Shown: positions 1-64,000 of the stretch, piece after piece | How positions within the stretch are numbered: position 1 is the stretch's first letter | Layout: every line of letters begins with the position of its first letter | NCBI RefSeq assembly: GCF_009931435.1 | Contig: NZ_CP043414.1 | Source of the DNA: Escherichia coli | Lineage (GTDB): Bacteria > Pseudomonadota > Gammaproteobacteria > Enterobacterales > Enterobacteriaceae | Reading direction: 5' to 3' (one strand) | DNA length: 64,000 bases | Notes under the pieces: generated by a model | Told to the model about the DNA's origin: nothing | The model's input: the letters and a program-made list of their open reading frames with translations, nothing else | Databases searched by the model: none | Made by a program: the position numbers and the translations under genes

Positions 1-1612
1 CATCTTCATCCGGCTGTTCCAGCACACTGTAAGCAACTGAACAAAACAGCGAGTTCAAACGCTGCATATCGCCCAGTAAGCCTAAATGTAGCGAACTGGT
101 TTCAATGCTCTGCACGTTTTGCTGATGCAGGCGATCAACGTGGGCGTGAGAATAGCGGCGATTAAGAATGCGAAAACGATGCTTGCTGCGGCGTAAACGA
201 CGGGCGCTGGCAACATCGCCAGAGAAGAAAACCGACATTGCCAGTTTTAAATTACTGAGCAATTGCTCATAGAGCGCATCCAGTTCCTTCAAGCCATCAA
301 GCGAAAATGCTCGCCTTGCAGCCAGCGATTTGTCGGCAATTTCACTACCCATGCGCTCGACGATATCGGAGGCCTGTTCAAGGTTAAGCGACATTTCGAT
401 GATCTCCGCCCAGCGACGCGACTCTTCCTCCGCCAGCTCTTCTTTTGGCATTCGCGCCAGATACAGCTTAATGGCGGTGTAGAGAACGTTGATGTCATCA
501 GCCAGCTTACGCAGCTCTTTCTCCTGCCGTGGCTCGCCGTGCATCACTTTATTCAACCCTTCCATCATCTGTTCCATGGCGTCGCCAATGCGCAGGGTTT
601 CGCGGGCAGCGTTCGCCAGAGCAAGCGTGGGCGTATCCAGCGCGCTGACATCCAGATGTTTAGGCCGTAGCTGGGTATCCAGTTCCGGTTCATCGCGAAT
701 AATCGTTTTGCAAAACCGTGCCATCGGGTCAACGAATGGCAACATGACCAGGCAGCGTACAAGGTTGTAGAAGACGTGGAAATAGATCACCAATTCCGCT
801 TTTGGCAATGGCAACTTCCCCATTGTCTCTGCCAGCAAATGAACAAACGGCAGGATAATCAGGCTACCCACCAGCTTAAACAGCAGACTACCCAGCGCGA
901 CACGGCGGGCTGCGGCATTGGCGGCACTGTTGTTGAGCATCGCCAGCAAGCCGGAGCCGAGGTTAGCACCAATCACCAGACAAAGTGCCACGGGGAAGGA
1001 GATGATGCCTGCGGCGGTCAGAGTCGCGGTCAGCAGTACAGCAGCAAGGCTGGAGTAGCTGATAATGGCGAACATCGCGCCAATCAGCGCATCCAGCAGA
1101 ATATCGCCGGTTAGCGAGGCAAAAATCACCTGAACGCCGTTTGCTTGGGTGATCGGCGTTACGGCCTGCACAATCAATTCCAGCGCCAGCAAAATCAGCC
1201 CAAGACCAATACCGACGCGGCCCAGTTGCCCGGCGCGTGATTGTTTGCGTCCGAGGAAAAAAATCACGCCGATAAAAATAAGTAGCGGTGACAACCAGGA
1301 TAAATCGAAGGTGAGAATACGCGCCATTAGCGCGGTCCCGACATCTGCACCCAGCACAATGACCAAAGCCGGTGCGAGGGCAACCAGATCCTGAGCGACG
1401 AACGAAGTCACCAGCATGGTGGTAGCATTACTGCTCTGCACCAGTGCGGTAACGCCGATCCCCGCACAAAAGGCGAGCGGCTTTTTTTCGACGCTCCGGC
1501 TCAGAACAGTACGCAGACGTGCGCCGAAGACGCGCATTACGCCTGTTCGAACAATATGTGTCCCCCAGACCAGCAGGGCGACGGCAGAAAGCAGGTGAAG
1601 CAGCGTTAACAC
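1..1612 (-). CDS. yjbB: Na+/Pi-cotransporter family inner membrane protein YjbB, 3' end cut by window edge (about 8 codons missing)
   Basis: Minus-strand frame open from window edge to GTG at 1610-1612 with AGGAG-like SD just upstream; translation starts (V)LTLLHLLSAVALL and ends ...QPDEDE at the edge; sits downstream of metH as in E. coli. Confidence 0.8.
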   Translation of the reverse strand, partial: MLTLLHLLSAVALLVWGTHIVRTGVMRVFGARLRTVLSRSVEKKPLAFCAGIGVTALVQSSNATTMLVTSFVAQDLVALAPALVIVLGADVGTALMARILTFDLSWLSPLLIFIGVIFFLGRKQSRAGQLGRVGIGLGLILLALELIVQAVTPITQANGVQVIFASLTGDILLDALIGAMFAIISYSSLAAVLLTATLTAAGIISFPVALCLVIGANLGSGLLAMLNNSAANAAARRVALGSLLFKLVGSLIILPFVHLLAETMGKLPLPKAELVIYFHVFYNLVRCLVMLPFVDPMARFCKTIIRDEPELDTQLRPKHLDVSALDTPTLALANAARETLRIGDAMEQMMEGLNKVMHGEPRQEKELRKLADDINVLYTAIKLYLARMPKEELAEEESRRWAEIIEMSLNLEQASDIVERMGSEIADKSLAARRAFSLDGLKELDALYEQLLSNLKLAMSVFFSGDVASARRLRRSKHRFRILNRRYSHAHVDRLHQQNVQSIETSSLHLGLLGDMQRLNSLFCSVAYSVLEQPDED

Positions 1613-1831
1613 GAGTTCAGGTTCTCCTTATCGTTATATGTTCCTGAAGCAATTGAATGACCAAAGGACCGGAAACACGCTGACTGACATCTTTATTGTG
1701 ACTTTTGACATTCGTTTTTCCGGCTAAGATTATTCCAGCCTGATTCCAGTATAAGAGTTTCATATTAATAAAGAGACAGGGCACTCATTGAGCGCCCTGT
1801 TTGTTGTAAGGAAAAGTGACAGATTTGTGAA

Positions 1832-5515
<3,684 letters not shown>

Positions 5516-5676
5516 ACTTGCTCCCGACACGCTCAACCCAGATTTAATAAAAATTCAACAAACCATACTGGCATAAACGCATCTGTGGTAAAAGCGAGCA
5601 CCACGCAACATGAGATTTGTTCAACATTAACTCATCGGATCAGTTCAGCAACTATTGCATTAGCTAACAATAAAAA

Positions 5677-5691
5677 TGAAAATGATTTCCA
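5677..5691. promoter_or_regulatory. IclR autoregulatory operator upstream of iclR
   Basis: TGAAAATGATTTCCA, near-palindrome of the IclR half-site type TGGAAAT-N-ATTTCCA, about 25 bp upstream of the iclR start. Confidence 0.6.
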
Positions 5692-5714
5692 CGATACAGA
5701 AAAAGGAGACTGTC

Positions 5715-6539
5715 ATGGTCGCACCCATTCCCGCGAAACGCGGCAGAAAACCCGCCGTTGCCACCGCACCAGCGACTGGGCAGGTTCAGTCTTTAACGCG
5801 TGGTCTGAAATTACTGGAGTGGATTGCCGAATCCAATGGCAGTGTGGCACTCACGGAACTGGCGCAACAAGCCGGGTTACCCAATTCCACAACCCACCGC
5901 CTGCTAACCACGATGCAACAGCAGGGTTTCGTGCGTCAAGTCGGCGAACTGGGACACTGGGCAATCGGCGCACATGCCTTTATGGTCGGCAGCAGCTTTC
6001 TCCAGAGCCGTAATTTGTTAGCCATTGTTCACCCTATCCTGCGCAATCTAATGGAAGAGTCTGGCGAAACGGTAAATATGGCGGTGCTTGATCAAAGCGA
6101 TCACGAAGCGATTATTATCGACCAGGTACAGTGTACGCACCTGATGCGTATGTCCGCCCCTATTGGCGGTAAATTACCGATGCACGCTTCCGGTGCGGGT
6201 AAAGCCTTTTTAGCCCAACTGAGCGAAGAACAGGTGACGAAGCTGCTGCACCGCAAAGGGTTACATGCCTATACCCACGCAACACTGGTGTCTCCTGTAC
6301 ATTTAAAAGAAGATCTCGCCCAAACGCGAAAACGGGGTTATTCATTTGACGATGAGGAACATGCGCTGGGGCTGCGTTGCCTCGCAGCGTGTATTTTCGA
6401 CGAGCACCGCGAACCATTTGCGGCAATTTCGATTTCCGGGCCGATTTCACGTATTACCGATGATCGCGTAACCGAGTTTGGTGCGATGGTGATTAAAGCT
6501 GCGAAGGAAGTGACGCTGGCGTACGGTGGAATGCGCTGA
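5715..6539 (+). CDS. iclR: Glyoxylate-shunt repressor IclR (274 aa)
   Basis: ORF 5676..6539 trimmed to MVAPIPAKRGRKPAV start; HTH plus IclR effector domain; divergent from metH. Confidence 0.95.
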   Translation: MVAPIPAKRGRKPAVATAPATGQVQSLTRGLKLLEWIAESNGSVALTELAQQAGLPNSTTHRLLTTMQQQGFVRQVGELGHWAIGAHAFMVGSSFLQSRNLLAIVHPILRNLMEESGETVNMAVLDQSDHEAIIIDQVQCTHLMRMSAPIGGKLPMHASGAGKAFLAQLSEEQVTKLLHRKGLHAYTHATLVSPVHLKEDLAQTRKRGYSFDDEEHALGLRCLAACIFDEHREPFAAISISGPISRITDDRVTEFGAMVIKAAKEVTLAYGGMR

Positions 6540-6854
6540 CTTTTTCTGGCGGGTAGAGGTAATATTCTGCCCGTCATACCTGAGTAGCAATAGAATAAGG
6601 GTATCTGTTAATCGCATTGACGCAAAAATAACTTAATATCATACACTTCACACACTTTTATTAACTCAGCATTATTTTTAAACATCAAACCACTTAATTA
6701 TTAACAAAATCGCAAGAACTCATTGCGCCGAAACTTTTGCGGTTTCATTATGAGATTGAGCGATTTATGATATTTCTTTACTTGTAATCATATTAAATTT
6801 TTCACTGTTCTGATAGTTAAAATTCCAGACATCAATAAACAATGAGATATTTAA

Positions 6855-10754
<3,900 letters not shown>

Positions 10755-10793
10755 TTAATTCGCCCCTCGCCTTACGGAAAGGGGCGTTGGTTA

Positions 10794-12098
10794 TTAGAAC
10801 TGCGATTCTTCGGTGGAGCCGGTCAGCGCGGTGACTGAAGACGTGCCGCCCTGAATAATGGTCGTCACTTTATCGAAATAACCTGTACCCACTTCCTGCT
10901 GGTGAGATACGAAGGTATAGCCATCTTTCGCGGCGGCAAATTCCGGCTGCTGCACTTTCTCAACATAGTGCTTCATACCCTCGCCCTGGGCGTAGGCGTT
11001 TGCCAGGTCAAACATGTTGAACCACATGCTGTGGATGCCTGCCAGGGTGATGAACTGGAACTTGTAGCCCATATCCGACAGCTGCTGCTGGAAGCTGGCA
11101 ATAGTTTTGTCGTCGAGGTTTTTCTGCCAGTTGAAGGACGGCGAGCAGTTATAAGCCAGCAGTTTGCCTGGATATTTCGCGTGGATAGCTTCCGCAAAGC
11201 GACGCGCCAGTTCCAGGTCTGGCGTGGAGGTTTCACACCATACCAGGTCAGCATATGGCGCATACGCCAGGCCACGGCTGATCGCTTGTTCAATACCTGC
11301 ATGAGTACGGAAGAAGCCTTCGCTGGTACGCTCGCCGGTAATAAATTCGCTGTCATACGGGTCGCAATCGGAGGTGATCAGATCCGCCGCATCGGCATCG
11401 GTACGTGCAACCAGCAGGGTTGGAACGCCCGTCACGTCAGCTGCCAGACGCGCCGCGACCAGTTTCTGAATAGCTTCCTGAGTTGGCACCAAAACTTTGC
11501 CGCCCATGTGACCGCATTTCTTCACTGATGCCAGCTGATCTTCGAAGTGAACTGCCGCTGCACCGGCTTCAATCATCGCTTTCATCAGTTCAAAGGCATT
11601 CAGGACACCGCCAAAACCGGCTTCCGCATCGGCAACGATCGGCAGGAAGTAATCGACATAGCGCGGATCGCCCGGCTCAATGCCCGCGGACCATTGGATC
11701 TGATCCGCACGGCGGAAGGTGTTGTTGATCCGCTCCACCACAGCTGGCACCGAGTTTGCCGGATAGAGCGACTGATCCGGATACATGCTGGCCGCCAGGT
11801 TAGCGTCCGCCGCTACCTGCCATCCCGACAGATAGACTGCTTCAATACCCGCTTTCGCCTGTTGCAGCGCCTGACCGCCAGTCAGTGCACCGAGGCTGTT
11901 GATGTAGCCTTTTTTCGACTCGCCATGCAGCAGACGCCACATTTTCGCCGCGCCCAGTTGCGCCAGCGTGCATTCAGGATTGACTGAACCGCGTAATTTC
12001 ACCACATCTTCCGCGCTGTATGGGCGAGTAATGCCTTCCCAACGCGGTTGAGTCCACTCTTTCTGTAATTCTTCAATTTGTTGTGTACGGGTTTTCAT
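10794..12098 (-). CDS. aceA: Isocitrate lyase AceA (434 aa)
   Basis: ORF 10794..12113 trimmed to [15 protein letters not shown] start; contains KKCGH active-site motif. Confidence 0.97.
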
Positions 12099-12127
12099 GT
12101 GCAGATGCTCCATAGTTATATGGTGGT

Positions 12128-13729
12128 TTACGCTAACAGGCGGTAGCCTGGCAGGGTCAGGAAATCTATTAACTCATCGGAAGTGGTGATCTGTTCCATC
12201 AAGCGTGCGGCATCGTCAAAACGCCCCTGGGAGAAACGTTCTTCGCCCAGTTCGCTGGCAATGACTTTCATCTCTTCGCCCAGCATCTGGCGGAACAAGG
12301 CTTTGGTCACCGGTTTGCCATTGCTCAACGTTTTTTGATGATGGATCCACTGCCAGATTGAGGTACGGGAAATTTCAGCCGTCGCCGCATCTTCCATCAG
12401 GCCATAAATCGGCACACAGCCGTTGCCAGAGATCCACGCTTCGATGTACTGCACAGCCACGCGAATGTTGGCGCGCATACCTTCTTCGGTGCGTTCACCA
12501 TCACAAGGTGCCAGCAGCTGATCGGCAGTAATCGGCGCGTCTTGTTCGCGCATCACTTCAAGCTGATTTTTACGGGAGCCGAGAATGTCGTTGAATACCG
12601 CCATTGCCGTATCCGCAAGGCCTGGGTGGGCAATCCATGTGCCATCGTGACCGTTGTTGGCTTCCAGCGCTTTATCCGCTTTTACTTTGTTCAGCACCTG
12701 GTTATTGCGCTCTTCATCTTTGCTCGGAATAAACGCTGCCATGCCGCCCATCGCAAATGCGCCGCGTTTATGGCAGGTTTTGATTAACAGGCGTGAATAG
12801 GCATTAAGGAACGGTTTATCCATCGTCACAGCCTGTCTGTCTGGCAGGACGCGATCGGGATAGTTTTTCAACGTTTTGATATAGCTGAAGATGTAATCCC
12901 AACGACCGCAGTTCAGACCAACAATATGGTCACGCAGCGCGTGAAGGATTTCATCCATCTGGAACACGGCGGGCAGCGTTTCAATCAGCAACGTCGCCTT
13001 GATGGTGCCGCGCGCCAGATTAAAGCGATCTTCTGCATAGCTGAAGACTTCGCTCCACCAGGCCGCTTCCTGCCAGGACTGGGTTTTTGGCAGATAGAAA
13101 TAGGGGCCACTGCCTTTTGCCAGTAAGGCCTGGTAGTTGTGAAAGAAGTAGAGCGCAAAATCAAACAGGCTGCCAGGGATTGCCTCACCACGCCAGGTGA
13201 CATGTTTTTCCGGCAAGTGCAGACCGCGTACCCGACAAATCAACACCGCTGGATTGGGCTTGAGCTGGTAAATTTTGCCTGCTTCATTGGTGTAACTGAT
13301 GGTGCCATTAACTGCATCGCGCAGGTTAATTTGCCCATCGATCACTTTGTTCCAGTCCGGGGCCAGTGAATCCTCAAAATCGGCCATAAAGACTTTCACA
13401 TTGGCGTTGAGCGCGTTGATCACCATCTTGCGCTCTACGGGTCCGGTAATCTCTACCCGACGATCTTCTAAGTCCGCAGGAATACCACGAATTTTCCAGT
13501 CAACATCACGAATGGAAGCTGTTTCCGAAATAAAATCAGGCAATGTTCCGTTATCGATATCCTGCTGCTGCTGAATGCGCGCTGCCAGAAGTTTATTGCG
13601 TTGTGGCGTAAAATGCGTCACCAGCTCAGTCAGAAACTCTACCGCTTCGGCAGTAAGAATTTGCTTCTCCTGCTCGCCATACGGCCTTGTGAAAACCAGT
13701 TCATCGGTTGTTGTTGCCTGTTCAGTCAT
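12128..13729 (-). CDS. aceB: Malate synthase A AceB (533 aa)
   Basis: ORF 12128..13747 trimmed to [13 protein letters not shown] start; first gene of aceBAK. Confidence 0.96.
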
Positions 13730-13825
13730 CGTGCTGCTCCTCGTCATGGATCCGAAAACTTCCCCACTGTGAACGAAGGATCGTTGTGTGCTTTTCGTTC
13801 AGCACAACTAAGACTACTCATTTAA

Positions 13826-13856
13826 AATGCAAAATCAAAAACAATTTCCATTTTAA
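13826..13856 (-). promoter_or_regulatory. aceBAK promoter region with candidate IclR operator
   Basis: Minus-strand AAAATGGAAATTGTTTTTGATTTTGCATTTT about 100 bp upstream of aceB, containing a TGGAAAT half-site in an AT-rich promoter context. Confidence 0.4.
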
Positions 13857-13929
13857 ATAAAAATACATGTTAACCTATTGATAACAATATGAATAAAATT
13901 TATTCACCTCTTGAGGTGTGTTTCGGAAA

Positions 13930-13953
13930 TAAAAAAGGCACCCGAAGGTGCCT
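13930..13953 (-). terminator. Rho-independent terminator downstream of metA
   Basis: Minus-strand hairpin GGCACC-TTCG-GGTGCC followed by TTTTTT, about 45 nt after the metA stop. Confidence 0.7.
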
Positions 13954-13997
13954 GAGGTAAGGTGCTGAATCGCTTAACGATCGACTATCATAGAAGA

Positions 13998-14927
13998 TTA
14001 ATCCAACGTTGGATTCATGTGCCGTAGATCGTATGGCGTGATCTGGTAGACGTAATAGTTGAGCCAGTTGGTAAACAGCAAATTACCGTGACTACGCCAG
14101 CTCGCTCGCGGTGTATTTTGCGGATCATTATGCGGGAAATAGTTATACGGTACATCCGGGTCTAGTCCGGCTTCCACATCGCGGAAAAATTCCTGCGCCA
14201 GCGTATGTGCGTCGTATTCCGGATGCCCCGTCACAAAGGCAATGCGCTTATCTTTGCTGGCAAACAGATATGCATCCCCTTCTTCTGTCTCCGCCAGAAT
14301 TTCCAGATCGGTATAATCACGAATCAACGCTGCCGGAAAGTCAGCATAGCGCGAATGCGGTGCCAGGAATGAATCATCAAAGCCACGCGTCAGAAGCGCA
14401 TGAGGATGGAGAATATGATGCTCGTAAACGCCAGATAGTTTGTCGGTGCGGGTTTGCTTAGGAATGCCGTAGAGGATATTGAGCGCGGCCTGGACCGCCC
14501 AACAGACAAACAGCGTCGAGGTGACGTGATCTTTCGACCACTCCAGCACCTGTTTGATCTGCGGCCAGTAAGCGACATCATTAAACTCCACCAGGCCCAG
14601 CGGCGCGCCGGTAACTATCAGACCGTCAAAGTTTTGTTCCTGAATATCTTCAAAGTTACAGTAGAAGTTATTCAGATGCTCTGCGGGCGTGTTGCGCGAT
14701 TCACGGGAATCGATGCGCAACAGCTGAATATCGACCTGCAAAGGTGAGTTTGAAAGCAGGCGCAAAAACTGATTTTCAGTTTCGATCTTCTTCGGCATCA
14801 GGTTAAGGATAAGCACCTTTAGCGGACGAATTTCCTGACCAGACGCGCGAGAAGTTGTCATCACAAAGACGTTTTCTTCACGCAAGAAATTGACGGCGGG
14901 TAGCTCGTCCGGCACACGAATCGGCAT
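13998..14927 (-). CDS. metA: Homoserine O-succinyltransferase MetA (309 aa)
   Basis: Full-length [24 protein letters not shown]...; standalone gene. Confidence 0.97.
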
Positions 14928-14946
14928 AACCTGATTACCTCACTAC

Positions 14947-14978
14947 ATACGCTTATACGTTTAGACATCCAGATAGCT
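14947..14978. promoter_or_regulatory. Four tandem 8-bp MetJ boxes (metA operator)
   Basis: ATACGCTT ATACGTTT AGACATCC AGATAGCT on plus strand, each a 5-6/8 match to the palindromic met-box AGACGTCT, 20-50 bp upstream of the metA start. Confidence 0.6.
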
Positions 14979-15083
14979 GAAGATAACCAGAAAATTTGCC
15001 AATGTCGAGCCTGCATGTTGAAGGTGAGAAAGTTTCAAGGAAAAGGCTACGTTAGAATATAAGAATGACGAAAAGGAGAGAAA

Positions 15084-15527
15084 ATGGTTATTAGTATTCG
15101 CCGCTCACGGCATGAGGAAGGGGAAGAACTGGTTGCGATTTGGTGCCGTTCTGTCGATGCCACTCACGATTTTTTATCAGCAGAGTATCGGGCCGAGCTG
15201 GAAGAGCTGGTGCGTTCCTTCCTGCCGGAAGCGCCGTTGTGGGTCGCGGTTAATGAGCGGGATCGGCCGGTTGGGTTTATGTTGTTAAGTGGGCAGCATA
15301 TGGATGCGCTGTTTATCGATCCTGATGTGCGCGGCTGCGGCGTGGGTCGGATGCTGGTGGAACATGCGCTCTCGATAGCACCGGAACTGACAACCAATGT
15401 TAATGAGCAAAATGCCCGGGCGGTAGGGTTCTATAAGAAGTTGGGATTTAAGGTTACGGGACGCTCTGAGGTGGACGATTTGGGGAAACCGTATCCGTTG
15501 CTGAATCTGGCGTATGTGGAGGCGTAG
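15084..15527 (+). CDS. yjaB: GNAT-family N-acetyltransferase YjaB (147 aa)
   Basis: ORF with acetyl-CoA binding motif (RGCGVGRMLVEHAL); GGAG SD upstream. Confidence 0.9.
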   Translation: MVISIRRSRHEEGEELVAIWCRSVDATHDFLSAEYRAELEELVRSFLPEAPLWVAVNERDRPVGFMLLSGQHMDALFIDPDVRGCGVGRMLVEHALSIAPELTTNVNEQNARAVGFYKKLGFKVTGRSEVDDLGKPYPLLNLAYVEA

Positions 15528-15590
15528 GCAATTTTTTTCTCATCCCGGTGAGCTGAACTTCAGGTTTCGTACCCACCAATGGTGACATGA

Positions 15591-15974
15591 TTATTTCTGC
15601 TTAAGCATTGCCATGACCGCACTATCACTGAGCACCACTGATTGCGCATGGATGTGGAAATGGCGATATTTCATTAACGTTGCACCAGCGACCACTTCAT
15701 GAAGAATGCGTTCCTCAACCTGTGACAAACCGCCCTCATTCATTTCCAGCGCGCTCACAACAATATCCATACGTTTTGCTGGCAAAAAAGAGTACCAGGG
15801 TGAACGTGGGTGGAGTTGCAAAACAAGATCTTGCAGAACTTTTTCTGCAACAAAGAAATTGGCGATTAACAGGCGCTGGTTACTGAAGGCAGCCTCTCCT
15901 GACACTTCACGTTTGCTTTCAAGATCGCGAACAGTAATTTGATTACGACGAATTTGGATATACAGAACTGACAT
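15591..15974 (-). CDS. yjaA: Stress-induced protein YjaA (127 aa)
   Basis: ORF 15591..16010 trimmed to ATG giving MSVLYIQIRRNQITV; lies immediately behind the rrnE terminator. Confidence 0.85.
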   Translation of the reverse strand: MSVLYIQIRRNQITVRDLESKREVSGEAAFSNQRLLIANFFVAEKVLQDLVLQLHPRSPWYSFLPAKRMDIVVSALEMNEGGLSQVEERILHEVVAGATLMKYRHFHIHAQSVVLSDSAVMAMLKQK

Positions 15975-16007
15975 GAGATTCCCTTCATCATGCAAATAAT
16001 TGATATG

Positions 16008-16040
16008 CAAAAAGGCCCAGTCTTCCGACTGGGCCTTCTG
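16008..16040 (-). terminator. rrnE terminator (hairpin plus U-tract) just 3' of 5S
   Basis: Minus-strand AGAAGGCCCAGTCGGAAGACTGGGCCTTTTTGC, about 10 nt after the 5S 3' end. Confidence 0.85.
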
Positions 16041-16049
16041 CTTAATTTG

Positions 16050-16169
16050 ATGCCTGGCAGTTCCCTACTCTCGCATGGGGAGACCCCACACTACCATCGG
16101 CGCTACGGCGTTTCACTTCTGAGTTCGGCATGGGGTCAGGTGGGACCACCGCGCTAAGGCCGCCAGGCA
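16050..16169 (-). rRNA. rrfE: 5S rRNA (rrnE operon)
   Basis: 120-nt reverse-complement match to E. coli 5S (ATGCCTGGCAGTTCCCTACTCTCGCATGGGGAGACCCC ... GGCCGCCAGGCA). Confidence 0.95.
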
Positions 16170-16262
16170 AATTCTGTTTCATCAGACCGCTTCTGCGTTC
16201 TGATTTAATCTGTATCAGGCTGAAAATCTTCTCTCAATCCGCCAAAACATCTTCGGCGTTGT

Positions 16263-19167
<2,905 letters not shown>

Positions 19168-19360
19168 TCACAACCCGAAGATGTTTCTTGCGATTCATCA
19201 TCGTGTTGCGAAAATTTGAGAGACTCACGAACAACTTTCGTTGTTCAGTGTTTCAATTTTCAGCTTGATCCAGATTTTTAAAGAGCAAATATCTCAAACG
19301 TCACCCGAAGATGAGTTTTGAGATATTAAGGCAGGTGACTTTCACTCACAAACCAGCAAG

Positions 19361-19436
19361 TGGCGTCCCCTAGGGGATTCGAACCCCTGTTACCGCCGTG
19401 AAAGGGCGGTGTCCTGGGCCTCTAGACGAAGGGGAC
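19361..19436 (-). tRNA. gltV: tRNA-Glu(UUC) in the 16S-23S spacer
   Basis: Exact reverse complement of GTCCCCTTCGTCTAGAGGCCCAGGACACCGCCCTTTCACGGCGGTAACAGGGGTTCGAATCCCCTAGGGGACGCCA. Confidence 0.97.
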
Positions 19437-19521
19437 GTATCAGTCTGCTTCGCAAGACGCCTTGCTTTTCACTTTCTATCAGACAATCTGTGTGAGCACT
19501 GCAAAGTACGCTTCTTTAAGG

Positions 19522-21063
<1,542 letters not shown>

Positions 21064-21194
21064 AAAAGTTTGATGCTCAAAGAATTAAACTTCGTAATGA
21101 ATTACGTGTTCACTCTTGAGACTTGGTATTCATTTTTCGTCTTGCGACGTTAAGAATCCGTATCTTCGAGTGCCCACACAGATTGTCTGATAAA

Positions 21195-21207
21195 TTGTTA
21201 AAGAGCA
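21195..21207 (-). promoter_or_regulatory. rrn leader boxA antitermination element (rrnE)
   Basis: Minus-strand TGCTCTTTAACAA in the 16S leader. Confidence 0.8.
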
Positions 21208-21247
21208 GTTGCGACGCGGCTTTCAACTCACTGTCGCGAGGTGGCGT

Positions 21248-21275
21248 ATATTACGCTTTCCTCTTTCAGAGTCAA
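21248..21275 (-). promoter_or_regulatory. rrnE P2 promoter
   Basis: Minus strand TTGACT -16 bp- TAATAT. Confidence 0.75.
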
Positions 21276-21357
21276 CCCTGAATTTCAGGATTTTTCTCTT
21301 CAACCGAACCGGCTGTTTGTGTGAAGTGATTCACATCCGCCGTGTCGATGGAGGCGC

Positions 21358-21385
21358 ATTATAGGGAGTTCTCCGCAGGCCGCAA
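21358..21385 (-). promoter_or_regulatory. rrnE P1 promoter
   Basis: Minus strand TTGCGG -16 bp- TATAAT followed by GC-rich discriminator (GCGCC), A/T-rich UP-like sequence upstream. Confidence 0.7.
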
Positions 21386-21556
21386 TAGAAAAATTGCAGA
21401 AAAATGACTGACTGCTGCATTCCCCAGCAAAACCCCGCTTTATACCTTTTTACGCACAGAGTTATCCACAATCATCAATGTAATTTCTGTATTTTTCCCA
21501 CGGTAAACACTGTCAAAATTGTGATCACCATTGAAAGAGAAAAATTCGCGAGCGTT

Positions 21557-21572
21557 GCGCAAACGTTTTCGT
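21557..21572. promoter_or_regulatory. PurR operator at the purHD promoter
   Basis: GCGCAAACGTTTTCGT, close match to the pur-box ACGCAAACGTTTTCNT, immediately followed by TACAAT (-10). Confidence 0.75.
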
Positions 21573-21679
21573 TACAATGCGGGCGAAAAATAAGGATGCC
21601 CCGTTAGGGGCGTTAGCTGAGTTTTTCGCGAAAAATTCAGCTAACGCTCTCTGTAATAGTCAAATCCAGGGGATTTACC

Positions 21680-23269
21680 ATGCAACAACGTCGTCCAGTC
21701 CGCCGCGCTCTGCTCAGTGTTTCTGACAAAGCCGGTATCGTCGAATTCGCCCAGGCACTTTCCGCACGCGGTGTGGAGCTGCTGTCTACAGGGGGCACTG
21801 CTCGTCTGTTAGCAGAAAAGGGTCTGCCGGTAACCGAAGTTTCCGATTACACCGGTTTCCCGGAGATGATGGATGGACGCGTGAAGACCCTGCATCCAAA
21901 AGTGCATGGTGGCATTCTGGGCCGTCGCGGCCAGGACGATGCCGTTATGGAAGAACATCAGATCCAACCTATCGATATGGTGGTTGTTAACCTCTATCCG
22001 TTCGCCCAGACCGTGGCCCGTGAAGGTTGCTCTCTGGAAGATGCGGTTGAGAACATCGATATCGGTGGTCCAACGATGGTGCGCTCCGCCGCCAAGAACC
22101 ATAAAGATGTCGCAATCGTGGTGAAGAGCAGCGACTACGACGCCATTATTAAAGAGATGGATGCCAACGAAGGATCGCTGACGCTTGCAACCCGTTTCGA
22201 TCTCGCTATCAAAGCCTTCGAACACACCGCCGCCTACGACAGCATGATTGCCAACTACTTCGGCAGCATGGTTCCGGCTTATCACGGTGAAAGCAAAGAG
22301 GCCGCCGGTCGCTTCCCGCGTACGCTGAACCTGAACTTCATTAAGAAGCAGGATATGCGCTACGGCGAGAACAGCCACCAGCAGGCTGCCTTCTATATAG
22401 AAGAGAATGTGAAAGAAGCCTCCGTTGCCACCGCAACCCAGGTTCAGGGTAAAGCCCTCTCTTATAACAACATCGCCGATACCGATGCGGCGCTGGAGTG
22501 CGTGAAAGAGTTCGCCGAGCCGGCATGTGTGATTGTGAAGCACGCCAACCCTTGCGGTGTGGCTATCGGCAATTCCATTCTTGATGCTTACGATCGCGCG
22601 TATAAAACCGACCCCACCTCGGCGTTCGGCGGCATTATCGCCTTTAACCGCGAGCTGGATGCTGAAACCGCACAGGCCATCATTTCTCGTCAGTTTGTCG
22701 AAGTGATTATTGCGCCGTCCGCCAGCGAAGAAGCGTTGAAAATCACCGCCGCTAAACAGAACGTACGTGTCCTGACCTGCGGTCAGTGGGCCGAGCGTGT
22801 TCCAGGCCTTGATTTCAAACGCGTGAACGGTGGTCTGCTGGTTCAGGATCGCGATCTGGGGATGGTCGGTGCGGAAGAACTGCGCGTCGTCACCAAACGT
22901 CAGCCGACTGAACAGGAACTGCGTGATGCACTGTTCTGCTGGAAAGTGGCGAAGTTCGTGAAATCCAACGCTATCGTCTATGCCAAAAACAATATGACCA
23001 TCGGTATTGGCGCGGGCCAGATGAGCCGCGTGTACTCCGCGAAAATCGCCGGTATTAAAGCTGCCGATGAAGGCCTGGAAGTGAAAGGTTCCTCGATGGC
23101 TTCTGACGCGTTCTTCCCGTTCCGCGACGGTATTGATGCCGCCGCCGCTGCGGGCGTGACCTGCGTAATCCAGCCTGGCGGTTCTATCCGTGATGACGAA
23201 GTAATTGCCGCCGCCGACGAGCACGGTATTGCGATGCTCTTCACCGACATGCGCCACTTCCGCCATTAA
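21680..23269 (+). CDS. purH: Bifunctional AICAR transformylase / IMP cyclohydrolase PurH (529 aa)
   Basis: Full-length [30 protein letters not shown]... Confidence 0.97.
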
Positions 23270-23280
23270 TGGAGCGACAG

Positions 23281-24570
23281 ATGAAAGTATTAGTCATTGG
23301 TAACGGCGGGCGCGAGCACGCGCTGGCCTGGAAAGCGGCCCAGTCGCCGCTGGTTGAGACTGTTTTTGTTGCTCCGGGTAACGCAGGTACTGCGTTGGAA
23401 CCCACGCTGCAAAACGTCGCTATCGGCGTGACCGATATCCCGGCGCTGCTGGATTTCGCACAAAACGAAAAGATCGATCTGACCATCGTCGGCCCGGAAG
23501 CACCGCTGGTGAAAGGCGTGGTCGATACTTTCCGCGCCGCCGGGCTGAAAATCTTCGGCCCAACCGCAGGTGCCGCGCAACTTGAAGGCTCGAAAGCGTT
23601 TACCAAGGATTTCCTGGCCCGCCATAAGATCCCTACGGCGGAATACCAGAACTTCACCGAGGTCGAACCTGCGCTGGCGTATCTGCGTGAAAAAGGCGCG
23701 CCCATCGTTATTAAAGCTGACGGTCTGGCTGCCGGGAAAGGCGTTATCGTGGCGATGACGCTGGAAGAAGCGGAAGCGGCTGTTCACGATATGCTGGCGG
23801 GCAACGCTTTTGGCGACGCGGGTCATCGCATCGTTATCGAAGAGTTCCTCGATGGCGAAGAAGCGAGCTTTATCGTGATGGTGGACGGCGAGCATGTGCT
23901 GCCGATGGCCACCAGTCAGGACCACAAACGCGTAGGTGATAAAGATACCGGGCCGAACACGGGCGGGATGGGCGCTTACTCCCCTGCACCAGTGGTGACC
24001 GATGAGGTTCATCAGCGCACCATGGAACGTATCATCTGGCCAACCGTGAAAGGCATGGCAGCGGAAGGCAGCACCTACACCGGTTTTCTCTACGCGGGCC
24101 TGATGATCGACAAACAGGGCAATCCGAAGGTTATCGAATTTAACTGCCGCTTTGGCGATCCGGAAACCCAGCCGATTATGCTACGCATGAAGTCCGATCT
24201 GGTTGAGCTTTGCCTGGCGGCCTGTGAAGGTACGCTTGACGAGAAAACGTCCGAGTGGGATGAACGCGCTTCTCTCGGCGTGGTGATGGCTGCGGGTGGA
24301 TATCCGGGCGATTACCGCACCGGCGATGTGATCCACGGCCTGCCGCTGGAAGAAGCGTCTGACGGCAAAGTGTTCCACGCGGGCACAAAACTGGCGGATG
24401 ACGAGCAGGTGGTAACCAGCGGCGGGCGCGTACTGTGCGTCACCGCGCTGGGTCATACCGTGGCAGAAGCGCAGAAACGCGCTTATGCCTTAATGACCAA
24501 TATCCATTGGGACGATTGCTTCTGCCGGAAGGATATCGGCTGGCGCGCCATCGAACGCGAGCAGAACTAA
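23281..24570 (+). CDS. purD: Phosphoribosylamine-glycine ligase PurD (429 aa)
   Basis: ORF 23269..24570 trimmed to MKVLVIGNGGREHALAWK start; ATP-grasp fold; coupled to purH. Confidence 0.96.
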   Translation: MKVLVIGNGGREHALAWKAAQSPLVETVFVAPGNAGTALEPTLQNVAIGVTDIPALLDFAQNEKIDLTIVGPEAPLVKGVVDTFRAAGLKIFGPTAGAAQLEGSKAFTKDFLARHKIPTAEYQNFTEVEPALAYLREKGAPIVIKADGLAAGKGVIVAMTLEEAEAAVHDMLAGNAFGDAGHRIVIEEFLDGEEASFIVMVDGEHVLPMATSQDHKRVGDKDTGPNTGGMGAYSPAPVVTDEVHQRTMERIIWPTVKGMAAEGSTYTGFLYAGLMIDKQGNPKVIEFNCRFGDPETQPIMLRMKSDLVELCLAACEGTLDEKTSEWDERASLGVVMAAGGYPGDYRTGDVIHGLPLEEASDGKVFHAGTKLADDEQVVTSGGRVLCVTALGHTVAEAQKRAYALMTNIHWDDCFCRKDIGWRAIEREQN

Positions 24571-25892
24571 CGCGACAGTTTTGCCAATAGCGTTTTGCGC
24601 GTAATCCCTAACTGACGGGCGGCTTCGGTTTTGTTGCCGCCCGTTTTCTCCAGCGCCGCCAGAATCACTTCTTTTTCGACTTCCACCAGCGGCTGAATAT
24701 CCTGACTTTGCACCAGCGGGATCGGCGTACTGGCAATCGCCAGCGGCAGCTCGCGTTCGGAAATATATTCCCCGGTCAGCAGCACCACCGCCCGTTCCAC
24801 CGCGTTTTCCAGTTCACGAATATTTCCCGGCCAGTCGTAGTGAATCAGCAGATCCATCGCCTGGGGCGTAAACCCTTTTACCGCCTTGCGATTGCGTTCG
24901 GCAAAGCGCTGCAGAAAATGACCAGCCAGCAGAGGAATATCTTCCCGCCGCTGACGCAGCGGCGGTACTTCAATCGCCACCACATTCAGGCGATAGTAGA
25001 GATCCTGGCGAAAACGCCCGGCATTCACCTCAGCGGCAAGATCGCGATGAGTCGCCGCAATCAGCCGGACATCAACCGAGATAGTCTGATTGCTGCCGAC
25101 ACGCTGAACTTCGCGCTCCTGAATCGCACGCAGCAGACGAACCTGCATCATCGGCGAGATATCGCCAATTTCATCGAGAAACAGCGTGCCGCCGTCCGCC
25201 TCAACAAAGCGCCCTTCCCGCCGTTTGTCGGCTCCGGTAAACGCCCCTTTTTCGTGACCGAACAATTCAGATTCCAGTAAGGATTCGTTGAGTGCCGCAC
25301 AGTTGAGCGTTACCAGCGGCTTTTCACTCCGTGCGCTACTGGCGTGAATCGCCCTGGCGACCAGCTCTTTACCGGTGCCGGAATCGCCGTGGATCAGCAC
25401 CGTGGCTTCCGATGGCGCGACGAGGGCAATTTCACTGAGCAGGTGCTGCATCGCCGGGCTTTTACCGACCATACCGAACTGGCTGGCAGACACCGCAGGC
25501 GTTTCAGCATCAACACTGTGCGTATGCGCAAGCGCCTTTTCCAGGGTTGCCTGCAGGTTATCGAAATCCAGCGGCTTGATGAGATAATCCAGCGCCCCGG
25601 TTTTCAACGCCTCTACCGCCGTCTCGACGCTGGAGTACGCGGTCATAATCAGTACCGGAATTGCCGGATTTAACGCTTTGATCTCTTTCAGCGTGGCGAT
25701 GCCATCCATCTCTGCCATTCGCACATCACAAAGCACAAGATCAAAAACCTGTTCCCGCACTTGCTCCAGCGCCTGTCGCCCGCTGTTCGCCAGCGCGACG
25801 TTATAGCCCCAGCCGCGCAGCAATGCCTGCAAGATAGTGCAGTGGCTAATGTCATCATCCACCACCAGAATATCGATATTATCGTGCGTCAT
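24567..25892 (-). CDS. zraR: Sigma54-dependent response regulator ZraR (441 aa)
   Basis: Receiver domain, AAA+ sigma54-activator domain (GESGTGKE, GAFTGA) and C-terminal HTH. Confidence 0.96.
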
Positions 25893-27265
25893 CCTTGTGG
25901 GTCCTTACGCGTAATATTGACCGGAAGCCAGAGGGTGAACGTTGCACCTTTCCCCTCCTGGCTTACGACCTGAATTGTACCACCGTGTTGTTCAACAATA
26001 TTATGCACAACCGCCAGCCCCAGTCCGGTGCCTTCGGCTTTGGTGGTGAAGTACGGGGTGAAGATGGCTTCAAGCTGATCCGCCGCAATTCCCTTACCGC
26101 TGTCGGTTACGCTTATTTTAACGCCTGCGCTGCTTTCGTTGGCCGTCACGCTAATCACGCCATGCTGACCAATAGCCTGAATAGCATTGAGATAGAGATT
26201 CAACAGGACCTGAGTCAGTCGGTCCGGATCGGCCTGTATCTCCGGCAATGCGTCGTTGGCGGTAAAGCGTAATTGGATCTCCCTACTGTTTGCATCCTGG
26301 CTTACCAGTTGTAATGAGTGGTTAATCAGCGTGTTGAGATCCACCGCCTTCAAAGCAAGATGCGTTGGCTTAACCAGCTCCAGCAGCTCGCTTACCACGC
26401 GGTTTAAACGGTCGGCTTCTTTCGCCATCACCTGCGCCAATTGATGCGCTTCTCCTCCTGCTGGTGCGCGTTCGGCAAAATATTTCGCCAGCCCTTTAAT
26501 CGAGGAAAGCGGGTTACGGATTTCATGGGCGACGCCTGCGGCCAGATGTCCCAGCGCCACCAGCTTCTCTTTGCGCTTCATTTCATCCTGTAACAGCTGG
26601 CGCGAGCGAAGATAGCGGCGATACCAGAAGAATGACAACACGCTTGCCAGCAAGACCGTCGCCAGGGCGAAGAGGATAATCAGGGTGTTTCTCTGCTCAC
26701 GCTCTTCGGCACTCACAATGTTACTGGCGTCGAAAGCGATAAAAATTGCTTGTGGTGTCGCGGCATACTGCTGCATATGGCGCATCCGGTGCATTCCAGC
26801 AGCAAACATCGGTTGAAACTGGCGATAAATTTCCAGAACAGGCTCGCCGTCTGCGCTATCGATCCGCCGCCACGCTTCTTCGTCTCCCGGATGTAACTGC
26901 TGCATTTCCTGCGGGGAATAAAGCTGTTTTCCCACCATGCCGGAGTTGCTATGCATCACGATTGTTCCTTGTTCATCCGTGACCGCAAACCAACGCACTC
27001 CTGGCTGCCCAGCCATTTCTTCCAGTAAAGCCTGCTGCTGCGCATGATGCATGCGCATCCCCATACCGACGCGCGAGCCGGATTCGAGAGCGCGGATAAG
27101 TACACTGCCTTTTTCCAGCAGAGTTTGTCTGGCGGCGGCAGTCTCGCGCCCATAATCGCGAATCACGGTCACTGCAAACAACCCCACCAGTCCAACAATG
27201 ACTACGGGAAGGATCGCGCTTAACCATTTTGCTAAGGCATCTTTTGATCGCTGCATAAAACGCAT
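25889..27265 (-). CDS. zraS: Sensor histidine kinase ZraS
   Basis: 458-aa ORF with two TM segments, H-box (HEIRNPL) and HATPase domain; 4-bp overlap with zraR. Confidence 0.93.
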   Translation of the reverse strand: MRFMQRSKDALAKWLSAILPVVIVGLVGLFAVTVIRDYGRETAAARQTLLEKGSVLIRALESGSRVGMGMRMHHAQQQALLEEMAGQPGVRWFAVTDEQGTIVMHSNSGMVGKQLYSPQEMQQLHPGDEEAWRRIDSADGEPVLEIYRQFQPMFAAGMHRMRHMQQYAATPQAIFIAFDASNIVSAEEREQRNTLIILFALATVLLASVLSFFWYRRYLRSRQLLQDEMKRKEKLVALGHLAAGVAHEIRNPLSSIKGLAKYFAERAPAGGEAHQLAQVMAKEADRLNRVVSELLELVKPTHLALKAVDLNTLINHSLQLVSQDANSREIQLRFTANDALPEIQADPDRLTQVLLNLYLNAIQAIGQHGVISVTANESSAGVKISVTDSGKGIAADQLEAIFTPYFTTKAEGTGLGLAVVHNIVEQHGGTIQVVSQEGKGATFTLWLPVNITRKDPQG

Positions 27266-27295
27266 CTTCTTCTTTGCCTGTTCATCCCTTTTTGA

Positions 27296-27312
27296 CAGCA
27301 GAAATCATGCCA
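27296..27312 (-). promoter_or_regulatory. Candidate sigma54 promoter for zraSR
   Basis: Minus-strand TGGCAT-N5-CTGCT (GG/GC spacing as in -24/-12 elements) about 30 nt upstream of the zraS start. Confidence 0.45.
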
Positions 27313-27363
27313 TCTTTTATTAGCACTTACCCTGCGCTTTAACACAAAGGCTTAAGTTTCAAT

Positions 27364-27409
27364 GAGTAAAAATGACTCGCCACACACAGCAGGCGAGTCA
27401 TTTTTACTC
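27364..27409. promoter_or_regulatory. ZraR enhancer: 18-bp perfect inverted repeat between divergent zraSR and zraP
   Basis: GAGTAAAAATGACTCGCC -10 bp- GGCGAGTCATTTTTACTC. Confidence 0.7.
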
Positions 27410-27451
27410 GTTTATCATGTCATATTGCCCGTCATATCAGCGTTTCGCCGT

Positions 27452-27467
27452 TGGCACGAAAGATGCA
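27452..27467 (+). promoter_or_regulatory. Sigma54 promoter of zraP
   Basis: TGGCACGAAAGATGCA (-24 GG / -12 GC) about 40 nt upstream of the zraP ATG. Confidence 0.65.
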
Positions 27468-27502
27468 ATACCCGAAGTAAGACAACCACTGGAGGATTAA
27501 CC

Positions 27503-27922
27503 ATGAAACGGAACACGAAAATTGCCCTGGTGATGATGGCGCTTTCAGCAATGGCGATGGGATCGACATCTGCATTTGCTCACGGCGGACACGGTATGTG
27601 GCAGCAAAATGCCGCGCCTTTGACCAGCGAACAACAGACAGCGTGGCAGAAAATCCATAATGACTTTTACGCTCAAAGCAGCGCACTGCAACAGCAACTG
27701 GTGACGAAGCGTTATGAATACAATGCCCTGTTAGCCGCGAACCCACCGGATAGCAGCAAAATTAACGCGGTCGCCAAAGAGATGGAGAATTTGCGTCAGT
27801 CGTTAGATGAGTTACGGGTGAAACGAGATATTGCGATGGCTGAAGCGGGTATTCCGCGCGGTACCGGAATGGGTTACGGCGGCTGCGGTGGTGGCGGTCA
27901 TATGGGTATGGGCCACTGGTAA
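27503..27922 (+). CDS. zraP: Periplasmic zinc-binding chaperone ZraP (139 aa)
   Basis: ORF 27362..27922 trimmed to MKRNTKIALVMMALSAMAMG (signal peptide) with GGAGG SD; Gly/His/Met-rich C-terminus. Confidence 0.92.
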   Translation: MKRNTKIALVMMALSAMAMGSTSAFAHGGHGMWQQNAAPLTSEQQTAWQKIHNDFYAQSSALQQQLVTKRYEYNALLAANPPDSSKINAVAKEMENLRQSLDELRVKRDIAMAEAGIPRGTGMGYGGCGGGGHMGMGHW

Positions 27923-27923
27923 A

Positions 27924-28625
27924 TCAGAACGTTTTCTCATTGGGTTGCCAGCGACAGAAATCAGAGTTTGCCACTAACAGTAATTGCGAACCTTCGGGCG
28001 CTTCCAGCCATGCCACGCTGACATCAACAGAAGAGCGGCTCTGGCGGCGCTCGATATGCGCTATCGCCTGCGAATCTAAATCAGGTTTAATGGTTTGCCC
28101 TTCGCAGGTGGTCACGGTCTGTTCCATCGCATGCCAGCGCCCCTGGCGCAGCACGACTCTCCCCTGACGTAAGGCATCGCTAATCTGGCGGATCTGATCA
28201 GCACGATAACGGTATAAATCGATTTGGTCGTTAGAAAGCTGCTGCTTTTCCCCATCGGATTCACGTTGCATAAAGCTCAGATCGCCGCGATCGTCAAAAC
28301 GCGCGCGAATATTCACCGGCGGTTTGCTGTAAACATTGATATTGATAAGCGTGAGGTTATCGCCCTGCCAGCGATACTCTCGCGTCGTGGTATCGCCACT
28401 GCGCCACGGGCTAAACACAGCAAGCAGATGCACATTATTGCCACTGTCTTTTCGCCAGATACGTACCGCGCCCTGATCTTCAGCAAATCCACTGGCGGTA
28501 AAGGGAGGAAGTGAAGAGTTGTGACTACAGGCAGTGAGAAACAGAGCGCCCGCCAGCATCAATGATCGACGCCAGAAAGACAAAAGGGGTGAAACCACCC
28601 CTTCGTTAAAACTGTTCACTGCCAC
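27924..28625 (-). CDS. yjaH: DUF1481-type putative lipoprotein YjaH
   Basis: 233-aa ORF with lipobox-like LFLTAC near the N-terminus; immediately downstream of hupA. Confidence 0.85.
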   Translation of the reverse strand: MAVNSFNEGVVSPLLSFWRRSLMLAGALFLTACSHNSSLPPFTASGFAEDQGAVRIWRKDSGNNVHLLAVFSPWRSGDTTTREYRWQGDNLTLININVYSKPPVNIRARFDDRGDLSFMQRESDGEKQQLSNDQIDLYRYRADQIRQISDALRQGRVVLRQGRWHAMEQTVTTCEGQTIKPDLDSQAIAHIERRQSRSSVDVSVAWLEAPEGSQLLLVANSDFCRWQPNEKTF

Positions 28626-28631
28626 GCAATC

Positions 28632-28904
28632 TTACTTAACTGCGTCTTTCAGTGCCTTGCCAGAAACAAATGCCGGCACGTTAGCTGCGGCAATTTTGAT
28701 TTCTTTACCGGTCTGCGGGTTGCGGCCAGTACGCTCAGCGCGGTGGTTCACTTTGAAGGTACCGAAACCAACCAGTTGTACAGCATCGCCTTCTTTCAGA
28801 GACTCAGTAATTGCAGCCAGAGTGGACTCCAGAGCAGCTTTAGCCTGGGTTTTGGACAGTTCTGCTTTCTCTGCAATTACATCAATCAGTTGAGTCTTGT
28901 TCAT
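28632..28904 (-). CDS. hupA: DNA-binding protein HU-alpha (90 aa)
   Basis: [29 protein letters not shown]...; classic HU fold. Confidence 0.98.
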
Positions 28905-29090
28905 AAGTTATCCTTACAATGTGTTTATCGCTTGCTAAGCATCGAGTGCGACGGAAATGCCAGAATAGCACTCTCCTGCATACACGCACCGATAGCCACT
29001 TTTTTTCGCCCCCCAAATGTAGACCAGACGGGGGGCGAAAGGGAAGACTCCAGGTATGACAAATCAGGCGTTAAATCACGTTTTCTGGTC

Positions 29091-29681
29091 TTATTGCTGA
29101 AAAATTATACCAATATTGCTCTCGCCCGCCTCACGCAGGTCTGCCCTAAGGCCTTTTATCAGCTCGATATCGCGTTCTTCGCACTCAGCTAAAAGTCGGA
29201 ATATTTCCCACTGAATGTCCCACTCTTGCTCTACAGCTGGGTTTTCTTTGAGCTCTTCATCGCTCATTTCACGGCCAGCCTGAGTCATTTCCAGCATCGC
29301 CACGGTCGTGATGGAGGTCTTACTCACTTCTACCGCGTGTTCGAGCGTTTCGCCACTTAAACGCGAATGGACCAGTTCACTTAACGCCACGCAAGCATCG
29401 ATTGCCGGATAAACGCCGTACAGATCGAAATCGTCCGCTGAAGGAATCGCTTCTTCAAATTTCTCCAGTTGGCTGTCGAAATTTACTTTTGCGTCTTTGA
29501 CGGTCAGTGTTTCCCAGATGAGATCGAGAATGCGGCGGTAAATTTGCCCATCGCCGAAGCCGGTTTGCTGGCAGAACATGGCGTAATTGGGGTACATGCG
29601 TTCGCATAAGCAAGCCATGAAAGTGACGTGCTGCCAGCTTTCCAGGCGCTCCAGACGCAGATGAATTGGGTTTTGTAACAT
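29091..29681 (-). CDS. yjaG: DUF416 family protein YjaG (196 aa)
   Basis: Full-length ORF in the conserved position between nfi and hupA. Confidence 0.88.
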   Translation of the reverse strand: MLQNPIHLRLERLESWQHVTFMACLCERMYPNYAMFCQQTGFGDGQIYRRILDLIWETLTVKDAKVNFDSQLEKFEEAIPSADDFDLYGVYPAIDACVALSELVHSRLSGETLEHAVEVSKTSITTVAMLEMTQAGREMSDEELKENPAVEQEWDIQWEIFRLLAECEERDIELIKGLRADLREAGESNIGIIFQQ

Positions 29682-29723
29682 GTTGAGTTCTCGAATACGG
29701 AAATTATCCGCAGTTTACCTGAA

Positions 29724-30395
29724 TTAGGGCTGATTTGCTGTATAGCGCACGAACGCCGGACGTTCCGAAGCCACCGCGTCTGCCCAGCGCGTTGGCTCCG
29801 GCAGACGATAGCCTTTCATGCAGCGTTGTACCCAGGCCAGCGCACTATCCATGCTGACACGATGGCCAGTTGCGATAAATAGCGGGTTACAGCGCGCTTT
29901 ACTGCGCCAGACCCAGGCCAGCTGCTCGCCTTTATCCATCAACGGTGCCAGCGCGCCCGGTTCGCTGGAGAGCGGCTCGAATTTACCGCATAACCGCTTT
30001 TTCGCTACGCCAATGGTCGGTACGTCCACTAATAAGCCAAAATGGCTGGCAACGCCAAGACGGCGCGGATGCGAGATCCCATGACCATCGACAAACACTA
30101 AATCCGGCTTTTGCGACAGCATCTCCCACGCTGCCAGCAGCGCAGGATATTCGCGGAAGGAAAGAAAACCTGGAATGTAAGGCATGGTGGTGGCGATGCG
30201 TGCCACTTTATACTCCACCAGCTCAAGAGAGGGGTATTTCAGCAGCACCATCGCCGCTCGCGTCACTTCTCCGCCCTGCTCAAACCCGACATCGGCTCCG
30301 GCGATCAGATCCGGCGGATCTTTATCAAGTCGATCCTCACGGATCACAGAAGAAGCCAGTTCGATTTGTTGAGCGCGTAATGACGCGAGATCCAT
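29724..30395 (-). CDS. nfi: Endonuclease V (deoxyinosine 3' endonuclease), 223 aa
   Basis: Full-length ORF, co-directional and adjacent to hemE. Confidence 0.95.
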
Positions 30396-30404
30396 AATCG
30401 CTCC

Positions 30405-31469
30405 TTAGCGGTGATATTGTTCAGACAACCGATGCACAGCCTCCACAAACACGCCAGCATGTTCTGGCGGCACATCCTGATGAATGCCGTGACCAAGGTT
30501 AAAGACATGACCTTCGCCGTGACCGAAACCTGCAAGTATAGTCGCGACTTCTTCTTCAATGCGGGCAGGTGGCGCGTACAGCATCGACGGATCCATATTA
30601 CCCTGCAGCGCGACTTTATTGCCCACGCGGCGGCGCGCATCGGCGATATCCGTTGTCCAGTCGAGGCCCAGCGCATCGCAACCCGTTTCCGCCATAGCTT
30701 CCAGCCACTGTCCACCGCCTTTGGTAAACAGCGTGACCGGTACGCGGCGACCGTCGTTTTCACGCAGTAAACCATCAACTATTTTATGCATGTAATAGAG
30801 CGAGAACTGTTGATAATCGCGCCCGGTTAGCACGCCGCCCCAGGTGTCGAAAACCATCACTGCCTGAGCACCGGCTTTAATTTGCGCATTCAGATACAGA
30901 GTGACGCTTTTCGCCAGTTTATCGAGTAGCGCGTGCAGCGCCTGCGGCTCGGCATACATCATCTTTTTGATCACGGTGAAGGCTTTGCTGCTGCCACCTT
31001 CCACCATGTAGGTCGCCAGGGTCCACGGGCTGCCGGAAAAACCAATCAGCGGCACTTCGCCTTTCAGTTCGCGGCGAATAGTACGCACCGCGTTCATCAC
31101 GTAACCCAACTCATCTTCCGGGTCCGGAATTGGCAGTTTATCAACATCAGCTTTGCAGGTGACTGGAGAGGTAAAACGTGGGCCTTCTCCGGCTTCAAAA
31201 TAGAGCCCTAACCCCATCGCATCCGGCACGGTGAGGATATCGGAAAAGAGGATCGCCGCATCCAGCGGATAGCGACGCAGCGGTTGCAAAGTCACTTCGC
31301 ACGCCAGCTCTGCATTTTTGCACAGCGACATAAAATCGCCCGCCTGGGCGCGCGTGGCTTTATATTCCGGTAGATAGCGACCCGCCTGGCGCATCATCCA
31401 TACTGGAGTGACATCAACGGGCTGGCGCAGCAGCGCCCGCAGATAACGATCGTTTTTGAGTTCGGTCAT
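30405..31469 (-). CDS. hemE: Uroporphyrinogen decarboxylase HemE (354 aa)
   Basis: [36 protein letters not shown]... Confidence 0.97.
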
Positions 31470-31508
31470 TTTGGCTGTTCCTTAGTGCGTCAGGCGGTCA
31501 GTGTATCA

Positions 31509-32282
31509 TCACTCATACTCTGCCCGACACATCGCCACCGTATCTTCTATCAGACGGCGCGCCACGGTGCCGGGCGGCGGAAGTAACGGTAAATCATCGT
31601 AGCGATACCAGTTCGCCTCGAGCAGCTCTTTCGGATCAATCACGATGTCGCCGCTGTCATATTCCGCCATAAATGCGGTCATCAGCGACTGGGGAAACGG
31701 CCACGGCTGAGAAGTCACGTACCGCAAGTTTTTAACTTTAATTCCGCTCTCTTCCATCACTTCCCGCGCGACCGCCTGCTCGAGGGTTTCGCCCACTTCG
31801 ACGAATCCGGCAAGTACCGTATGGACACCGTTACGATGGCGGGTATGCTGGGCGAGGAGGATCGAATCATCGCGACGGATGGCAACAATAATGCAGGGGG
31901 CGATTTGCGGGTAGTAACGCTCACGGCAATGGCTGCACAGCATCGCCCATTCGGTTTTGCTCGGATACATTTCATGCCCGCAGTAACCACAGTATTTATG
32001 CGATCGGTAAAACTCCGCCAGTTGCACGCCACGTCCGGCCAGTTGAAACAGCCCAACATCGAGATCAATGACCTGACGTACCGACCCCATATCGTGACGC
32101 CGCTGCTGTTGTACTAACCAAACAGGTTCCCCCTGCCATTCGCCGATTTGTAGTGCGCGCTGACCCACAAGATCGAAATTTGCCGCTTCGCCATATGGCA
32201 ATTCTCCCTTCGGCAACCATAATTTTTGTTCATGGCTGACGACCCACCAGCCGTGATCTAATTTTTCAATTATACGATCCAT
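31509..32282 (-). CDS. nudC: NADH pyrophosphatase (Nudix) NudC, 257 aa
   Basis: Nudix box ([23 protein letters not shown]) and zinc-ribbon cysteines. Confidence 0.95.
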
Positions 32283-32376
32283 AGCTCTTGCACTACCTTT
32301 GCATCACTGGCATGTTTAACATGGTTTTTACATTTCTCACTGAGCAGTTTTTGAATACAAACTTGCGGAGTCAATC

Positions 32377-32853
32377 ATGCTTAACCAGCTCGATAACCTG
32401 ACGGAGCGCGTCAGAGGAAGTAACAAACTGGTTGATCGCTGGCTACATGTACGTAAGCATCTGCTCGTGGCTTACTACAATCTGGTTGGCATTAAGCCTG
32501 GCAAAGAATCGTACATGAGGCTAAACGAAAAAGCCCTTGATGATTTTTGTCAGAGCCTGGTCGATTACTTGTCTGCCGGACATTTCAGTATTTATGAGCG
32601 CATTCTTCATAAACTGGAAGGCAATGGGCAACTCGCACGCGCCGCGAAGATTTGGCCACAACTCGAAGCCAATACCCAACAGATTATGGATTACTACGAT
32701 TCCAGCCTGGAAACCGCTATCGATCATGATAATTACCTTGAGTTTCAACAGGTTTTATCTGACATCGGCGAGGCCCTGGAAGCGCGCTTTGTGCTGGAAG
32801 ATAAGCTGATTCTGCTGGTGCTTGACGCCGCCCGCGTCAAACATCCTGCTTGA
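32377..32853 (+). CDS. rsd: Anti-sigma70 factor Rsd (158 aa)
   Basis: MLNQLDNLTERVRGSNKLVDRWLHVRKHLLVAYYNLVG... Confidence 0.95.
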   Translation: MLNQLDNLTERVRGSNKLVDRWLHVRKHLLVAYYNLVGIKPGKESYMRLNEKALDDFCQSLVDYLSAGHFSIYERILHKLEGNGQLARAAKIWPQLEANTQQIMDYYDSSLETAIDHDNYLEFQQVLSDIGEALEARFVLEDKLILLVLDAARVKHPA

Positions 32854-32904
32854 GTTCTGCGCTGTTAACGCGTAATTTACATTCAACGCCCCGTTTGCGG
32901 GGCT

Positions 32905-33075
32905 AATTTCTTGTCGGAGTGCCTTAACTGGCTGAGACCGTTTATTCGGGATCCGCGGAACCTGATCAGGCTAATACCTGCGAAGGGAACAAGAGTTAAT
33001 CTGCTATCGCATCGCCTTTGCGGCGATCGTCTCTTGCTTCATCCGTCGTCTGACAAGCCACGTCCTTAACTTTTT
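32905..33075 (+). promoter_or_regulatory. TPP (thi-box) riboswitch in the thiC leader
   Basis: Contains CTGAGA ... ACCTGATCAGGCTAATACCTGCGAAGGGAAC thi-box consensus; ends at the thiC SD/ATG. Confidence 0.7.
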
Positions 33076-33082
33076 GGAATGA

Positions 33083-35608
<2,526 letters not shown>

Positions 35609-35616
<8 letters not shown>

Positions 35617-36364
35617 CCGTGACTTTATGCGTTATAGCCGCCAAATCCTGCTCGACGATATCGCTCTTGACGGGCAGCAAAAACTGCTCGACAGCCAGGT
35701 GCTGATTATTGGTCTTGGCGGGCTGGGTACACCTGCTGCGCTATACCTGGCGGGGGCTGGTGTCGGGACGCTGGTACTGGCAGATGACGACGATGTGCAT
35801 TTAAGCAATCTGCAACGACAAATCCTCTTTACCACTGAAGATATCGATCGCCCGAAATCGCAGGTCAGCCAACAGCGACTGACACAGTTGAATCCCGACA
35901 TTCAACTGACAACATTACAACAACGGTTAACGGGTAAGGCGTTAAAAGATGCGGTAGCACGGGCCGATGTGGTGCTCGACTGTACCGACAACATGGCGAC
36001 TCGCCAGGAGATTAATGCCGCCTGCGTAGCACTTAACACACCGCTTATCACCGCCAGCGCGGTCGGATTTGGTGGTCAGTTGATGGTGCTGACACCGCCC
36101 TGGGAACAGGGGTGTTACCGCTGCCTGTGGCCGGATAACCAGGAGCCTAAACGCAACTGCCGCACGGCAGGCGTGGTTGGCCCGGTGGTCGGGGTCATGG
36201 GCACGTTACAGGCACTGGAAGCAATTAAGCTATTGAGTGGTATAGAGACCCCTGCGGGATATCTTCGACTGTTTGACGGTAAATTAAACCAATGGCGCAA
36301 CCTGGCGTTGCGCCGCGCCAGCGGTTGCCCGGTATGCGGAGGAAGCAATGCAGATCCTGTTTAA
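35609..36364 (+). CDS. thiF: ThiS adenylyltransferase ThiF (251 aa)
   Basis: ORF 35516..36364 trimmed to [15 protein letters not shown] start; E1-like fold with GLGGLG motif. Confidence 0.94.
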
Positions 36365-36548
36365 CGATCAACCGATGCAGTGCGTCGCCGGGCTAACTGT
36401 TCACGATCTGCTCGTGCAACTCAATCAACAACAAGCGGGCGCGGCGCTGGCGATTAACCAGCAAATCATCCCGCGAGAGCAGTGGGCGCAACATATCGTG
36501 CAGGATGGCGACCAGATCCTGCTTTTTCAGGTTATTGCAGGGGGTTGA
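36348..36548 (+). CDS. thiS: Sulfur carrier protein ThiS (66 aa)
   Basis: Small ORF ending in GG (…VIAGG), overlaps thiF 3' end. Confidence 0.93.
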
Positions 36549-36549
36549 G

Positions 36550-37320
36550 ATGTTACGTATTGCGGACAAAACGTTTGATTCACATCTGTTTACCGGCACC
36601 GGGAAATTCGCCTCTTCACAATTGATGGTGGAGGCGATCCGCGCTTCCGGCAGCCAACTGGTGACGCTGGCGATGAAACGCGTCGACTTGCGCCAGCACA
36701 ACGATGCTATCCTCGAACCGCTTATCGCGGCGGGTGTGACCCTGCTGCCGAATACTTCCGGGGCGAAAACAGCGGAAGAAGCCATTTTCGCCGCCCATCT
36801 GGCACGTGAAGCATTAGGCACAAACTGGCTAAAATTAGAGATTCACCCTGACGCCCGCTGGCTGTTGCCCGATCCCATCGAAACCCTGAAAGCCGCCGAA
36901 ACACTGGTACAACAGGGATTTGTCGTGCTGCCTTACTGCGGTGCCGATCCGGTGTTGTGCAAACGTCTGGAAGAAGTCGGCTGTGCAGCGGTGATGCCGC
37001 TCGGCGCGCCGATTGGCTCGAATCAGGGACTGGAAACCCGCGCCATGCTGGAGATTATTATCCAGCAAGCCACGGTTCCGGTGGTCGTTGATGCTGGCAT
37101 TGGCGTTCCCAGCCATGCCGCGCAGGCGCTTGAAATGGGAGCCGATGCGGTGTTAGTGAATACGGCGATTGCCGTCGCGGACGATCCCGTCAACATGGCG
37201 AAGGCATTTCGTCTGGCGGTAGACGCCGGCCTGCTGGCACGTCAGTCCGGGCCGGGCAGTCGCAGTCATTTTGCTCATGCCACTAGCCCGCTGACCGGAT
37301 TTCTGGAGGCATCGGCATGA
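36550..37320 (+). CDS. thiG: Thiazole synthase ThiG (256 aa)
   Basis: ORF 36505..37320 trimmed to [20 protein letters not shown] start. Confidence 0.95.
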
Positions 37321-38450
37321 AAACCTTCAGTGATCGCTGGCGACAACTGGACTGGGACGACATCCGCCTGCGAATCAACAGCAAAACGGCAGCTGACGTA
37401 GAGCGGGCGCTCAATGTTTCGCAACTCACTCGCGACGATATGATGGCATTGCTATCACCTGCCGCCGGTGAATACCTGGAACCACTGGCTCAACGGGCGC
37501 AGCGTCTGACCCGTCAGCGATTTGGCAACGTCGTCAGCTTCTACGTCCCGCTTTATCTTTCCAATCTTTGCGCTAACGACTGCACGTACTGCGGATTTTC
37601 CATGAGCAATCGCATCAAGCGTAAAACGCTGGATGAAGCGGATATCACCAGGGAAAGCGCCGCTATCCGGGAGATGGGCTTTGAACATCTATTGCTGGTC
37701 ACTGGTGAACATCAGGCGAAAGTGGGGATGGATTACTTTCGTCGTCATCTCCCTGTCCTGCGTGAACAGTTCTCTTCACTACAGATGGAAGTACAGCCAC
37801 TGGCGGAAGCGGAATACGCCGAGTTAAAGCAACTTGGTCTGGATGGGGTGATGGTTTATCAGGAGACATATCACGAGGCGACATACGCCCACCATCATCT
37901 GAAAGGGAAAAAACAGGACTTCTTCTGGCGGCTGGAAACGCCGGATCGGCTGGGCCGTGCGGGGATAGATAAGATAGGCCTCGGCGCGCTAATCGGCCTT
38001 TCCGACAGCTGGCGCGTTGACTGCTATATGGTTGCCGAACATTTGCTATGGCTGCAACAACATTACTGGCAAAGCCGTTACTCTGTCTCCTTCCCGCGCC
38101 TGCGCCCGTGTACTGGCGGGATTGAGCCAGCGTCGATTATGGATGAACGCCAGTTAGTGCAAACTATCTGCGCCTTCCGCCTACTTGCGCCGGAGATTGA
38201 ACTGTCACTCTCCACGCGGGAATCACCGTGGTTTCGCGATCGCGTTATTCCGCTGGCGATCAATAACGTCAGCGCCTTCTCGAAAACGCAACCTGGTGGC
38301 TATGCCGACAATCATCCGGAGCTGGAGCAATTCTCACCGCACGACGATCGCAGGCCGGAAGCCGTTGCTGCTGCATTAACTGCTCAGGGTTTGCAGCCGG
38401 TATGGAAAGACTGGGACAGCTATCTGGGACGTGCCTCGCAAAGGACATGA
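37317..38450 (+). CDS. thiH: Radical-SAM tyrosine lyase ThiH (377 aa)
   Basis: CANDCTYC radical-SAM motif; 4-bp overlap with thiG. Confidence 0.96.
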
Positions 38451-38496
38451 GACAGAATGTAAGAACGTAAATTTATTCCGAGCAGCTACGGAAGAT

Positions 38497-38533
38497 GAAA
38501 AACGCAAGGTTGTTGAAAGCGTTGCGTTTTTTT
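38497..38533 (+). terminator. Terminator of the thiCEFSGH operon (bidirectional hairpin)
   Basis: AAAAACGCAAGGTTGTTGAAAGCGTTGCGTTTTTTT about 50 nt after the thiH stop; A-run on the other side too. Confidence 0.75.
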
Positions 38534-38644
38534 ATGTTAGTACCGTCAGCAGGAATGTTGTCCAGGGCGAAAAGCTTCTTCCTCGTTTCGCCCTGCCTTT
38601 CTTAATATTTCCCATGAAGAATTTGCCCTCTGAATAACACCCAT

Positions 38645-38666
38645 AAAAAAACCCGCCGAAGCGGGT
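38645..38666 (-). terminator. rpoBC operon terminator
   Basis: Minus-strand AAAAACCCGCTTCGGCGGGTTTTTTT, 25 nt after the rpoC stop. Confidence 0.85.
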
Positions 38667-38691
38667 TTTTACGTTATTTGCGGATTAACGA

Positions 38692-41600
38692 TTACTCGTT
38701 ATCAGAACCGCCCAGACCTGCGTTCAGCAGTTCTGCCAGGCTGGCAGATGCGTCTTCTGCAGTCACCTGCGGTGCAGCCGGAGCTTCACCCGCAGCACGG
38801 CGACGCATACGATCCTGGTGGTACGCGTAACCGGTACCTGCCGGGATCAGACGACCTACGATAACGTTCTCTTTCAGGCCGCGCAGTTCGTCGCGTTTGC
38901 CCGCAACGGCTGCTTCGGTCAGCACGCGAGTGGTCTCCTGGAACGATGCCGCGGAGATGAAGGACTCGGTTGCCAGAGACGCTTTGGTGATACCCAGCAG
39001 ATCGCGGGAGTAAGTTGCACCCACTTTGCCGTTCGCTTCCAGTTCGCGGTTTGCGATCTTGACGCGAGAGTATTCAACCTGTTCGCCTTCCAGGAAGTCG
39101 GAGCTGCCCGCGTTAACGATGGTAGCTTTACGCAGCATCTGACGAACGATAACTTCGATGTGTTTATCGTTAATCTTAACGCCCTGCAGACGGTATACGT
39201 CCTGTACTTCGTTAACGATGTAACGAGTCACAGCATGAACACCACGCAGACGCAGAATGTCATGCGGCGCTTCCGGACCGTCGGAAATTACGTCACCACG
39301 TTCTACACGTTCACCTTCGAACACGTTGAGCTGACGCCATTTCGGAATCATCTCTTCGTACGGCTCGCTACCGTCTACCGGGGTGATAACCAGACGACGT
39401 TTACCTTTGGTTTCTTTACCGAAGGAAACCACACCGCTGATTTCAGCCAGGATTGCCGGCTCTTTCGGACGACGTGCTTCGAACAGGTCCGCAACGCGTG
39501 GCAGACCACCGGTGATGTCCTTGGTACCGCCAGATTCTTGCGGAATACGCGCCAGGGTGTCACCAGAGCTGATCTGTACGCCATCTTCCAGCTGAACAAT
39601 CGCTTTACCCGGCAGGAAGTACTGCGCAGGCATGTCGGTACCCGGGATCAGAACGTCGTTACCCTGAGCATCAACGATTTTCAGTGCCGGACGCAGATCT
39701 TTACCACCTGCGGTACGTTCTGCGGAATCCAGAACCACCAGCGAAGACAGACCGGTCAATTCGTCGGTCTGACGAGTAATGGTCTGGCCGTCGATCATGT
39801 CAGTAAAGCGTACAAAACCGCTTACTTCGGTGATAACCGGCATGGTGTGCGGGTCCCAGTTTGCAACGGTCTCGCCGCCAGCAACCTGTTCGCCATCGCC
39901 TTTCGCCAGTACTGCACCGTAAGGCACTTTATAGCTTTCTTTGGTACGACCGAATTCGTCGATCAATTTCAGTTCGGTGTTACGGGAAGTGATAACCAGT
40001 TTGCCGCTGGAGTTCACAACCGACTTCACGTTGCTGAGCTTGATGCTACCTTTGTTTTTCACCTGGATGCTGGATTCAGCAGCCGCACGAGATGCCGCAC
40101 CACCGATGTGGAACGTACGCATGGTCAGCTGTGTACCCGGTTCACCGATGGACTGTGCCGCGATAACACCGATTGCTTCACCTTTGTTGATGATGTGGCC
40201 ACGTGCCAGGTCACGACCGTAGCAGTGCGCACATACACCAAAGTCGGTGTCACAAGATACAACAGAACGTACTTTAACCGCGTCGACAGAGTTCTCTTCC
40301 AGCAGGTCACACCACTGTTCGTGCAGCAGCGTGTTGCGCGGAACCAGGATATCAGCAGTACCCGGTTTAAGAACGTCTTCAGCAGTTACACGACCCAGTA
40401 CGCGATCGCGCAGCGGCTCTTTAACATCACCACCCTCGATAACCGGCGTCATCATGATACCTTCATGGGTACCACAATCGTCTTCGGTTACCACCAGGTC
40501 CTGCGCAACGTCAACCAGACGACGAGTCAGGTAACCGGAGTTCGCCGTCTTCAGTGCGGTATCCGCCAGACCTTTACGAGCACCGTGGGTTGAGATGAAG
40601 TACTGGAGTACGTTCAGACCTTCACGGAAGTTCGCGGTGATTGGCGTTTCGATGATGGAGCCATCCGGCTTCGCCATCAGACCACGCATACCCGCCAGCT
40701 GACGAATCTGTGCCGCAGAACCACGCGCACCGGAGTCGGCCATCATGTAGATGCTGTTGAAGGAAACCTGCTTCTCTTCCTGACCGTCACGGTTAATAAC
40801 GGTTTCAGTTTGCAGGTTATCCATCATCGCTTTGGATACACGATCGTTCGCCGCAGCCCAGATATCGATAACTTTGTTGTAGCGTTCGCCCGCAGTTACC
40901 AGACCAGACTGGAACTGCTCCTGAATCTCAGCAACTTCAGCTTCTGCCTCGGAGATGATTTCGTGTTTCTTCTCCGGGATGACCATGTCATCGATACCAA
41001 CAGATGCACCAGAACGCGCTGCATATGCAAAGCCGGTGTACATGATCTGGTCCGCAAAAATAACGGTCGGTTTCAGACCGAGAATGCGGTAGCAGGTGTT
41101 CAGCATTTTGGAGATTGCTTTCTTACCCAGCGCCTGGTTGACGATGGAGTAAGGCAGACCTTTCGGTACAATCATCCACAGAATGGCACGGCCAACGGTC
41201 GTATCTTTCAGGCTGGTTTTCGCTACTAATTCACCGTTAGCATCTTTTTCATACTCGGTGATACGCACTTTAACGCGCGCATGCAGAGAAGCCAGACCAG
41301 AGCGATACAGACGTTCTGCTTCTTTCGGGCCAGTCAGTACCATGCCTTCGCCTTTGGCGTTAACACAGTCACGGGTCATGTAGTACAGACCCAATACAAC
41401 GTCCTGAGACGGAACGATGATTGGTTCGCCGTTCGCCGGGGACAGGATGTTGTTGGTAGACATCATCAGCGCACGCGCTTCCAGCTGGGCTTCCAGTGTC
41501 AGCGGTACGTGAACAGCCATCTGGTCACCATCGAAGTCGGCGTTATATGCCGCACAAACCAGCGGGTGCAGCTGGATAGCTTTACCTTCGATCAGTACCG

Positions 41601-42915
41601 GTTCAAATGCCTGGATACCCAGACGGTGCAGAGTCGGTGCACGGTTCAGCAGTACCGGGTGTTCGCGGATAACTTCGTCCAGGATATCCCAAACGACAGC
41701 TTCTTCGCGCTCAACCATTTTCTTCGCAGCTTTAATGGTGGTAGCAAGACCACGCAGTTCCAGCTTGCCGTAGATGAACGGTTTGAACAGTTCCAGTGCC
41801 ATTTTCTTCGGCAGACCGCACTGATGCAGACGCAGGTATGGACCTACGGTGATTACAGAACGACCGGAGTAGTCAACACGCTTACCGAGCAGGTTCTGAC
41901 GGAAACGACCCTGTTTACCTTTGATCATGTCGGCCAAAGATTTCAGAGGACGCTTGTTAGAACCGGTGATCGCACGACCGCGACGACCGTTATCCAACAG
42001 GGCGTCTACCGCTTCCTGCAGCATACGTTTTTCATTACGTACGATGATGTCCGGCGCAGCCAGATCCAGCAGACGTTTCAGACGGTTGTTACGGTTAATG
42101 ACGCGACGATACAGATCGTTCAGGTCAGAAGTCGCGAAACGACCACCATCCAGCGGAACCAGCGGACGCAGATCTGGCGGCAGTACCGGCAGAACGGTCA
42201 GGATCATCCACTCTGGTTTGTTACCAGACTGAACGAACGCTTCCAGCAGTTTGATACGCTTGGTCAGCTTCTTACGCTTAGTTTCGGAGTTGGTTTCGTT
42301 CAGCTCTTCACGCAGCTGTTCGCACTCTTGCTCCAGATCCATGCTCTTCAGCAGAGCCTGGATTGCTTCCGCACCCATTTTCGCGTCGAATTCGTCACCG
42401 AACTCTTCCAGCGCGTCCAGATACTGCTCTTCAGTCAGGATCTGCTGACGCTCCAGGTTGGTCATACCGCCTTCGATAACCACATAGGATTCGAAGTACA
42501 GTACGCGTTCGATATCGCGCAGCGGCATATCGAGCAGCAGGCCGATACGGGACGGCAGCGATTTCAGGAACCAGATGTGCGCGGTCGGGGAAGCCAGTTC
42601 GATGTGGCCCATACGCTCACGGCGTACTTTAGTCTGGGTCACTTCAACGCCGCACTTCTCACAGATGACGCCACGGTGTTTCAGGCGCTTGTACTTACCG
42701 CACAGGCACTCGTAATCTTTTACCGGCCCAAAGATACGGGCGCAGAAAAGGCCGTCACGTTCTGGTTTGAACGTACGGTAGTTGATGGTTTCCGGCTTTT
42801 TAACTTCACCGAAAGACCATGAACGGATCATGTCTGGCGAAGCCAGAGCAATTTTGATCGCATCAAACTCTTCGGTTTTAGTCTGCGCTTTCAGAAACTT
42901 TAATAAATCTTTCAC
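38692..42915 (-). CDS. rpoC: RNA polymerase beta' subunit RpoC (1407 aa)
   Basis: Full-length [36 protein letters not shown]..., NADFDGD active site. Confidence 0.99.
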
Positions 42916-42991
42916 GGATTTGCTCCCGTCGGAGTTAGCACAATCCGCTGCCGGGTTTTACCCCGACAGCAGTGACCTGTTTGAGCGAGAA

Positions 42992-45900
42992 TTACTCGTC
43001 TTCCAGTTCGATGTTGATACCCAGCGAACGAATCTCTTTCAACAATACGTTGAAGGATTCTGGCATGCCCGGCTCCATCTGATGGTTGCCGTCCACGATG
43101 TTTTTATACATCTTGGTACGACCGTTCACGTCATCAGACTTAACGGTGAGCATTTCCTGCAGGGTGTATGCTGCGCCGTATGCTTCCAGCGCCCACACTT
43201 CCATCTCCCCGAAACGCTGACCACCGAACTGTGCCTTACCACCCAGCGGCTGCTGAGTAACCAGGCTGTAAGAACCGGTGGAACGCGCGTGCATCTTGTC
43301 GTCGACCAGGTGGTTCAGTTTCAGCATGTACATGTAACCCACGGTTACCGGACGTTCGAACTGTTCACCAGTGCGACCGTCGTACAGGCGGATCTGACCA
43401 GAAGTCGGCAGGTCGCCAAGTTTCAGCAGTTCTTTAATTTCTGCTTCTTTCGCACCGTCGAAGACCGGCGTTGCGATTGGCATACCTTTGCGCAGGTTTT
43501 CAGCCAGACGCATAACTTCTTCATCGCTGAAGGTACTCAGGTCAACTTTCTGACGAACGTCAGCGCCCAGATCGTATGCACGCTGGATGAATTCGCGCAG
43601 TTTCGCGACTTCTTGCTGCTGTTTCAGCATGGCGTTGATCTTGTCGCCGATACCTTTCGCAGCCATACCCAGGTGGGTTTCGAGGATCTGACCGATGTTC
43701 ATACGAGACGGTACGCCCAGCGGGTTCAGTACGATGTCTACCGGCGTACCGTTTTCATCGTAAGGCATATCTTCGATCGGGTTGATCTTAGAAATTACAC
43801 CCTTGTTACCGTGACGACCTGCCATCTTGTCACCAGGCTGGATACGGCGTTTAACCGCCAGATATACCTTAACAATCTTCAGCACGCCCGGTGCCAGATC
43901 GTCGCCCTGGGTGATTTTGCGGCGTTTCGCTTCGAGTTTCTTCTCGAACTCGTGTTTCAGTTCGTCATATTGCTCAGCCAGCTGTTCCAGCTGATTTTGT
44001 TTCTCTTCGTCGGTCAGGCCCAGCTCCAGCCAGCGATCGCGCGGCAGTTTGTCGAGCTTCTCAGCTTCAACGCCACCGGCTACCAGCACAGCACGGATAC
44101 GGCTGAACAGACCCGCTTCGAGGATCTGCAGTTCTTCAGACAGGTCTTTCTTCGCCTGTTTGAGCTGCATTTCTTCGATTTCCAGCGCACGTTTGTCTTT
44201 TTCTACGCCATCGCGAGTAAAGACCTGAACGTCGATAACCGTACCGGATACACCGTTTGGTACACGCAGAGAAGAGTCTTTAACGTCAGACGCTTTCTCA
44301 CCGAAGATCGCACGCAGCAGTTTCTCTTCTGGAGTCAGCTGGGTTTCACCTTTCGGCGTTACCTTACCAACCAGAATGTCGCCACCGGTCACTTCCGCAC
44401 CAATGTAAACGATACCGGATTCATCCAGTTTGGAGAGCGCAGCTTCACCTACGTTCGGGATGTCAGCAGTGATCTCTTCTGGCCCCAGCTTGGTGTCACG
44501 GGACACACATGCCAGTTCCTGAATGTGGATGGTGGTGAAACGGTCTTCCTGAACAACACGCTCGGATACGAGGATGGAGTCTTCGAAGTTGTAACCATTC
44601 CACGGCATGAACGCTACGCGCATGTTCTGACCGAGCGCCAGTTCACCGAGGTCGGTGGACGGACCGTCTGCCAGCACGTCGCCGCGCTCTACCGGTTCAC
44701 CCAGAGACACACACGGCATCTGGTTGATACAGGTGTTCTGGTTAGAACGGGTGTATTTGGTCAGGTTGTAGATGTCGATACCCGCTTCGCCCGGATACAT
44801 CTCGTCTTCGTTAACTTTGATAACGATACGGGAAGCATCCACGTACTGAACGACACCACCACGTTTAGCAACCGCAGTTACACCGGAGTCAACGGCAACA
44901 GCACGTTCCATACCCGTACCAACCAGCGGCTTATCAGCACGCAGAGTCGGAACGGCCTGACGTTGCATGTTCGCACCCATCAATGCACGGTTGGCGTCAT
45001 CGTGTTCAAGGAACGGGATCAGGGACGCACCGACGGATACCACCTGCTGGGTGGATACGTCCATGTAGTCAACCTGGTCGCGGCTGAACAAGCTGGATTC
45101 GCCTTTGCTACGGCAAGTTACCAGGTCTTCTACGAAGTGGCCTTCTTCATCCAGGTTGGAGTTCGCCTGGGCGATAACGTAGTTGCCTTCTTCGATAGCA
45201 GACAGGTAGTGAATTTCGTCGGTTACAACACCGTCGATCACTTTACGGTACGGCGTCTCAAGGAAGCCATATTCGTTAGTCTGTGCGTACACGGACAGGG
45301 AGTTGATCAGACCGATGTTCGGGCCTTCAGGAGTTTCGATTGGACATACGCGACCGTAGTGAGTCGGGTGTACGTCTCGAACTTCGAAGCCTGCACGTTC
45401 ACGGGTCAGACCGCCTGGGCCGAGTGCGGAGATACGACGCTTGTGCGTAATCTCAGACAGCGGGTTGTTCTGGTCCATAAACTGAGACAGCTGGCTGGAA
45501 CCAAAGAACTCTTTCACTGCTGCGGAAATCGGTTTGGCGTTGATCATATCCTGAGGCATCAGGGTATCCAGATCGCCCAGAGACAAACGCTCTTTCACCG
45601 CACGCTCTACACGTACCAGGCCAACGCGGAACTGGTTTTCCGCCATTTCGCCAACGGAACGGATACGACGGTTACCGAGGTGGTCGATATCATCGACTTC
45701 GCCTTTACCGTTACGGATATCGATGAGCTTTTTCATAACATCAATGATGTCGTCTTTGCTCAGGATACCGGAACCTTCGATTTCGTCGCGTAGCAGAGAG
45801 CGGTTGAACTTCATACGACCAACCGCAGACAAGTCATAGCGGTCTTCAGAGAAGAACAGGTTCTCGAACAGGCTTTCAGCGGCTTCACGAGTCGGCGGCT

Positions 45901-47020
45901 CGCCAGGGCGCATCATGCGGTAGATTTCTACCAGTGCGCTCAGACGATCGTTAGTTGGGTCGACACGTAAGGTTTCAGAGATATACGGGCCGTGATCCAG
46001 ATCGTTGGTGAACAGCGTTTCGATACGCTTGTGACCAGACTGGCTCAGCTTAGCCAGCAGATCCAGGCTCAGCTCCATGTTCGCAGCACAGATCAGCTCG
46101 CCGGTAGACTCATCAATATAGTCTTTAGCAACCACTTTACCTGCGATGTACTCAACCGGGACTTCGATCAGTTTGACGTCGTCTTTTTCCAGCTGGCGAA
46201 TGTGGCGCGCAGTAATACGGCGGCCTTTTTCTACGTACACTTTACCGTTAGCTTCGATGTCGAAAGATGCGGTTTCACCACGCAGGCGTTCCGGCACCAG
46301 TTCCATCTGCAGCTTGTTATCACGGATTTCAAAGATAACTTTTTCAAAGAACAGGTCGAGGATCTGCTCTGTGGTGTAGTTCAGGGCACGCAGAATGATG
46401 GTCGCAGGCAGTTTACGGCGACGGTCGATACGTACGAACAGGTTGTCCTTCGGATCGAATTCGAAGTCCAGCCAGGAACCACGGTAAGGGATGATGCGCG
46501 CGTTATACAGCACTTTACCCGAAGAGTGGGTTTTACCTTTGTCGGAGTCAAAGAAGACGCCCGGACTACGGTGCAGCTGGGAAACGATAACACGCTCAGT
46601 ACCGTTGATAACAAAGGTACCGTTGTCCGTCATGAGCGGAATTTCGCCCATGTAGACTTCTTGTTCTTTAATGTCTTTTACGGTGCCTTCCGGCGCTTCG
46701 CGCTCATAGATCACCAGACGCAGTTTAACGCGCAGCGGTGCGGAATAGGTCACGCCACGGATTTGACATTCCTGGACGTCAAACACCGGTTCGCCAAGGC
46801 GGTAGCTGACGTATTGCAGCTCGGAATTACCGCTGTAGCTCTGAATCGGGAATACGGAACGGAAAGCAGCTTCCAGACCATACTGCCCTTCAGGATCTTG
46901 CTCGATAAATTTCTGAAACGAGTCAAGCTGGATAGAAAGGAGATAAGGTACATCCAGAACTTGTGGACGTTTACCAAAATCCTTACGAATACGTTTTTTC
47001 TCGGTATAGGAGTAAACCAT
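42992..47020 (-). CDS. rpoB: RNA polymerase beta subunit RpoB (1342 aa)
   Basis: ORF 42992..47053 trimmed to [35 protein letters not shown] start. Confidence 0.99.
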
Positions 47021-47259
47021 AGGGTTCCTCAGCTCGCTGACAAGTCGACCCATCTGTCCATTGAGCGGACAGTTTGTGCAACACTATTTTGTTGACCGGA
47101 AAATGGAACACTTTCCGCAATGCCTGTTGCTATCACGCTTAAACCATTTCATTGCGATTTACACAGAACGGGCGTCCTGTCGCAGTATATTAAGTCGTCG
47201 ATAGAAACAAGCATTGAAAGGCACAGCAGTAGTCAAACAGTGTGAAACGCTACTGGCGC

Positions 47260-47290
47260 CTTACAGCGCAAAAAGGCTGGTGACTAAAAA
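47260..47290 (-). terminator. rplL-rpoB intergenic attenuator
   Basis: Minus-strand GGCTGGTGAC-TTTTTA-GTCACCAGCC followed by TTTTT, in the 319-bp rplL-rpoB spacer. Confidence 0.75.
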
Positions 47291-47339
47291 GTCACCAGCC
47301 ATCAGCCTGATTTCTCAGGCTGCAACCGGAAGGGTTGGC

Positions 47340-47705
<366 letters not shown>

Positions 47706-47771
47706 TTAAATTGTTCCTGAATATCAGAATAAGTTTATACGTAAGCGAATGCGTTAAAAAGATAACTGCGA

Positions 47772-48269
47772 TTAAGCAGCTTCTTTCGCATCGCGTACAG
47801 CAGCCAGAGTACGAACCAGTTTGCCAGCCGAAGCTTCTTTCATGGTTGCCATCAGGCGTGCAATTGCTTCTTCGTAGGTCGGCAGAGTTGCCAGGCGGTC
47901 GATCTGAGACGCCGGGATCAGCTCACCTTCAAAGGCAGCGGCTTTGACCTCAAATTTTGCATTCGCTTTCGCGAACTCTTTGAACAGACGAGCAGCTGCG
48001 CCCGGGTGTTCCATAGAGTATGCAATCAGGGTCGGACCAACAAACGCGTCTTTCAGGCACTCGAACGGAGTACCTTCAACAGCACGGCGCAGCAGGGTGT
48101 TACGAACAACACGCATGTATACGCCAGCTTCGCGACCTGCTTTACGCAGTTCAGTCATTTTATCTACAGTTACGCCACGGGAATCCGCAACTACTGCAGA
48201 CAGCGCGCCTTTGGCTACTTCGCTGACTTCAGCAACAATCGCTTGTTTGTCTTGAAGATTTAAAGCCAT
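47772..48269 (-). CDS. rplJ: Ribosomal protein L10
   Basis: [38 protein letters not shown]...; long structured leader upstream (48270-48680). Confidence 0.98.
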
Positions 48270-48681
48270 TAGCTTTGCTCCTGGATGTTTGCCAGAGAAA
48301 ATCTCTGGAACTCACTTCACTCTTCCAAACGGAGAGAGCGTCTTAATTACGGTGAGCAGAAACAAGCCAGAATATAAAAGAATAATCTTAGCGTTCTGTC
48401 ACCGTCTACGCAGGGGATTAAGTTTCTTGCGAAACTCCTGCGGTCTTCGACGGAGGCCTGGATAGGCCAGGCTCCAACGAACAAATCTTTTCTATCCGTC
48501 GCTATTCAGCTTGTAGCGGCGTTGGCTTCCTTCGTTCGCACCAGTCACATAGTTAGCTATGCTCCTGGCGACTCACTCAGTTGCCGCCTTGCTACAACCC
48601 GAATATCTCGGATATACGTCTGCATTAAGCATTATACGTGGGGGTAAGATTGTAGACAAAATCACCGCCCACGTAAAGGCA

Positions 48682-49881
<1,200 letters not shown>

Positions 49882-49976
49882 TTACGGGCAAGGCCCATAA
49901 AAACAAAAGGCGCGAAATTGTATTCCAATCTCGCGCCTTGTGCAACGATTAAATCGCCGTTTTTTTGATCACTAGG

Positions 49977-50522
49977 TTAGGCTTTTTCAACCTGGCTGAA
50001 GTCCAGCTCTACCGGGGTCGCACGACCGAAGATAGAAACAGACACTTTCAGACGAGATTTCTCGTAATCAACTTCTTCAACAACACCGTTGAAGTCAGCG
50101 AACGGACCATCATTAACACGAACCATTTCACCCGGTTCAAACAGCGTTTTCGGACGCGGCTTATCGCCAACCTGCTGCAGGCGATTCATAATCGCATCCA
50201 CTTCTTTATCGCTGATTGGCGCAGGACGATCGGAAGTACCGCCGATGAAGCCCATCACACGCGGTACGCTGCGCACCAGGTGCCAGCTCGCGTCGTTCAT
50301 CACCATCTGAACGAGGACGTAGCCAGGGAAGAATTTGCGTTCGCTTTTGCGACGCTGTCCGCCACGGATTTCAACCACTTCTTCGGTTGGTACCATGACT
50401 TCACCAAACAAATCTTCCATGTTATGTAATTTGATATGCTCACGTAGCGACGTTGCTACGCGGCCTTCAAAACCGGAAAACGCCTGAACGACGTACCAGC
50501 GCTTTTTAGGAGCTTCAGACAT
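49977..50522 (-). CDS. nusG: Transcription termination/antitermination factor NusG (181 aa)
   Basis: [38 protein letters not shown]... Confidence 0.98.
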
Positions 50523-50523
50523 C

Positions 50524-50907
50524 TCAGAACCTCAGGCCAGTGATAAAGGATACCAGGCGAACCAGAATACCATCCAGTCCCCACAGGATCAGTGACATTA
50601 CTGCGGTAACCGCAGCCACAATCAGCGTGGTGTGCAATGTTTCCTGGCGAGTCGGCCAAATGACCTTACGGACTTCGGTACGCGCTTCACGGGCAAAAGC
50701 AACGGTAGCTTTACCTTTTGTCGTTAACAGCGCGACACCACCCGCTGCAGCAATCAGAATTACTACGGCCAGCGCACGCAGCGGCAGCATAATGTCGCGA
50801 TAAAGGTAGTTGCCGACAATTGCTACCAGGAGCAATGCCACCACAACGACCCACTTCATCGCTTCCAGGCCGCGCCCGCTTCCTTGAGCTTCGGTATTCG
50901 CACTCAT
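50524..50907 (-). CDS. secE: Preprotein translocase subunit SecE (127 aa)
   Basis: Three TM segments, stop 1 nt before the nusG start. Confidence 0.97.
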
Positions 50908-51080
50908 AAACCAACCTGTCAGAAGTATTCTACAAACATTTTCACCCCGCGATCGCGAGGCAAACCAAATCGAAACGCGTATTAGCTTTTCGGATTATAC
51001 GCCCTCAACAGAGCCTGTCTCAGCAATGATTATGACAAAGAAAATCACTGATGAGCCAGGTTCTGGTACGAAAGCGTGCA

Positions 51081-51107
51081 AAAAGGGCATCAAATGATGC
51101 CCTTTTA
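51081..51107 (-). terminator. tufB terminator
   Basis: Hairpin GGGCATCA-AA-TGATGCCC flanked by A-run and T-run, 30 nt after the tufB stop. Confidence 0.7.
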
Positions 51108-51136
51108 GTGCGCATTGCGTCAAATGTTATCGGCAA

Positions 51137-52357
<1,221 letters not shown>

Positions 52358-52435
52358 TCACCACATCAACCAGGCAACATGCCCGACTTGTTGAATGCAA
52401 TAAACAGAAGGAAAAAACAGGGAGGAGAAAAGAAG

Positions 52436-52511
52436 TGGTGCTGATAGGCAGATTCGAACTGCCGACCTCACCCTTACCAAGGGTGCGCTCTACCAACTGA
52501 GCTATATCAGC
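52436..52511 (-). tRNA. thrT: tRNA-Thr(GGU)
   Basis: Reverse complement of GCTGATATAGCTCAGTTGGTAGAGCGCACCCTTGGTAAGGGTGAGGTCGGCAGTTCGAATCTGCCTATCAGCACCA. Confidence 0.95.
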
Positions 52512-52517
52512 ACATCT

Positions 52518-52592
<75 letters not shown>

Positions 52593-52708
52593 ATCCTGGA
52601 ACTCGGCTACCTGATTTTCATTCTGCACTGAATATCGAGAGAAGCTCTCTTTATTCGAGCCGGTAAGCGAACTTATCGTCTCGGGCTACGCCATCGCGTG
52701 GCCGAAAT

Positions 52709-52793
<85 letters not shown>

Positions 52794-52801
52794 GGACTTG
52801 A

Positions 52802-52877
<76 letters not shown>

Positions 52878-52891
52878 ATCAAGTAGCGCGC

Positions 52892-52920
52892 ATTCTATGG
52901 AGACATGCGAGTTCATGCAA
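52892..52920 (-). promoter_or_regulatory. Promoter of the thrU-tyrU-glyT-thrT-tufB operon
   Basis: Minus strand TTGCAT -17 bp- TAGAAT followed by GC-rich discriminator GCGCGC; AT-rich upstream region. Confidence 0.7.
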
Positions 52921-53238
52921 CTAAAAAATTGCATAATTTGTTTTATTGGTCACATTTTATGCGACACGATGAAGAAACAGTCGAACAGAGGGCAAATTAG
53001 CACACTTTTTCAACATCATTGTTCTCAACAATGCGCTCCTTCTAAAGCGCAATTCTTTTTATCAGATGGAATATCTGTCACATTGCTTTTCAACGATAGC
53101 TTCCTGGGAGAGATTTTTTCTTATTATTCCTCCCCATCTGGTGTTACCCTCCTGCCCATTAACCCATTCAACAGAACTGTGACGCGCCATGGCAAATATC
53201 GTTTTGCCGATAGAGCTATGACCGCCAGAAACATGCTT

Positions 53239-54189
53239 ATGAGTATAAAAGAGCAAACGTTAATGACGCCTTACCTACAGTTTGACCGCAACCAGTGGGC
53301 AGCTCTGCGTGATTCCGTACCTATGACGTTATCGGAAGATGAGATCGCCCGTCTCAAAGGTATTAATGAAGATCTCTCGTTAGAAGAAGTGGCCGAGATC
53401 TATTTACCTTTGTCACGTTTGCTGAACTTCTATATAAGCTCGAATCTGCGCCGTCAGGCAGTTCTGGAACAGTTTCTTGGTACCAACGGGCAACGCATTC
53501 CTTACATTATCAGTATCGCAGGTAGCGTCGCGGTGGGGAAAAGTACAACCGCCCGTGTATTGCAGGCACTATTAAGCCGTTGGCCGGAGCATCGTCGTGT
53601 TGAACTGATCACGACTGATGGCTTCCTTCACCCTAATCAGGTGCTGAAAGAACGTGGTCTGATGAAGAAGAAAGGCTTCCCGGAATCGTATGATATGCAT
53701 CGCCTGGTGAAGTTTGTTTCCGATCTCAAATCCGGCGTGCCAAACGTTACGGCACCAGTTTACTCGCATCTTATTTATGATGTGATCCCGGATGGAGATA
53801 AAACGGTTGTTCAGCCTGATATTTTAATTCTTGAAGGGTTAAATGTCTTACAGAGCGGGATGGATTATCCACACGATCCACATCATGTATTTGTTTCTGA
53901 TTTTGTCGATTTTTCGATATATGTTGATGCACCGGAAGACTTACTTCAGACGTGGTATATCAACCGTTTCCTGAAATTCCGTGAAGGGGCTTTTACAGAC
54001 CCGGATTCCTATTTTCATAACTACGCGAAATTAACTAAAGAAGAAGCGATTAACACTGCCATGACATTGTGGAAAGAGATCAACTGGCTGAACTTAAAGC
54101 AAAATATTCTACCTACTCGTGAGCGCGCCAGTTTAATCCTGACAAAGAGTGCTAATCACGCGGTAGAAGAGGTCAGACTACGCAAATAA
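53239..54189 (+). CDS. coaA: Pantothenate kinase CoaA (316 aa)
   Basis: ORF 52897..54189 trimmed to [19 protein letters not shown] start; P-loop GSVAVGKST. Confidence 0.95.
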
Positions 54190-54217
54190 TTTTCAGGGGA
54201 GCTAATGCTCCCCTTTC

Positions 54218-55183
54218 TTATTTTTCTGCACTACGCAGGGATATTTCACCGCCCATCCAGGGTTTTATTATTCCATCCTGCTCAAGCAATAAAGCGCCTT
54301 GTTTGTCTATTCCGCGTGAAATGCCAAATATTTCTTTATCACCAATGATAAGTTTCACTGGGCGATTAATAAAATTATCCAGTTTTTCCCAGCGCGAAAG
54401 ATAAGGTGCCAATCCTTCTTGCTCGAAGAGTTCCAGCGCCGCACGTAATTCACGTATTAGCATGGCCGCCAACGCATTACGATCGAGATTGATCCCAGCT
54501 TCCTGCAGCGTGATCCACCCCTGATTAACGACACTCTCTTCAACACGACGCATTGCCATGTTGATCCCGGCACCAACGACTATTTGCGCCGCATCGCCGG
54601 TTTTGCCAGTCAGCTCCACAAGAATACCTGCCAGCTTGCGATCCTGCAGATAGAGGTCATTCGGCCATTTAACACGAACTTTATCAGCGCCCAACTTGCG
54701 TAATACTTCCGCCATCACGATACCGATAACCAGACTTAAACCAATCGCCGCAGCCGGGCCTTGTTCCAGACGCCAGAACATCGACAAATATAAGTTTGCG
54801 CCAAAAGGTGAAAACCATTTCCGACCTCGGCGACCACGTCCTGCCTGCTGGTATTCAGCAACGCAGGCATCACCCGATTTAAGCTCTCCGATACGATCAA
54901 GAAGATACTGATTCGTGGAGTCAATAACTGGCAGCACGGCTACACTACCGCCATCCAGCTGACTCAATATCTTTTCGGCATTAAGTAACTGGATTGGCTC
55001 GGGCAAGCTGTATCCTTTACCCGGAACGGTAAAGACATCAACGCCCCAGTCACGCAGTGTTTGAATATGTTTATTAATGGCCGCCCGGCTCATTCCTAAC
55101 GTTTCACCCAGCTGCTCACCAGAGTGAAATTCGCCATTCGCTAACAGGGCGATCAATTTCAGCGGCACGGTGTTATCCTTCAT
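54218..55183 (-). CDS. birA: Biotin-protein ligase / bio repressor BirA (321 aa)
   Basis: N-terminal HTH plus BPL catalytic domain (GRGRRGRKW). Confidence 0.97.
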
Positions 55184-56208
55184 GAAATTGTCTCCACTGC
55201 GCTCACTTCACCTGATGCGCCAATAAAGCGGACTTCAGGCTCAAGCCAGACATTAAATTTTTCACCAACTTTCTGTCTTACATGATGCGCCAGCTGTACA
55301 ACATCTTCGCTTTTTGCGTTGTGCTCATTTATGAGAACCAGCGCCTGTTGACGGTGTACCGCAGCACCACCAATTTGCGTCCCTTTAAGCTGGCACTGAT
55401 CGATAAGCCAACCTGCTGCCAATTTTACTGAACCGTCTGTCTGGGGATAATGTGGTGCTGTTGGAAATTGTGCCAACAACGCGTTAGCCGCTTCGGCAGA
55501 TACAACAGGGTTTTTGAAGAAACTACCGGCATTGCCATTCACTTTTGGATCAGGGAGTTTGGTGGTGCGCATATGACACACCGCATCAAATACTTGCTGT
55601 GGCGTTACGGTTGTAGGATCCAGACGAGTTAAGTCACCATACGTTAGTACAGGTTGCCACTCTTTTGGCAGGCGCAGACCTACGGCTACAATGGCGAAGC
55701 GGTCCTGGTATTCATGTTTAAAAATACTGTCGCGATAGCCAAAACGGCACTCTTTGGCAGTTAAGCGCACTTGCTTGCCTGTCGCCAGTTCAACACAGTC
55801 AACATAAGCGCAAACTCGCTGTAATTCTACGCCATAAGCACCAATATTCTGGATAGGTGATGAGCCGACACAACCAGGAATTAACGCCAGATTTTCCAGA
55901 CCTGGCATACCTTCCTGCAAAGTGTATTTTACCAAGCGATGCCAGTTTTCTCCGGCTCCTACATGTAAATACCACGCATCAGGTTCATCATGAATTTCGA
56001 TACCTTTGATCCGGTTGATGATCACCGTGCCGCGATAGTCTTCCAGAAAAAGTACATTACTTCCTTCACCCAGAATAAGAACGGGTTGCCCTTCTGCGGT
56101 TGCATGCTGCCAGGCATTGAGTAATTGTTGTTCGTCTTCGGCACATACAATGTGCTGAGCATTATGATCAATGCCAAATGTGTTCCAGGGTTTTAAGGAG
56201 TGGTTCAT
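55180..56208 (-). CDS. murB: UDP-N-acetylenolpyruvoylglucosamine reductase MurB (342 aa)
   Basis: FAD-binding fold; 4-bp overlap with birA; starts about 135 nt after rrfB. Confidence 0.97.
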
Positions 56209-56300
56209 AGCTGCTTTCCTGATGCAAAAACGAGGCTAGTTTACCGTATCTGTGGGGGGATGGCTTGTAGATATGACGACAGGAAGAGTTTGTAGAAACG

Positions 56301-56333
56301 CAAAAAGGCCCAGTCTTCCGACTGGGCCTTCTG
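56301..56333 (-). terminator. rrnB terminator (single hairpin, same sequence as the rrnE terminator)
   Basis: Minus-strand AGAAGGCCCAGTCGGAAGACTGGGCCTTTTTGCGTTTCTAC directly after 5S. Confidence 0.8.
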
Positions 56334-56342
56334 CTTAATTTG

Positions 56343-56462
56343 ATGCCTGGCAGTTCCCTACTCTCGCATGGGGAGACCCCACACTACCATCGGCGCTACG
56401 GCGTTTCACTTCTGAGTTCGGCATGGGGTCAGGTGGGACCACCGCGCTAAGGCCGCCAGGCA
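56343..56462 (-). rRNA. rrfB: 5S rRNA (rrnB operon)
   Basis: Same length and sequence as the rrfE copy, 40,293 bp away. Confidence 0.95.
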
Positions 56463-56555
56463 AATTCTGTTTCATCAGACCGCTTCTGCGTTCTGATTTA
56501 ATCTGTATCAGGCTGAAAATCTTCTCTCAATCCGCCAAAACATCTTCGGCGTTGT

Positions 56556-59460
<2,905 letters not shown>

Positions 59461-59653
59461 TCACAACCCGAAGATGTTTCTTGCGATTCATCATCGTGTT
59501 GCGAAAATTTGAGAGACTCACGAACAACTTTCGTTGTTCAGTGTTTCAATTTTCAGCTTGATCCAGATTTTTAAAGAGCAAATATCTCAAACGTCACCCG
59601 AAGATGAGTTTTGAGATATTAAGGCAGGTGACTTTCACTCACAAACCAGCAAG

Positions 59654-59729
59654 TGGCGTCCCCTAGGGGATTCGAACCCCTGTTACCGCCGTGAAAGGGC
59701 GGTGTCCTGGGCCTCTAGACGAAGGGGAC
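59654..59729 (-). tRNA. gltT: tRNA-Glu(UUC) in the 16S-23S spacer
   Basis: Same 76-nt sequence as gltV. Confidence 0.97.
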
Positions 59730-59900
59730 ACGAAAATTGCTTATCACGCGCTGCGTGATATTTTCGTGTAGGGTGAGCTTTCATTAATAGAAAGCGAACG
59801 GCCTTATTCTCTTCAGCCTCACTCCCAACGCGTAAACGCCTTGCTATTCACTTTTCATCAGACAATCTGTGTGAGCACTGCAAAGTACAGTTCTTTAAGG

Positions 59901-61442
<1,542 letters not shown>

Positions 61443-61574
61443 AAAAGTTTGATGCTCAAAGAATTAAACTTCGTAATGAATTACGTGTTCACTCTTGAGA
61501 CTTGGTATTCATTTTTCGTCTTGCGACGTTAAGAATCCGTATCTTCGAGTGCCCACACAGATTGTCTGATAAAT

Positions 61575-61587
61575 TGTTAAAGAGCAG
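61575..61587 (-). promoter_or_regulatory. rrn leader boxA (rrnB)
   Basis: Minus-strand TGCTCTTTAACAA. Confidence 0.8.
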
Positions 61588-61623
61588 TGCCGCTTCGCTT
61601 TTTCTCAGCGGCGCGGGGTGTGC

Positions 61624-61651
61624 ATAATACGCTTTCCCGCTACAGAGTCAA
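61624..61651 (-). promoter_or_regulatory. rrnB P2 promoter
   Basis: Minus strand TTGACT -16 bp- TATTAT. Confidence 0.8.
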
Positions 61652-61741
61652 GCATTTTTTTGCTTTTCTCTGTCGAGATTCTCAGGAGAACCCCGCTGAC
61701 CCGGCGGCGTGTTTGCCGTTGTTCCGTGTCAGTGGTGGCGC

Positions 61742-61792
61742 ATTATAGGGAGTTATTCCGGCCTGACAAGAGGAAATTTAAAATAATTTTCC
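61742..61792 (-). promoter_or_regulatory. rrnB P1 promoter with UP element
   Basis: Minus strand AAAATTATTTTAAATTTCCTC (UP) TTGTCA -16 bp- TATAAT GCGCC. Confidence 0.85.
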
Positions 61793-61814
61793 GAATGCGC
61801 AACATTCAACCAAA

Positions 61815-62672
61815 TCAGTCTGAAACTGCCAGTTTTTCGAGCGTTTTGAAGCCGTAACGCTGTAAAACGGGTAATAACTGTTCAGCTTCTGGCGTCATGT
61901 CCATGCAAAAGGCAATATTCGCATCGGCGGATTTTGCATCCGGGGCTTCATGTTCTAACAACCAGGCCGTTCGGCGAGCAATCGCAGCGCCTGAATCCAC
62001 CAGCCGTGTTCCCTCTGGCAGTACCTGTAACAGTTCTTCTTGTAGTAGAGGGAAATGGGTACACCCCAGTACAACGGTATCTGGCGGCTCTTTCATTCTT
62101 AACCACGGACGCAAGATACGTTTTAGCGCATCCAGAGAAACATCTTCGCCATGCAGCTTCGCTTCAGCCAACTCAACCATCTCTGCCGAGCCCAGCATTT
62201 CTATCTGGCATTCATTAGCGAAACGCGTGATCAGCTCATGAGTATAAGAACGTTTAACTGTTCCGCGGGTTGCCAGTAATCCGACAATGCCATTAGCTGT
62301 CAGACGTGCCGCTGGCTTAATTGCCGGAACGACACCGACAACCGGGAACGCAAACTTCTCGCGTAATGCAGGAAGTGAAACGGTACTGGCGGTGTTGCAA
62401 GCGACCACTGCCAGCGCAAGGGGATAGCGTTCTTGCACTGCGGTGACAATTGCCACCACTCGCTCAACAATAAACTCTTCGCTTTTTTCGCCATACGGGA
62501 AAGCGACGTTATCGAAAGCATAAATGTAATGGAGATCCGGTAAGAGATGCCGGATCTCGTCATAGACCGACAACCCACCAACGCCGGAGTCAAACACCAG
62601 CACGGTGGGACGTGGTTCAGAAGGTGTAGCTGCCAGACAAGGTGTATTCCCGTCCTGCAGTTTGGTAGCCAT
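61815..62672 (-). CDS. murI: Glutamate racemase MurI (285 aa)
   Basis: ORF 61815..62684 trimmed to MATKLQDGNTPCLAATPSE start; its 3' end lies under the rrnB P1 upstream region. Confidence 0.95.
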   Translation of the reverse strand: MATKLQDGNTPCLAATPSEPRPTVLVFDSGVGGLSVYDEIRHLLPDLHYIYAFDNVAFPYGEKSEEFIVERVVAIVTAVQERYPLALAVVACNTASTVSLPALREKFAFPVVGVVPAIKPAARLTANGIVGLLATRGTVKRSYTHELITRFANECQIEMLGSAEMVELAEAKLHGEDVSLDALKRILRPWLRMKEPPDTVVLGCTHFPLLQEELLQVLPEGTRLVDSGAAIARRTAWLLEHEAPDAKSADANIAFCMDMTPEAEQLLPVLQRYGFKTLEKLAVSD

Positions 62673-64000
62673 AGACTGTCTCATAATCTTTGTCGAACAG
62701 GTTGGCTATTTTACCACGAACTGTCAGGTGAGAGGTGACCGGATACGCAACCGCAAGATCCCACACACTCAGTCCCCCCATTTTCACCCTACGGGCATTG
62801 TCAAAGTCGTAATCGTATCGCTCACCGATGTACTGATACGTAACATCCCATCCAAGCTCATAAATCTCACCGCTCAACTCATATTTTACCTGCTGTTTTG
62901 CGCGACGATAGAGTTGCTGATCAGTTTCATCATCGCGGGGGTCAACATACTGCAACGTCAAACGATGATCGACTGGACCAGTTATGAGATTACCCGTCCA
63001 TTCAAGGCCCTTAATTGTCGCGGATTTGACGTTAAAATAGGTATTTTTGTTGTAGTCAATCAGATTCTGGATTTTGTAGTGATAGGTCGACAAGCGCCAG
63101 TCAACTGGACCGGTTAGGCCTTCTAATCCAGCCTCCCATTGCTTAGATTCTTCTGGCTTCAAATTAGGGTTAGAAGCAATACCGAATCGCTCTGCGCCAA
63201 ATTGTTGACCAAGCGAAGGAGCCAGGAAACCTGTTCCATAGGAAAGCGTTACTTTGTAATTATCAACAAACTGCCATCCTGCCGCCGTTTGCCAAGTACC
63301 ATGCCAGCCGAACTGACCATCGTGATCCTCACGACCAGAGGCTTCCAGCGTGACGTTGTCAATTTGCTGCTGCCCGGTCAGATAAAGCCCGGTGTTGTTG
63401 CGCTTATAGTTATCTGTGCCATAAGCACCGAAGGACATCAGTTTTTCCTGTTTCCAGTCCGCTCCTGCGCTGATAGCACCATGTCCAACAATGACATTGT
63501 TACCCCACTGGATATAACGTTGCTCCATATCATCAAGAGTATAACCTGACGCGTAACGTCTAGCCTGACTGCTGTAGTTGTAGTCCTTAATGCGCTGATA
63601 ATTTGCAACCAGCTGAGAAGAATAGATCCCCGAATTAAAACGCAACCCCGTATCCCACGACTGCGTATAATTTTGATGCTCGTCATTGCCGCCATCATAT
63701 CCCCAGTTCCCCTGGTCGTAATCAGCATTACTGGCATAACCATAACCACGGAAGTAACCATCAAACTGATCGTTAAATTTGTGCTCAATTCCGCCCCAGA
63801 ACAGCTTGTTGCGATAACCATCGCGATCGCTATCTCCGCTATAGCTTGAGTATGGCTGGATGTTGAAACCTTTGGTCGTTTGATAAGCCCCTGCAGCAGT
63901 CACGACCGTGTCACCAAAACGCTGACGGTAAGTACCATCGTATTGCTGGTAACCTTTCGAACCAATACCGATATTAATCTGCGAACGCTCTTCATTCGTC
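62617..64000 (-). CDS. btuB: TonB-dependent vitamin B12 / colicin E / phage receptor BtuB, 5' end beyond window edge (divergent allele)
   Basis: Minus-strand frame open from the window edge to the stop at 62617; C-terminus ...VRGKIANLFDKDYETVYGYQTAGREYTLSGSYTF is the canonical BtuB terminal beta-strand; overlaps the murI start by 56 bp. Confidence 0.85.
   Translation of the reverse strand, partial: TNEERSQINIGIGSKGYQQYDGTYRQRFGDTVVTAAGAYQTTKGFNIQPYSSYSGDSDRDGYRNKLFWGGIEHKFNDQFDGYFRGYGYASNADYDQGNWGYDGGNDEHQNYTQSWDTGLRFNSGIYSSQLVANYQRIKDYNYSSQARRYASGYTLDDMEQRYIQWGNNVIVGHGAISAGADWKQEKLMSFGAYGTDNYKRNNTGLYLTGQQQIDNVTLEASGREDHDGQFGWHGTWQTAAGWQFVDNYKVTLSYGTGFLAPSLGQQFGAERFGIASNPNLKPEESKQWEAGLEGLTGPVDWRLSTYHYKIQNLIDYNKNTYFNVKSATIKGLEWTGNLITGPVDHRLTLQYVDPRDDETDQQLYRRAKQQVKYELSGEIYELGWDVTYQYIGERYDYDFDNARRVKMGGLSVWDLAVAYPVTSHLTVRGKIANLFDKDYETVYGYQTAGREYTLSGSYTF

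What the first reader, a model, noticed from the sequence alone, without database searches (positions are those of the whole stretch)
15975..16049. yjaA starts about 35 bp behind the rrnE terminator, leaving no room for an independent promoter
The 5S 3' end (16050), the terminator hairpin (16012-16037) and the yjaA ATG (15972-15974) are packed into 75 bp, so any yjaA promoter must overlap the terminator. Expression may depend on terminator read-through from the very strongly transcribed rrn operon, or on a promoter embedded in the terminator.
Basis: inference. Interest (0 to 1): 0.2.

Follow-up and report, generated by a model that had tools for sequence, protein, structure and literature searches.

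The report
yjaA packed behind rrnE terminator
The small gene yjaA really does start only about 35 bases after the stop signal of a ribosomal RNA operon, an old and ordinary arrangement in enteric bacteria, and how the gene gets transcribed is still not known.

Summary
Mature 5S ends at 16050, the terminator hairpin is 16037-16012, the T-run is 16013-16009, the SD is 15986-15981 and the yjaA ATG is 15974-15972. Only 34 nt separate the T-run from the ATG, so any promoter that keeps the SD in the mRNA must overlap the terminator.

No convincing promoter is visible. The best sigma-70 candidate (AAGACT-17-AATTAT) scores 3.3, which 22% of random zones in this window reach; the rrn promoters score 9.8-14.

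The 5S-terminator-yjaA order is ancient. It is co-directional in at least 10 genera of Enterobacterales. Six genera keep only 30-36 nt, with different hairpins and nothing conserved except the SD block. Providencia and Pseudomonas homologues are not next to rRNA.

My best guess (0.42) is leak-through from rrnE transcripts. An overlapping weak promoter is nearly as likely (0.35). No transcript data could be found.

Two side findings:
- The window's hairpin is a 29-nt patch identical to its own rrnB trailer. That combination is found in 0 of 5,426 complete E. coli genomes, while 2,589 carry the K-12 hairpin with yjaA.
- YjaA looks like a free-standing MreB-like half-domain.

Interest is low.

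The parts
16050..16169 (-). 5S rRNA gene (rrfE), mature 120-nt form; the last gene of the rrnE operon
   Evidence: Rfam RF00001 at 16052-16167, 93.2 bits. The mature ends were read from the sequence against the known E. coli 5S termini. RefSeq relatives annotate rrf at the same place.
16038..16049 (-). 5S 3' trailer (CAAATTAAGCAG); by analogy with 9S RNA it holds the 3' processing site
   Evidence: Sequence. It is identical to the window's rrnB trailer. The processing role is inferred from established knowledge of RNase E cleavage of 9S RNA and was not tested.
16012..16037 (-). Intrinsic terminator hairpin: 11-bp stem (9 G+C-rich core pairs) with a GGAA loop
   Evidence: Fold (z = -3.99). Stem-loop energy -18.8 kcal/mol. 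Same hairpin behind the window's rrnB 5S. It differs at 14 positions from the hairpin of all compared relatives.
16009..16013 (-). T-run of the terminator (5 T; 2 of them pair in the stem); also the right-hand end of the patch shared with rrnB
15975..16008 (-). Locus-specific 34-nt spacer (GCATATCAATTATTTGCATGATGAAGGGAATCTC); the yjaA leader and ribosome-binding region
   Evidence: Identical in MG1655, ST131, SF-166, 2020CK-00188, MFDS1022581 and E. whittamii. One C-to-T change in strain 2017-02-2CC.
15981..15986 (-). Shine-Dalgarno GAAGGG, 6 nt before the ATG
   Evidence: Sequence. An AAGGR block at the same distance is present in the yjaA loci of nearly all genera examined (weak in Franconibacter), including those with long leaders.
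15996..16024 (-). Best sigma-70-like candidate that would keep the SD in the transcript: -35 AAGACT (16024-16019, in the hairpin loop and 3' arm), 17-bp spacer, -10 AATTAT (16001-15996). Not better than chance
   Evidence: PWM score 3.3. 22% of equally sized zones in the window and 41% of spacer shuffles score as high, while the rrn promoters score 9.8-14. The tool's consensus scan found no minus-strand promoter.
15987..15992 (-). CATGAT hexamer, conserved as CATGAT/CATAAT/AATGAT/TGTGAT in the compact-spacer genera. It could be part of the ribosome-binding region, one arm of a weak hairpin over the AUG, or a -10-like element giving a 5-8-nt leader
15591..15974 (-). yjaA coding sequence (127 aa plus stop)
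   Evidence: dN/dS against MG1655 is about 0.29, on small counts.
15084..15527 (+). yjaB (GNAT acetyltransferase), convergent with yjaA; it bounds the unit downstream
   Evidence: Pfam PF13673, PF13508 and PF00583. RefSeq annotation.

Best explanation
The 75 bp are the 3' tail of the rrnE operon followed directly by the ribosome-binding region of yjaA. In order they hold a 12-nt 5S trailer, a strong intrinsic terminator (hairpin plus 5 U), and 34 nt of locus-specific leader with an SD.

yjaA has no separable promoter. I think its mRNA comes mainly from the small fraction of the very numerous rrnE transcripts that fail to stop at the terminator. Those read-through transcripts would be cut from the rRNA precursor at the 5S 3' processing site. 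That would leave a yjaA mRNA whose 5' end carries the terminator stem-loop, translated from the SD and ATG at 15974. A weak promoter overlapping the terminator may add to this, especially under stress.

- **Shown here:** the anatomy, the distances, the lack of a recognisable or conserved promoter, and the age and co-orientation of the arrangement.
- **Inferred, not shown:** that read-through occurs at a useful level, and the processing step.
For: - **Geometry.** There are 34 nt from T-run to ATG, and an SD conserved family-wide must be in the mRNA.
- **No promoter above chance.** The consensus scan finds none on the minus strand. The best PWM candidate scores 3.3, at the 78th percentile of random zones, against 9.8-14 for the rrn promoters in the same window.
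- **Compact layout recurs.** It is found in Escherichia, UBA5654, Phytobacter, two Superficieibacter, Kosakonia sp. S29 and S. enterica subsp. salamae, with T-run to ATG of 30-36 nt. These carry at least 6 different hairpins. Upstream of the SD block there is no shared -10 or -35. Phytobacter and Kosakonia S29 have no hexamer with A at position 2 in the zone where a -10 would have to lie.
- **Co-orientation.** yjaA is co-directional with the 5S gene in every rrn-adjacent locus.
- **Hairpin swap.** In the window the whole hairpin, where any -35 would sit, has been replaced while yjaA and its leader are unchanged.
- **Flux (established knowledge).** Bremer and Dennis give tens of rrn initiations per minute per operon. 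At that rate even 1-5% leak equals a typical mRNA promoter.
Against: - The terminator looks strong: -15 to -19 kcal/mol with 5-6 U.
- By established knowledge (Albrechtsen et al. 1990), the rrn antitermination system acts on Rho-dependent terminators, not intrinsic ones.
- yjaA is reported as induced by H2O2, Cd and acid and up in at least 3 of 5 stress classes (PMC3050900, PMC8765455, PMC9501238). rrn transcription usually falls under such stress. This is ambiguous, though, because translation inhibitors and cold raise it.
- Kosakonia quasisacchari keeps an intact yjaA 43 nt behind two tandem terminators.
- Several relatives have TGnTAnnnT (extended -10-like) abutting the T-run, or decent promoters downstream of the terminator.
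- Providencia and Pseudomonas homologues clearly have their own upstream regions.
- Many real E. coli promoters score no better than chance on a PWM.
Confidence: 0.42

Rival explanations
1. yjaA has its own weak, possibly stress-responsive promoter that physically overlaps the terminator. The -10 would lie in the AT-rich stretch 16005-15996 (TATCAA or AATTAT). The start site would be near 15993-15988, giving a 15-19-nt leader with the SD. There would be little or no -35 contribution. Dense rrnE traffic ending 15-20 bp upstream could occlude it during fast growth and release it under stress.
For: - Stress induction is reported.
- The leader geometry fits.
- The AT-rich segment is invariant in all Escherichia compared.
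- Relatives show that an element abutting the terminator is plausible: TGCTATTGT or TGCTATTCT follows TTTTT directly in Kosakonia and Superficieibacter 1612, and K. quasisacchari has two terminators in front.
- The family has its own promoters elsewhere.
Against: - The PWM score is at chance level.
- TATCAA lacks the critical last T, and AATTAT lacks the first T.
- Escherichia has no TG extended -10 motif.
- The -35 position lies in a hairpin that differs between the window and all relatives and between genera.
- Nothing corresponding is conserved in Phytobacter or Kosakonia S29.
- Invariance within Escherichia is uninformative, because the CDS third positions differ by only 0-6%.
- No sigma-factor site or TSS for yjaA or b4011 appears in the supplements searched, though the files may be truncated.
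Confidence: 0.35
2. The conserved CATGAT/CATAAT hexamer (15992-15987) is the -10 of a promoter that starts about 7 nt downstream. It would give a 5-8-nt leader without an SD, translated like a near-leaderless mRNA.
For: It is the only non-SD element shared by the compact-spacer genera. A at position 2 and T at position 6 are kept in 5 of 7 species, and UBA5654 has CATAAT, a 5/6 match.
Against: - It would leave the AAGGR block unexplained. That block is conserved at SD distance in nearly all yjaA loci examined, including those with long leaders.
- No -35 or TG motif is present.
- By established knowledge, such short leaders are rare and poorly translated in E. coli.
- S. salamae has TGTGAT, with G at position 2.
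Confidence: 0.1
3. yjaA is barely expressed here. It would be a dispensable, decaying gene tolerated behind the terminator, so no promoter is needed.
For: About half of complete E. coli genomes lack it. Many truncated variants exist in the protein database. P. zantedeschiae has only a C-terminal remnant.
Against: - The ORF is intact with a conserved SD in at least 10 genera.
- 22 columns are invariant from Escherichia to Pseudomonas.
- dN/dS is about 0.29.
- Phenotypes and induction are reported in K-12 (Lee et al. 2010, cited in PMC3050900).
Confidence: 0.06

Closest known systems
The rrnE-yjaA junction of E. coli K-12 MG1655 (rrfE 4213040-4213159, yjaA 4213234-4213617)
   Same: Same locus, same order and strand, a 74-nt versus 75-nt spacer, an identical 37 nt before the ATG, and the same SD and start.
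   Different: The trailer and hairpin differ at 14 positions: CCCCGGTCCATAAGGCCGGGG plus 6 T in K-12 and all relatives, against GGCCCAGTCGGAAGACTGGGCC plus 5 T here. yjaA differs at 11 nt.
The rrnB terminator region upstream of murB, in this same window and (from knowledge) the T1-T2 cluster of K-12
   Same: The 5S trailer and hairpin are identical up to TTTTTGC (window about 56344-56300). A co-directional protein gene follows.
   Different: murB starts 93 nt after the T-run, so there is room for a separate promoter. In strain E09 and in P. zantedeschiae the rrn trailer in front of the yjaB/yjaA position has two terminators with a 5S fragment between them. The window has one.
Partial (leaky) intrinsic terminators inside transcription units, such as the rplL-rpoB attenuator, and the distal tRNA genes after the 5S gene of rrnC, rrnD and rrnH (established knowledge; PMC5179076 for the distal tRNAs)
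   Same: A downstream co-directional gene lies directly behind a terminator-like hairpin or behind 5S, with no obvious promoter. Its expression is fed by upstream transcription.
   Different: Read-through is measured for those cases and is not measured here. PMC5179076 states that the distal tRNA genes appear to have their own promoters. The rrnE hairpin looks like a full-strength terminator, not an attenuator.
Extended -10 (TGnTATAAT) promoters, which need no -35 element
   Same: In Kosakonia oryzendophytica and K. quasisacchari (TGCTATTGT), Superficieibacter 1612 (TGCTATTCT) and UBA3516 (TGCTATGGT), the TG is supplied by the terminator's own TTTTTGC tail.
   Different: Escherichia reads TGCATATCA at that position, so the motif is not met in the window.

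Membership tests
Intrinsic (Rho-independent) terminator | Stable G+C-rich stem-loop | tested here: met
   A 9-bp G+C core stem with a GGAA loop, -18.8 kcal/mol. The context fold has z = -3.99.
Intrinsic (Rho-independent) terminator | Run of U immediately 3' of the stem | tested here: met
   TTTTT at 16013-16009, 5 T in the first 8 nt. The tool's own scan did not list it.
Intrinsic (Rho-independent) terminator | Transcripts actually end there, and with what efficiency | not testable with these tools
   No 3'-end data for rrfE or yjaA in the supplements searched.
rrnE operon of Escherichia | 16S - tRNA-Glu - 23S - 5S order, flanked by purH/purD upstream and yjaA-yjaB-metA downstream | tested here: met
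   tRNA-Glu, anticodon ttc; flanking genes.
rrnE operon of Escherichia | rrnE-specific trailer and hairpin as in other Escherichia | tested here: not met
   0 of 5,426 genomes carry the window's trailer joined to yjaA, while 2,589 carry the K-12 type. The window's trailer equals its own rrnB trailer.
Sigma-70 promoter overlapping the terminator | -10 hexamer with A at position 2 and T at position 6, placed so that the SD is transcribed | tested here: inconclusive
   AATTAT at 16001-15996 is a 4/6 match and keeps both key bases, but such hexamers are common in AT-rich DNA.
Sigma-70 promoter overlapping the terminator | -35 hexamer at 16-18 bp, with a combined score above background | tested here: not met
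   AAGACT is a 3/6 match. The total score of 3.3 is reached by 22% of random zones, and the consensus scan found none.
Sigma-70 promoter overlapping the terminator | Elements conserved in relatives with the same layout | tested here: not met
   The hairpins and the post-T-run sequence differ between genera, and the best candidates differ in every genus.
Sigma-70 promoter overlapping the terminator | Mapped primary 5' end | not testable with these tools
   No TSS for yjaA was found in the held papers or supplements.
Extended -10 promoter | TG one base upstream of a TAnnnT hexamer | tested here: not met
   The window reads TGCATATCA. The motif is met in four relatives only.
Read-through (leaky-terminator) transcription unit | Downstream gene co-directional and immediately adjacent, in all relatives | tested here: met
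   Co-directional in every rrn-adjacent locus.
Read-through (leaky-terminator) transcription unit | Continuous transcripts across the terminator; downstream expression depends on the upstream promoter | not testable with these tools
   This needs RNA data or promoter deletions.
YjaA family (NCBIfam NF041448) | Full-length match above the curated cut-off | tested here: met
   175.6 bits against a cut-off of 125, covering residues 1-125.
Actin-like (ASKHA) ATPase superfamily, MreB branch (for the YjaA protein) | Two RNase-H-like halves forming a nucleotide cleft | tested here: not met
   [not shown]

The most novel reading that the evidence does not exclude
yjaA expression is mechanically coupled to rRNA transcription through the terminator it abuts. 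The coupling could be calibrated leak-through, or re-use of the polymerases released 20 bp upstream. YjaA, a free-standing MreB-like half-domain, would then be made in proportion to (or, through occlusion, inversely to) rrnE activity. This coupling would be why the 5S-terminator-yjaA order has been kept co-directional across Enterobacterales.
Probability: 0.12. Interest if true: 0.5.

Novelty: new member of a known kind. Interest (0 to 1): 0.2.

Why it matters
This matters little for general biology. The layout is the standard, annotated one of E. coli K-12, and genes fed by leaky terminators or by promoters overlapping terminators are known kinds.

It has some practical value in three ways.
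- yjaA is one of the three Clermont phylotyping markers, yet its transcription appears never to have been mapped in anything I could access.
- The junction is a clean natural test-bed for how well an rrn terminator insulates a downstream gene.
- The window offers a natural hairpin replacement in front of an unchanged gene.

Tried and rejected
- **Upstream in-frame TTG at 16010 as the start (139-aa ORF).** Rejected. It lies in the T-run. The N-terminal extension is not conserved. Spacer lengths differ by non-multiples of 3 between genera, and Phytobacter has in-frame stops upstream.
- **Consensus promoter scan.** It found only a plus-strand, antisense hit at 15973-16000, at chance level (1 found, 1.0 expected).
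- **Sigma-54 -24/-12 reading of TGG...TTGCA across the hairpin and T-run.** Checked by eye; the spacing is wrong (9-10 nt instead of 12).
- **Within-Escherichia conservation of the 37-nt spacer.** It shows 0 differences, but CDS third positions differ by only 0-6%, so this is not informative.
- **Small hairpin CAUGA/UCAUG over the start codon.** It is present in 6 of 7 compact species, and S. salamae keeps it through wobble pairs. Energies are only -3.6 to -8.1 kcal/mol, and only 2 of 7 beat 95% of shuffles. I treat it as weak.
- **Literature.** I ran 7 full-text searches and opened 15 papers. The supplements of Adams 2021, Yan 2018, Mendoza-Vargas 2009, Cho 2014 and Sastry 2019 have no entry for yjaA, b4011 or rrfE. 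The Conway 2014 and Term-seq 2022 supplements are not held. Thomason 2015 and Lee 2010 are not held.
- **My first reading that the yjaA presence/absence junction lies at the T-run.** Corrected. In E. coli the K-12-type hairpin travels with yjaA, and only the window has the junction at the T-run.

Full report
**1. The observation.**
The region is on the minus strand. Rfam finds a complete rrn operon: 16S at 19522-21063, a tRNA at 19364-19436, 23S at 16263-19167 and 5S at 16052-16167. ARAGORN identifies the tRNA as tRNA-Glu.

The flanks are purH/purD/zraSR on one side and yjaA-yjaB-metA-aceBAK on the other. This is the rrnE position of E. coli K-12, where rrfE is 4213040-4213159 and yjaA is 4213234-4213617.

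The remaining features are:
- the hairpin AAGGCCCAGTC-GGAA-GACTGGGCCTT at 16037-16012
- five T at 16013-16009
- GAAGGG at 15986-15981
- the ATG at 15974-15972

The 96-nt context folds far better than shuffles (z = -3.99, 0 of 200). The stem-loop alone is -18.8 kcal/mol.

The ORF is a full-length member of NCBIfam NF041448, 'YjaA family stress response protein' (175.6 bits, cut-off 125). Its annotated start is supported by the conserved N-terminus in an alignment from Escherichia to Pseudomonas. All three coordinates and the 75-bp packing are therefore correct.

**2. Is there room for a promoter, and is one visible?**
The T-run ends 34 nt before the ATG. An AAGGR block sits 6-8 nt before the ATG in the yjaA loci of nearly all genera examined (weak in Franconibacter), including those with long leaders. 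It therefore functions as an SD and must be in the mRNA.

That forces any start site to about 15988 or further upstream. The -10 would then be at about 15996 or further, and the -35 would fall in the hairpin.

The tool's consensus scan finds no minus-strand promoter in 15400-16400. A position-weight scoring of my own used approximate published sigma-70 base frequencies. Its best SD-retaining candidate is AAGACT-17-AATTAT, scoring 3.3.
- 22% of equally sized zones across the window score as high.
- 41% of shuffles of the spacer score as high.
- The rrnE and rrnB promoters in the same window score 9.8-14.

Absence of a good score does not exclude a weak promoter.

**3. Comparative evidence.**
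YjaA homologues were found by protein search and by a scan of one genome per species.

In Enterobacterales the gene lies directly behind a 5S gene and is co-directional with it. This holds in Escherichia, E. whittamii, MAG UBA5654, Phytobacter, Superficieibacter (2 species), Kosakonia (3-4), Franconibacter, Enterobacter sp., MAG UBA3516, Samsonia, Pectobacterium (several) and Brenneria. In most draft assemblies the contig simply breaks in the rrn repeat 100-500 nt upstream.

Providencia and Pseudomonas homologues are not near rRNA. In Pseudomonas the gene is divergent from a TauE gene and is followed after 3 nt by a TANGO2-family gene.

Spacer lengths from T-run to ATG fall into three groups:
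- 30-36 nt in Escherichia, UBA5654, Phytobacter, both Superficieibacter, Kosakonia S29 and S. salamae
- 40-51 nt in four others
- 79-150 nt in Pectobacterium, Franconibacter and Brenneria

In the compact group the hairpins are all different. The sequence between T-run and SD is not alignable, apart from a CATGAT-like hexamer next to the SD. In the long group there are better promoter candidates wholly downstream of the terminator, such as TTGTAC-16-AATAAT and TTTTCT-18-TACAAT, scoring 7.5-9.1.

Four species have TGnTAnnnT directly after the T-run, with the TG coming from the terminator's TTTTTGC. K. quasisacchari has two tandem terminators in front of an intact yjaA.

So the family can clearly use its own promoters, sometimes abutting the terminator. 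In the compact clade that includes Escherichia, nothing promoter-like is conserved.

**4. The hairpin in this window is unusual.**
The alignment with relatives shows that the window differs from its nearest relative at this locus (MFDS1022581) at 14 positions in 16042-16014. By contrast there is one difference in 17800-16043 and none in 16013-15532.

The replaced patch is identical to the trailer of the window's own rrnB operon up to TTTTTGC. Among 5,426 complete E. coli genomes:
- the K-12-type trailer plus yjaA start is present in 2,589, once per genome
- the window's combination is present in none

The strain closest on the other flank (2020CK-00188, 99.9%), MG1655, B2 strains and E. whittamii all have the K-12 type.

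This is either a short gene-conversion tract ending in 7 nt of microhomology or a polishing artefact in a repeat. I cannot tell which. If it is real, it shows that the segment where any -35 would lie can be swapped without touching yjaA.

**5. Mechanism.**
I could find no transcript mapping for this junction.

The published hints are that yjaA responds to H2O2, Cd and acid (Lee et al. 2010, cited in PMC3050900). It is listed as acid-stress-induced (PMC8765455). It is also among the genes up in at least three of five stress classes (PMC9501238, Table 4). That speaks for regulation of its own. However, two of those classes (translation-inhibiting antibiotics and cold) raise rrn transcription, so the evidence is ambiguous.

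Weighing this against the lack of any conserved promoter in the compact clade and the very high flux of rrn transcription, I give:
- 0.42 to read-through as the main source
- 0.35 to a weak overlapping promoter
- 0.10 to a CATGAT -10 with a very short leader
- 0.06 to near-silence

The two leading ideas are not exclusive.

**6. What YjaA is.**
A functional link to ribosomes would make the adjacency more interesting, so I modelled the protein (pLDDT 80, pTM 0.77).
- Foldseek gave only weak generic hits, including uS11.
- YjaA 35-98 aligns to E. coli MreB 79-133 at 38% identity (pairwise E = 8e-8; profile probability 95%).

YjaA is thus a free-standing relative of one half of the actin-like fold. 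Nothing points to rRNA, so the adjacency is more simply explained as inherited synteny.

**7. Verdict.**
The arrangement is the ordinary, long-annotated one. Interest is low (0.2).

Noticed in passing
window 16014-16042 (compare 56300-56344): The rrnE trailer and hairpin are a 29-nt patch with 14 differences from every relative. The patch is identical to the window's own rrnB trailer and ends in the T-run. The combination with yjaA occurs in 0 of 5,426 complete E. coli genomes, while 2,589 have the K-12-type hairpin, which exists only at yjaA. It is either a gene-conversion tract or an assembly/polishing artefact.
   Followed up: yes
[not shown]
   Followed up: yes
loci L006, L008, L010, L015-L030, L056; L012, L014, L031-L055: The co-directional 5S-terminator-yjaA adjacency is conserved from Escherichia to Pectobacterium and Brenneria. 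Providencia and Pseudomonas homologues are elsewhere, and in Pseudomonas the gene forms a two-gene unit with a TANGO2-family gene.
   Followed up: yes
L020, L021, L024, L030 (first about 60 nt after the T-run): TGCTATTGT, TGCTATTCT or TGCTATGGT directly follows the terminator's T-run. This is an extended -10-like motif whose TG belongs to the terminator tail. K. quasisacchari (L021) has two tandem terminators before yjaA.
   Followed up: partly
window 15560-16049 compared with L003, L004: About half of complete E. coli genomes lack yjaA (2,579-2,590 of 5,426 have it). The yjaA-negative strains have an rrnB-like hairpin, or a T1-5S fragment-T2 arrangement, followed by a REP-like sequence up to the end of yjaB. 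The difference is therefore a segment replacement that includes the hairpin, not a simple deletion.
   Followed up: partly
window 15967-15996: A small stem, CAUGA(U)/(A)UCAUG, would sequester the start codon with the SD in the loop. It recurs in 6 of 7 compact-spacer species, and S. salamae keeps it through G-U pairs. It is only marginally more stable than shuffles.
   Followed up: partly
L015 (Escherichia whittamii) 145-528: E. whittamii yjaA differs from MG1655 yjaA at 1 of 384 nt, although the window's E. coli-like allele differs at 11. This suggests recent exchange of the segment between species.
   Followed up: no
window 56206-56345: The window's rrnB has a single terminator hairpin 93 nt before the murB ATG. 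It does not have the two-terminator arrangement with a 5S fragment seen in strain E09 and in P. zantedeschiae, both at the rrn operon in front of yjaB/yjaA.
   Followed up: partly
window 9000-27000: The flanks are at most about 98.4% identical to almost all complete E. coli genomes, and only strain 2020CK-00188 reaches 99.9%, on one side. The window therefore comes from a poorly sampled Escherichia lineage with a mosaic history.
   Followed up: partly
window 15866-15991 and 15591-16010 (minus strand): There is an out-of-frame 41-aa ORF starting at the ATGATG inside the CATGAT motif, and an in-frame TTG at 16010 that extends yjaA to 139 aa. Both are probably meaningless.
   Followed up: partly
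window 32905-33005 (+), 47274-47335 (-), 52439-52877 (-), 19175-19283 and 59468-59576 (-): Other Rfam hits in the window are a TPP riboswitch, a P26-family match, a four-tRNA cluster, and StyR-44 matches just upstream of both 23S genes.
   Followed up: no

What the first reader, a model, noticed from the sequence alone, without database searches (positions are those of the whole stretch)
27266..27502. zraP / zraSR divergent control region: 18-bp perfect palindromes between two candidate sigma54 promoters
GAGTAAAAATGACTCGCC and its exact reverse complement are separated by 10 bp (27364-27409) and sit between a good sigma54 -24/-12 element for zraP (TGGCACGAAAGATGCA) and a weaker one on the other strand for zraSR (TGGCATGATTTCTGCT). 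The architecture is as expected for the ZraR enhancer. The perfection of the repeat and the short zraS leader are notable.
Basis: partly seen in the sequence, partly recalled or inferred. Interest (0 to 1): 0.2.

Follow-up and report, generated by a model that had tools for sequence, protein, structure and literature searches.

The report
Known ZraR enhancer between zraP and zraSR
This is the already characterised control region of the zinc and envelope-stress genes zraP and zraSR, where two binding sites for the activator ZraR sit between two divergent sigma-54 promoters; it is ordinary and correctly recognised.

Summary
Arms 27364-27381 and 27392-27409 are a perfect 18-bp inverted repeat with a 10-bp gap. 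It is the longest perfect short-gap repeat in the 64-kb window; simulated sequences reach 9-10 bp.

It lies in the 237-bp spacer between zraS (25889-27265, minus strand) and zraP (27503-27922, plus strand). Two sigma-54 -24/-12 elements flank it: PzraP at 27452-27467 (+) and PzraSR at 27312-27297 (-).

All of this is known biology. In E. coli K-12 the same two motifs are sigma-54 ChIP-seq peaks, and ZraR binds this spacer by gSELEX and ChIP-exo.

Comparison of 23 Escherichia, Citrobacter and Salmonella sequences changes the picture of the functional unit. It is not an 18-bp palindrome. It is two 17-bp sites, each with its own dyad symmetry: YGRGT-AAAAATG-ACYCR at 27363-27379 and CGAGT-CATTTTT-ACTCG at 27394-27410. 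They are 14 bp apart, with centres 31 bp apart (about three helical turns).

The 18th base pair is a single substitution in this genome; K-12, O157 and the closest strain have T at 27381. The zraS leader (21 nt) is no shorter in kind than the zraP leader (25 nt).

Verdict: already known, low interest. Minor unexplained extras are a conserved block at 27329-27348 and an 11-bp length difference on the zraP side.

The parts
24567..25892 (-). zraR: sigma-54-dependent response regulator (enhancer-binding protein) with receiver, AAA+ (GAFTGA loop) and Fis-type HTH domains
   Evidence: ORF. Pfam Response_reg, Sigma54_activat and HTH_8. NCBIfam ZraR equivalog 994 bits against cut-off 760. GAFTGA is visible in the translation.
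25889..27265 (-). zraS: sensor histidine kinase, first gene of the zraSR operon
   Evidence: ORF. NCBIfam ZraS equivalog 882 bits against 479. RefSeq annotation of 99.6% identical DNA.
27266..27286 (-). Predicted zraSR 5' leader (21 nt), with predicted +1 at 27286; only a weak purine-rich ribosome-binding region (AAGAAGAAG)
   Evidence: Derived from the -12 GC position. The same 21-nt distance is given for K-12 peak OS39 in PMC4591121. The start site itself is predicted, not mapped.
27297..27312 (-). PzraSR sigma-54 -24/-12 element TGGCATGATTTCTGCT
   Evidence: Identical to K-12 ChIP-seq motif OS39. Mean column identity 0.99 across 19 aligned sequences. Present in all 21 related loci.
27329..27348 (.). 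Conserved block ACCCTG...ACACAAA at -43 to -62 of PzraSR; function unknown, possibly a degenerate IHF-like or architectural site
   Evidence: Mean column identity 0.81 against 0.59-0.67 for its flanks. No ZraR PWM match. A weak IHF-like match at 27345-27357 on the minus strand has 2 mismatches, and 2 or fewer in 13 of 23 sequences.
27363..27379 (.). ZraR site 1 (zraS-proximal): TGAGT-AAAAATG-ACTCG, a 17-bp dyad centred at 27371, which is -85 from PzraSR and -107 from PzraP
   Evidence: Consensus YGRGTAAAAATGACYCR across 23 sequences. Column identity 0.90. PWM score 32.6 bits.
27380..27393 (.). 14-bp spacer between the two ZraR sites. Its sequence is free but its length is fixed. It contains the C at 27381 that makes the 18th pair in this genome.
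   Evidence: Column identity 0.62. Length is 14 bp in 22 of 23 sequences. T at 27381 in K-12, O157 and strain 2013C-4282.
27394..27410 (.). ZraR site 2 (zraP-proximal): CGAGT-CATTTTT-ACTCG, a perfect 5+7+5 dyad centred at 27402, which is -76 from PzraP and -116 from PzraSR
   Evidence: Column identity 0.98. PWM score 33.3 bits.
27364..27409 (.). The reported inverted repeat: 18-bp perfect arms with a 10-bp gap. It arises because site 2 is an inverted copy of site 1.
27452..27467 (+). PzraP sigma-54 -24/-12 element TGGCACGAAAGATGCA
   Evidence: K-12 ChIP-seq motif OS38 differs at one spacer base. Column identity 0.97. Present in all 21 related loci.
27478..27502 (+). Predicted zraP 5' leader (25 nt), with predicted +1 at 27478 and Shine-Dalgarno GGAGG at 27491-27495
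   Evidence: Derived from the -12 GC position. The same 25-nt distance is given in PMC4591121. Leader column identity 0.81.
27503..27922 (+). zraP: periplasmic zinc-binding chaperone and repressor of ZraS signalling
   Evidence: Pfam Metal_resist. NCBIfam ZraP equivalog 279.5 bits against 200.

Best explanation
The region is the shared, bidirectional control region of zraP and zraSR.

Two 17-bp dyad-symmetric sites lie at 27363-27379 and 27394-27410. They are 14 bp apart, with centres 31 bp (about three helical turns) apart, so both face the same side of the DNA. Each is inferred to bind a dimer of the enhancer-binding protein ZraR through its C-terminal Fis-type HTH domain.

When ZraS senses periplasmic Zn2+ or Pb2+ or envelope stress, it phosphorylates ZraR. 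The bound dimers then nucleate the active AAA+ oligomer. This oligomer loops to sigma-54 RNA polymerase, which waits in closed complexes at PzraP (27452-27467, +1 about 27478) and PzraSR (27312-27297, +1 about 27286). ATP hydrolysis drives open-complex formation.

The result is ZraP production and positive autoregulation of zraSR. ZraP feeds back negatively on ZraS.

The long 18-bp 'perfect' inverted repeat is a by-product. The second site is an inverted copy of the first, including its asymmetric A5TG core, and one substitution in the spacer of this genome adds the 18th pair.

Status of each step:
- Shown here: anatomy, statistics, conservation, and identity of the three genes.
- Shown in the literature for K-12 and Salmonella orthologues: sigma-54 occupancy of both promoters, sigma-54 and ZraR dependence, and ZraR binding to the spacer.
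- Inferred: one dimer per 17-bp site, oligomer assembly, looping, and the exact start sites.
For: - Gene identities.
- The repeat is real and far beyond chance.
- In a 19-sequence alignment of three genera, conservation is concentrated on four islands: PzraSR 0.99, site 1 0.90, site 2 0.98, PzraP 0.97. Intervening DNA scores 0.56-0.67.
- Site-to-site spacing is 31 bp in 22 of 23 sequences.
- A PWM built from the 44 sites finds only these two sites in 64 kb, at 33 bits; the next best scores 6.6 bits.
- No sigma-70-like promoter and no terminator in 27200-27560.
- Literature: sigma-54 ChIP-seq peaks OS38 and OS39 on the same motifs (PMC4591121); Salmonella ChIP-chip and sigma-54-dependent expression of zraP and hydHG (PMC3844500); lower expression in an rpoN mutant (PMC2831329); RpoN holoenzyme gSELEX peak in the spacer (PMC8743547); ZraR gSELEX single target with 81 of 86 clones (PMC8249747); ZraR ChIP-exo peaks and a zraR-dependent zinc response (PMC7657598); HydG binding to the intergenic region with a phosphoryl donor (PMC5391612 citing Leonhartsberger 2001).
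- From my own recollection of the Leonhartsberger et al. 2001 abstract (J Mol Biol 307:93; not held in the library): HydG binds 'two inverted repeats separated by a 14 bp spacer'. This matches the anatomy derived here exactly.
Against: - No experiment exists on this particular genome.
- EcoCyc listed both promoters only as 'predicted' in 2015, so the start sites are inferred from the -12 elements.
- The central 7 bp of each site (AAAAATG) is invariant yet asymmetric. A simple symmetric-dimer model does not explain this.
- No convincing IHF site was found to assist looping over only 76-116 bp.
- The published ZraR binding data available here resolve the spacer, not individual sites.
Confidence: 0.93

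Rival explanations
1. The inverted repeat is the operator of another palindrome-binding regulator, instead of or in addition to ZraR. That regulator would modulate both divergent promoters.
For: A 46-bp element with overall two-fold symmetry and an invariant asymmetric core carries more information (about 28 bits per site) than many dimer sites need. The ZraR iModulon is active under phosphate starvation and ethanol as well as zinc (PMC7657598).
Against: ZraR alone selects this spacer from genomic DNA in vitro, in 81 of 86 clones, and binds it in vivo. The 17-bp dyad format and 31-bp spacing are those of NtrC-type enhancers. No other factor is reported at this locus in the papers read.
Confidence: 0.04
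2. The repeat acts as a nucleic-acid structure: an RNA hairpin, terminator or small RNA, or a DNA cruciform.
For: As single-stranded DNA, 27355-27418 folds into a 21-pair hairpin of -20.8 kcal/mol, with z-score -11.6 against shuffles.
Against: It lies upstream of both predicted start sites (-76 to -116), so neither promoter transcribes it. There is no T-run and no terminator call. No Rfam family reaches threshold; the best scores 23.6 bits against a gathering score of 60. In Citrobacter and Salmonella the arms differ at 2 or more positions while each site keeps its own internal symmetry, which is the pattern expected for protein sites, not for a long stem. A 10-nt loop disfavours cruciform extrusion (inference).
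Confidence: 0.01
3. The repeat is a remnant of a mobile or repetitive element (REP, MITE or IS end) that happens to lie between the genes.
For: Long perfect inverted repeats are typical of such elements.
Against: It is single-copy in the window and occurs at a median of one place per genome in 5,195 E. coli genomes. It sits at the orthologous position, with fixed spacing to both promoters, in three genera.
Confidence: 0.01

Closest known systems
E. coli K-12 zraP-zraSR (hydHG) intergenic region with the ZraR (HydG) upstream activating sequence (Leonhartsberger et al. 2001; RegulonDB and EcoCyc entries)
   Same: Same genes, same 237-bp spacer length, identical 17-bp sites, identical PzraSR motif, and the same predicted leaders of 25 and 21 nt.
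   Different: A handful of substitutions in non-conserved positions. These include T to C at 27381, which lengthens the perfect arms from 17 to 18 bp, and G to A in the PzraP spacer at 27459. None touches a conserved position.
NtrC enhancer at glnAp2 (two strong 17-bp dyad sites about three helical turns apart, upstream of a sigma-54 promoter; own knowledge)
   Same: Two 17-bp dyad-symmetric sites for a response-regulator enhancer-binding protein, with centres about 31-32 bp apart, roughly 100 bp upstream of a -24/-12 promoter.
   Different: The half-sites differ (CGAGT/ACTCG against TGCACC/GGTGCA). The core is an invariant A5 tract. A single enhancer serves two divergent sigma-54 promoters. 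No weak accessory sites were detected.
Other enhancers at divergently transcribed loci: FhlA sites between hyc and hyp, and the three NorR sites between norR and norVW (PMC2831303)
   Same: Enhancer-binding-protein sites placed inside a divergent intergenic region, with autoregulation of the regulator operon.
   Different: The norR-norVW region needs three sites and an IHF site, and only norVW is sigma-54 dependent. Here there are two sites, both promoters are sigma-54 dependent, and no clear IHF consensus is present.

Membership tests
sigma-54 (-24/-12) promoter | GG and GC dinucleotides with the canonical spacing (TGGCAC-N5-TTGCW) | tested here: met
   PzraP TGGCACGAAAGATGCA has 1 mismatch and PzraSR TGGCATGATTTCTGCT has 2 mismatches. 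In both, GG to GC is 12 nt start-to-start.
sigma-54 (-24/-12) promoter | Correct orientation and a short distance to the start of a gene | tested here: met
   Each motif points at its gene. Predicted leaders are 25 nt (zraP) and 21 nt (zraS).
sigma-54 (-24/-12) promoter | Conservation of the element in orthologous regions | tested here: met
   Both elements are present in all 21 related loci. Column identity is 0.97-0.99.
sigma-54 (-24/-12) promoter | Occupancy by sigma-54 holoenzyme and rpoN-dependent expression | not testable with these tools
   Published for the orthologues: ChIP-seq OS38 and OS39 in K-12, ChIP-chip and microarray in Salmonella, rpoN mutant array, gSELEX.
sigma-54 (-24/-12) promoter | Mapped transcription start about 12 nt downstream of the GC | not testable with these tools
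   EcoCyc status was 'predicted' for both promoters in PMC4591121. No start-site data were found in the held library.
NtrC-type enhancer (UAS) for an enhancer-binding protein | A cognate enhancer-binding protein with AAA+ sigma-54 interaction domain (GAFTGA) and DNA-binding HTH is encoded at the locus | tested here: met
   ZraR has Response_reg, Sigma54_activat and HTH_8 domains, meets the ZraR equivalog cut-off, and shows GAFTGA in its translation.
NtrC-type enhancer (UAS) for an enhancer-binding protein | Two or more dyad-symmetric sites, in helical phase, about 70-150 bp upstream of the promoter | tested here: met
   Two 17-bp dyads with centres 31 bp apart, at -76/-107 from PzraP and -85/-116 from PzraSR.
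NtrC-type enhancer (UAS) for an enhancer-binding protein | Sites and their spacing conserved while the spacer sequence drifts | tested here: met
   Sites score 0.90 and 0.98 against 0.62 for the spacer. The spacer is 14 bp in 22 of 23 sequences.
NtrC-type enhancer (UAS) for an enhancer-binding protein | Direct binding of the protein to these sites | not testable with these tools
   ZraR binds the spacer by gSELEX and ChIP-exo. Site-level data are in Leonhartsberger 2001, which is not held and is cited from memory.
NtrC-type enhancer (UAS) for an enhancer-binding protein | IHF site between enhancer and promoter (frequent but not obligatory) | tested here: inconclusive
   No WATCAANNNNTTR match with 1 mismatch or fewer in the window. 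A degenerate, positionally shared match lies on the zraSR side only.
Intrinsic terminator or structured RNA | G+C-rich stem followed by a T-run, or a match to an RNA family | tested here: not met
   No terminator call. No Rfam match near the gathering score.

The most novel reading that the evidence does not exclude
The shared enhancer may be tuned differently for its two promoters. Three features suggest this. On the zraSR side there is a conserved 20-bp block (27329-27348) with a degenerate IHF-like match. On the zraP side the sequence is free, but its length differs by exactly one helical turn (11 bp) between Escherichia and Citrobacter/Salmonella. The two sites also keep their asymmetric A5 cores in mirror-image orientation. 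Together these would mean that an architectural factor and DNA geometry, not only promoter strength, partition one ZraR oligomer between zraP and zraSR.
Probability: 0.2. Interest if true: 0.3.

Novelty: already known. Interest (0 to 1): 0.08.

Why it matters
The finding matters little beyond correct annotation. The region is the textbook ZraR-dependent control region, and PzraP is already used in zinc and lead biosensors.

The cross-genus comparison adds a sharper site definition: YGRGT-AAAAATG-ACYCR, twice, 14 bp apart. It also adds the phase-preserving 11-bp length difference and one unexplained conserved block. These could guide the design of minimal PzraP parts or experiments on how one enhancer serves two promoters.

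Tried and rejected
- Third, weaker ZraR site. This was prompted by the weak NtrC sites at glnAp2 and the three NorR sites. A PWM from 44 sites found nothing above 0 bits elsewhere in the spacer and nothing above 6.6 bits in 64 kb.
- IHF site. There is no match with 1 mismatch or fewer in the window or in most species. Only a degenerate, positionally shared match exists at 27345-27357, so this stays a hypothesis.
- Compensatory change within site 1. GAGT/ACTC in Escherichia against GGGT/ACCC in most Citrobacter looked like covariation. However, mixed forms occur: GAGT/ACCC in three Citrobacter and GGGT/ACTC in Salmonella. The positions are simply R and Y.
- RNA element, terminator or sigma-70 promoter. 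All negative.
- Upstream extension of zraP. The ORF 27362-27922 that runs through the enhancer is an artefact of mechanical ORF calling. The 11-bp indel in other genera breaks its frame.
- Primary paper. Leonhartsberger 2001 is not held, and no held paper quotes its site-level result. The supplements of the ChIP-exo atlas PMC9104697 are not held.
- Deeper taxa. Klebsiella, Enterobacter and more distant genera were not reached. The single-protein scan returned only Escherichia, Citrobacter and Salmonella. I judged a 13-CPU-hour protein search not worth the cost for a known element.

Full report
**1. The observation**

Reading 26700-27800 shows GAGTAAAAATGACTCGCC at 27364-27381 and its exact reverse complement at 27392-27409, 10 bp apart. 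The repeat finder extends this to 21-nt arms with one mismatch, 27361-27381 and 27392-27412.

Among inverted repeats in the whole window with arms of at least 15 nt and no more than 40 nt apart, this is the only one with a real gap between long arms. The other six reported have overlapping arms or a 2-nt gap. It is also the longest perfect short-gap inverted repeat in the 64 kb. Markov-1 simulations reach only 9-10 bp, and the naive expectation for 18 bp is about 2e-5.

The two proposed sigma-54 elements are at 27452-27467 (+) and 27312-27297 (-). A loose consensus is not enriched in the window, with 41 matches against 39 expected. The stricter TGGCA[CT]N6TGC[AT] occurs three times against about 0.8 expected, and two of the three are these divergent sites. 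The only correction is that it is one inverted repeat, not several palindromes.

**2. Context**

The stated interval 27266-27502 is exactly the spacer between two genes: a 458-aa ORF on the minus strand (25889-27265) and a 139-aa ORF on the plus strand (27503-27922). A 441-aa ORF (24567-25892, minus) lies downstream of the first.

These three proteins meet the NCBIfam equivalog cut-offs for ZraS, ZraP and ZraR. ZraR has receiver, sigma-54-interaction and Fis-type HTH domains, and GAFTGA is visible in its translation.

The DNA matches 5,420 of 5,426 complete E. coli genomes, where it is annotated zraS and zraP. The gene order purD-zraR-zraS / zraP-yjaH-hupA-yjaG-nfi-hemE is the E. coli one. The spacer is 237 bp, as in K-12.

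**3. What is already known about this region**

For K-12, Bonocora et al. list sigma-54 ChIP-seq peaks OS38 and OS39:
- OS38: TTGGCACGGAAGATGCA, zraP, predicted start 25 bp from the gene, occupancy score (fold above threshold) 39.
- OS39: ATGGCATGATTTCTGCT, zraS, 21 bp, occupancy score 9.

At that time EcoCyc marked both promoters as 'predicted' (PMC4591121).

Applying their rule (start 19 bp downstream of the motif centre) to the window gives +1 at 27478 for zraP and 27286 for zraS. The leaders are then 25 and 21 nt.

Further published support:
- In Salmonella both promoters are bound in ChIP-chip and are induced by a promiscuous activator (PMC3844500).
- Both genes fall in an rpoN mutant (PMC2831329).
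- RpoN holoenzyme selects the spacer in gSELEX (PMC8743547).
- ZraR selects essentially only this spacer from genomic DNA, in 81 of 86 clones (PMC8249747).
- ZraR gives ChIP-exo peaks upstream of zraP and zraSR, with a zraR-dependent zinc response (PMC7657598).

The primary paper (Leonhartsberger et al. 2001, J Mol Biol 307:93) is not held. From memory, its abstract describes the binding region as two inverted repeats separated by a 14-bp spacer.

**4. What the functional unit is**

I fetched zraP loci from 21 species genomes: 5 Escherichia, 15 Citrobacter and 1 Salmonella. I aligned the control regions, measured the geometry and computed per-column conservation.

Conservation is concentrated in four islands:

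| Element | Mean column identity |
|---|---|
| PzraSR motif | 0.99 |
| Site at 27363-27379 | 0.90 |
| Site at 27394-27410 | 0.98 |
| PzraP motif | 0.97 |
| Spacer between the sites | 0.62 |
| Other intervening DNA | 0.56-0.67 |

Each site is a 17-mer with its own dyad symmetry. The right site is CGAGT-CATTTTT-ACTCG. The left site is TGAGT-AAAAATG-ACTCG in Escherichia and mostly CGGGT-AAAAATG-ACCCG in Citrobacter.

The sites are 14 bp apart in 22 of 23 sequences, so their centres are 31 bp apart (about three helical turns). This is the format of NtrC-type enhancers (own knowledge), and it matches the recalled 14-bp spacer.

The long inverted repeat exists because the second site is an inverted copy of the first, including the asymmetric A5TG core. 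In Citrobacter and Salmonella the two arms differ at two or more positions. The long perfect stem is therefore not what is conserved.

A PWM from the 44 sites scores the two window sites at 33.3 and 32.6 bits, and nothing else in 64 kb scores above 6.6 bits. There is no third, weaker site in the spacer.

**5.

*Perfection of the repeat.* K-12, O157:H7 and even the closest strain (2013C-4282, 99.5% identical) carry T at the position of 27381. This gives 17-bp perfect arms and a 12-bp gap. No complete E. coli genome among 5,195 matches has the window's exact 66-mer; the best is 98.5%, which is one mismatch. The 18th pair is therefore a single substitution in the non-conserved spacer.

*Short zraS leader.* At 21 nt it is close to zraP's 25 nt and lies within the 21-73 nt range of the promoters visible in the quoted part of that table. 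zraP has a strong GGAGG ribosome-binding sequence at 27491-27495, whereas zraS has only a purine-rich AAGAAG.

*The 'weaker' zraSR promoter.* This is consistent with lower sigma-54 occupancy: 9 against 39 in E. coli, and 4.8 against 29 in Salmonella. The motif scores are similar, at 11.4 against 12.3 in E. coli, and reversed in Salmonella at 20.1 against 17.4.

**6. Rival explanations**

*Hairpin or terminator.* As single-stranded DNA the region would form a -20.8 kcal/mol hairpin. However, it lies upstream of both predicted starts and has no T-run. It matches no Rfam family; the best scores 23.6 bits against a gathering score of 60. Its arms drift apart in other genera while each site keeps its own symmetry.

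*Repetitive or mobile element.* This is excluded by single-copy status and by orthologous placement in three genera.

*A second regulator using the same sites.* This cannot be excluded, but it has no direct support.

**7. Mechanism**

ZraS senses zinc, lead or envelope stress and phosphorylates ZraR. ZraR dimers at the two same-face sites nucleate the AAA+ oligomer. This loops to sigma-54 holoenzyme at PzraP (site centres at -76 and -107) and at PzraSR (-85 and -116), and ATP hydrolysis opens the promoters. ZraP accumulates and damps ZraS, and zraSR is positively autoregulated.

The anatomy, conservation and gene identities are shown here. Sigma-54 and ZraR occupancy and dependence are shown in the literature for the orthologues. 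Dimer-per-site stoichiometry, looping and the exact start sites are inferred.

**8. Loose ends**

- *Conserved block.* A block at 27329-27348 (ACCCTG...ACACAAA; identity 0.81) lies at -43 to -62 of PzraSR and has no counterpart on the zraP side. It is not a ZraR site. The IHF consensus is absent at 1 mismatch or fewer. A degenerate minus-strand match at 27345-27357 is positionally shared, with 2 or fewer mismatches in 13 of 23 sequences.
- *Length difference.* Between site 2 and PzraP, Escherichia is 11 bp shorter than Citrobacter and Salmonella (76/107 against 87/118). That is one helical turn in otherwise unconserved DNA, so helical phase is preserved.
- *Invariant asymmetric core.* The AAAAATG cores and their mirror-image arrangement are not explained by a simple symmetric-dimer model.

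**9. Verdict**

The modest added value is a sharper, cross-genus definition of the enhancer and the demonstration that the 'perfection' is incidental.

Noticed in passing
window 25889-27265 (zraS), especially codons 40-190 (about 26690-27150): The periplasmic sensor part of ZraS occurs in two divergent forms within E. coli. The window and O157:H7 share a 458-aa form and are 98% identical to each other. K-12 has a 465-aa form that is only 71% identical over residues 1-225, with a 7-aa indel, while the transmembrane segments and the control region are the same. Only 4,182 of 5,420 complete genomes align over at least 80% of the window's zraS.
   Followed up: partly
window 30405-31469 (hemE) compared with 25889-27265 (zraS): The source genome is not a mainstream E. 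coli. hemE is at best 97.7% identical to any of 5,420 complete E. coli genomes. zraS is 99.5-99.6% identical to the best-matching of the 18 genomes at 99% or more. The 7-kb neighbourhood is 98.2% identical to strain 2013C-4282, 96.4% to O157 and 93-95% to other Escherichia species. This suggests a divergent Escherichia lineage or a mosaic region.
   Followed up: partly
window 27329-27348: A conserved block, ACCCTG...ACACAAA, lies at -43 to -62 of the predicted zraSR start and has no assigned function. It overlaps a degenerate IHF-like match at 27345-27357 on the minus strand.
   Followed up: partly
window 27411-27451; loci L009-L024 at the equivalent position: Between the zraP-proximal ZraR site and PzraP, Escherichia is 11 bp (one helical turn) shorter than Citrobacter and Salmonella, in DNA that is otherwise not conserved.
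   Followed up: partly
window 43881-43896 (-): A third strict sigma-54-like motif, TGGCACCGGGCGTGCT, lies in sense orientation inside a 1353-aa ORF (42992-47053, minus strand). It is absent from the E. coli sigma-54 ChIP-seq tables of PMC4591121, so it is probably a chance match.
   Followed up: partly
window 19331-19349 and 59624-59642: An identical 19-mer occurs twice, about 40.3 kb apart; it turned up as a weak PWM hit. This is consistent with two copies of a long repeat flanking the region, probably rRNA operons given the E. coli gene order. I did not check this (see also the duplicated motif hits).
   Followed up: no
window 27362-27922 (+); hit H5 (NZ_CP103468.1): Mechanical ORF calling extends zraP 47 codons upstream through the enhancer and PzraP. 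One RefSeq genome annotates a 'hypothetical protein' within the stretch matched by the 437-bp query that spans the spacer. Any such call inside the spacer is likely an artefact.
   Followed up: no

What the first reader, a model, noticed from the sequence alone, without database searches (positions are those of the whole stretch)
29000..29040. Strong G/C-only hairpin in the yjaG-hupA spacer without a proper 3' U-tract
TCGCCCCCC -15-nt loop- GGGGGGCGA forms a 9-bp pure G/C stem. On the plus strand it is preceded (not followed) by T7; on the minus strand it is followed by A's. It is therefore not a canonical intrinsic terminator for yjaG, although it lies about 50 nt after the yjaG stop and inside the hupA upstream region. 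It could be an RNA-stabilising 3' stem-loop, a protein binding site or a roadblock.
Basis: seen in the sequence. Interest (0 to 1): 0.2.

Follow-up and report, generated by a model that had tools for sequence, protein, structure and literature searches.

The report
hupA core promoter, not a terminator
The G/C-rich hairpin between yjaG and hupA is real, but its loop holds the -10 box and its downstream arm holds the start site of the promoter for the nucleoid protein HU-alpha, so it is an ordinary known promoter rather than a terminator or an RNA-stabilising stem.

Summary
The inverted repeat exists. It is TTTCGCCCCCC-N15-GGGGGGCGAAA: 11 Watson-Crick pairs, 8 of them G/C, at window 29004-29040. 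All the genes here lie on the minus strand.

On the sense strand the repeat follows CCCUUU and precedes A7, so it has no U-tract. Published full-length primary-transcript data (SMRT-Cappable-seq, PMC6131387) place the hupA start site at MG1655 4200175. That is window 29010, the fifth G of the downstream arm.

The "loop" carries an invariant -10 hexamer, TACATT. An 18-bp spacer contains the C-run arm. The -35 is TTCCCT in E. coli and TTCACA in most other Enterobacterales.

Term-seq lists (PMC7815308) show no 3' end at the hairpin, and at least one read spans nudC-hemE-nfi-yjaG-hupA.

Across 57 distinct Enterobacteriaceae spacers there is no compensatory change, and one central pair is broken in 23 of them. 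Order-wide there are two candidate compensatory events, which is inconclusive.

Verdict: this is the hupA core promoter with a G-rich discriminator. The RNA hairpin can form only on rare read-through transcripts and does not detectably terminate them. Low interest; already known in kind.

The parts
29091..29093 (-). yjaG stop codon (TAA). This is position 1-3 of the 192-nt spacer numbering used in the report (spacer position p = window 29094 - p).
   Evidence: ORF 29091..29681, minus strand, 196 aa, DUF416/YjaG.
29076..29084 (-). Invariant AAAACGTGA, a candidate CRP half-site. The 22-mer centre lies about -62.5 from the start site. This is an inference and was not tested.
   Evidence: Invariant in 57 Enterobacteriaceae spacers and in all other Enterobacterales families sampled. 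The right half-site matches the CRP consensus poorly (read by eye).
29040..29045 (-). -35 hexamer of the hupA promoter. It is TTCCCT in E. coli (3 of 6) and TTCACA (5 of 6) in Kluyvera, Erwinia, Pantoea, Dickeya, Pectobacterium, Rahnella and Serratia.
   Evidence: TTC is invariant. The scan tool reports TTCACA-18-TACATT as the only promoter-like site in L068 and L135.
29030..29040 (-). Upstream arm of the inverted repeat on the sense strand (TTTCGCCCCCC). It lies in the 18-bp spacer between -35 and -10, at about -30 to -20.
   Evidence: Pairwise divergence of the arm core is 0.142, against 0.389 at yjaG third codon positions.
29015..29029 (-). The 'loop' of the hairpin (GTCTGGTCTACATTT). It is nearly invariant in all 139 loci that contain the core motif.
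29016..29021 (-). -10 hexamer TACATT of the hupA promoter, with A at position 2 and T at position 6.
   Evidence: Invariant across five families. It lies 5-6 nt upstream of the mapped start site and is picked by the promoter scan in orthologous loci.
29004..29014 (-). Downstream arm (GGGGGGCGAAA). It comprises the G-rich discriminator, the start site and the first transcribed bases.
29010..29010 (-). hupA transcription start site, corresponding to MG1655 NC_000913.3 position 4200175 (possible error of 1 nt).
   Evidence: SMRT-Cappable-seq lists the transcript 4200175-4200605 (gene b4000) in both growth conditions, in a supplement of PMC6131387. The coordinate map was verified with the 61-nt strings and the '-28 from hupA' entry of PMC7815308.
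29000..29006 (-). A7 run, at +5 to +11 of the hupA mRNA (T7 on the plus strand).
28905..29010 (-). hupA 5' UTR of 106 nt, very strongly conserved.
   Evidence: Pairwise divergence 0.027, against 0.023 for hupA codon positions 1+2. Alignments.
28632..28904 (-). hupA coding sequence (HU-alpha, 90 aa).
28580..28604 (-). The real intrinsic terminator of hupA: a stem followed by a U-tract.
   Evidence: Terminator scan. Term-seq 3' end and SMRT-Cappable-seq termination site both at MG1655 4200605.

Best explanation
The palindrome is the core of the sigma-70 promoter of hupA, seen as if it were a hairpin. On the sense (minus) strand the layout is as follows:
- The -35 is TTCCCT (window 29045-29040).
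- An 18-bp spacer follows and contains the C-rich upstream arm.
- The -10 is TACATT (29021-29016) and sits in the 'loop'.
- The G-run of the downstream arm is the G/C-rich discriminator.
- Transcription starts at its fifth G (29010).
- The A7 run is +5 to +11 of a 106-nt, extremely conserved 5' UTR.

hupA mRNA made from this promoter therefore contains only the last 7 nt of the downstream arm and cannot form the hairpin. The hairpin can form only in the minority of transcripts that read in from the upstream nudC-hemE-nfi-yjaG genes. There it lacks a U-tract and does not give detectable termination or stable 3' ends.

Shown here: the repeat itself, the start-site position, the conservation pattern, the absence of mapped 3' ends, and the existence of read-through. 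Inferred: that the G-rich discriminator, the weak -35 and the long spacer tune the promoter's response to growth phase, supercoiling or ppGpp; and that the arm complementarity is largely a by-product of a C-rich spacer next to a G-rich discriminator.
For: 1. Start site. SMRT-Cappable-seq lists the primary transcript NC_000913.3 4200175-4200605 for b4000 in both conditions. The 3' coordinate is identical to the Term-seq end, so the numbering agrees. The mapping MG1655 = 4200091 + spacer position was checked with two independent entries. It puts +1 at the fifth G of GGGGGG.

2. Promoter elements. TACATT ends 5-6 nt upstream of that start. It and the surrounding 15-mer TCTGGTCTACATTTG are invariant across Enterobacteriaceae, Erwiniaceae, Pectobacteriaceae, Yersiniaceae and a locus labelled Hafnia.

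3. The consensus scan independently returns TTCACA-18-TACATT as the sole promoter-like site in the Kluyvera and Rahnella loci.

4. Dickeya carries an insertion of about 124 nt, and Pectobacterium one of 17 nt, at spacer positions 128-132. Both keep the upstream block intact. The start must therefore lie upstream of that point, and the block works independently of its distance to the ATG.

5. Conservation is asymmetric. Pairwise divergence is 0.042 for loop, -10 and discriminator, 0.027 for the UTR, and 0.142 for the upstream arm, against 0.389 at neutral-like sites.

6. No terminator behaviour. There is no U-tract, no Term-seq 3' end, no termination site, and an operon b3996-b4000 extended through the site.

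7. No covariation within Enterobacteriaceae. No pair changed on both sides, 80.5% of cells are paired against a shuffled mean of 80.7%, and the C62:G82 pair is broken in 23 of 57 spacers. Hairpin free energy decays from -23.5 kcal/mol in E. coli to a median of -14.3 and a weakest value of -7.6.

8. General knowledge, as stated in PMC9221221: the G/C content of the discriminator and the spacer length set the supercoiling and ppGpp response, and FIS activates hupA.
Against: The start site rests on one published dataset read from a supplement. I could not retrieve dRNA-seq or the original S1 mapping. A 1-nt error is possible.

The E. coli -35 matches only 3 of 6 and the spacer is 18 bp, so the window itself fails the simple promoter scan.

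Spacer sequences are normally free to vary, yet the C-run is conserved (C60-C62 invariant in Enterobacteriaceae). Order-wide there are two candidate compensatory events. One is A60:U84 in the Rahnella, Ewingella and 'Hafnia' loci. The other is R57:U87 in Pantoea-like loci. The covariation score is 0.124 against a shuffled mean of 0.087, with 0 of 500 shuffles reaching it. Some selection on complementarity therefore cannot be excluded.

Absence of Term-seq ends could reflect low yjaG expression and list thresholds.
Confidence: 0.85

Rival explanations
1. The stem-loop is a non-canonical terminator or a 3'-exonuclease barrier. On this view it defines or stabilises the 3' end of yjaG (nudC-hemE-nfi-yjaG) transcripts.
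For: A strong stem lies 53 nt after the yjaG stop. A weakened G/C-rich hairpin persists in every Enterobacterales locus examined, at -7.6 to -23.5 kcal/mol. Two candidate compensatory events are seen order-wide.
Against: The stem is followed by A7, not U. The loop is 15 nt. There are no 3' ends at MG1655 42001xx in the Term-seq lists, no SMRT-Cappable-seq termination site, and read-through into hupA is documented. Stem changes in 23 of 57 Enterobacteriaceae spacers are uncompensated. The best-conserved part is the loop, which is the opposite of what a structural hairpin shows.
Confidence: 0.07
2. The inverted repeat is a DNA-level regulatory element embedded in the promoter. Either it is the operator of a dimeric regulator, or it is a cruciform or hairpin that extrudes with supercoiling and is bound by a structure-specific protein such as HU itself, sequestering the -10 box.
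For: Both arms are more conserved than neutral sites (0.142 and 0.096 against 0.389), although promoter spacers are usually unconstrained. Single-stranded DNA folds at -14 kcal/mol, z = -4.17. hupA is reported to respond to DNA relaxation (PMC8301835). From my own knowledge, not checked here, hupA is reported to be autoregulated and HU to prefer cruciform DNA.
Against: A 15-nt spacer between 11-bp arms is unfavourable for cruciform extrusion (general knowledge). The arm centres are 26 bp apart, and the arms are less conserved than the sequence between them. Mismatches are frequent and uncompensated. There is no direct evidence for any such protein or structure.
Confidence: 0.06
3. The complementarity is pure coincidence: a C-rich spacer happens to sit next to a G-rich discriminator, and the pairing has no function.
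For: About 0.25 perfect 11-bp repeats are expected per 64 kb, which is about 18 per genome. There is no covariation within the family. E. coli has the strongest version and other genera have eroded ones.
Against: This view is compatible with, and largely contained in, the best explanation. It differs only in denying any selection on complementarity. That sits uneasily with the conserved C-run and with the two order-wide double changes.
Confidence: 0.5

Closest known systems
hupA promoter (hupAp) of Escherichia coli
   Same: Same locus and the same start region. A single proximal promoter gives a monocistronic hupA mRNA that ends at the hupA terminator. FIS activation is cited in PMC9221221. 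The promoter was first mapped around 1990 and its CRP/FIS control was described in 1996; that is from my memory and I could not retrieve those papers.
   Different: Nothing differs. This is that promoter. I found no open-access text discussing the inverted repeat that flanks its -10 hexamer.
Stringent or supercoiling-sensitive promoters with G/C-rich discriminators (rrn P1, tyrT, fis)
   Same: A G/C-rich segment lies between -10 and +1 (TGGGG before the +1 G, then GCG), the -35 is suboptimal, and the gene is linked to growth phase. The class is described in PMC9221221.
   Different: The spacer is 18 bp, not the short 16 bp typical of that class. G at -5/-4 would be expected to favour, not weaken, the sigma region 1.2 contact (general knowledge). 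The ppGpp/DksA response of this promoter was not tested here.
Rho-independent (intrinsic) terminator
   Same: A G/C-rich stem lies just downstream of a stop codon.
   Different: There is no 3' U-tract, the loop is 15 nt, and no 3' ends are mapped. The true terminator of this locus is at 28604-28583.
REP/BIME and ERIC intergenic repeats
   Same: An imperfect or perfect palindrome in an intergenic spacer of an enterobacterial operon region.
   Different: It is single-copy in E. coli, with a median of 1 place per genome. It has no REP consensus and sits at a fixed orthologous position. An ERIC-like element does occur in Dickeya, but 40-50 nt further downstream in the UTR.

Membership tests
Intrinsic (Rho-independent) terminator | G/C-rich stem-loop shortly after a stop codon | tested here: met
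   An 11-bp stem (8 G/C pairs) begins 53 nt after the yjaG stop.
Intrinsic (Rho-independent) terminator | Run of U immediately 3' of the stem on the transcribed strand | tested here: not met
   The sense strand has A7 and the antisense strand has AAAGGGAAG. The site is not reported by the terminator scan.
Intrinsic (Rho-independent) terminator | Transcript 3' ends mapped at the site | tested here: not met
   There is no entry at MG1655 42001xx in the Term-seq lists, no termination site in SMRT-Cappable-seq, and the b3996-b4000 read-through operon is listed. Thresholds and low yjaG expression limit this test.
Sigma-70 promoter | -10 hexamer with A at position 2 and T at position 6 | tested here: met
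   TACATT at 29021-29016 is invariant in all loci.
Sigma-70 promoter | -35 hexamer 16-18 bp upstream | tested here: met
   The spacer is 18 bp. TTCCCT (3 of 6) in E. coli is weak and fails the scan threshold. TTCACA (5 of 6) in most genera passes it.
Sigma-70 promoter | Experimentally mapped primary 5' end 5-9 nt downstream of the -10 | tested here: met
   The start site at 4200175 corresponds to window 29010, 6 nt after the last T of TACATT (a 5-nt discriminator). It comes from capped (triphosphate) full-length reads in PMC6131387.
Stringent-type promoter (G/C-rich discriminator class) | G/C-rich discriminator | tested here: met
   T-GGGG lies before the +1 G, followed by GCG.
Stringent-type promoter (G/C-rich discriminator class) | Short (16-bp) spacer | tested here: not met
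   The spacer is 18 bp.
Stringent-type promoter (G/C-rich discriminator class) | Inhibition by ppGpp/DksA; dependence on negative supercoiling | not testable with these tools
   No data were retrieved. PMC8301835 lists hupA as activated by DNA relaxation, which would argue against the classic pattern.
Conserved structured RNA element | Base pairs maintained by compensatory substitutions | tested here: inconclusive
   Within Enterobacteriaceae, 0 of 11 pairs changed on both sides and pairing equals the shuffle mean. Order-wide, 2 of 8 pairs have double changes (9 cells), with a score of 0.124 against 0.087. However, the sample was selected on position 87, and each change is probably a single event.
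REP/BIME repeat | Many dispersed copies per genome | tested here: not met
   The median is 1 place per E. coli genome.
Cruciform-forming inverted repeat | Perfect arms of about 10 bp or more with a short central spacer | tested here: not met
   The arms are 11 bp, which meets that part, but the spacer is 15 nt. Extrusion itself is not testable here.

The most novel reading that the evidence does not exclude
The complementarity between the C-rich spacer and the G-rich discriminator may be selected. On this reading the hupA promoter carries a structural switch. Under high negative supercoiling the repeat would extrude, or fold on the melted strand, with the -10 hexamer in the loop. It might then be captured by HU, which prefers distorted or cruciform DNA. 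That would give supercoiling-dependent autoregulation of the main nucleoid protein. The two order-wide double substitutions (A60:U84 and R57:U87) and the conserved C-run are the only support.
Probability: 0.06. Interest if true: 0.6.

Novelty: already known. Interest (0 to 1): 0.15.

Why it matters
This is mainly a cautionary case. A very stable G/C hairpin just after a stop codon looks like a terminator or RNA stabiliser but is in fact a promoter seen edge-on. The -10 box is in the loop, and transcription starts inside the downstream arm, so the main mRNA never contains the hairpin.

For annotation, it fixes the hupA promoter elements and shows they are conserved across the whole order Enterobacterales, together with a 106-nt 5' UTR as conserved as the protein-coding positions. 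The only open point of biological interest is whether the conserved C-run and G-run complementarity around the -10 box has a role of its own.

Tried and rejected
1. Alternative -10 (TGcTATTCT at spacer positions 124-132, window ~28970-28962). Rejected: A128 is T in most genera, positions 131-132 vary, and Dickeya and Pectobacterium carry insertions exactly there.

2. Rfam at E <= 10 over 28400-29800 gave only two chance hits, mir-4716 and HOTAIR_3.

3. The promoter scan of the window region found 0 promoter-like sites, because the E. coli -35 is too weak for the threshold.

4. Literature and supplement searches that gave nothing:
- 'yjaG'+'hupA', 'hupA promoter' and 'yjaG'.
- Sequence-string search.
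- 'hupA'+'discriminator' and the ppGpp searches.
- Thomason 2015 is not held.
- No text supplements are held for Dar & Sorek 2018 and Conway 2014.
- No hupA entry in the held supplements of Kim 2012, Ettwiller 2016 and Ramachandran 2014, which are probably truncated.

5. A stable conserved fold in the hupA 5' UTR as an explanation for its conservation. The MFE z-score is only -1.28, so this was not pursued.

6. REP/BIME identity. Rejected because the element is single-copy.

Full report
**Location and orientation.** The window is E. coli chromosome; the 241-bp query is 100% identical to an O157:H7 strain and is present once in 5419 of 5426 complete genomes. All genes around the finding lie on the minus strand: hemE 31469-30405, nfi 30395-29724, yjaG 29681-29091, hupA 28904-28632 and yjaH 28625-27924. 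I number the yjaG-hupA spacer from the T of the yjaG stop codon. Position 1 is window 29093, position p is window 29094 - p, and the A of the hupA ATG is position 190.

**Observation.** The repeat is real.
- The sense RNA reads CCC-UUUCGCCCCCC-GUCUGGUCUACAUUU-GGGGGGCGAAA-AAAAGUGG.
- The loop is 15 nt.
- The 71-nt RNA folds at -28.4 kcal/mol (z = -3.85). The antisense strand gives z = -3.29, and single-stranded DNA gives -14 kcal/mol (z = -4.17).
- Markov simulations expect 0.25 perfect 11-bp repeats with a loop of 20 nt or less per 64 kb. The repeat is unlikely locally, but not impossible genome-wide.
- Neither strand has a U-tract after the stem. The terminator scan reports only the true hupA terminator at 28604-28583.
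- There is no Rfam match.

**Comparative data.**
- A scan of species-representative genomes with YjaG returned 80 Enterobacteriaceae loci.
- The spacer is 192 nt (counting the stop codon and the ATG) in nearly all of them.
- The alignment of 57 distinct spacers is sharply asymmetric. From the hairpin loop (position 65) to the ATG almost every column is invariant. The upstream arm and everything 5' of it vary.
- Mean pairwise divergence is 0.389 at yjaG third codon positions, 0.198 for spacer positions 4-48, 0.142 for the upstream arm core and 0.096 for the downstream arm core. It is 0.042 for positions 65-83 and 0.027 for positions 84-189, the same as hupA codon positions 1+2 at 0.023.
- A hairpin whose loop is far better conserved than its stem is not behaving as a structural RNA.

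**Covariation.**
- On the 57 Enterobacteriaceae spacers the 11-pair helix has no pair changed on both sides. It has 80.5% paired cells against a shuffled mean of 80.7%. Pair C62:G82 is broken in 23 sequences by an uncompensated G-to-A change.
- Predicted hairpin energy falls from -23.5 kcal/mol in E. coli to a median of -14.3 and a minimum of -7.6.
- I then added loci from Erwinia, Pantoea, Dickeya, Pectobacterium, Lonsdalea, Rahnella, Serratia, Gibbsiella, Ewingella and a locus labelled Hafnia. I also added 48 metagenomic loci selected for a non-G at position 87.
- Order-wide, two pairs show double changes. A60:U84 occurs in the Rahnella, Ewingella and 'Hafnia' loci, whereas Serratia, Dickeya and Pectobacterium have an A60/G84 mismatch. 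A57 or G57 pairs with U87 in Pantoea-like loci, whereas Erwinia-like loci have C57/U87 mismatches.
- The covariation score is 0.124 against a shuffled 0.087, with 0 of 500 shuffles reaching it.
- The tool's own caveat applies: relatedness alone can give this result. In addition, the sample was conditioned on position 87, and each change is probably one event.
- I rate covariation as absent within the family and inconclusive order-wide.

**What the sequence is.**
- The invariant loop contains TACATT, a good -10 hexamer.
- Eighteen bp upstream lies TTCCCT in E. coli and TTCACA in most other genera, with TTC invariant.
- The consensus scan independently reports TTCACA-18-TACATT as the only promoter-like site in the Kluyvera and Rahnella loci.
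- I first considered TGcTATTCT at positions 124-132 as the -10. That spot is the only variable patch of the conserved block. Dickeya has an ERIC-like insertion of about 124 nt there and Pectobacterium a 17-nt insertion, while both keep the upstream block. The start site must therefore lie upstream of position 128.

**Experimental start site.**
- The supplement of the SMRT-Cappable-seq paper (Yan et al. 2018, PMC6131387) lists, in both growth conditions, a full-length primary transcript NC_000913.3 4200175-4200605 containing only b4000 (hupA) and ending at the known terminator.
- I verified the coordinate map with Adams et al. 2021 (PMC7815308). Their 3' end at 4200253 is given with a 61-nt string and as -28 from the hupA ORF. 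Their 3' end at 4200605 is identical to the SMRT-Cappable-seq end.
- Hence MG1655 coordinate = 4200091 + spacer position. The start site is position 84, which is window 29010, the fifth G of the GGGGGG arm.
- It lies 6 nt after the last T of TACATT (a 5-nt discriminator), give or take 1 nt.
- So the upstream arm lies in the promoter spacer, the loop holds the -10, and the downstream arm is the discriminator plus +1 to +7. A7 is +5 to +11.
- hupA mRNA from this promoter starts GGCGAAAAAAAGUGG and cannot form the hairpin.

**Terminator or stabiliser idea.**
- The Term-seq lists have no 3' end between 4196488 and 4200253, and none at 42001xx.
- SMRT-Cappable-seq defines no termination site at the hairpin. 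It lists b3996|b3997|b3998|b3999|b4000 as an extension of the annotated operons, which by the paper's definition requires at least one read covering all five genes.
- The hairpin therefore can form on read-through RNA but does not stop it detectably.
- The limits of this test are list thresholds and low yjaG expression.

**Mechanism.**
- Shown here: the promoter elements, the start site, their conservation, the absence of mapped 3' ends and the existence of read-through.
- Inferred from general knowledge: a G/C-rich discriminator, a weak -35 and a long spacer make a promoter sensitive to supercoiling and to ppGpp, and dependent on activators. PMC9221221 states these rules and that FIS activates hupA. 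PMC8301835 lists hupA as activated by DNA relaxation.
- The invariant AAAACGTGA at positions 10-18 would centre a CRP-type 22-mer near -62.5, but its second half-site is poor. This is a lead, not a finding.

**Residual puzzle.** Promoter spacers are usually unconstrained, yet the C-run is conserved and complementary to the discriminator, with two possible compensatory events. A DNA-level structural role remains possible but unsupported. One such role would be a cruciform or hairpin sequestering the -10, perhaps recognised by HU. The 15-nt spacer and the frequent uncompensated mismatches argue against it. I give this about 6%.

**Verdict.** The feature is the known hupA core promoter. Interest is low.

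Noticed in passing
window 28905-29010 (minus strand): The 106-nt hupA 5' UTR is as conserved across Enterobacteriaceae as hupA codon positions 1+2 (pairwise divergence 0.027 against 0.023; neutral-like sites 0.389) and stays nearly invariant across five families. Its predicted fold is not unusually stable (z = -1.28), so the conservation is unexplained.
   Followed up: partly
window ~28962-28966 (spacer positions 128-132); L081 ~1917-2041; L133: This is the only variable patch of the conserved UTR. Dickeya (L081) has an insertion of about 124 nt here resembling an ERIC element: it contains GAGTAAGTCAATGGGGTGAACG, close to the ERIC2 primer sequence as I recall it. Pectobacterium (L133) has a 17-nt insertion at the same point.
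   Followed up: partly
window 29076-29084 (minus strand): AAAACGTGA is invariant in every locus from all families. It could be the left half of a CRP-type site centred about -62.5 from the hupA start, but the right half is poor.
   Followed up: no
window 28932 (minus strand; MG1655 4200253): A weak Term-seq 3' end inside the hupA 5' UTR, 28 nt upstream of the ATG, is listed in one condition of Adams et al. 2021. It may be a premature termination or processing product.
   Followed up: no
window 16007-21275 and 56300-61651: Two near-identical copies (99.97% and 98.4%) of a repeat of about 5.3 kb, each with a tRNA-Glu, on the minus strand. They are consistent with two rRNA operons about 40.3 kb apart. 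They explain the duplicated 11-bp palindromes at 16012/56305 and 19288/59581.
   Followed up: partly
window 52436-52877 (minus strand): A cluster of four tRNA genes in the order Thr(tgt)-Tyr-Gly-Thr(ggt).
   Followed up: no
window 27365-27408: A long perfect palindrome (arms of 12 bp or more, AGTAAAAATGACTCGCC...) at the start of the zraP-side ORF region. It is possibly a regulator binding site in the zraP control region.
   Followed up: no
L002 (E. coli SCPM-O-B-8794), spacer position 82: The G82-to-A change that breaks the central C:G pair also occurs within E. coli itself, so the perfect stem is not fixed even in the species.
   Followed up: no

Follow-up and report, generated by a model that had tools for sequence, protein, structure and literature searches.

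An apparently ancestral 241-bp thiH-rpoC spacer in Escherichia coli and the probable later gain of the yjaZ-sroH segment in K-12-type strains

The DNA analysed here is a 64-kb stretch of an E. coli genome (the window), in which the convergent genes thiH (plus strand, ending at 38450) and rpoC (minus strand, ending at 38692) are separated by 241 bp, the length given in an earlier note on this sequence. The features of the region are as follows, with positions numbered along the window.

37317-38450, plus strand: thiH, the final gene of thiCEFSGH and the left border of the spacer (ORF list; RefSeq annotation of the near-identical strain 2013C-4282).
38451-38691, no strand: the thiH-rpoC spacer of 241 bp, in what appears to be its ancestral, unoccupied form (length and end-to-end alignment with outgroup loci).
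About 38495-38535, plus strand: intrinsic terminator hairpin of the thi operon (RNA fold -18.5 kcal/mol, z = -2.8).
38550-38605, plus strand: an invariant stretch of 56 nt that encloses the next hairpin (six-sequence comparison).
38563-38595, plus strand: a hairpin with a 10-bp stem (RNA fold -15.0 kcal/mol, z = -3.7).
38613-38639, no strand: a 27-bp filler, CATGAAGAATTTGCCCTCTGAATAACA, the putative empty insertion site (blastn breakpoints against K-12).
38647-38670, minus strand: the rpoC intrinsic terminator, AAAAACCCGCUUCGGCGGGUUUUUUU (terminator scan; fold -18.5 kcal/mol, z = -2.8).
38692-42915, minus strand: rpoC, the right border of the spacer (ORF list; annotation of 2013C-4282).

RNA folding with z-scores yields three significant hairpins in the spacer, whereas the earlier note had described only two terminators. 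Those two are about 112 bp apart, close to the previous estimate of 110 bp, and their positions are refined in the list above. The thi terminator, read directly from the sequence as AAAAACGCAAGG...CGTTGCGTTTTTTT, has an A-run on its 5′ side and a U-run on its 3′ side, as in the bidirectional type, and its stem-loop is followed by seven U, as is characteristic of intrinsic (Rho-independent) terminators. It was not called by a simple pattern scanner, probably because its stem is interrupted. The rpoC terminator was found by pattern scan and has 10 pairs, a 4-nt loop and a U-run. The third hairpin has a strong 10-bp stem, a 13-nt loop and a tail, CCUUUCUUAAUAUUU, that is only moderately U-rich. 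There are no variable sites in the surrounding stretch across six sequences from five Escherichia lineages, including K-12, whereas 34% of thiH third positions vary. Because the hairpin itself is invariant in this comparison, it offers no sites at which covariation could be assessed. The stretch may be a second thi terminator or an element of the 3′ UTR.

The corresponding spacer in K-12 MG1655 is 1,161 bp by annotation, which contradicts the possibility, raised in the earlier note, that reference genomes also have about 240 bp here. The gene order is rpoC, yjaZ, sroH, thiH (b3988-b3990, b4691), with rpoC ending at 4189573 and thiH at 4190735. The yjaZ gene (4189786-4190325) encodes 179 amino acids and lies 212 bp downstream of rpoC, in agreement with the gene of about 180 codons (htrC/yjaZ) that the note describes at this location. 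The sRNA gene sroH (4190327-4190487), on the strand opposite to yjaZ, is a second K-12 feature absent from the window, and one that had not been mentioned before. By blastn, window positions 38200-38612 align with K-12 4190985-4190573 at 94.2% identity, and positions 38640-38765, which include the rpoC terminator, align with K-12 4189625-4189500 at 100%. The two loci thus have orthologous flanks (94-100% identical), with thiH, its terminator and the conserved hairpin to one side and rpoC and its terminator to the other; they differ in that 947 bp in K-12, containing all of yjaZ and sroH together with their promoters, stand in place of 27 bp in the window. The G+C content of the K-12 block is 41.5%, compared with 54.9% for thiH and 53.7% for rpoC.

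No mobility gene is annotated in the K-12 block, and neither an integrase, an IS element, an inverted repeat nor a target-site duplication was found at its edges, where a repeat search returned only short repeats at chance level. The filler does not significantly resemble the block at either edge. A resemblance noticed by eye between the left edge of the block and the filler of the E. ruysiae type was rejected on the basis of shuffling (p = 0.2-0.9). Two side observations concern the block within E. coli: in strain ET650 there is an IS1 inside it, and in O157:H7 strains only 93% of it is matched, in two pieces, which points to an internal deletion of roughly 70 bp.

Searches of the window for the missing genes were negative. 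With K-12 YjaZ as the tblastn query against the 64 kb, the best E value was 0.39, which is no real match, and blastn with the K-12 block found nothing in the whole window. The Rfam model of sroH (RF00372) gave no match between 38000 and 39000 even at E ≤ 10; the same model scores 201 bits in K-12, against a gathering score of 80 bits. K-12 YjaZ itself scores 430 bits with NCBIfam NF007263 and carries the Pfam label PF27200.

The claim that the spacer holds no yjaZ-sized gene is borne out by the ORF list, which contains no frame of about 180 codons on either strand. There are two small frames, both noticed previously: one of 68 codons on the plus strand (38431-38637) and one of 32 codons on the minus strand (38644-38546). 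The former had been said to run through both terminators, but its end is still about 10 nt away from the rpoC terminator. It had also been proposed that a remnant at this site might encode a much shorter peptide, and either frame could in principle be expressed as a short peptide gene in place of yjaZ. In favour of this idea, the 32-codon frame is open, with its ATG kept, in all of the compact (241-bp) alleles examined. That ATG, however, adjoins the U-tract of the rpoC terminator and has no Shine-Dalgarno sequence, the variable N-terminal part of the frame undergoes non-conservative changes (ANSSWE / VEISRE / AKFLRK), and its constant part is simply the DNA of the invariant hairpin. In K-12, the frame opened by the same minus-strand ATG closes after four codons, as read from the K-12 sequence. 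The GTG start of the 68-codon frame is GCG in the outgroups described below. Neither frame resembles YjaZ, there is no sign of coding in either, and we find no yjaZ remnant at the site; a replacement peptide gene here seems to us so improbable as to be nearly negligible.

The two forms of the locus are both frequent. In a survey of 5,426 complete E. coli genomes, the compact junction was found in one piece in 1,630-1,637, including the B2 strains E2348/69 and 'clone D i2', and the K-12 block in 3,717-3,741, including K-12, BL21, O157:H7 and 042. The counts are close to complementary, and yjaZ and sroH are missing from roughly 30% of complete E. coli genomes. The polymorphism at the thiH-rpoC site is therefore ordinary and common, and earlier publications have noted it. 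The block is also present in three strains whose thi operon resembles the window's (97.5% identical), which indicates that the alleles recombine between lineages.

A question related to the absence of yjaZ is whether the gene, with or without sroH, might have been relocated to another part of this strain's genome or to its plasmids. Enterobacterial plasmids commonly carry genes of the YjaZ family, a megablast search with the K-12 block hits plasmid records of the E. coli genome collection at five places, and our search of the source genome covered the 64 kb of the window. Against relocation, YjaZ has no match in that 64 kb, and the allele counts are nearly complementary. In addition, a chimeric query consisting of 3.6 kb of the window's thi region and 150 bp of yjaZ hits just one place in the closest complete chromosomes (2017-02-2CC, 2013C-4282, WL297 and others), as opposed to two places in block-bearing strains, so that there is no yjaZ elsewhere on those chromosomes. 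The earlier statement that yjaZ is absent here holds for the window and for the chromosomes of its nearest relatives, and we consider relocation very unlikely.

The direction of the change can be addressed with outgroups. Orthologous loci were located by way of named ThiH proteins that belong to the E. coli 90% clusters, giving three locus sets (those of ThiH proteins named E. albertii, those named E. ruysiae, and those of the window's own ThiH); the species names are public protein labels and not whole-genome identifications. In all three sets the distance between thiH and rpoC is exactly 241 bp, and the spacers can be aligned from end to end. The 27-bp filler is present in the outgroups, with substitutions specific to each lineage, and the yjaZ-sroH block is absent from the orthologous site in both the E. 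albertii-named and the E. ruysiae-named loci. These loci can be regarded as real outgroups because of their identity values: they are 92-94% identical in thiH and 96-97% in rpoC to both K-12 and the window, with K-12 and 042 being 99.4% identical in rpoC.

Three other candidates were set aside as outgroups. Two ThiH proteins named E. fergusonii (P0244, P0254) are 99.2% identical to the window's ThiH, and the DNA of two P0244 loci is 99% identical to the window, compared with 93% to K-12; the loci therefore belong to the window's own lineage and do not form an independent outgroup. Either the fergusonii labels are wrong, or the thi-rpoC segment is common to E. fergusonii and the window's lineage, and true E. 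fergusonii was probably not sampled. An enterobacterium with 91% identity in ThiH protein was rejected as a near outgroup, its thiH DNA being only 81% identical, which places it in another genus. Salmonella was rejected as evidence on the filler, since its rpoC terminator differs.

The comparison indicates that the compact allele is ancestral and that yjaZ-sroH is an insertion. Two considerations lead to this reading. The 27 bp of the compact allele have no counterpart in K-12, and the difference is thus not a deletion, because a deletion cannot create them; and the compact form is ancestral because the same 241-bp spacer is found in the outgroup loci and in about 1,630 E. coli genomes. The opposite history, in which yjaZ-sroH was already present in an ancestor of Escherichia or E. 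coli and was lost in the window's lineage, like B2 and others, corresponds to the deletion entertained in the earlier note and has a published precedent. Skippington and Ragan (2012; PMC3318445) listed sroH among variable sRNAs, with 'B2 + D', ATCC 8739, S. flexneri and S. sonnei 046 lacking it, and concluded by parsimony that the ancestor had it, with losses on the 'B2 + D' branch and in three further strains. Moreover, since some strains with a window-like thi operon carry the block, local loss through allelic replacement is conceivable. That parsimony analysis, however, included no outgroup and penalised gains 2:1 over losses. Deletion must also contend with the presence in two outgroup lineages of a 241-bp spacer whose filler has diverged lineage by lineage, and with the foreign base composition and plasmid-borne relatives of the block. 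We regard it as improbable. The polymorphism is the same one that was described in 2012; the difference is that loss was deduced there without outgroups, whereas gain is deduced here from outgroup loci, and that sroH was not tied there to yjaZ or to plasmids. For the main split, the outgroup evidence favours a gain of sroH, and its published loss in B2/D-type strains would be better read as a gain in other lineages.

Our preferred interpretation, which we consider highly probable, is that the window shows the empty ancestral site and that the 947-bp yjaZ-sroH segment was gained later in K-12-type E. coli. The original gap between the convergent thiCEFSGH and rpoBC operons would have contained the thi and rpoC terminators and, between them, the conserved hairpin and 27 bp of neutral filler. 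An A+T-rich segment of 947 bp carrying yjaZ and the convergent sroH would then have entered just inside the rpoC terminator in an ancestor shared by part of E. coli, displacing about 27 bp; the same two-gene module also circulates on plasmids. Both alleles now segregate in E. coli, with homologous recombination through the conserved flanks able to swap them, and the window's lineage has the ancestral allele, which means that its genome just lacks yjaZ and sroH here. Absence from sister loci, together with atypical composition and homologues on mobile elements, is the pattern expected of horizontally acquired DNA, and the block appears to conform to it. The breakpoints, base composition, population counts, outgroup state and plasmid homologues are observations; that there was a single insertion event, its donor and its spread by recombination are inferences. 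A variant of this history is that the window's lineage could once have had the block and then regained the ancestral allele by recombination, given that strains with window-like thi genes include carriers of either allele. An implication of the gain is that K-12 is not the ancestral reference at the thiH-rpoC site, and that yjaZ and sroH are part of the accessory genome. The absence of yjaZ in this particular strain matters little by itself.

The distribution of the two genes outside this locus suggests that they form a conserved mobile module of a protein and an RNA. The YjaZ family is widespread but patchily distributed, with YjaZ-like genes on 559 plasmids. Its nearest relatives outside E. 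coli are in plasmid or mobile contexts, with neighbours such as RdgC, HigBA, UmuDC-like genes, PcfJ and a methyltransferase, and not between rpoC and thiH. In all eight contexts examined that have a homologue at least 50% identical, there is an sroH-like RNA on the opposite strand, 1-7 nt past the yjaZ stop (K-12, L002:287-988; the others, L006:4001-4693, L009:4001-4732, L010:4001-4725, L028:1492-2197, L029:1492-2188, L032:2501-3213 and L033:2501-3209). The sroH matches, in order of score, are as follows.

K-12 chromosome: 201 bits.
E. fergusonii 88-kb record: 144 bits.
Serratia conjugative plasmid: 132 bits.
Salmonella contig: 112 bits.
Klebsiella ColE1-type plasmid: 103 bits.
Enterobacterial contig: 102 bits.
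Aeromonas hydrophila chromosome: 74 bits, E = 6e-16 (gathering score 80).
Cyanobacterial contig: 70 bits, E = 9e-15 (gathering score 80).

No sroH-like RNA was found beside two more distant yjaZ homologues (29-36% identity). At the DNA level, the plasmid copies are homologous to the K-12 block only over yjaZ and sroH. An alignment of six sroH copies has long invariant motifs and compensatory changes in several stems, and in YjaZ the residues His52, Arg84, Tyr85, Arg141, His143 and Ser146 are invariant. Two ideas about SroH did not hold up: a small ORF in K-12 sroH is not conserved among the copies and was rejected as a gene, and pairing of SroH with the yjaZ leader or start is unsupported, with duplexfold z-scores of about 0 and inconsistent sites in the eight modules.

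The co-occurrence of yjaZ and sroH is an observation; a functional coupling of the two would be a further step. YjaZ had no match in PADLOC or PHROG, nor in a Pfam profile search, though precomputed PF27200 labels exist. Fold comparison gives a weak signal of similarity to RelE, HigB and CdiA, with scores below significance. As a compact pair of a protein and an RNA that is frequent on plasmids and patchy in distribution, yjaZ-sroH is similar to plasmid toxin-antitoxin and other small accessory modules. It differs from toxin-antitoxin modules in that SroH is not an antitoxin built of tandem repeats and is not antisense to the coding region, as well as in the lack of a PADLOC match. A type III toxin-antitoxin system of the ToxIN kind, in which a tandem-repeat RNA is encoded ahead of the toxin gene on the same strand, was considered and rejected, because sroH forms one structured RNA of about 160 nt and lies downstream of yjaZ in convergent orientation; by eye, the six-copy alignment contains no tandem repeats. 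A broader scenario, which we put forward tentatively and to which we give somewhat less than even chances, is that this strain lacks one ancient mobile module, and not a K-12 core gene together with a separate sRNA; in that module SroH would be the obligate partner of YjaZ, kept beside it in enterobacterial plasmids, Aeromonas and cyanobacteria alike, and YjaZ is perhaps a RelE/BECR-like nuclease controlled or served by SroH in a manner resembling toxin-antitoxin systems; the module would have been gained within E. coli, at a gap that is a recurrent landing site in the Enterobacteriaceae.

The function of yjaZ as htrC ('heat-shock protein HtrC') has been retracted by the EcoCyc curators (PMC11551758), and SroH is still uncharacterised, with only its binding to kbl confirmed, by in vitro gel shift (PMC6172242). 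In the searchable literature we found no mention of sroH together with yjaZ or htrC. The linkage of the two genes and the reversed polarity of the polymorphism are the only points here that are perhaps new to a specialist. Because the pair travels together across phyla and on plasmids, SroH would be better studied jointly with YjaZ.

In other genera, the gap between thiH and rpoC is occupied by different genes. In Salmonella, it contains a gene of the SseK/NleB effector family, which we take to be sseK1, along with small ORFs (L016:7135-9478, L017:7135-9478). In the enterobacterium with 81% identity in thiH, there are a cold-shock-domain gene and PTS IIB/IIA genes (L015:7459-9615). The Salmonella interval is like the K-12 block in that the same convergent site is filled with lineage-specific accessory cargo; it differs in that the cargo is unrelated, the sequence of the rpoC terminator is different, and neither yjaZ nor sroH is present. 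Accessory genes thus seem to have landed in this gap repeatedly.

Finally, we note several properties of the window outside the spacer. Over positions 38001-39000, the sequence agrees fully (100%) with that of E. coli strain 2013C-4282, the best RefSeq match; across the window, identity to that strain is mosaic (96-100%). Identity to K-12 is about 95-97% over non-ribosomal genes and falls to 90-92% in the zraS/zraP region (26001-28000), and in the thi region no complete E. coli genome matches above 98.5%. The low identity to K-12 and the mosaic match to 2013C-4282 suggest an E. coli-like lineage that branches deeply; taken together, the comparisons point to a lineage that is either deep-branching or heavily recombined. 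The arpA gene (6855-9041) looks like a pseudogene: it shares 99% identity with the intact arpA (2,187 bp) of 2013C-4282 but contains an early stop codon (codon 131) and an indel of 1 bp, and appears in the ORF list only as the fragments 7446-8162 and 8120-9040. Two spacers also vary in length. The one between aceK and aceA (10746-10793) is 48 bp in the window, compared with 182 bp in K-12, and between nfi and hemE (30396-30404) 2013C-4282 has about 147 bp more than the window and K-12. Both differences probably reflect the presence or absence of small repeat elements.

Follow-up and report, generated by a model that had tools for sequence, protein, structure and literature searches.

The rrnB operon of an Escherichia coli strain ends in a single intrinsic terminator and lacks the T1-rrB unit of K-12

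The 3′ end of the rrnB operon in the E. coli strain studied here is an allele without a tRNA-linked repeat (TLR), which differs from K-12 rrnB by the absence of exactly one 168-bp unit. The sole terminator of rrnB in this strain is one intrinsic (Rho-independent) terminator located in the spacer between the 5S rRNA gene and murB. Terminators of this kind are ordinary and already known, and the allele is a common one. Taken as a whole, it is highly probable that a common TLR-less allele with one intrinsic terminator is present at rrnB, that the tandem T1-T2 arrangement of K-12 was more likely gained, and that the rrnE operon of this strain was converted by an rrnB-type 3′ end. The earlier note interpreted the region as a product of recombination or gene conversion between rrn 3′ ends; as to the mechanism, this interpretation was correct in part, but the supposed rarity of the structure was wrong, and the implied direction of the change was probably wrong as well.

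The window, i.e., the whole 64-kb stretch of DNA that was analysed, is E. coli DNA in reverse orientation relative to the K-12 map. It carries two of the seven rrn operons, both recognised by Rfam as complete, both located on the minus strand and each containing a tRNA-Glu gene in its spacer (Table 1). The operon at 56-61 kb was identified as rrnB because the two ORFs downstream of it bear the annotations murB and birA in matching genomes; the operon at 16-21 kb, with yjaA after it, is rrnE. Beyond murB and birA lies the tRNA cluster thrU-tyrU-glyT-thrT (52436-52877). An insertion of murB-birA-coaA between rrnB and tufB was described by Brandis 2019 (PMC6735719), a paper that contains nothing on rrnB termination. 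Rfam also placed StyR-44 (RF01830) just upstream of each 23S gene (19175-19283 and 59468-59576), which is routine in enterobacterial rrn operons.

Table 1. Coordinates of the features of the rrnB and rrnE operons and of the rrnB-murB region in the window
Feature	Location	Strand	Basis
rrnE rRNA genes	16S 19522-21063, 23S 16263-19167, 5S 16052-16167	-	Rfam
rrnB rRNA genes	16S 59901-61442, 23S 56556-59460, 5S 56345-56460	-	Rfam
rrfB 5S rRNA gene, 120 nt by K-12 convention	56343..56462	-	Rfam RF00001, 93.2 bits; ends from K-12 rrfB alignment
18-bp sequence AACTGCCAGGCATCAAAT (5S 3′ end + 5 nt), sole rrnB copy	56338..56355	-	exact search
Terminator module TAAGCAGAAGG-CCCAGTCGGAAGACTGGG-CCTTTTTGC, exact match in rrnE at 16007-16044	56300..56337	-	exact search
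Terminator hairpin GGCCCAGTCGGAAGACTGGGCC	56307..56328	-	fold, MFE -26.8 kcal/mol
U5 tract (TTTTT, then GC) of the terminator	56302..56306	-	sequence read directly
rrnB-specific flank and murB 5′ region, downstream of T2 in K-12, identical to K-12	56209..56299	-	alignment
murB, 342 aa	55180..56208	-	ORF list; annotated murB in matching genomes
birA, 321-aa ORF, after murB	54218-55183	-	ORF list; annotated birA in matching genomes
rrnE 3′ trailer, terminator module joined to the yjaA flank, atypical copy	16007..16049	-	alignment

The length of the spacer depends on the position of the 5S end: the Rfam call covers 56345-56460, and a K-12-style 120-nt rrf puts the mature 3′ end at 56343. With the latter end, the spacer to the murB start is 134 bp long (56209-56342, murB ATG at 56208-56206). 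In K-12 MG1655 it comprises 300 bp (rrfB end 4171756, murB start 4172057), so the gap of about 135 bp noted earlier, about 166 bp shorter than in K-12, was confirmed by measurement (134 versus 300 bp, difference 166 bp). The minus strand after the 5S gene reads CAAATTAAGCAGAAGGCCCAGTCGGAAGACTGGGCCTTTTTGCGTTTCTACAAACTCTTCC and continues to the murB ATG. The order of elements is the hairpin GGCCCAGTCGGAAGACTGGGCC, TTTTTGC and then GTTTCTACAAACTCTTCC, and from GTTTCTACAAACTCTTCC on, the window agrees base for base with the K-12 stretch between T2 and the murB ATG, as the earlier note had recognised.

In K-12 rrnB, the sequence AACTGCCAGGCATCAAAT occurs twice, 168 bp apart, and an exact 168-bp period is found in both rrnB and rrnA of K-12. 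The missing 168-bp unit is made up of the T1 hairpin, the rrB small-RNA body (about 110 nt) and one of the two copies of this 18-bp sequence, the second. The elements rrA, rrB and rrF are near-identical TLRs of rrnA, rrnB and rrnD; each is flanked by the 18-bp repeat and separates T1 from T2. Transcripts that read through T1 include these elements and are processed to small RNAs, to which Hfq and CsrA bind (Stenum 2021, PMC8144298). The earlier note had not recognised the missing 168 bp as this known TLR/small-RNA unit bounded by 18-bp direct repeats. None of the three hallmarks of the rrnB-type dual-terminator/rrB arrangement, i.e., T1 in its context, the rrB body and the second repeat, was found. 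The rrB body had no blastn match anywhere in the 64-kb window, an exact search of the window found one copy of the 18-bp repeat per operon and no second copy, and K-12 T1 in its own context was absent from the window, where the best match (84.6% over 39 nt) came from a similar stem-loop. The net difference from K-12 is 166 and not 168 bp because the stem-loop of the window, which belongs to the "CCCAGTC...GACTGGG" family, comprises 22 nt, 2 nt more than the 20-nt stem-loop of K-12 T2. Hence, the 5S gene of this operon directly abuts the position that is distal (T2) in K-12, and rrnB of this strain would be a source of no RrB small RNA.

The hairpin includes a 9-bp G+C-rich stem with a GGAA loop, and flanking A/U pairs lengthen the stem. 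Its RNA folds with a z-score of -6.3, and none of 200 shuffled sequences was as stable. The calculated energy of -26.8 kcal/mol lies between those of K-12 T2 (-22.7), which is slightly less stable by this measure, and T1 (-32.6), which is more stable. Besides this stable G+C-rich stem-loop, two other features of an intrinsic terminator are present: a U-rich tract follows directly 3′ of the stem (UUUUUGCGUUU), and the hairpin lies downstream of the operon in the same orientation, beginning 14 nt past the 5S 3′ end on the minus strand. A simple terminator and promoter scan of 55900-56600 flagged nothing. The same scan missed the experimentally verified K-12 T2, too; therefore, this result reflects a limit of the scan rule and is no sign that a terminator is absent. 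An Rfam search with permissive thresholds of the window spacer and of the rrnB ends of K-12 and strain 2020CK-00188 returned only rRNAs and chance-level matches, and Rfam 15 holds no family for RrB or TLR.

It can be inferred from the structure of the hairpin and the measured behaviour of its K-12 counterparts that it terminates transcription. RNA polymerase transcribing rrnB would stop at the U tract, at about 56300-56306, once the hairpin has formed. Processing of the 5S 3′ end should be unaffected, because the trailer CAAAUUAAG is the same as in the other single-terminator operons of K-12. The drive of murB-birA from the 91-nt stretch upstream of murB would also be unchanged, since this stretch is identical to that of K-12. 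In K-12, T1 stops 87% and T2 100% of transcripts, according to Orosz 1991 as cited in PMC8144298, so that about 13% of transcripts pass T1 and are stopped by T2, whereas in this strain a single hairpin must shield murB-birA. The rrnB operon is among the most heavily transcribed in the cell, and the shielding of murB-birA is measurable.

The short form of the rrnB end is widespread. The unit was found at rrnB in 2,516 of 5,426 complete E. coli genomes (46%), presence being counted when a query that joined the rrB body to T2 and to the flank specific to rrnB was covered by at least 80%. The 5S-murB junction was present in 5,412 genomes, and it follows from the two counts that about 54% have no unit at rrnB. 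An independent check of 40 evenly spaced rows of the ranking showed the contiguous short form in 21 and the long form in the 18 other informative rows; about 17 of the 21 short-form rows carried the hairpin family of the window and about four the K-12 T2 hairpin. The suggestion that the rrnB end is an unusual recombination product is contradicted by this frequency of the short form, which is also found in O157:H7, CE10 and Nissle 1917. Moreover, 142 records matched the window with at least 99% identity over 301 nt, among them R32_14_1F with 100%; the same single-terminator structure in related strains was the very outcome that, according to the earlier note, would refute its reading.

Comparison of the rrnB ends of individual strains revealed all four combinations of the unit, present or absent, with the two families of distal hairpin. 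K-12 possesses the unit together with a CCATCC distal hairpin (300 bp), and the spacer of O104:H4 is 300 bp long as well. The rrnB end of 2020CK-00188 contains T1, rrB and the distal hairpin GGCCCGGTCGGAAGACTGGGCC of the CCCGGTC type in a 302-bp spacer, which corresponds to the arrangement of the window plus 168 bp. EC190486 has the CCATCC hairpin without the unit (132 bp). The CCCAGTC hairpin without the unit, in a 134-bp spacer, was found in the window, R32_14_1F, CE10 and Nissle 1917, with small variants; O157:H7 also has no unit and a spacer of 134 bp, with a CCCGGTC variant of the CCCAGTC hairpin, and the spacer of A22 is 134 bp long with small variants. Thus, the presence or absence of the unit is independent of the type of the distal hairpin, and it varies between strains and between rrn operons. 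A crossover between T1 and T2 inside a long allele was also considered as the origin of the T1-like hairpin. It was rejected on two grounds: a T2-type leader follows the 5S gene, and 2020CK-00188 possesses T1 together with a distal hairpin of the same family.

Species-representative genomes were scanned with a degenerate murB pattern, which yielded 74 enterobacterial murB loci, 36 of them contiguous with a 5S gene. The full unit was present in two of the 36 (Kluyvera genomosp. 3 and Klebsiella indica), a count that may be too low for unit-bearing alleles, as the sample consists of draft assemblies, which break at repeats. Two further loci of the 36 are peculiar: Raoultella ornithinolytica carries a degenerate remnant of the unit, GGATGTCCGCCATAAACGGCCAGGCATCAAAT, upstream of murB, and Enterobacter sp. 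JUb54 has two hairpins in a short spacer with no 5S-end repeat between them. These two architectures may represent decay stages of the T1-rrB unit. The remaining outgroup loci of the 36 have a single terminator and spacers of 112-221 bp. The unit also lies upstream of murB in Enterobacter sp. CC120223-11 and Salmonella enterica diarizonae. The short form was found in E. whittamii, Escherichia sp. E1V33 and the divergent "E. coli" E69, and it is the form seen in the Escherichia species with contigs that extend as far as the 5S gene. Stem-loops of the family found in the window, with compensatory changes, occur in E. whittamii (GGCTCAGTCGAAAGACTGAGCC), directly after the 5S gene, and in E. albertii (GGCCCGGTCGAAAGACCGGGCC), at the same position in a contig that ends before the 5S gene. 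Because the short form is the majority state both in E. coli and in the sampled outgroups, a single terminator at rrnB is more likely to be the older state in Escherichia, and the tandem T1-T2 of K-12 is more likely to have been gained.

The direction of the change within the lineage of this strain is ambiguous, and a recent loss here is as possible as a gain in 2020CK-00188. The latter, the nearest complete genome (99.1% over 12 kb), carries the unit at its rrnB end; R32_14_1F, which comes next (98.4%), is without it. A recent loss would imply an ancestor with T1-rrB and a distal CCCRGTC-type terminator, from which a deletion between the 18-bp direct repeats removed the 168-bp unit. Such repeats do flank the unit, and the spacer of 2020CK-00188 exceeds that of the window by exactly 168 bp (302 versus 134 bp). 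However, the flank of 2020CK-00188 possesses O157-type single-base variants (CCCGGTC, CATAACTAC) which the window does not have, R32_14_1F is identical to the window, and other Escherichia species are short-form. A recent loss seems rather unlikely, and it differs from the preferred explanation, in which the single terminator is the older state, only in the direction of the last step.

The strain itself belongs to a divergent lineage. For the regions 22000-34000 and 54218-56208, the best of the 5,426 genomes reached 99.1% (2020CK-00188), about 18 genomes showed 97.9-98.7%, and the bulk showed about 96.6%; murB-birA is 95.6% identical to that of Nissle 1917. The strain may be a representative of a cryptic Escherichia clade labelled as E. 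coli.

At both rrnB and rrnE (16007-16049) of the window, the same 43 nt (CAAAT...TTTTTGC) come after the 5S gene, and beyond them the flanks diverge at once, rrnB continuing with GTTTCTAC and rrnE with ATATCAAT. The earlier statement that the rrnB terminator is the same as that of rrnE holds base for base in this window, but it does not extend to K-12, where the rrnE hairpin is different (CCCCGGTCCATAAGGCCGGGG). From tRNA-Glu to TTTTTGC (ending at 56300 and 16007, respectively), rrnB and rrnE differ by one mismatch in 3,430 bp (99.97% identity). The last 1.3 kb of the 23S gene and the 5S gene are the same in the two operons, and the position-by-position comparison with the other loci of related strains was broken up by indels. 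Over the 16S gene and the upstream leader, the identity of rrnB and rrnE is 98.4% (24 mismatches and five gaps in 1,820 bp), and a stretch between the 16S gene and tRNA-Glu (59729-59836 versus 19436-19457) remained unaligned. The two parts of these operons differ in their histories.

The junction of the terminator module with the yjaA flank at rrnE of the window was absent from all 5,426 complete genomes. The best full-length match showed 95.8% identity; both this match and the closest relatives carry the usual rrnE stem-loop, a CCCCGG hairpin, which the window does not have there. The usual hairpin is CCCCGGTCCATAAGGCCGGGG in K-12, A22, R32_14_1F, 2013C-4282 and 2020CK-00188. Two features expected of a conversion tract are observed: the near-identity ends abruptly at the operon-specific flank, and the presumed recipient, rrnE, differs from the orthologue of related strains while rrnB, whose allele is shared with R32_14_1F and many other genomes, does not. 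The sequence shared at the 3′ junction of the putative conversion, TTTTTGC, amounts to only about 7 nt, little for RecA-dependent recombination. Since the rrnE junction has no counterpart among the complete genomes and the usual hairpin is retained at rrnE of the closest relatives, it is rrnE, and not rrnB, that is likely the unusual copy and the recipient of gene conversion by an rrnB-type 3′ end. The donor may have been rrnB or another operon beyond the window.

The opposite direction was implied by the earlier note, according to which rrnB would be the unusual derived product, T1 having been removed and the rrnE terminator installed by a deletion or by conversion from rrnE. The common 43-nt trailer and the 99.97% identity over 3.4 kb are compatible with this scenario, the 18-bp repeats would permit a precise deletion, and the nearest complete genome possesses the unit at rrnB. 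Nevertheless, the rrnB allele is common and old, as indicated by the perfect match of R32_14_1F, the 142 records with at least 99% identity and the short form in about 54% of genomes. A hairpin of the same family follows the 5S gene directly in E. whittamii rrnB and occupies the same position in E. albertii, and the usual rrnE hairpin is different in the five strains named above, which suggests that rrnE is the copy that changed. The scenario of a derived rrnB is therefore largely refuted as stated and considered very improbable; with a common rrnB allele and an rrnE junction found in no complete genome, the direction from rrnE to rrnB is probably reversed.

Operons of rRNA are a classic source of assembly error, and the rrnE allele was found in no other complete genome. 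It is conceivable that reads of different rrn copies were mixed during assembly or polishing and that a wrong 3′ end was attached to rrnB or rrnE. However, an independent complete genome has the identical rrnB junction, thousands of others have it with small variants, and the module of the window also occurs at rrnE of O104:H4 with another flank. At rrnE, unique sequence starts only 43 nt from the 5S gene, a distance that ordinary reads would span, and for this reason an artefact at rrnE is unlikely. On the whole, such an error is very improbable.

The composition of rrn 3′ ends is mosaic beyond this strain. In K-12, the unit is present at rrnA, rrnB and rrnD, rrnG and rrnE each end in one terminator, the stem-loops of the two being different, and rrnC and rrnH run on into tRNA genes; the shared sequence of every terminator-ending operon of K-12 stops at TTTTTGC. 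The terminator module of the window was found at rrnE of O104:H4, and rrnE of O157:H7 and CE10 carries a CCATCC hairpin. The view of the earlier note that rrn 3′ ends trade terminator modules is supported by this mosaic of hairpins and units across operons and strains. The pattern fits what gene conversion between rrn operons would produce, a process which has been measured experimentally in E. coli (PMC8022953).

Some peculiarities of the rrnE region were also observed. The rrnE terminator of CE10 consists of the K-12 T2 stem with a reverse-complemented loop (GTCA for TGAC), which looks like a loop inversion. Downstream of rrnE in O157:H7, O104:H4 and CE10 there is no yjaA, and the terminator is immediately succeeded by a REP-like sequence, GCCGGATGCGACGCTGGCGCGTC. 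The distance between rrfE and yjaB is about 295 bp in EC190486; yjaA of the window is intact.

The copy number of the unit per genome ranges from 0 to 10; no megablast match to it was obtained in 1,449 of the 5,426 genomes (27%), and the present strain has it at neither rrnB nor rrnE. Matches located on plasmids number 70 and are probably segments of the rrnB T1T2 type known from cloning vectors. In EC190486 (NZ_CP143092.1), contrary to K-12, rrnE carries the unit and rrnB lacks it, which indicates that the unit changes operon between strains. Gain and loss of the unit might proceed by recombination between the 18-bp repeats or by gene conversion between operons, both mechanisms being inferred. 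It is somewhat more probable than the contrary that the T1-rrB unit is a cassette of variable copy number moving among rrn 3′ ends via the 18-bp repeat, and that the rrnE terminator of this strain was replaced by an rrnB-type module. If this is true, natural E. coli would differ in the dosage of RrA/B/F small-RNA genes, from none to several copies. These genes appear to be dispensable in nature.

The finding matters little in itself, being a common allele of a well-studied terminator region. Its significance lies in the fact that the "rrnB T1T2" of textbooks and cloning vectors is the allele seen in K-12 and O104:H4 and in about 46% of complete genomes, and it is not a norm of the species. Strains such as the present one are natural deletions of rrB at rrnB, which bears on the dispensability of the CsrA- and Hfq-binding RrA/B/F RNAs.

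Among the closest known systems is the T1-rrB-T2 dual terminator of K-12 rrnB (Brosius 1981; Orosz 1991; Stenum et al. 2021, PMC8144298), which occupies the same locus, from rrfB to murB. The window is similar to the context of K-12 T2, with the leader CAAATTAAGCAGAAGG, the tail CCTTTTTGC and an identical 91-nt flank up to the murB ATG, but differs in the distal stem-loop, which is CCCAGTCGGAAGACTGGG in the window and CCATCCTGACGGATGG in K-12. As had been supposed from the start, the termination architecture is changed, with one terminator in the window and two in K-12. The indel that separates the two alleles corresponds to exactly one element of the TLR type (Egan and Landy 1978; Rudd 1999, as cited in PMC8144298). 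This element is bounded by an 18-bp copy of the 3′ end of the upstream RNA gene, and it is absent from the window, which shows the empty site.

In its general plan, the rrnB end of the window agrees with those of K-12 rrnG and rrnE, where CAAAT comes directly after the 5S gene and leads into one G+C-rich hairpin, TTTTTGC and then operon-specific sequence. The stem-loops, however, are unlike that of the window (CCATCCTGACGGATGG in rrnG and CCCCGGTCCATAAGGCCGGGG in rrnE). The T1 stem-loop of K-12 rrnA and rrnD, GGCTCAGTCGGAAGACTGGGCC, has 22 nt and differs from the window hairpin by one base, a T-to-C change that turns a U.G pair into C-G. The claim that the T1 hairpin is absent thus applies to the T1 terminator, which is missing from the window, and not to the hairpin as such, since a T1-like hairpin is present. 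The context of T1 is different, with the leader AAAACGAAAGG, the tail TTTCGTTTTAT, a stem of 18-20 bp and rrB next to it, whereas the leader TAAGCAGAAGG and the tail in the window are of the T2 type.

What the first reader, a model, noticed from the sequence alone, without database searches (positions are those of the whole stretch)
59730..59900. 16S-tRNAGlu spacer is 86 nt longer in rrnB than in rrnE
tRNA-Glu and both rRNAs are co-linear in the two operons, but the spacer between the 16S 3' end and tRNA-Glu is about 171 nt in rrnB (59730-59900) versus about 85 nt in rrnE (19437-19521). The rrnB-only block (CGAAAATTGCTTATCACGCGCTGCGTGATATTTTCGTGTAGGGTGAGC...) contains a short inverted repeat, CACGCGCTGCGTG. 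Spacer-length variants of this kind are known between rrn operons but are worth recording because they define operon identity and may carry processing signals.
Basis: seen in the sequence. Interest (0 to 1): 0.25.

Follow-up and report, generated by a model that had tools for sequence, protein, structure and literature searches.

The report
Known rRNA spacer variant, conserved fold

Summary
The 16S-tRNA-Glu spacer is 171 nt at 59730-59900 and 85 nt at 19437-19521, both on the minus strand. It is not an 86-nt insertion. The first 65 nt are shared, then 106 nt (59730-59835) stand in place of 20 nt (19437-19456).

E. coli K-12 MG1655 has the same pattern: rrnB and rrnG 171 nt, rrnC and rrnE 85 nt. 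Its block differs from the window's at one base. This is the classical rsl ("spacer loop") polymorphism (Harvey et al. 1988), so the finding is already known and is not an assembly artefact.

The block does not mark operon identity. It occurs in 2790 of 5426 complete E. coli genomes. It sat at rrnG in four sampled strains and at rrnE, with rrnB short, in a fifth. The window's closest relative lacks it at both rrnB and rrnE.

The unexpected part is that the block folds into a three-way junction plus a two-part hairpin ending at tRNA-Glu position -1. The same architecture, with many compensatory base changes, sits at the same place in Cedecea, Cronobacter, Tatumella, Pantoea, Limnobaculum and Serratia, and in part in Aeromonas. 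No Rfam family covers it.

It is most likely a self-folding, dispensable spacer module that processing removes. A dedicated function is not excluded.

The parts
59901..61442 (-). 16S rRNA gene of the rrnB-like operon (flanked by murI and murB)
   Evidence: Rfam SSU_rRNA_bacteria, 1577.6 bits. The murI ORF lies at 61815-62684 and the murB ORF at 55180-56208.
59836..59900 (-). Shared 5' part of the spacer (65 nt). It includes the strand that pairs with the 16S leader to form the RNase III processing stem.
   Evidence: 60 of 65 positions are identical to the rrnE-like spacer. A long, near-perfect duplex forms with the leader (leader ...TTATCAGACAATCTGTGTGGGCACT..., spacer ...AGTGCTCACACAGATTGTCTGAT...).
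59730..59835 (-). The 106-nt block present only in the long allele (the rsl block)
   Evidence: Alignment with the rrnE-like spacer. 105 of 106 positions are identical to MG1655 rrnB. Found in 2790 of 5426 complete E. coli genomes.
59768..59829 (-). Three-way junction. P1 is 59819-59829 paired with 59768-59776. P2 is the hairpin at 59800-59818. P3 is the hairpin at 59777-59795.
   Evidence: Minimum-free-energy fold. The same architecture appears in 6 or 7 other genera with compensatory changes. Coordinates.
59730..59767 (-). Two-part 3' hairpin that ends exactly at tRNA-Glu position -1. It consists of outer stem P4 (ACGAAAAU/AUUUUCGU), inner stem P5 (59743-59759) and a 3'-side bulge AAGCA (59738-59742).
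   Evidence: Inverted repeats I2 and I3. Across 9 taxa, 97% of cells are paired and 16 of 16 pairs carry compensatory changes.
59654..59729 (-). tRNA-Glu (UUC) of the rrnB-like operon
   Evidence: ARAGORN; Rfam tRNA.
19437..19521 (-). Short (85-nt) 16S-tRNA-Glu spacer of the rrnE-like operon. Its last 20 nt (19437-19456, CTTGCGAAGCAGACTGATAC) replace the 106-nt block.
   Evidence: The covariance model of the module finds no match here. The same short type occurs in Salmonella, Klebsiella, Citrobacter and Enterobacter.
19361..19436 (-). tRNA-Glu (UUC) of the rrnE-like operon
   Evidence: ARAGORN.

Best explanation
**What it is.** The region is the long allele of the tRNA-Glu-type 16S-23S spacer of Escherichia coli, known as the rsl or "spacer loop" variant. 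In it a 106-nt block replaces 20 nt between the 16S processing stem and tRNA-Glu.

**How it most likely works.**
- The block is transcribed as part of the rRNA precursor (shown by its position).
- It folds on its own into a compact three-way junction plus a two-part hairpin that abuts the RNase P site of tRNA-Glu (supported by folding and covariation).
- It is cut away with the rest of the spacer, by RNase III on the 16S side and RNase P on the tRNA side, and is then discarded (inferred from the established processing pathway).
- The fold is kept by selection. The most likely reason is that a self-contained structure does not disturb folding and processing of the neighbouring 16S 3' end and tRNA (inferred).
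- The module itself is dispensable, since half of E. coli strains and most operons lack it.

**Why it sits in rrnB here.** Which operon carries the block is decided by gene conversion among the Glu-type operons. That is why it is in rrnB and not rrnE in this genome.
For: **Identity.**
- The lengths and position match MG1655 exactly: rrnB 171 nt, rrnG 171 nt, rrnC 85 nt, rrnE 85 nt.
- The block differs from MG1655 rrnB at 1 of 106 nt.
- The Harvey et al. 1988 paper on loss of the spacer loop from rrnB is cited in PMC4696680.

**Mobility between operons.**
- The block was at rrnG in 4 of 4 sampled strains.
- It is at rrnE, with rrnB short, in strain 2013C-4282.
- It is absent from rrnB and rrnE in the closest relative.
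- There are 4005 copies in 2790 of 5426 genomes, with a median of 1 per genome.
- Measured rrn gene-conversion rates, including spacer swaps, are in PMC8022953.

**Structure.**
- Single-sequence folds of 8 taxa give the same architecture, with z from -3.1 to -4.7 in seven of them and -1.4 in Pantoea.
- RNAalifold on a structure-blind MAFFT alignment recovers P2, P3 and P4.
- The curated alignment has 95% of cells paired, against 36-51% when the partners are slid. Twenty of 41 pairs carry compensatory changes, and 0 of 500 shuffles reach this.
- The hairpin in 9 taxa has compensatory changes at 16 of 16 pairs.
- The covariance model finds Serratia symbiotica, which was not used to build it, at E = 6.6e-5. 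It finds nothing in short or Ile-type spacers.

**Dispensability and no known processing role.**
- The RNase III stem lies in the shared part of the spacer.
- Published RNase III-dependent sites lie outside the block.
Against: - Compensatory evolution over such distances shows selection on the fold. A purely passive "do no harm" role is only one way to explain that.
- No expression, end-mapping or deletion data were available, so removal and degradation of the block are inferred, not shown.
- The curated alignments were built with the structure in mind, which inflates the percentage of paired cells.
- Only 8 or 9 taxa could be collected.
- The Harvey et al. paper itself could not be read. The figures of 106 and 20 nt attributed to it come from my memory, although they match what the sequence shows.
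Confidence: 0.7

Rival explanations
1. The module is a cis-acting processing or folding element. In this reading the hairpin that ends at tRNA position -1, and the junction upstream of it, guide or time RNase P or RNase E cleavage, or they insulate tRNA-Glu folding from the 16S 3' region, giving the operons that carry it a measurable advantage.
For: - The 3' end of the hairpin coincides exactly with tRNA position -1 in all 9 taxa.
- The stems are maintained by compensatory changes.
- A 3'-side bulge of 3-7 nt is always present.
- The AC dinucleotide before P4 could extend the helix onto tRNA nucleotides +1 and +2 (repeat I2).
Against: - Operons with the short spacer (rrnC and rrnE in K-12, rrnE in this window) produce the same tRNA-Glu.
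- 49% of E. coli genomes have no copy of the block at all.
- Most sampled genera carry only short spacers.
- The base at position -1 is not conserved: U in E. coli, C or G elsewhere.
Confidence: 0.15
2. The excised spacer fragment is a stable small RNA with a function in trans, such as a sponge or a protein-binding RNA. It would be made at rRNA-level rates. It would run from the RNase III cut to the RNase P cut and be protected by its terminal hairpin.
For: - The fold is compact and conserved, with a blunt 3'-terminal hairpin.
- There is precedent for spacer-derived RNAs. StyR-44 is an Rfam family lying in the same spacers, downstream of the tRNA.
- Sponges derived from tRNA spacers are discussed in PMC9514646, citing Lalaouna et al..
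Against: - No report of such an RNA was found in the library.
- No single-stranded segment is conserved in sequence apart from CCUUUAC, which is itself part of P1.
- The block's presence is sporadic within the species.
Confidence: 0.1
3. The hairpin acts at the DNA or transcription level as a one-way terminator that stops antisense transcription running into the 16S gene.
For: - The only terminator-like site in 59600-60000 is on the plus strand, antisense to the operon: stem 59742-59760 followed by TTTTCGTG.
- The bulge is always on the sense 3' side. On the antisense strand the U-rich run therefore directly follows the stem.
Against: - It is a consensus match only. Shuffles give 0.4 such sites on average in this region.
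- The U-run is short or displaced in other taxa, for example GCGAUUUU in Aeromonas.
- P4 covaries at its G-C positions, which points to an RNA helix rather than to mere U-richness.
- This reading does not explain P1-P3.
Confidence: 0.03
4. The block is a recent insertion of a small mobile element, or an assembly error.
For: - Its distribution among operons and strains is sporadic.
Against: - The same sequence is in the MG1655 reference and in 2790 complete genomes, never on plasmids and at most 7 copies per genome.
- Homologues lie at the same position in other genera and families, having diverged with compensatory changes.
- The change is a replacement without target-site duplication.
Confidence: 0.01

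Closest known systems
rsl (ribosomal spacer loop) heterogeneity of E. coli K-12 rrn operons (Harvey, Hill, Squires and Squires 1988, J Bacteriol 170:1235; cited in PMC4696680)
   Same: - The position is the same, between 16S and tRNA-Glu.
- The lengths are the same: 171 against 85 nt, that is 106 against 20 nt.
- 105 of 106 bases are identical to MG1655 rrnB.
- MG1655 also carries the block at rrnG.
- It is known to be lost from rrnB in one K-12 subline, according to the paper's title.
   Different: Nothing of substance. The window comes from a different E. coli or Shigella lineage, about 98% identical to most E. coli. It has one substitution in the hairpin loop and a few in the shared 65 nt.
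Mosaic variable blocks of the 16S-23S spacer in E. coli ECOR strains and Salmonella (Anton et al. 1998, J Mol Evol 47:62, reference 79 of PMC9514646; details from my own knowledge)
   Same: - Block-wise alleles are shuffled among operons and strains by recombination.
- Both tRNA-Glu and tRNA-Ile/Ala spacer types exist.
   Different: I found no description in the searchable library of the block's conserved three-way-junction fold, or of its presence in Erwiniaceae, Yersiniaceae, Budviciaceae and Aeromonas.
Intervening sequences (IVS) of 23S rRNA in Salmonella, Yersinia and Proteus (from established knowledge)
   Same: - They are structured extra segments of about 100 nt.
- They are sporadic among operons, strains and genera.
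- They are dispensable and removed after transcription.
   Different: IVS lie inside the mature 23S rRNA (helices 25 and 45), are cut by RNase III, and fragment the rRNA. This block lies in the spacer, is branched rather than one long stem, and no RNase III-dependent site was reported in it.
Regulatory RNAs derived from tRNA-operon spacers, such as 3'ETS-leuZ (Lalaouna et al., cited in PMC9514646), and Rfam StyR-44 in the tRNA-23S spacer
   Same: They are by-products of stable-RNA processing that are conserved and structured. StyR-44 lies in these same spacers.
   Different: There is no evidence that the block accumulates or acts in trans, and it matches no Rfam model even at E <= 10.

Membership tests
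rsl long allele of the E. coli tRNA-Glu-type 16S-23S spacer | It lies between the 16S 3' end and tRNA-Glu, downstream of the shared RNase III stem segment. | tested here: met
rsl long allele of the E. coli tRNA-Glu-type 16S-23S spacer | About 106 nt stand in place of about 20 nt of the short allele (figures recalled from Harvey et al. 1988, which could not be read here). | tested here: met
   106 against 20 nt after a shared 65 nt.
rsl long allele of the E. coli tRNA-Glu-type 16S-23S spacer | Its sequence is identical or nearly identical to the block in K-12 rrnB and rrnG. | tested here: met
   105 of 106 positions are identical to MG1655 rrnB. The covariance model scores the window, K-12 rrnB and K-12 rrnG equally.
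rsl long allele of the E. coli tRNA-Glu-type 16S-23S spacer | Its presence varies among operons and strains through gene conversion. | tested here: met
   The block is at rrnB (window, K-12), at rrnG, at rrnE, or absent. It is found in 2790 of 5426 genomes.
Any curated Rfam RNA family | A match to a covariance model at or near the gathering score. | tested here: not met
   Nothing matches in 59730-59835 at the gathering threshold or at E <= 10.
RNase III processing stem of pre-16S rRNA | Long complementarity to the 16S 5' leader, and an RNase III-dependent cleavage. | tested here: not met
   The continuous leader-spacer duplex uses spacer nucleotides of the shared 65 nt. Reported RNase III-dependent sites lie at +21 and +10.
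Intrinsic terminator | A G+C-rich hairpin followed directly by a U-run on the transcribed strand. | tested here: not met
   There is no site on the sense (minus) strand. One consensus match lies on the antisense strand only.
Small mobile or repetitive element (REP, ERIC, MITE) | Many dispersed copies outside rrn operons, with terminal inverted repeats or a target-site duplication. | tested here: not met
   There are at most 7 copies per genome and none on plasmids. There is one match in the 64-kb window. The change is a replacement without duplication.
Conserved structured RNA (candidate new motif) | The same helices are kept in different taxa through compensatory changes, beyond the controls. 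| tested here: met
   Caveat: few taxa, and part of the evidence rests on curated alignments.

The most novel reading that the evidence does not exclude
The rsl block may be a member of an undescribed, ancient family of structured RNAs. The family would sit immediately upstream of tRNA-Glu in rRNA operons of Enterobacterales and, in reduced form, Aeromonas. It would be kept by selection for a function of its own, for example as a processing or folding chaperone for tRNA-Glu and the 16S 3' end, or as an abundant excised RNA. It would nevertheless be repeatedly lost and regained among operons by gene conversion.
Probability: 0.3. Interest if true: 0.55.

Novelty: already known. Interest (0 to 1): 0.3.

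Why it matters
As stated, the finding is a textbook-era polymorphism. Its practical value is only as a strain and operon marker, and it is an unreliable one because it moves between operons.

The part that could matter is different. A roughly 100-nt RNA made at rRNA-level rates has kept a three-way junction and a hairpin through compensatory evolution across at least four families of Enterobacterales, yet it is optional within a single species.

That makes it a clean natural test case for why spacer RNA structure is conserved. It also provides an easy experiment: isogenic long and short alleles already exist in nature.

Tried and rejected
**Metagenome scans.** Two scans of metagenome contigs, one with an anchored-gap pattern and one with a degenerate junction pattern, both returned nothing. 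One viral-contig scan also returned nothing.

**Plasmid collection.** Searches with the Serratia and Aeromonas modules found only the query records themselves.

**Protein-anchored fetching.** I fetched operons next to murI or tufB to harvest more spacers. The yield was poor.
- Most murI-linked operons in other Enterobacteriaceae are of the tRNA-Ile type.
- Erwinia and Pantoea rwandensis have short Glu spacers.
- Only Cronobacter dublinensis gave a new long copy.

**Origin from the 16S 3' end.** I tested whether the P1 flanks derive from a duplication of helix 45 plus the anti-Shine-Dalgarno tail (GTAGGGG..TGCGGT..CACCT..TTAC). Local alignment against shuffles gave p of about 0.02-0.03 in Cronobacter and Tatumella, but 0.1-0.8 in the other six taxa, E. 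coli included. I rejected this as unsupported.

**Promoter in the block.** None was found.

**Coding potential.** An AUG in the P3 loop opens a frame that runs into the tRNA. It has no ribosome-binding site, and the loop is not conserved in other taxa. Rejected.

**Compensating changes in the leader.** The five substitutions in the shared 65 nt are not compensated, because the leaders are identical from boxA to 16S.

**Leader pairing with the block.** RNAduplex gave a scattered, loop-rich pairing that I do not regard as meaningful.

Full report
**Observation**

Both ribosomal RNA operons of the window are on the minus strand. Rfam and ARAGORN give the following positions:

| Operon | 5S | 23S | tRNA-Glu(UUC) | 16S |
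|---|---|---|---|---|
| High-coordinate | 56345-56460 | 56556-59460 | 59654-59729 | 59901-61442 |
| Low-coordinate | 16052-16167 | 16263-19167 | 19361-19436 | 19522-21063 |

The gene context fits the names rrnB and rrnE. murI and murB flank the high-coordinate operon. The region 22000-30000, next to the low-coordinate operon, matches purH, purD and zraSR. The four-tRNA cluster beside tufB and the thiC TPP riboswitch lie between the operons.

Read in the RNA sense, the two spacers share their first 65 nt with five mismatches. After that, 106 nt in rrnB (59730-59835) stand opposite 20 nt in rrnE (19437-19456). The 86-nt length difference is thus a replacement of one block by another, not an insertion.

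**Identity**

E. coli K-12 MG1655 shows exactly the same pattern:

| Operon | Spacer length |
|---|---|
| rrnB | 171 nt |
| rrnG | 171 nt |
| rrnC | 85 nt |
| rrnE | 85 nt |

The window's 106-nt block differs from that of MG1655 rrnB at one base, in a hairpin loop.

This is the heterogeneity described long ago as the ribosomal "spacer loop" (rsl). [quoted passage not shown] It is cited as the reference for spacer variation in PMC4696680. The paper itself is not in the held library, so what I say about its content beyond the title rests on my memory.

The block is found in 2790 of 5426 complete E. coli genomes. There are 4005 copies in total, a median of one per genome, at most seven, and none on plasmids. 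Identity is at least 99% in 2648 of those genomes. An assembly artefact is excluded.

**The block is not an operon marker**

- Four strains sampled from the hit list carry the block at rrnG, between clpB and kgtP.
- Strain 2013C-4282 has the long spacer at rrnE and the short one at rrnB, the mirror image of the window.
- Strain 2020CK-00188 is the closest relative in the collection, 99.5% identical over a neighbouring 8 kb. It has 85-nt spacers at both rrnB and rrnE.
- The window's complete rrnB spacer is 100% identical to spacers in three other strains. I checked one of these and it lies at rrnG.

This is the expected signature of gene conversion among rrn operons. [quoted passage not shown] The claim that the variant "defines operon identity" is therefore not supported.

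**Relation to processing**

The leaders of the two operons are identical from boxA to the 16S 5' end. The spacer strand that pairs with the leader to form the RNase III stem (AGTGCTCACACAGATTGTCTGAT) lies within the shared 65 nt.

A published RNA-seq comparison of wild type and an rnc mutant lists RNase III-dependent positions at 4168221 (rrnB, +21), 3943398 (rrnC), 4209733 (rrnE) and 2729606 (rrnG, +10). All of these lie in the shared part and none lies in the block (PMC5371410). This is weak negative evidence, because the supplementary file was truncated when stored and reads from repeated sequence are hard to place.

The region contains no promoter-like site. It contains no terminator-like site on the transcribed strand. 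The only terminator-like match is on the antisense strand, at 59742-59760 followed by TTTTCGTG.

**What the block is as RNA**

On its own the 106-nt block folds to -32.4 kcal/mol (z = -2.7). From G72 of the spacer to the tRNA (59730-59829) the z-score is -3.6, and none of 200 shuffles folds as well.

The fold has two domains.

- **A three-way junction.**
  - P1: 59819-59829 paired with 59768-59776.
  - P2: a hairpin at 59800-59818.
  - P3: a hairpin at 59777-59795.
- **A two-part hairpin at 59730-59767.**
  - Outer stem P4: ACGAAAAU/AUUUUCGU.
  - Inner stem P5: AUCACGC/GCGUGAU.
  - A five-nucleotide bulge, AAGCA, on the 3' side.
  - Its last base is tRNA position -1.

**Relatives elsewhere**

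I scanned one genome per species for the pattern 16S 3' end, 150-180 nt, tRNA-Glu 5' end. It found long spacers in only a few taxa: Pantoea stewartii, Tatumella morbirosei (two operons), Cedecea colo, Limnobaculum eriocheiris and Avibacterium. The Avibacterium spacer is unrelated.

Mislabelled chromosomes and rrn-bearing replicons in the plasmid collection added three more:

- Serratia symbiotica, 189 nt.
- Serratia liquefaciens, 145 nt, a reduced form.
- Aeromonas caviae, 280 nt, with the module at the 3' end of the spacer.

A murI-linked operon of Cronobacter dublinensis has a 171-nt spacer with the module. In Tatumella one of the two copies sits at the murB-birA-coaA-tufB locus, the equivalent of rrnB.

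The short allele is equally widespread. Salmonella, Klebsiella, Citrobacter and Enterobacter share GCAAGGCGTCTTGCGATTGAGACTT..., and Proteus, Pantoea rwandensis and Erwinia also have short spacers. Both alleles are therefore old, and the long one is patchy.

**Evidence that the fold is conserved**

*Without any alignment.* Minimum-free-energy folds of the eight modules each give P1-P2-P3 followed by P4/P5. Aeromonas has a single inner hairpin in place of P2 and P3. Z-scores run from -3.1 to -4.7, except Pantoea at -1.4.

*On a plain MAFFT alignment made without structural input.* RNAalifold recovers P2, P3 and P4. Thirteen of 21 predicted pairs are kept through changes on both sides.

*On my curated alignment of six taxa, 41 pairs.* The results are.

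| Measure | Value |
|---|---|
| Cells forming standard pairs | 95.4% |
| Same measure with partners slid by 1-3 columns | 36-51% |
| Pairs with compensatory changes | 20 |
| Same count in the slid controls | 1-5 |
| Shuffles that reach the observed count | 0 of 500 |

*For the P4/P5 hairpin in nine taxa.* 97% of cells pair, and all 16 pairs show compensatory changes. Examples for P4 are ACGAAAAU/AUUUUCGU, ACAAAAAU/AUUUUUGU, GUGAAAUU/AAUUUCAC, CCGAAAUU/AAUUUCGG and AAAAUCGC/GCGAUUUU.

*With a covariance model built on the six taxa.* The results are.
- It finds a single match in the window (59730-59829, E = 4e-10).
- It finds K-12 rrnB and rrnG.
- It finds Serratia symbiotica, which was not used in training, at E = 6.6e-5.
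- It finds nothing in short or Ile-type spacers.
- The alignment fitted to the model gives similar pair counts.

*Caveats.*
- The curated alignments were made with the structure in mind.
- Gaps were written as N to hold the register.
- The flanking anchor columns of the hairpin alignment were normalised by me.
- Only eight or nine taxa are available.
- The shuffle control does not correct for relatedness.
- The slid controls and the alignment-free folds are the more trustworthy lines of evidence.

No Rfam family covers the block, even at E <= 10. Full-text searches found no description of this fold.

**How it most likely works**

- *Shown.* The block is transcribed within the precursor. It lies between the RNase III stem and the RNase P site. 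It has a conserved, autonomous fold. It is dispensable at the level of operon, strain and genus. It moves among Glu-type operons.
- *Inferred from the established rRNA and tRNA processing pathway.* It leaves the precursor as part of the fragment bounded by the RNase III cut after 16S and the RNase P cut at tRNA-Glu +1, and it is then degraded.
- *My reading of why the helices are kept.* A 100-nt insert at this place is tolerated only if it folds on itself. Otherwise it would pair with the 16S 3' domain, the leader or the tRNA. On this reading compensatory evolution needs no further function.

I give this reading, together with the identity as rsl and the gene-conversion dynamics, a confidence of about 0.7.

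The rivals are listed below, all with low weight and none excluded by experiment:
- a cis role in tRNA-Glu or 16S maturation;
- a stable excised RNA with a role in trans;
- an antisense-only terminator.

**Novelty and score**

The finding as written is already known and ordinary. The additional result is that the rsl block is an ancient structured module with covariation across Enterobacteriaceae, Erwiniaceae, Yersiniaceae and Budviciaceae, and partly in Aeromonas, and that Rfam lacks it. As far as I could check this has not been described. It is modestly interesting and easy to test.

Noticed in passing
window 59836-59900 compared with 19457-19521: The shared 65 nt of the two spacers differ at five positions: spacer nt 11-12 CT against GC, nt 45-46 GA against AG, and nt 55 T against A. 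The 16S leaders are identical from boxA onward, so these changes are not compensated in the RNase III stem partner. The window's whole rrnB spacer is 100% identical to spacers in three other strains; the one I checked lies at rrnG.
   Followed up: partly
window 59742-59770, plus strand: This is the only terminator-like site in the region, and it is on the strand antisense to the rRNA operon (stem TATCACGC/GCGTGATA followed by TTTTCGTG). In all nine taxa the bulge of the P4/P5 hairpin is on the sense 3' side, which would make any terminator activity antisense-only.
   Followed up: partly
window 19175-19283 and 59468-59576, minus strand: Rfam StyR-44 (a Salmonella Typhi non-coding RNA) matches at 124.9 bits in both tRNA-Glu-23S spacers. 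The same family also matches in Tatumella. This is the conserved 23S leader part of the spacer.
   Followed up: no
window 47274-47335 (minus strand) and 32905-33005 (plus strand): Rfam P26 (annotated as a Pseudomonas sRNA) matches at 74.5 bits, and a TPP riboswitch matches at 74.8 bits. In the related E. coli genomes I fetched, the riboswitch lies just upstream of thiC.
   Followed up: no
L022:5930-6004 (Cronobacter dublinensis): The tRNA-Glu downstream of the long module has a different D-arm (GTCTAGCGGTTAGGACTCC) from the E. coli type (GTCTAGAGGCCCAGGACACC). My anchored genome scan therefore could not see such operons, so the count of taxa with long spacers is a lower bound.
   Followed up: partly
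E. coli genome collection: At least one complete E. coli genome carries seven copies of the block, although normally only four of the seven operons are of the tRNA-Glu type. I did not identify which genome this is.
   Followed up: no
module P1 flanks, e.g. L022:5828-5845 and 5885-5898; window 59819-59829 and 59768-59776: The P1 strands resemble the 16S 3' terminus (GTAGGGG..TGCGGT and ..TCACCT..TTAC). Against shuffles the similarity is marginal in Cronobacter and Tatumella (p about 0.02-0.03) and absent in E. coli and the other taxa.
   Followed up: yes
L011 (NZ_AP026896.1) and other records in the plasmid collection: Several records labelled as plasmids are whole chromosomes or large chromosome pieces: Aeromonas caviae 4.9 Mb, Proteus mirabilis 4.1 Mb, Klebsiella pneumoniae 5.4 Mb. 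In Aeromonas caviae all seven Glu-type spacers carry the long form.
   Followed up: no
window 21064-21421 compared with 61443-61800, minus strand: Upstream of boxA the two operons' promoter and leader regions are diverged, and each matches its K-12 counterpart. So the flanks keep their operon identity while the spacer allele does not.
   Followed up: no
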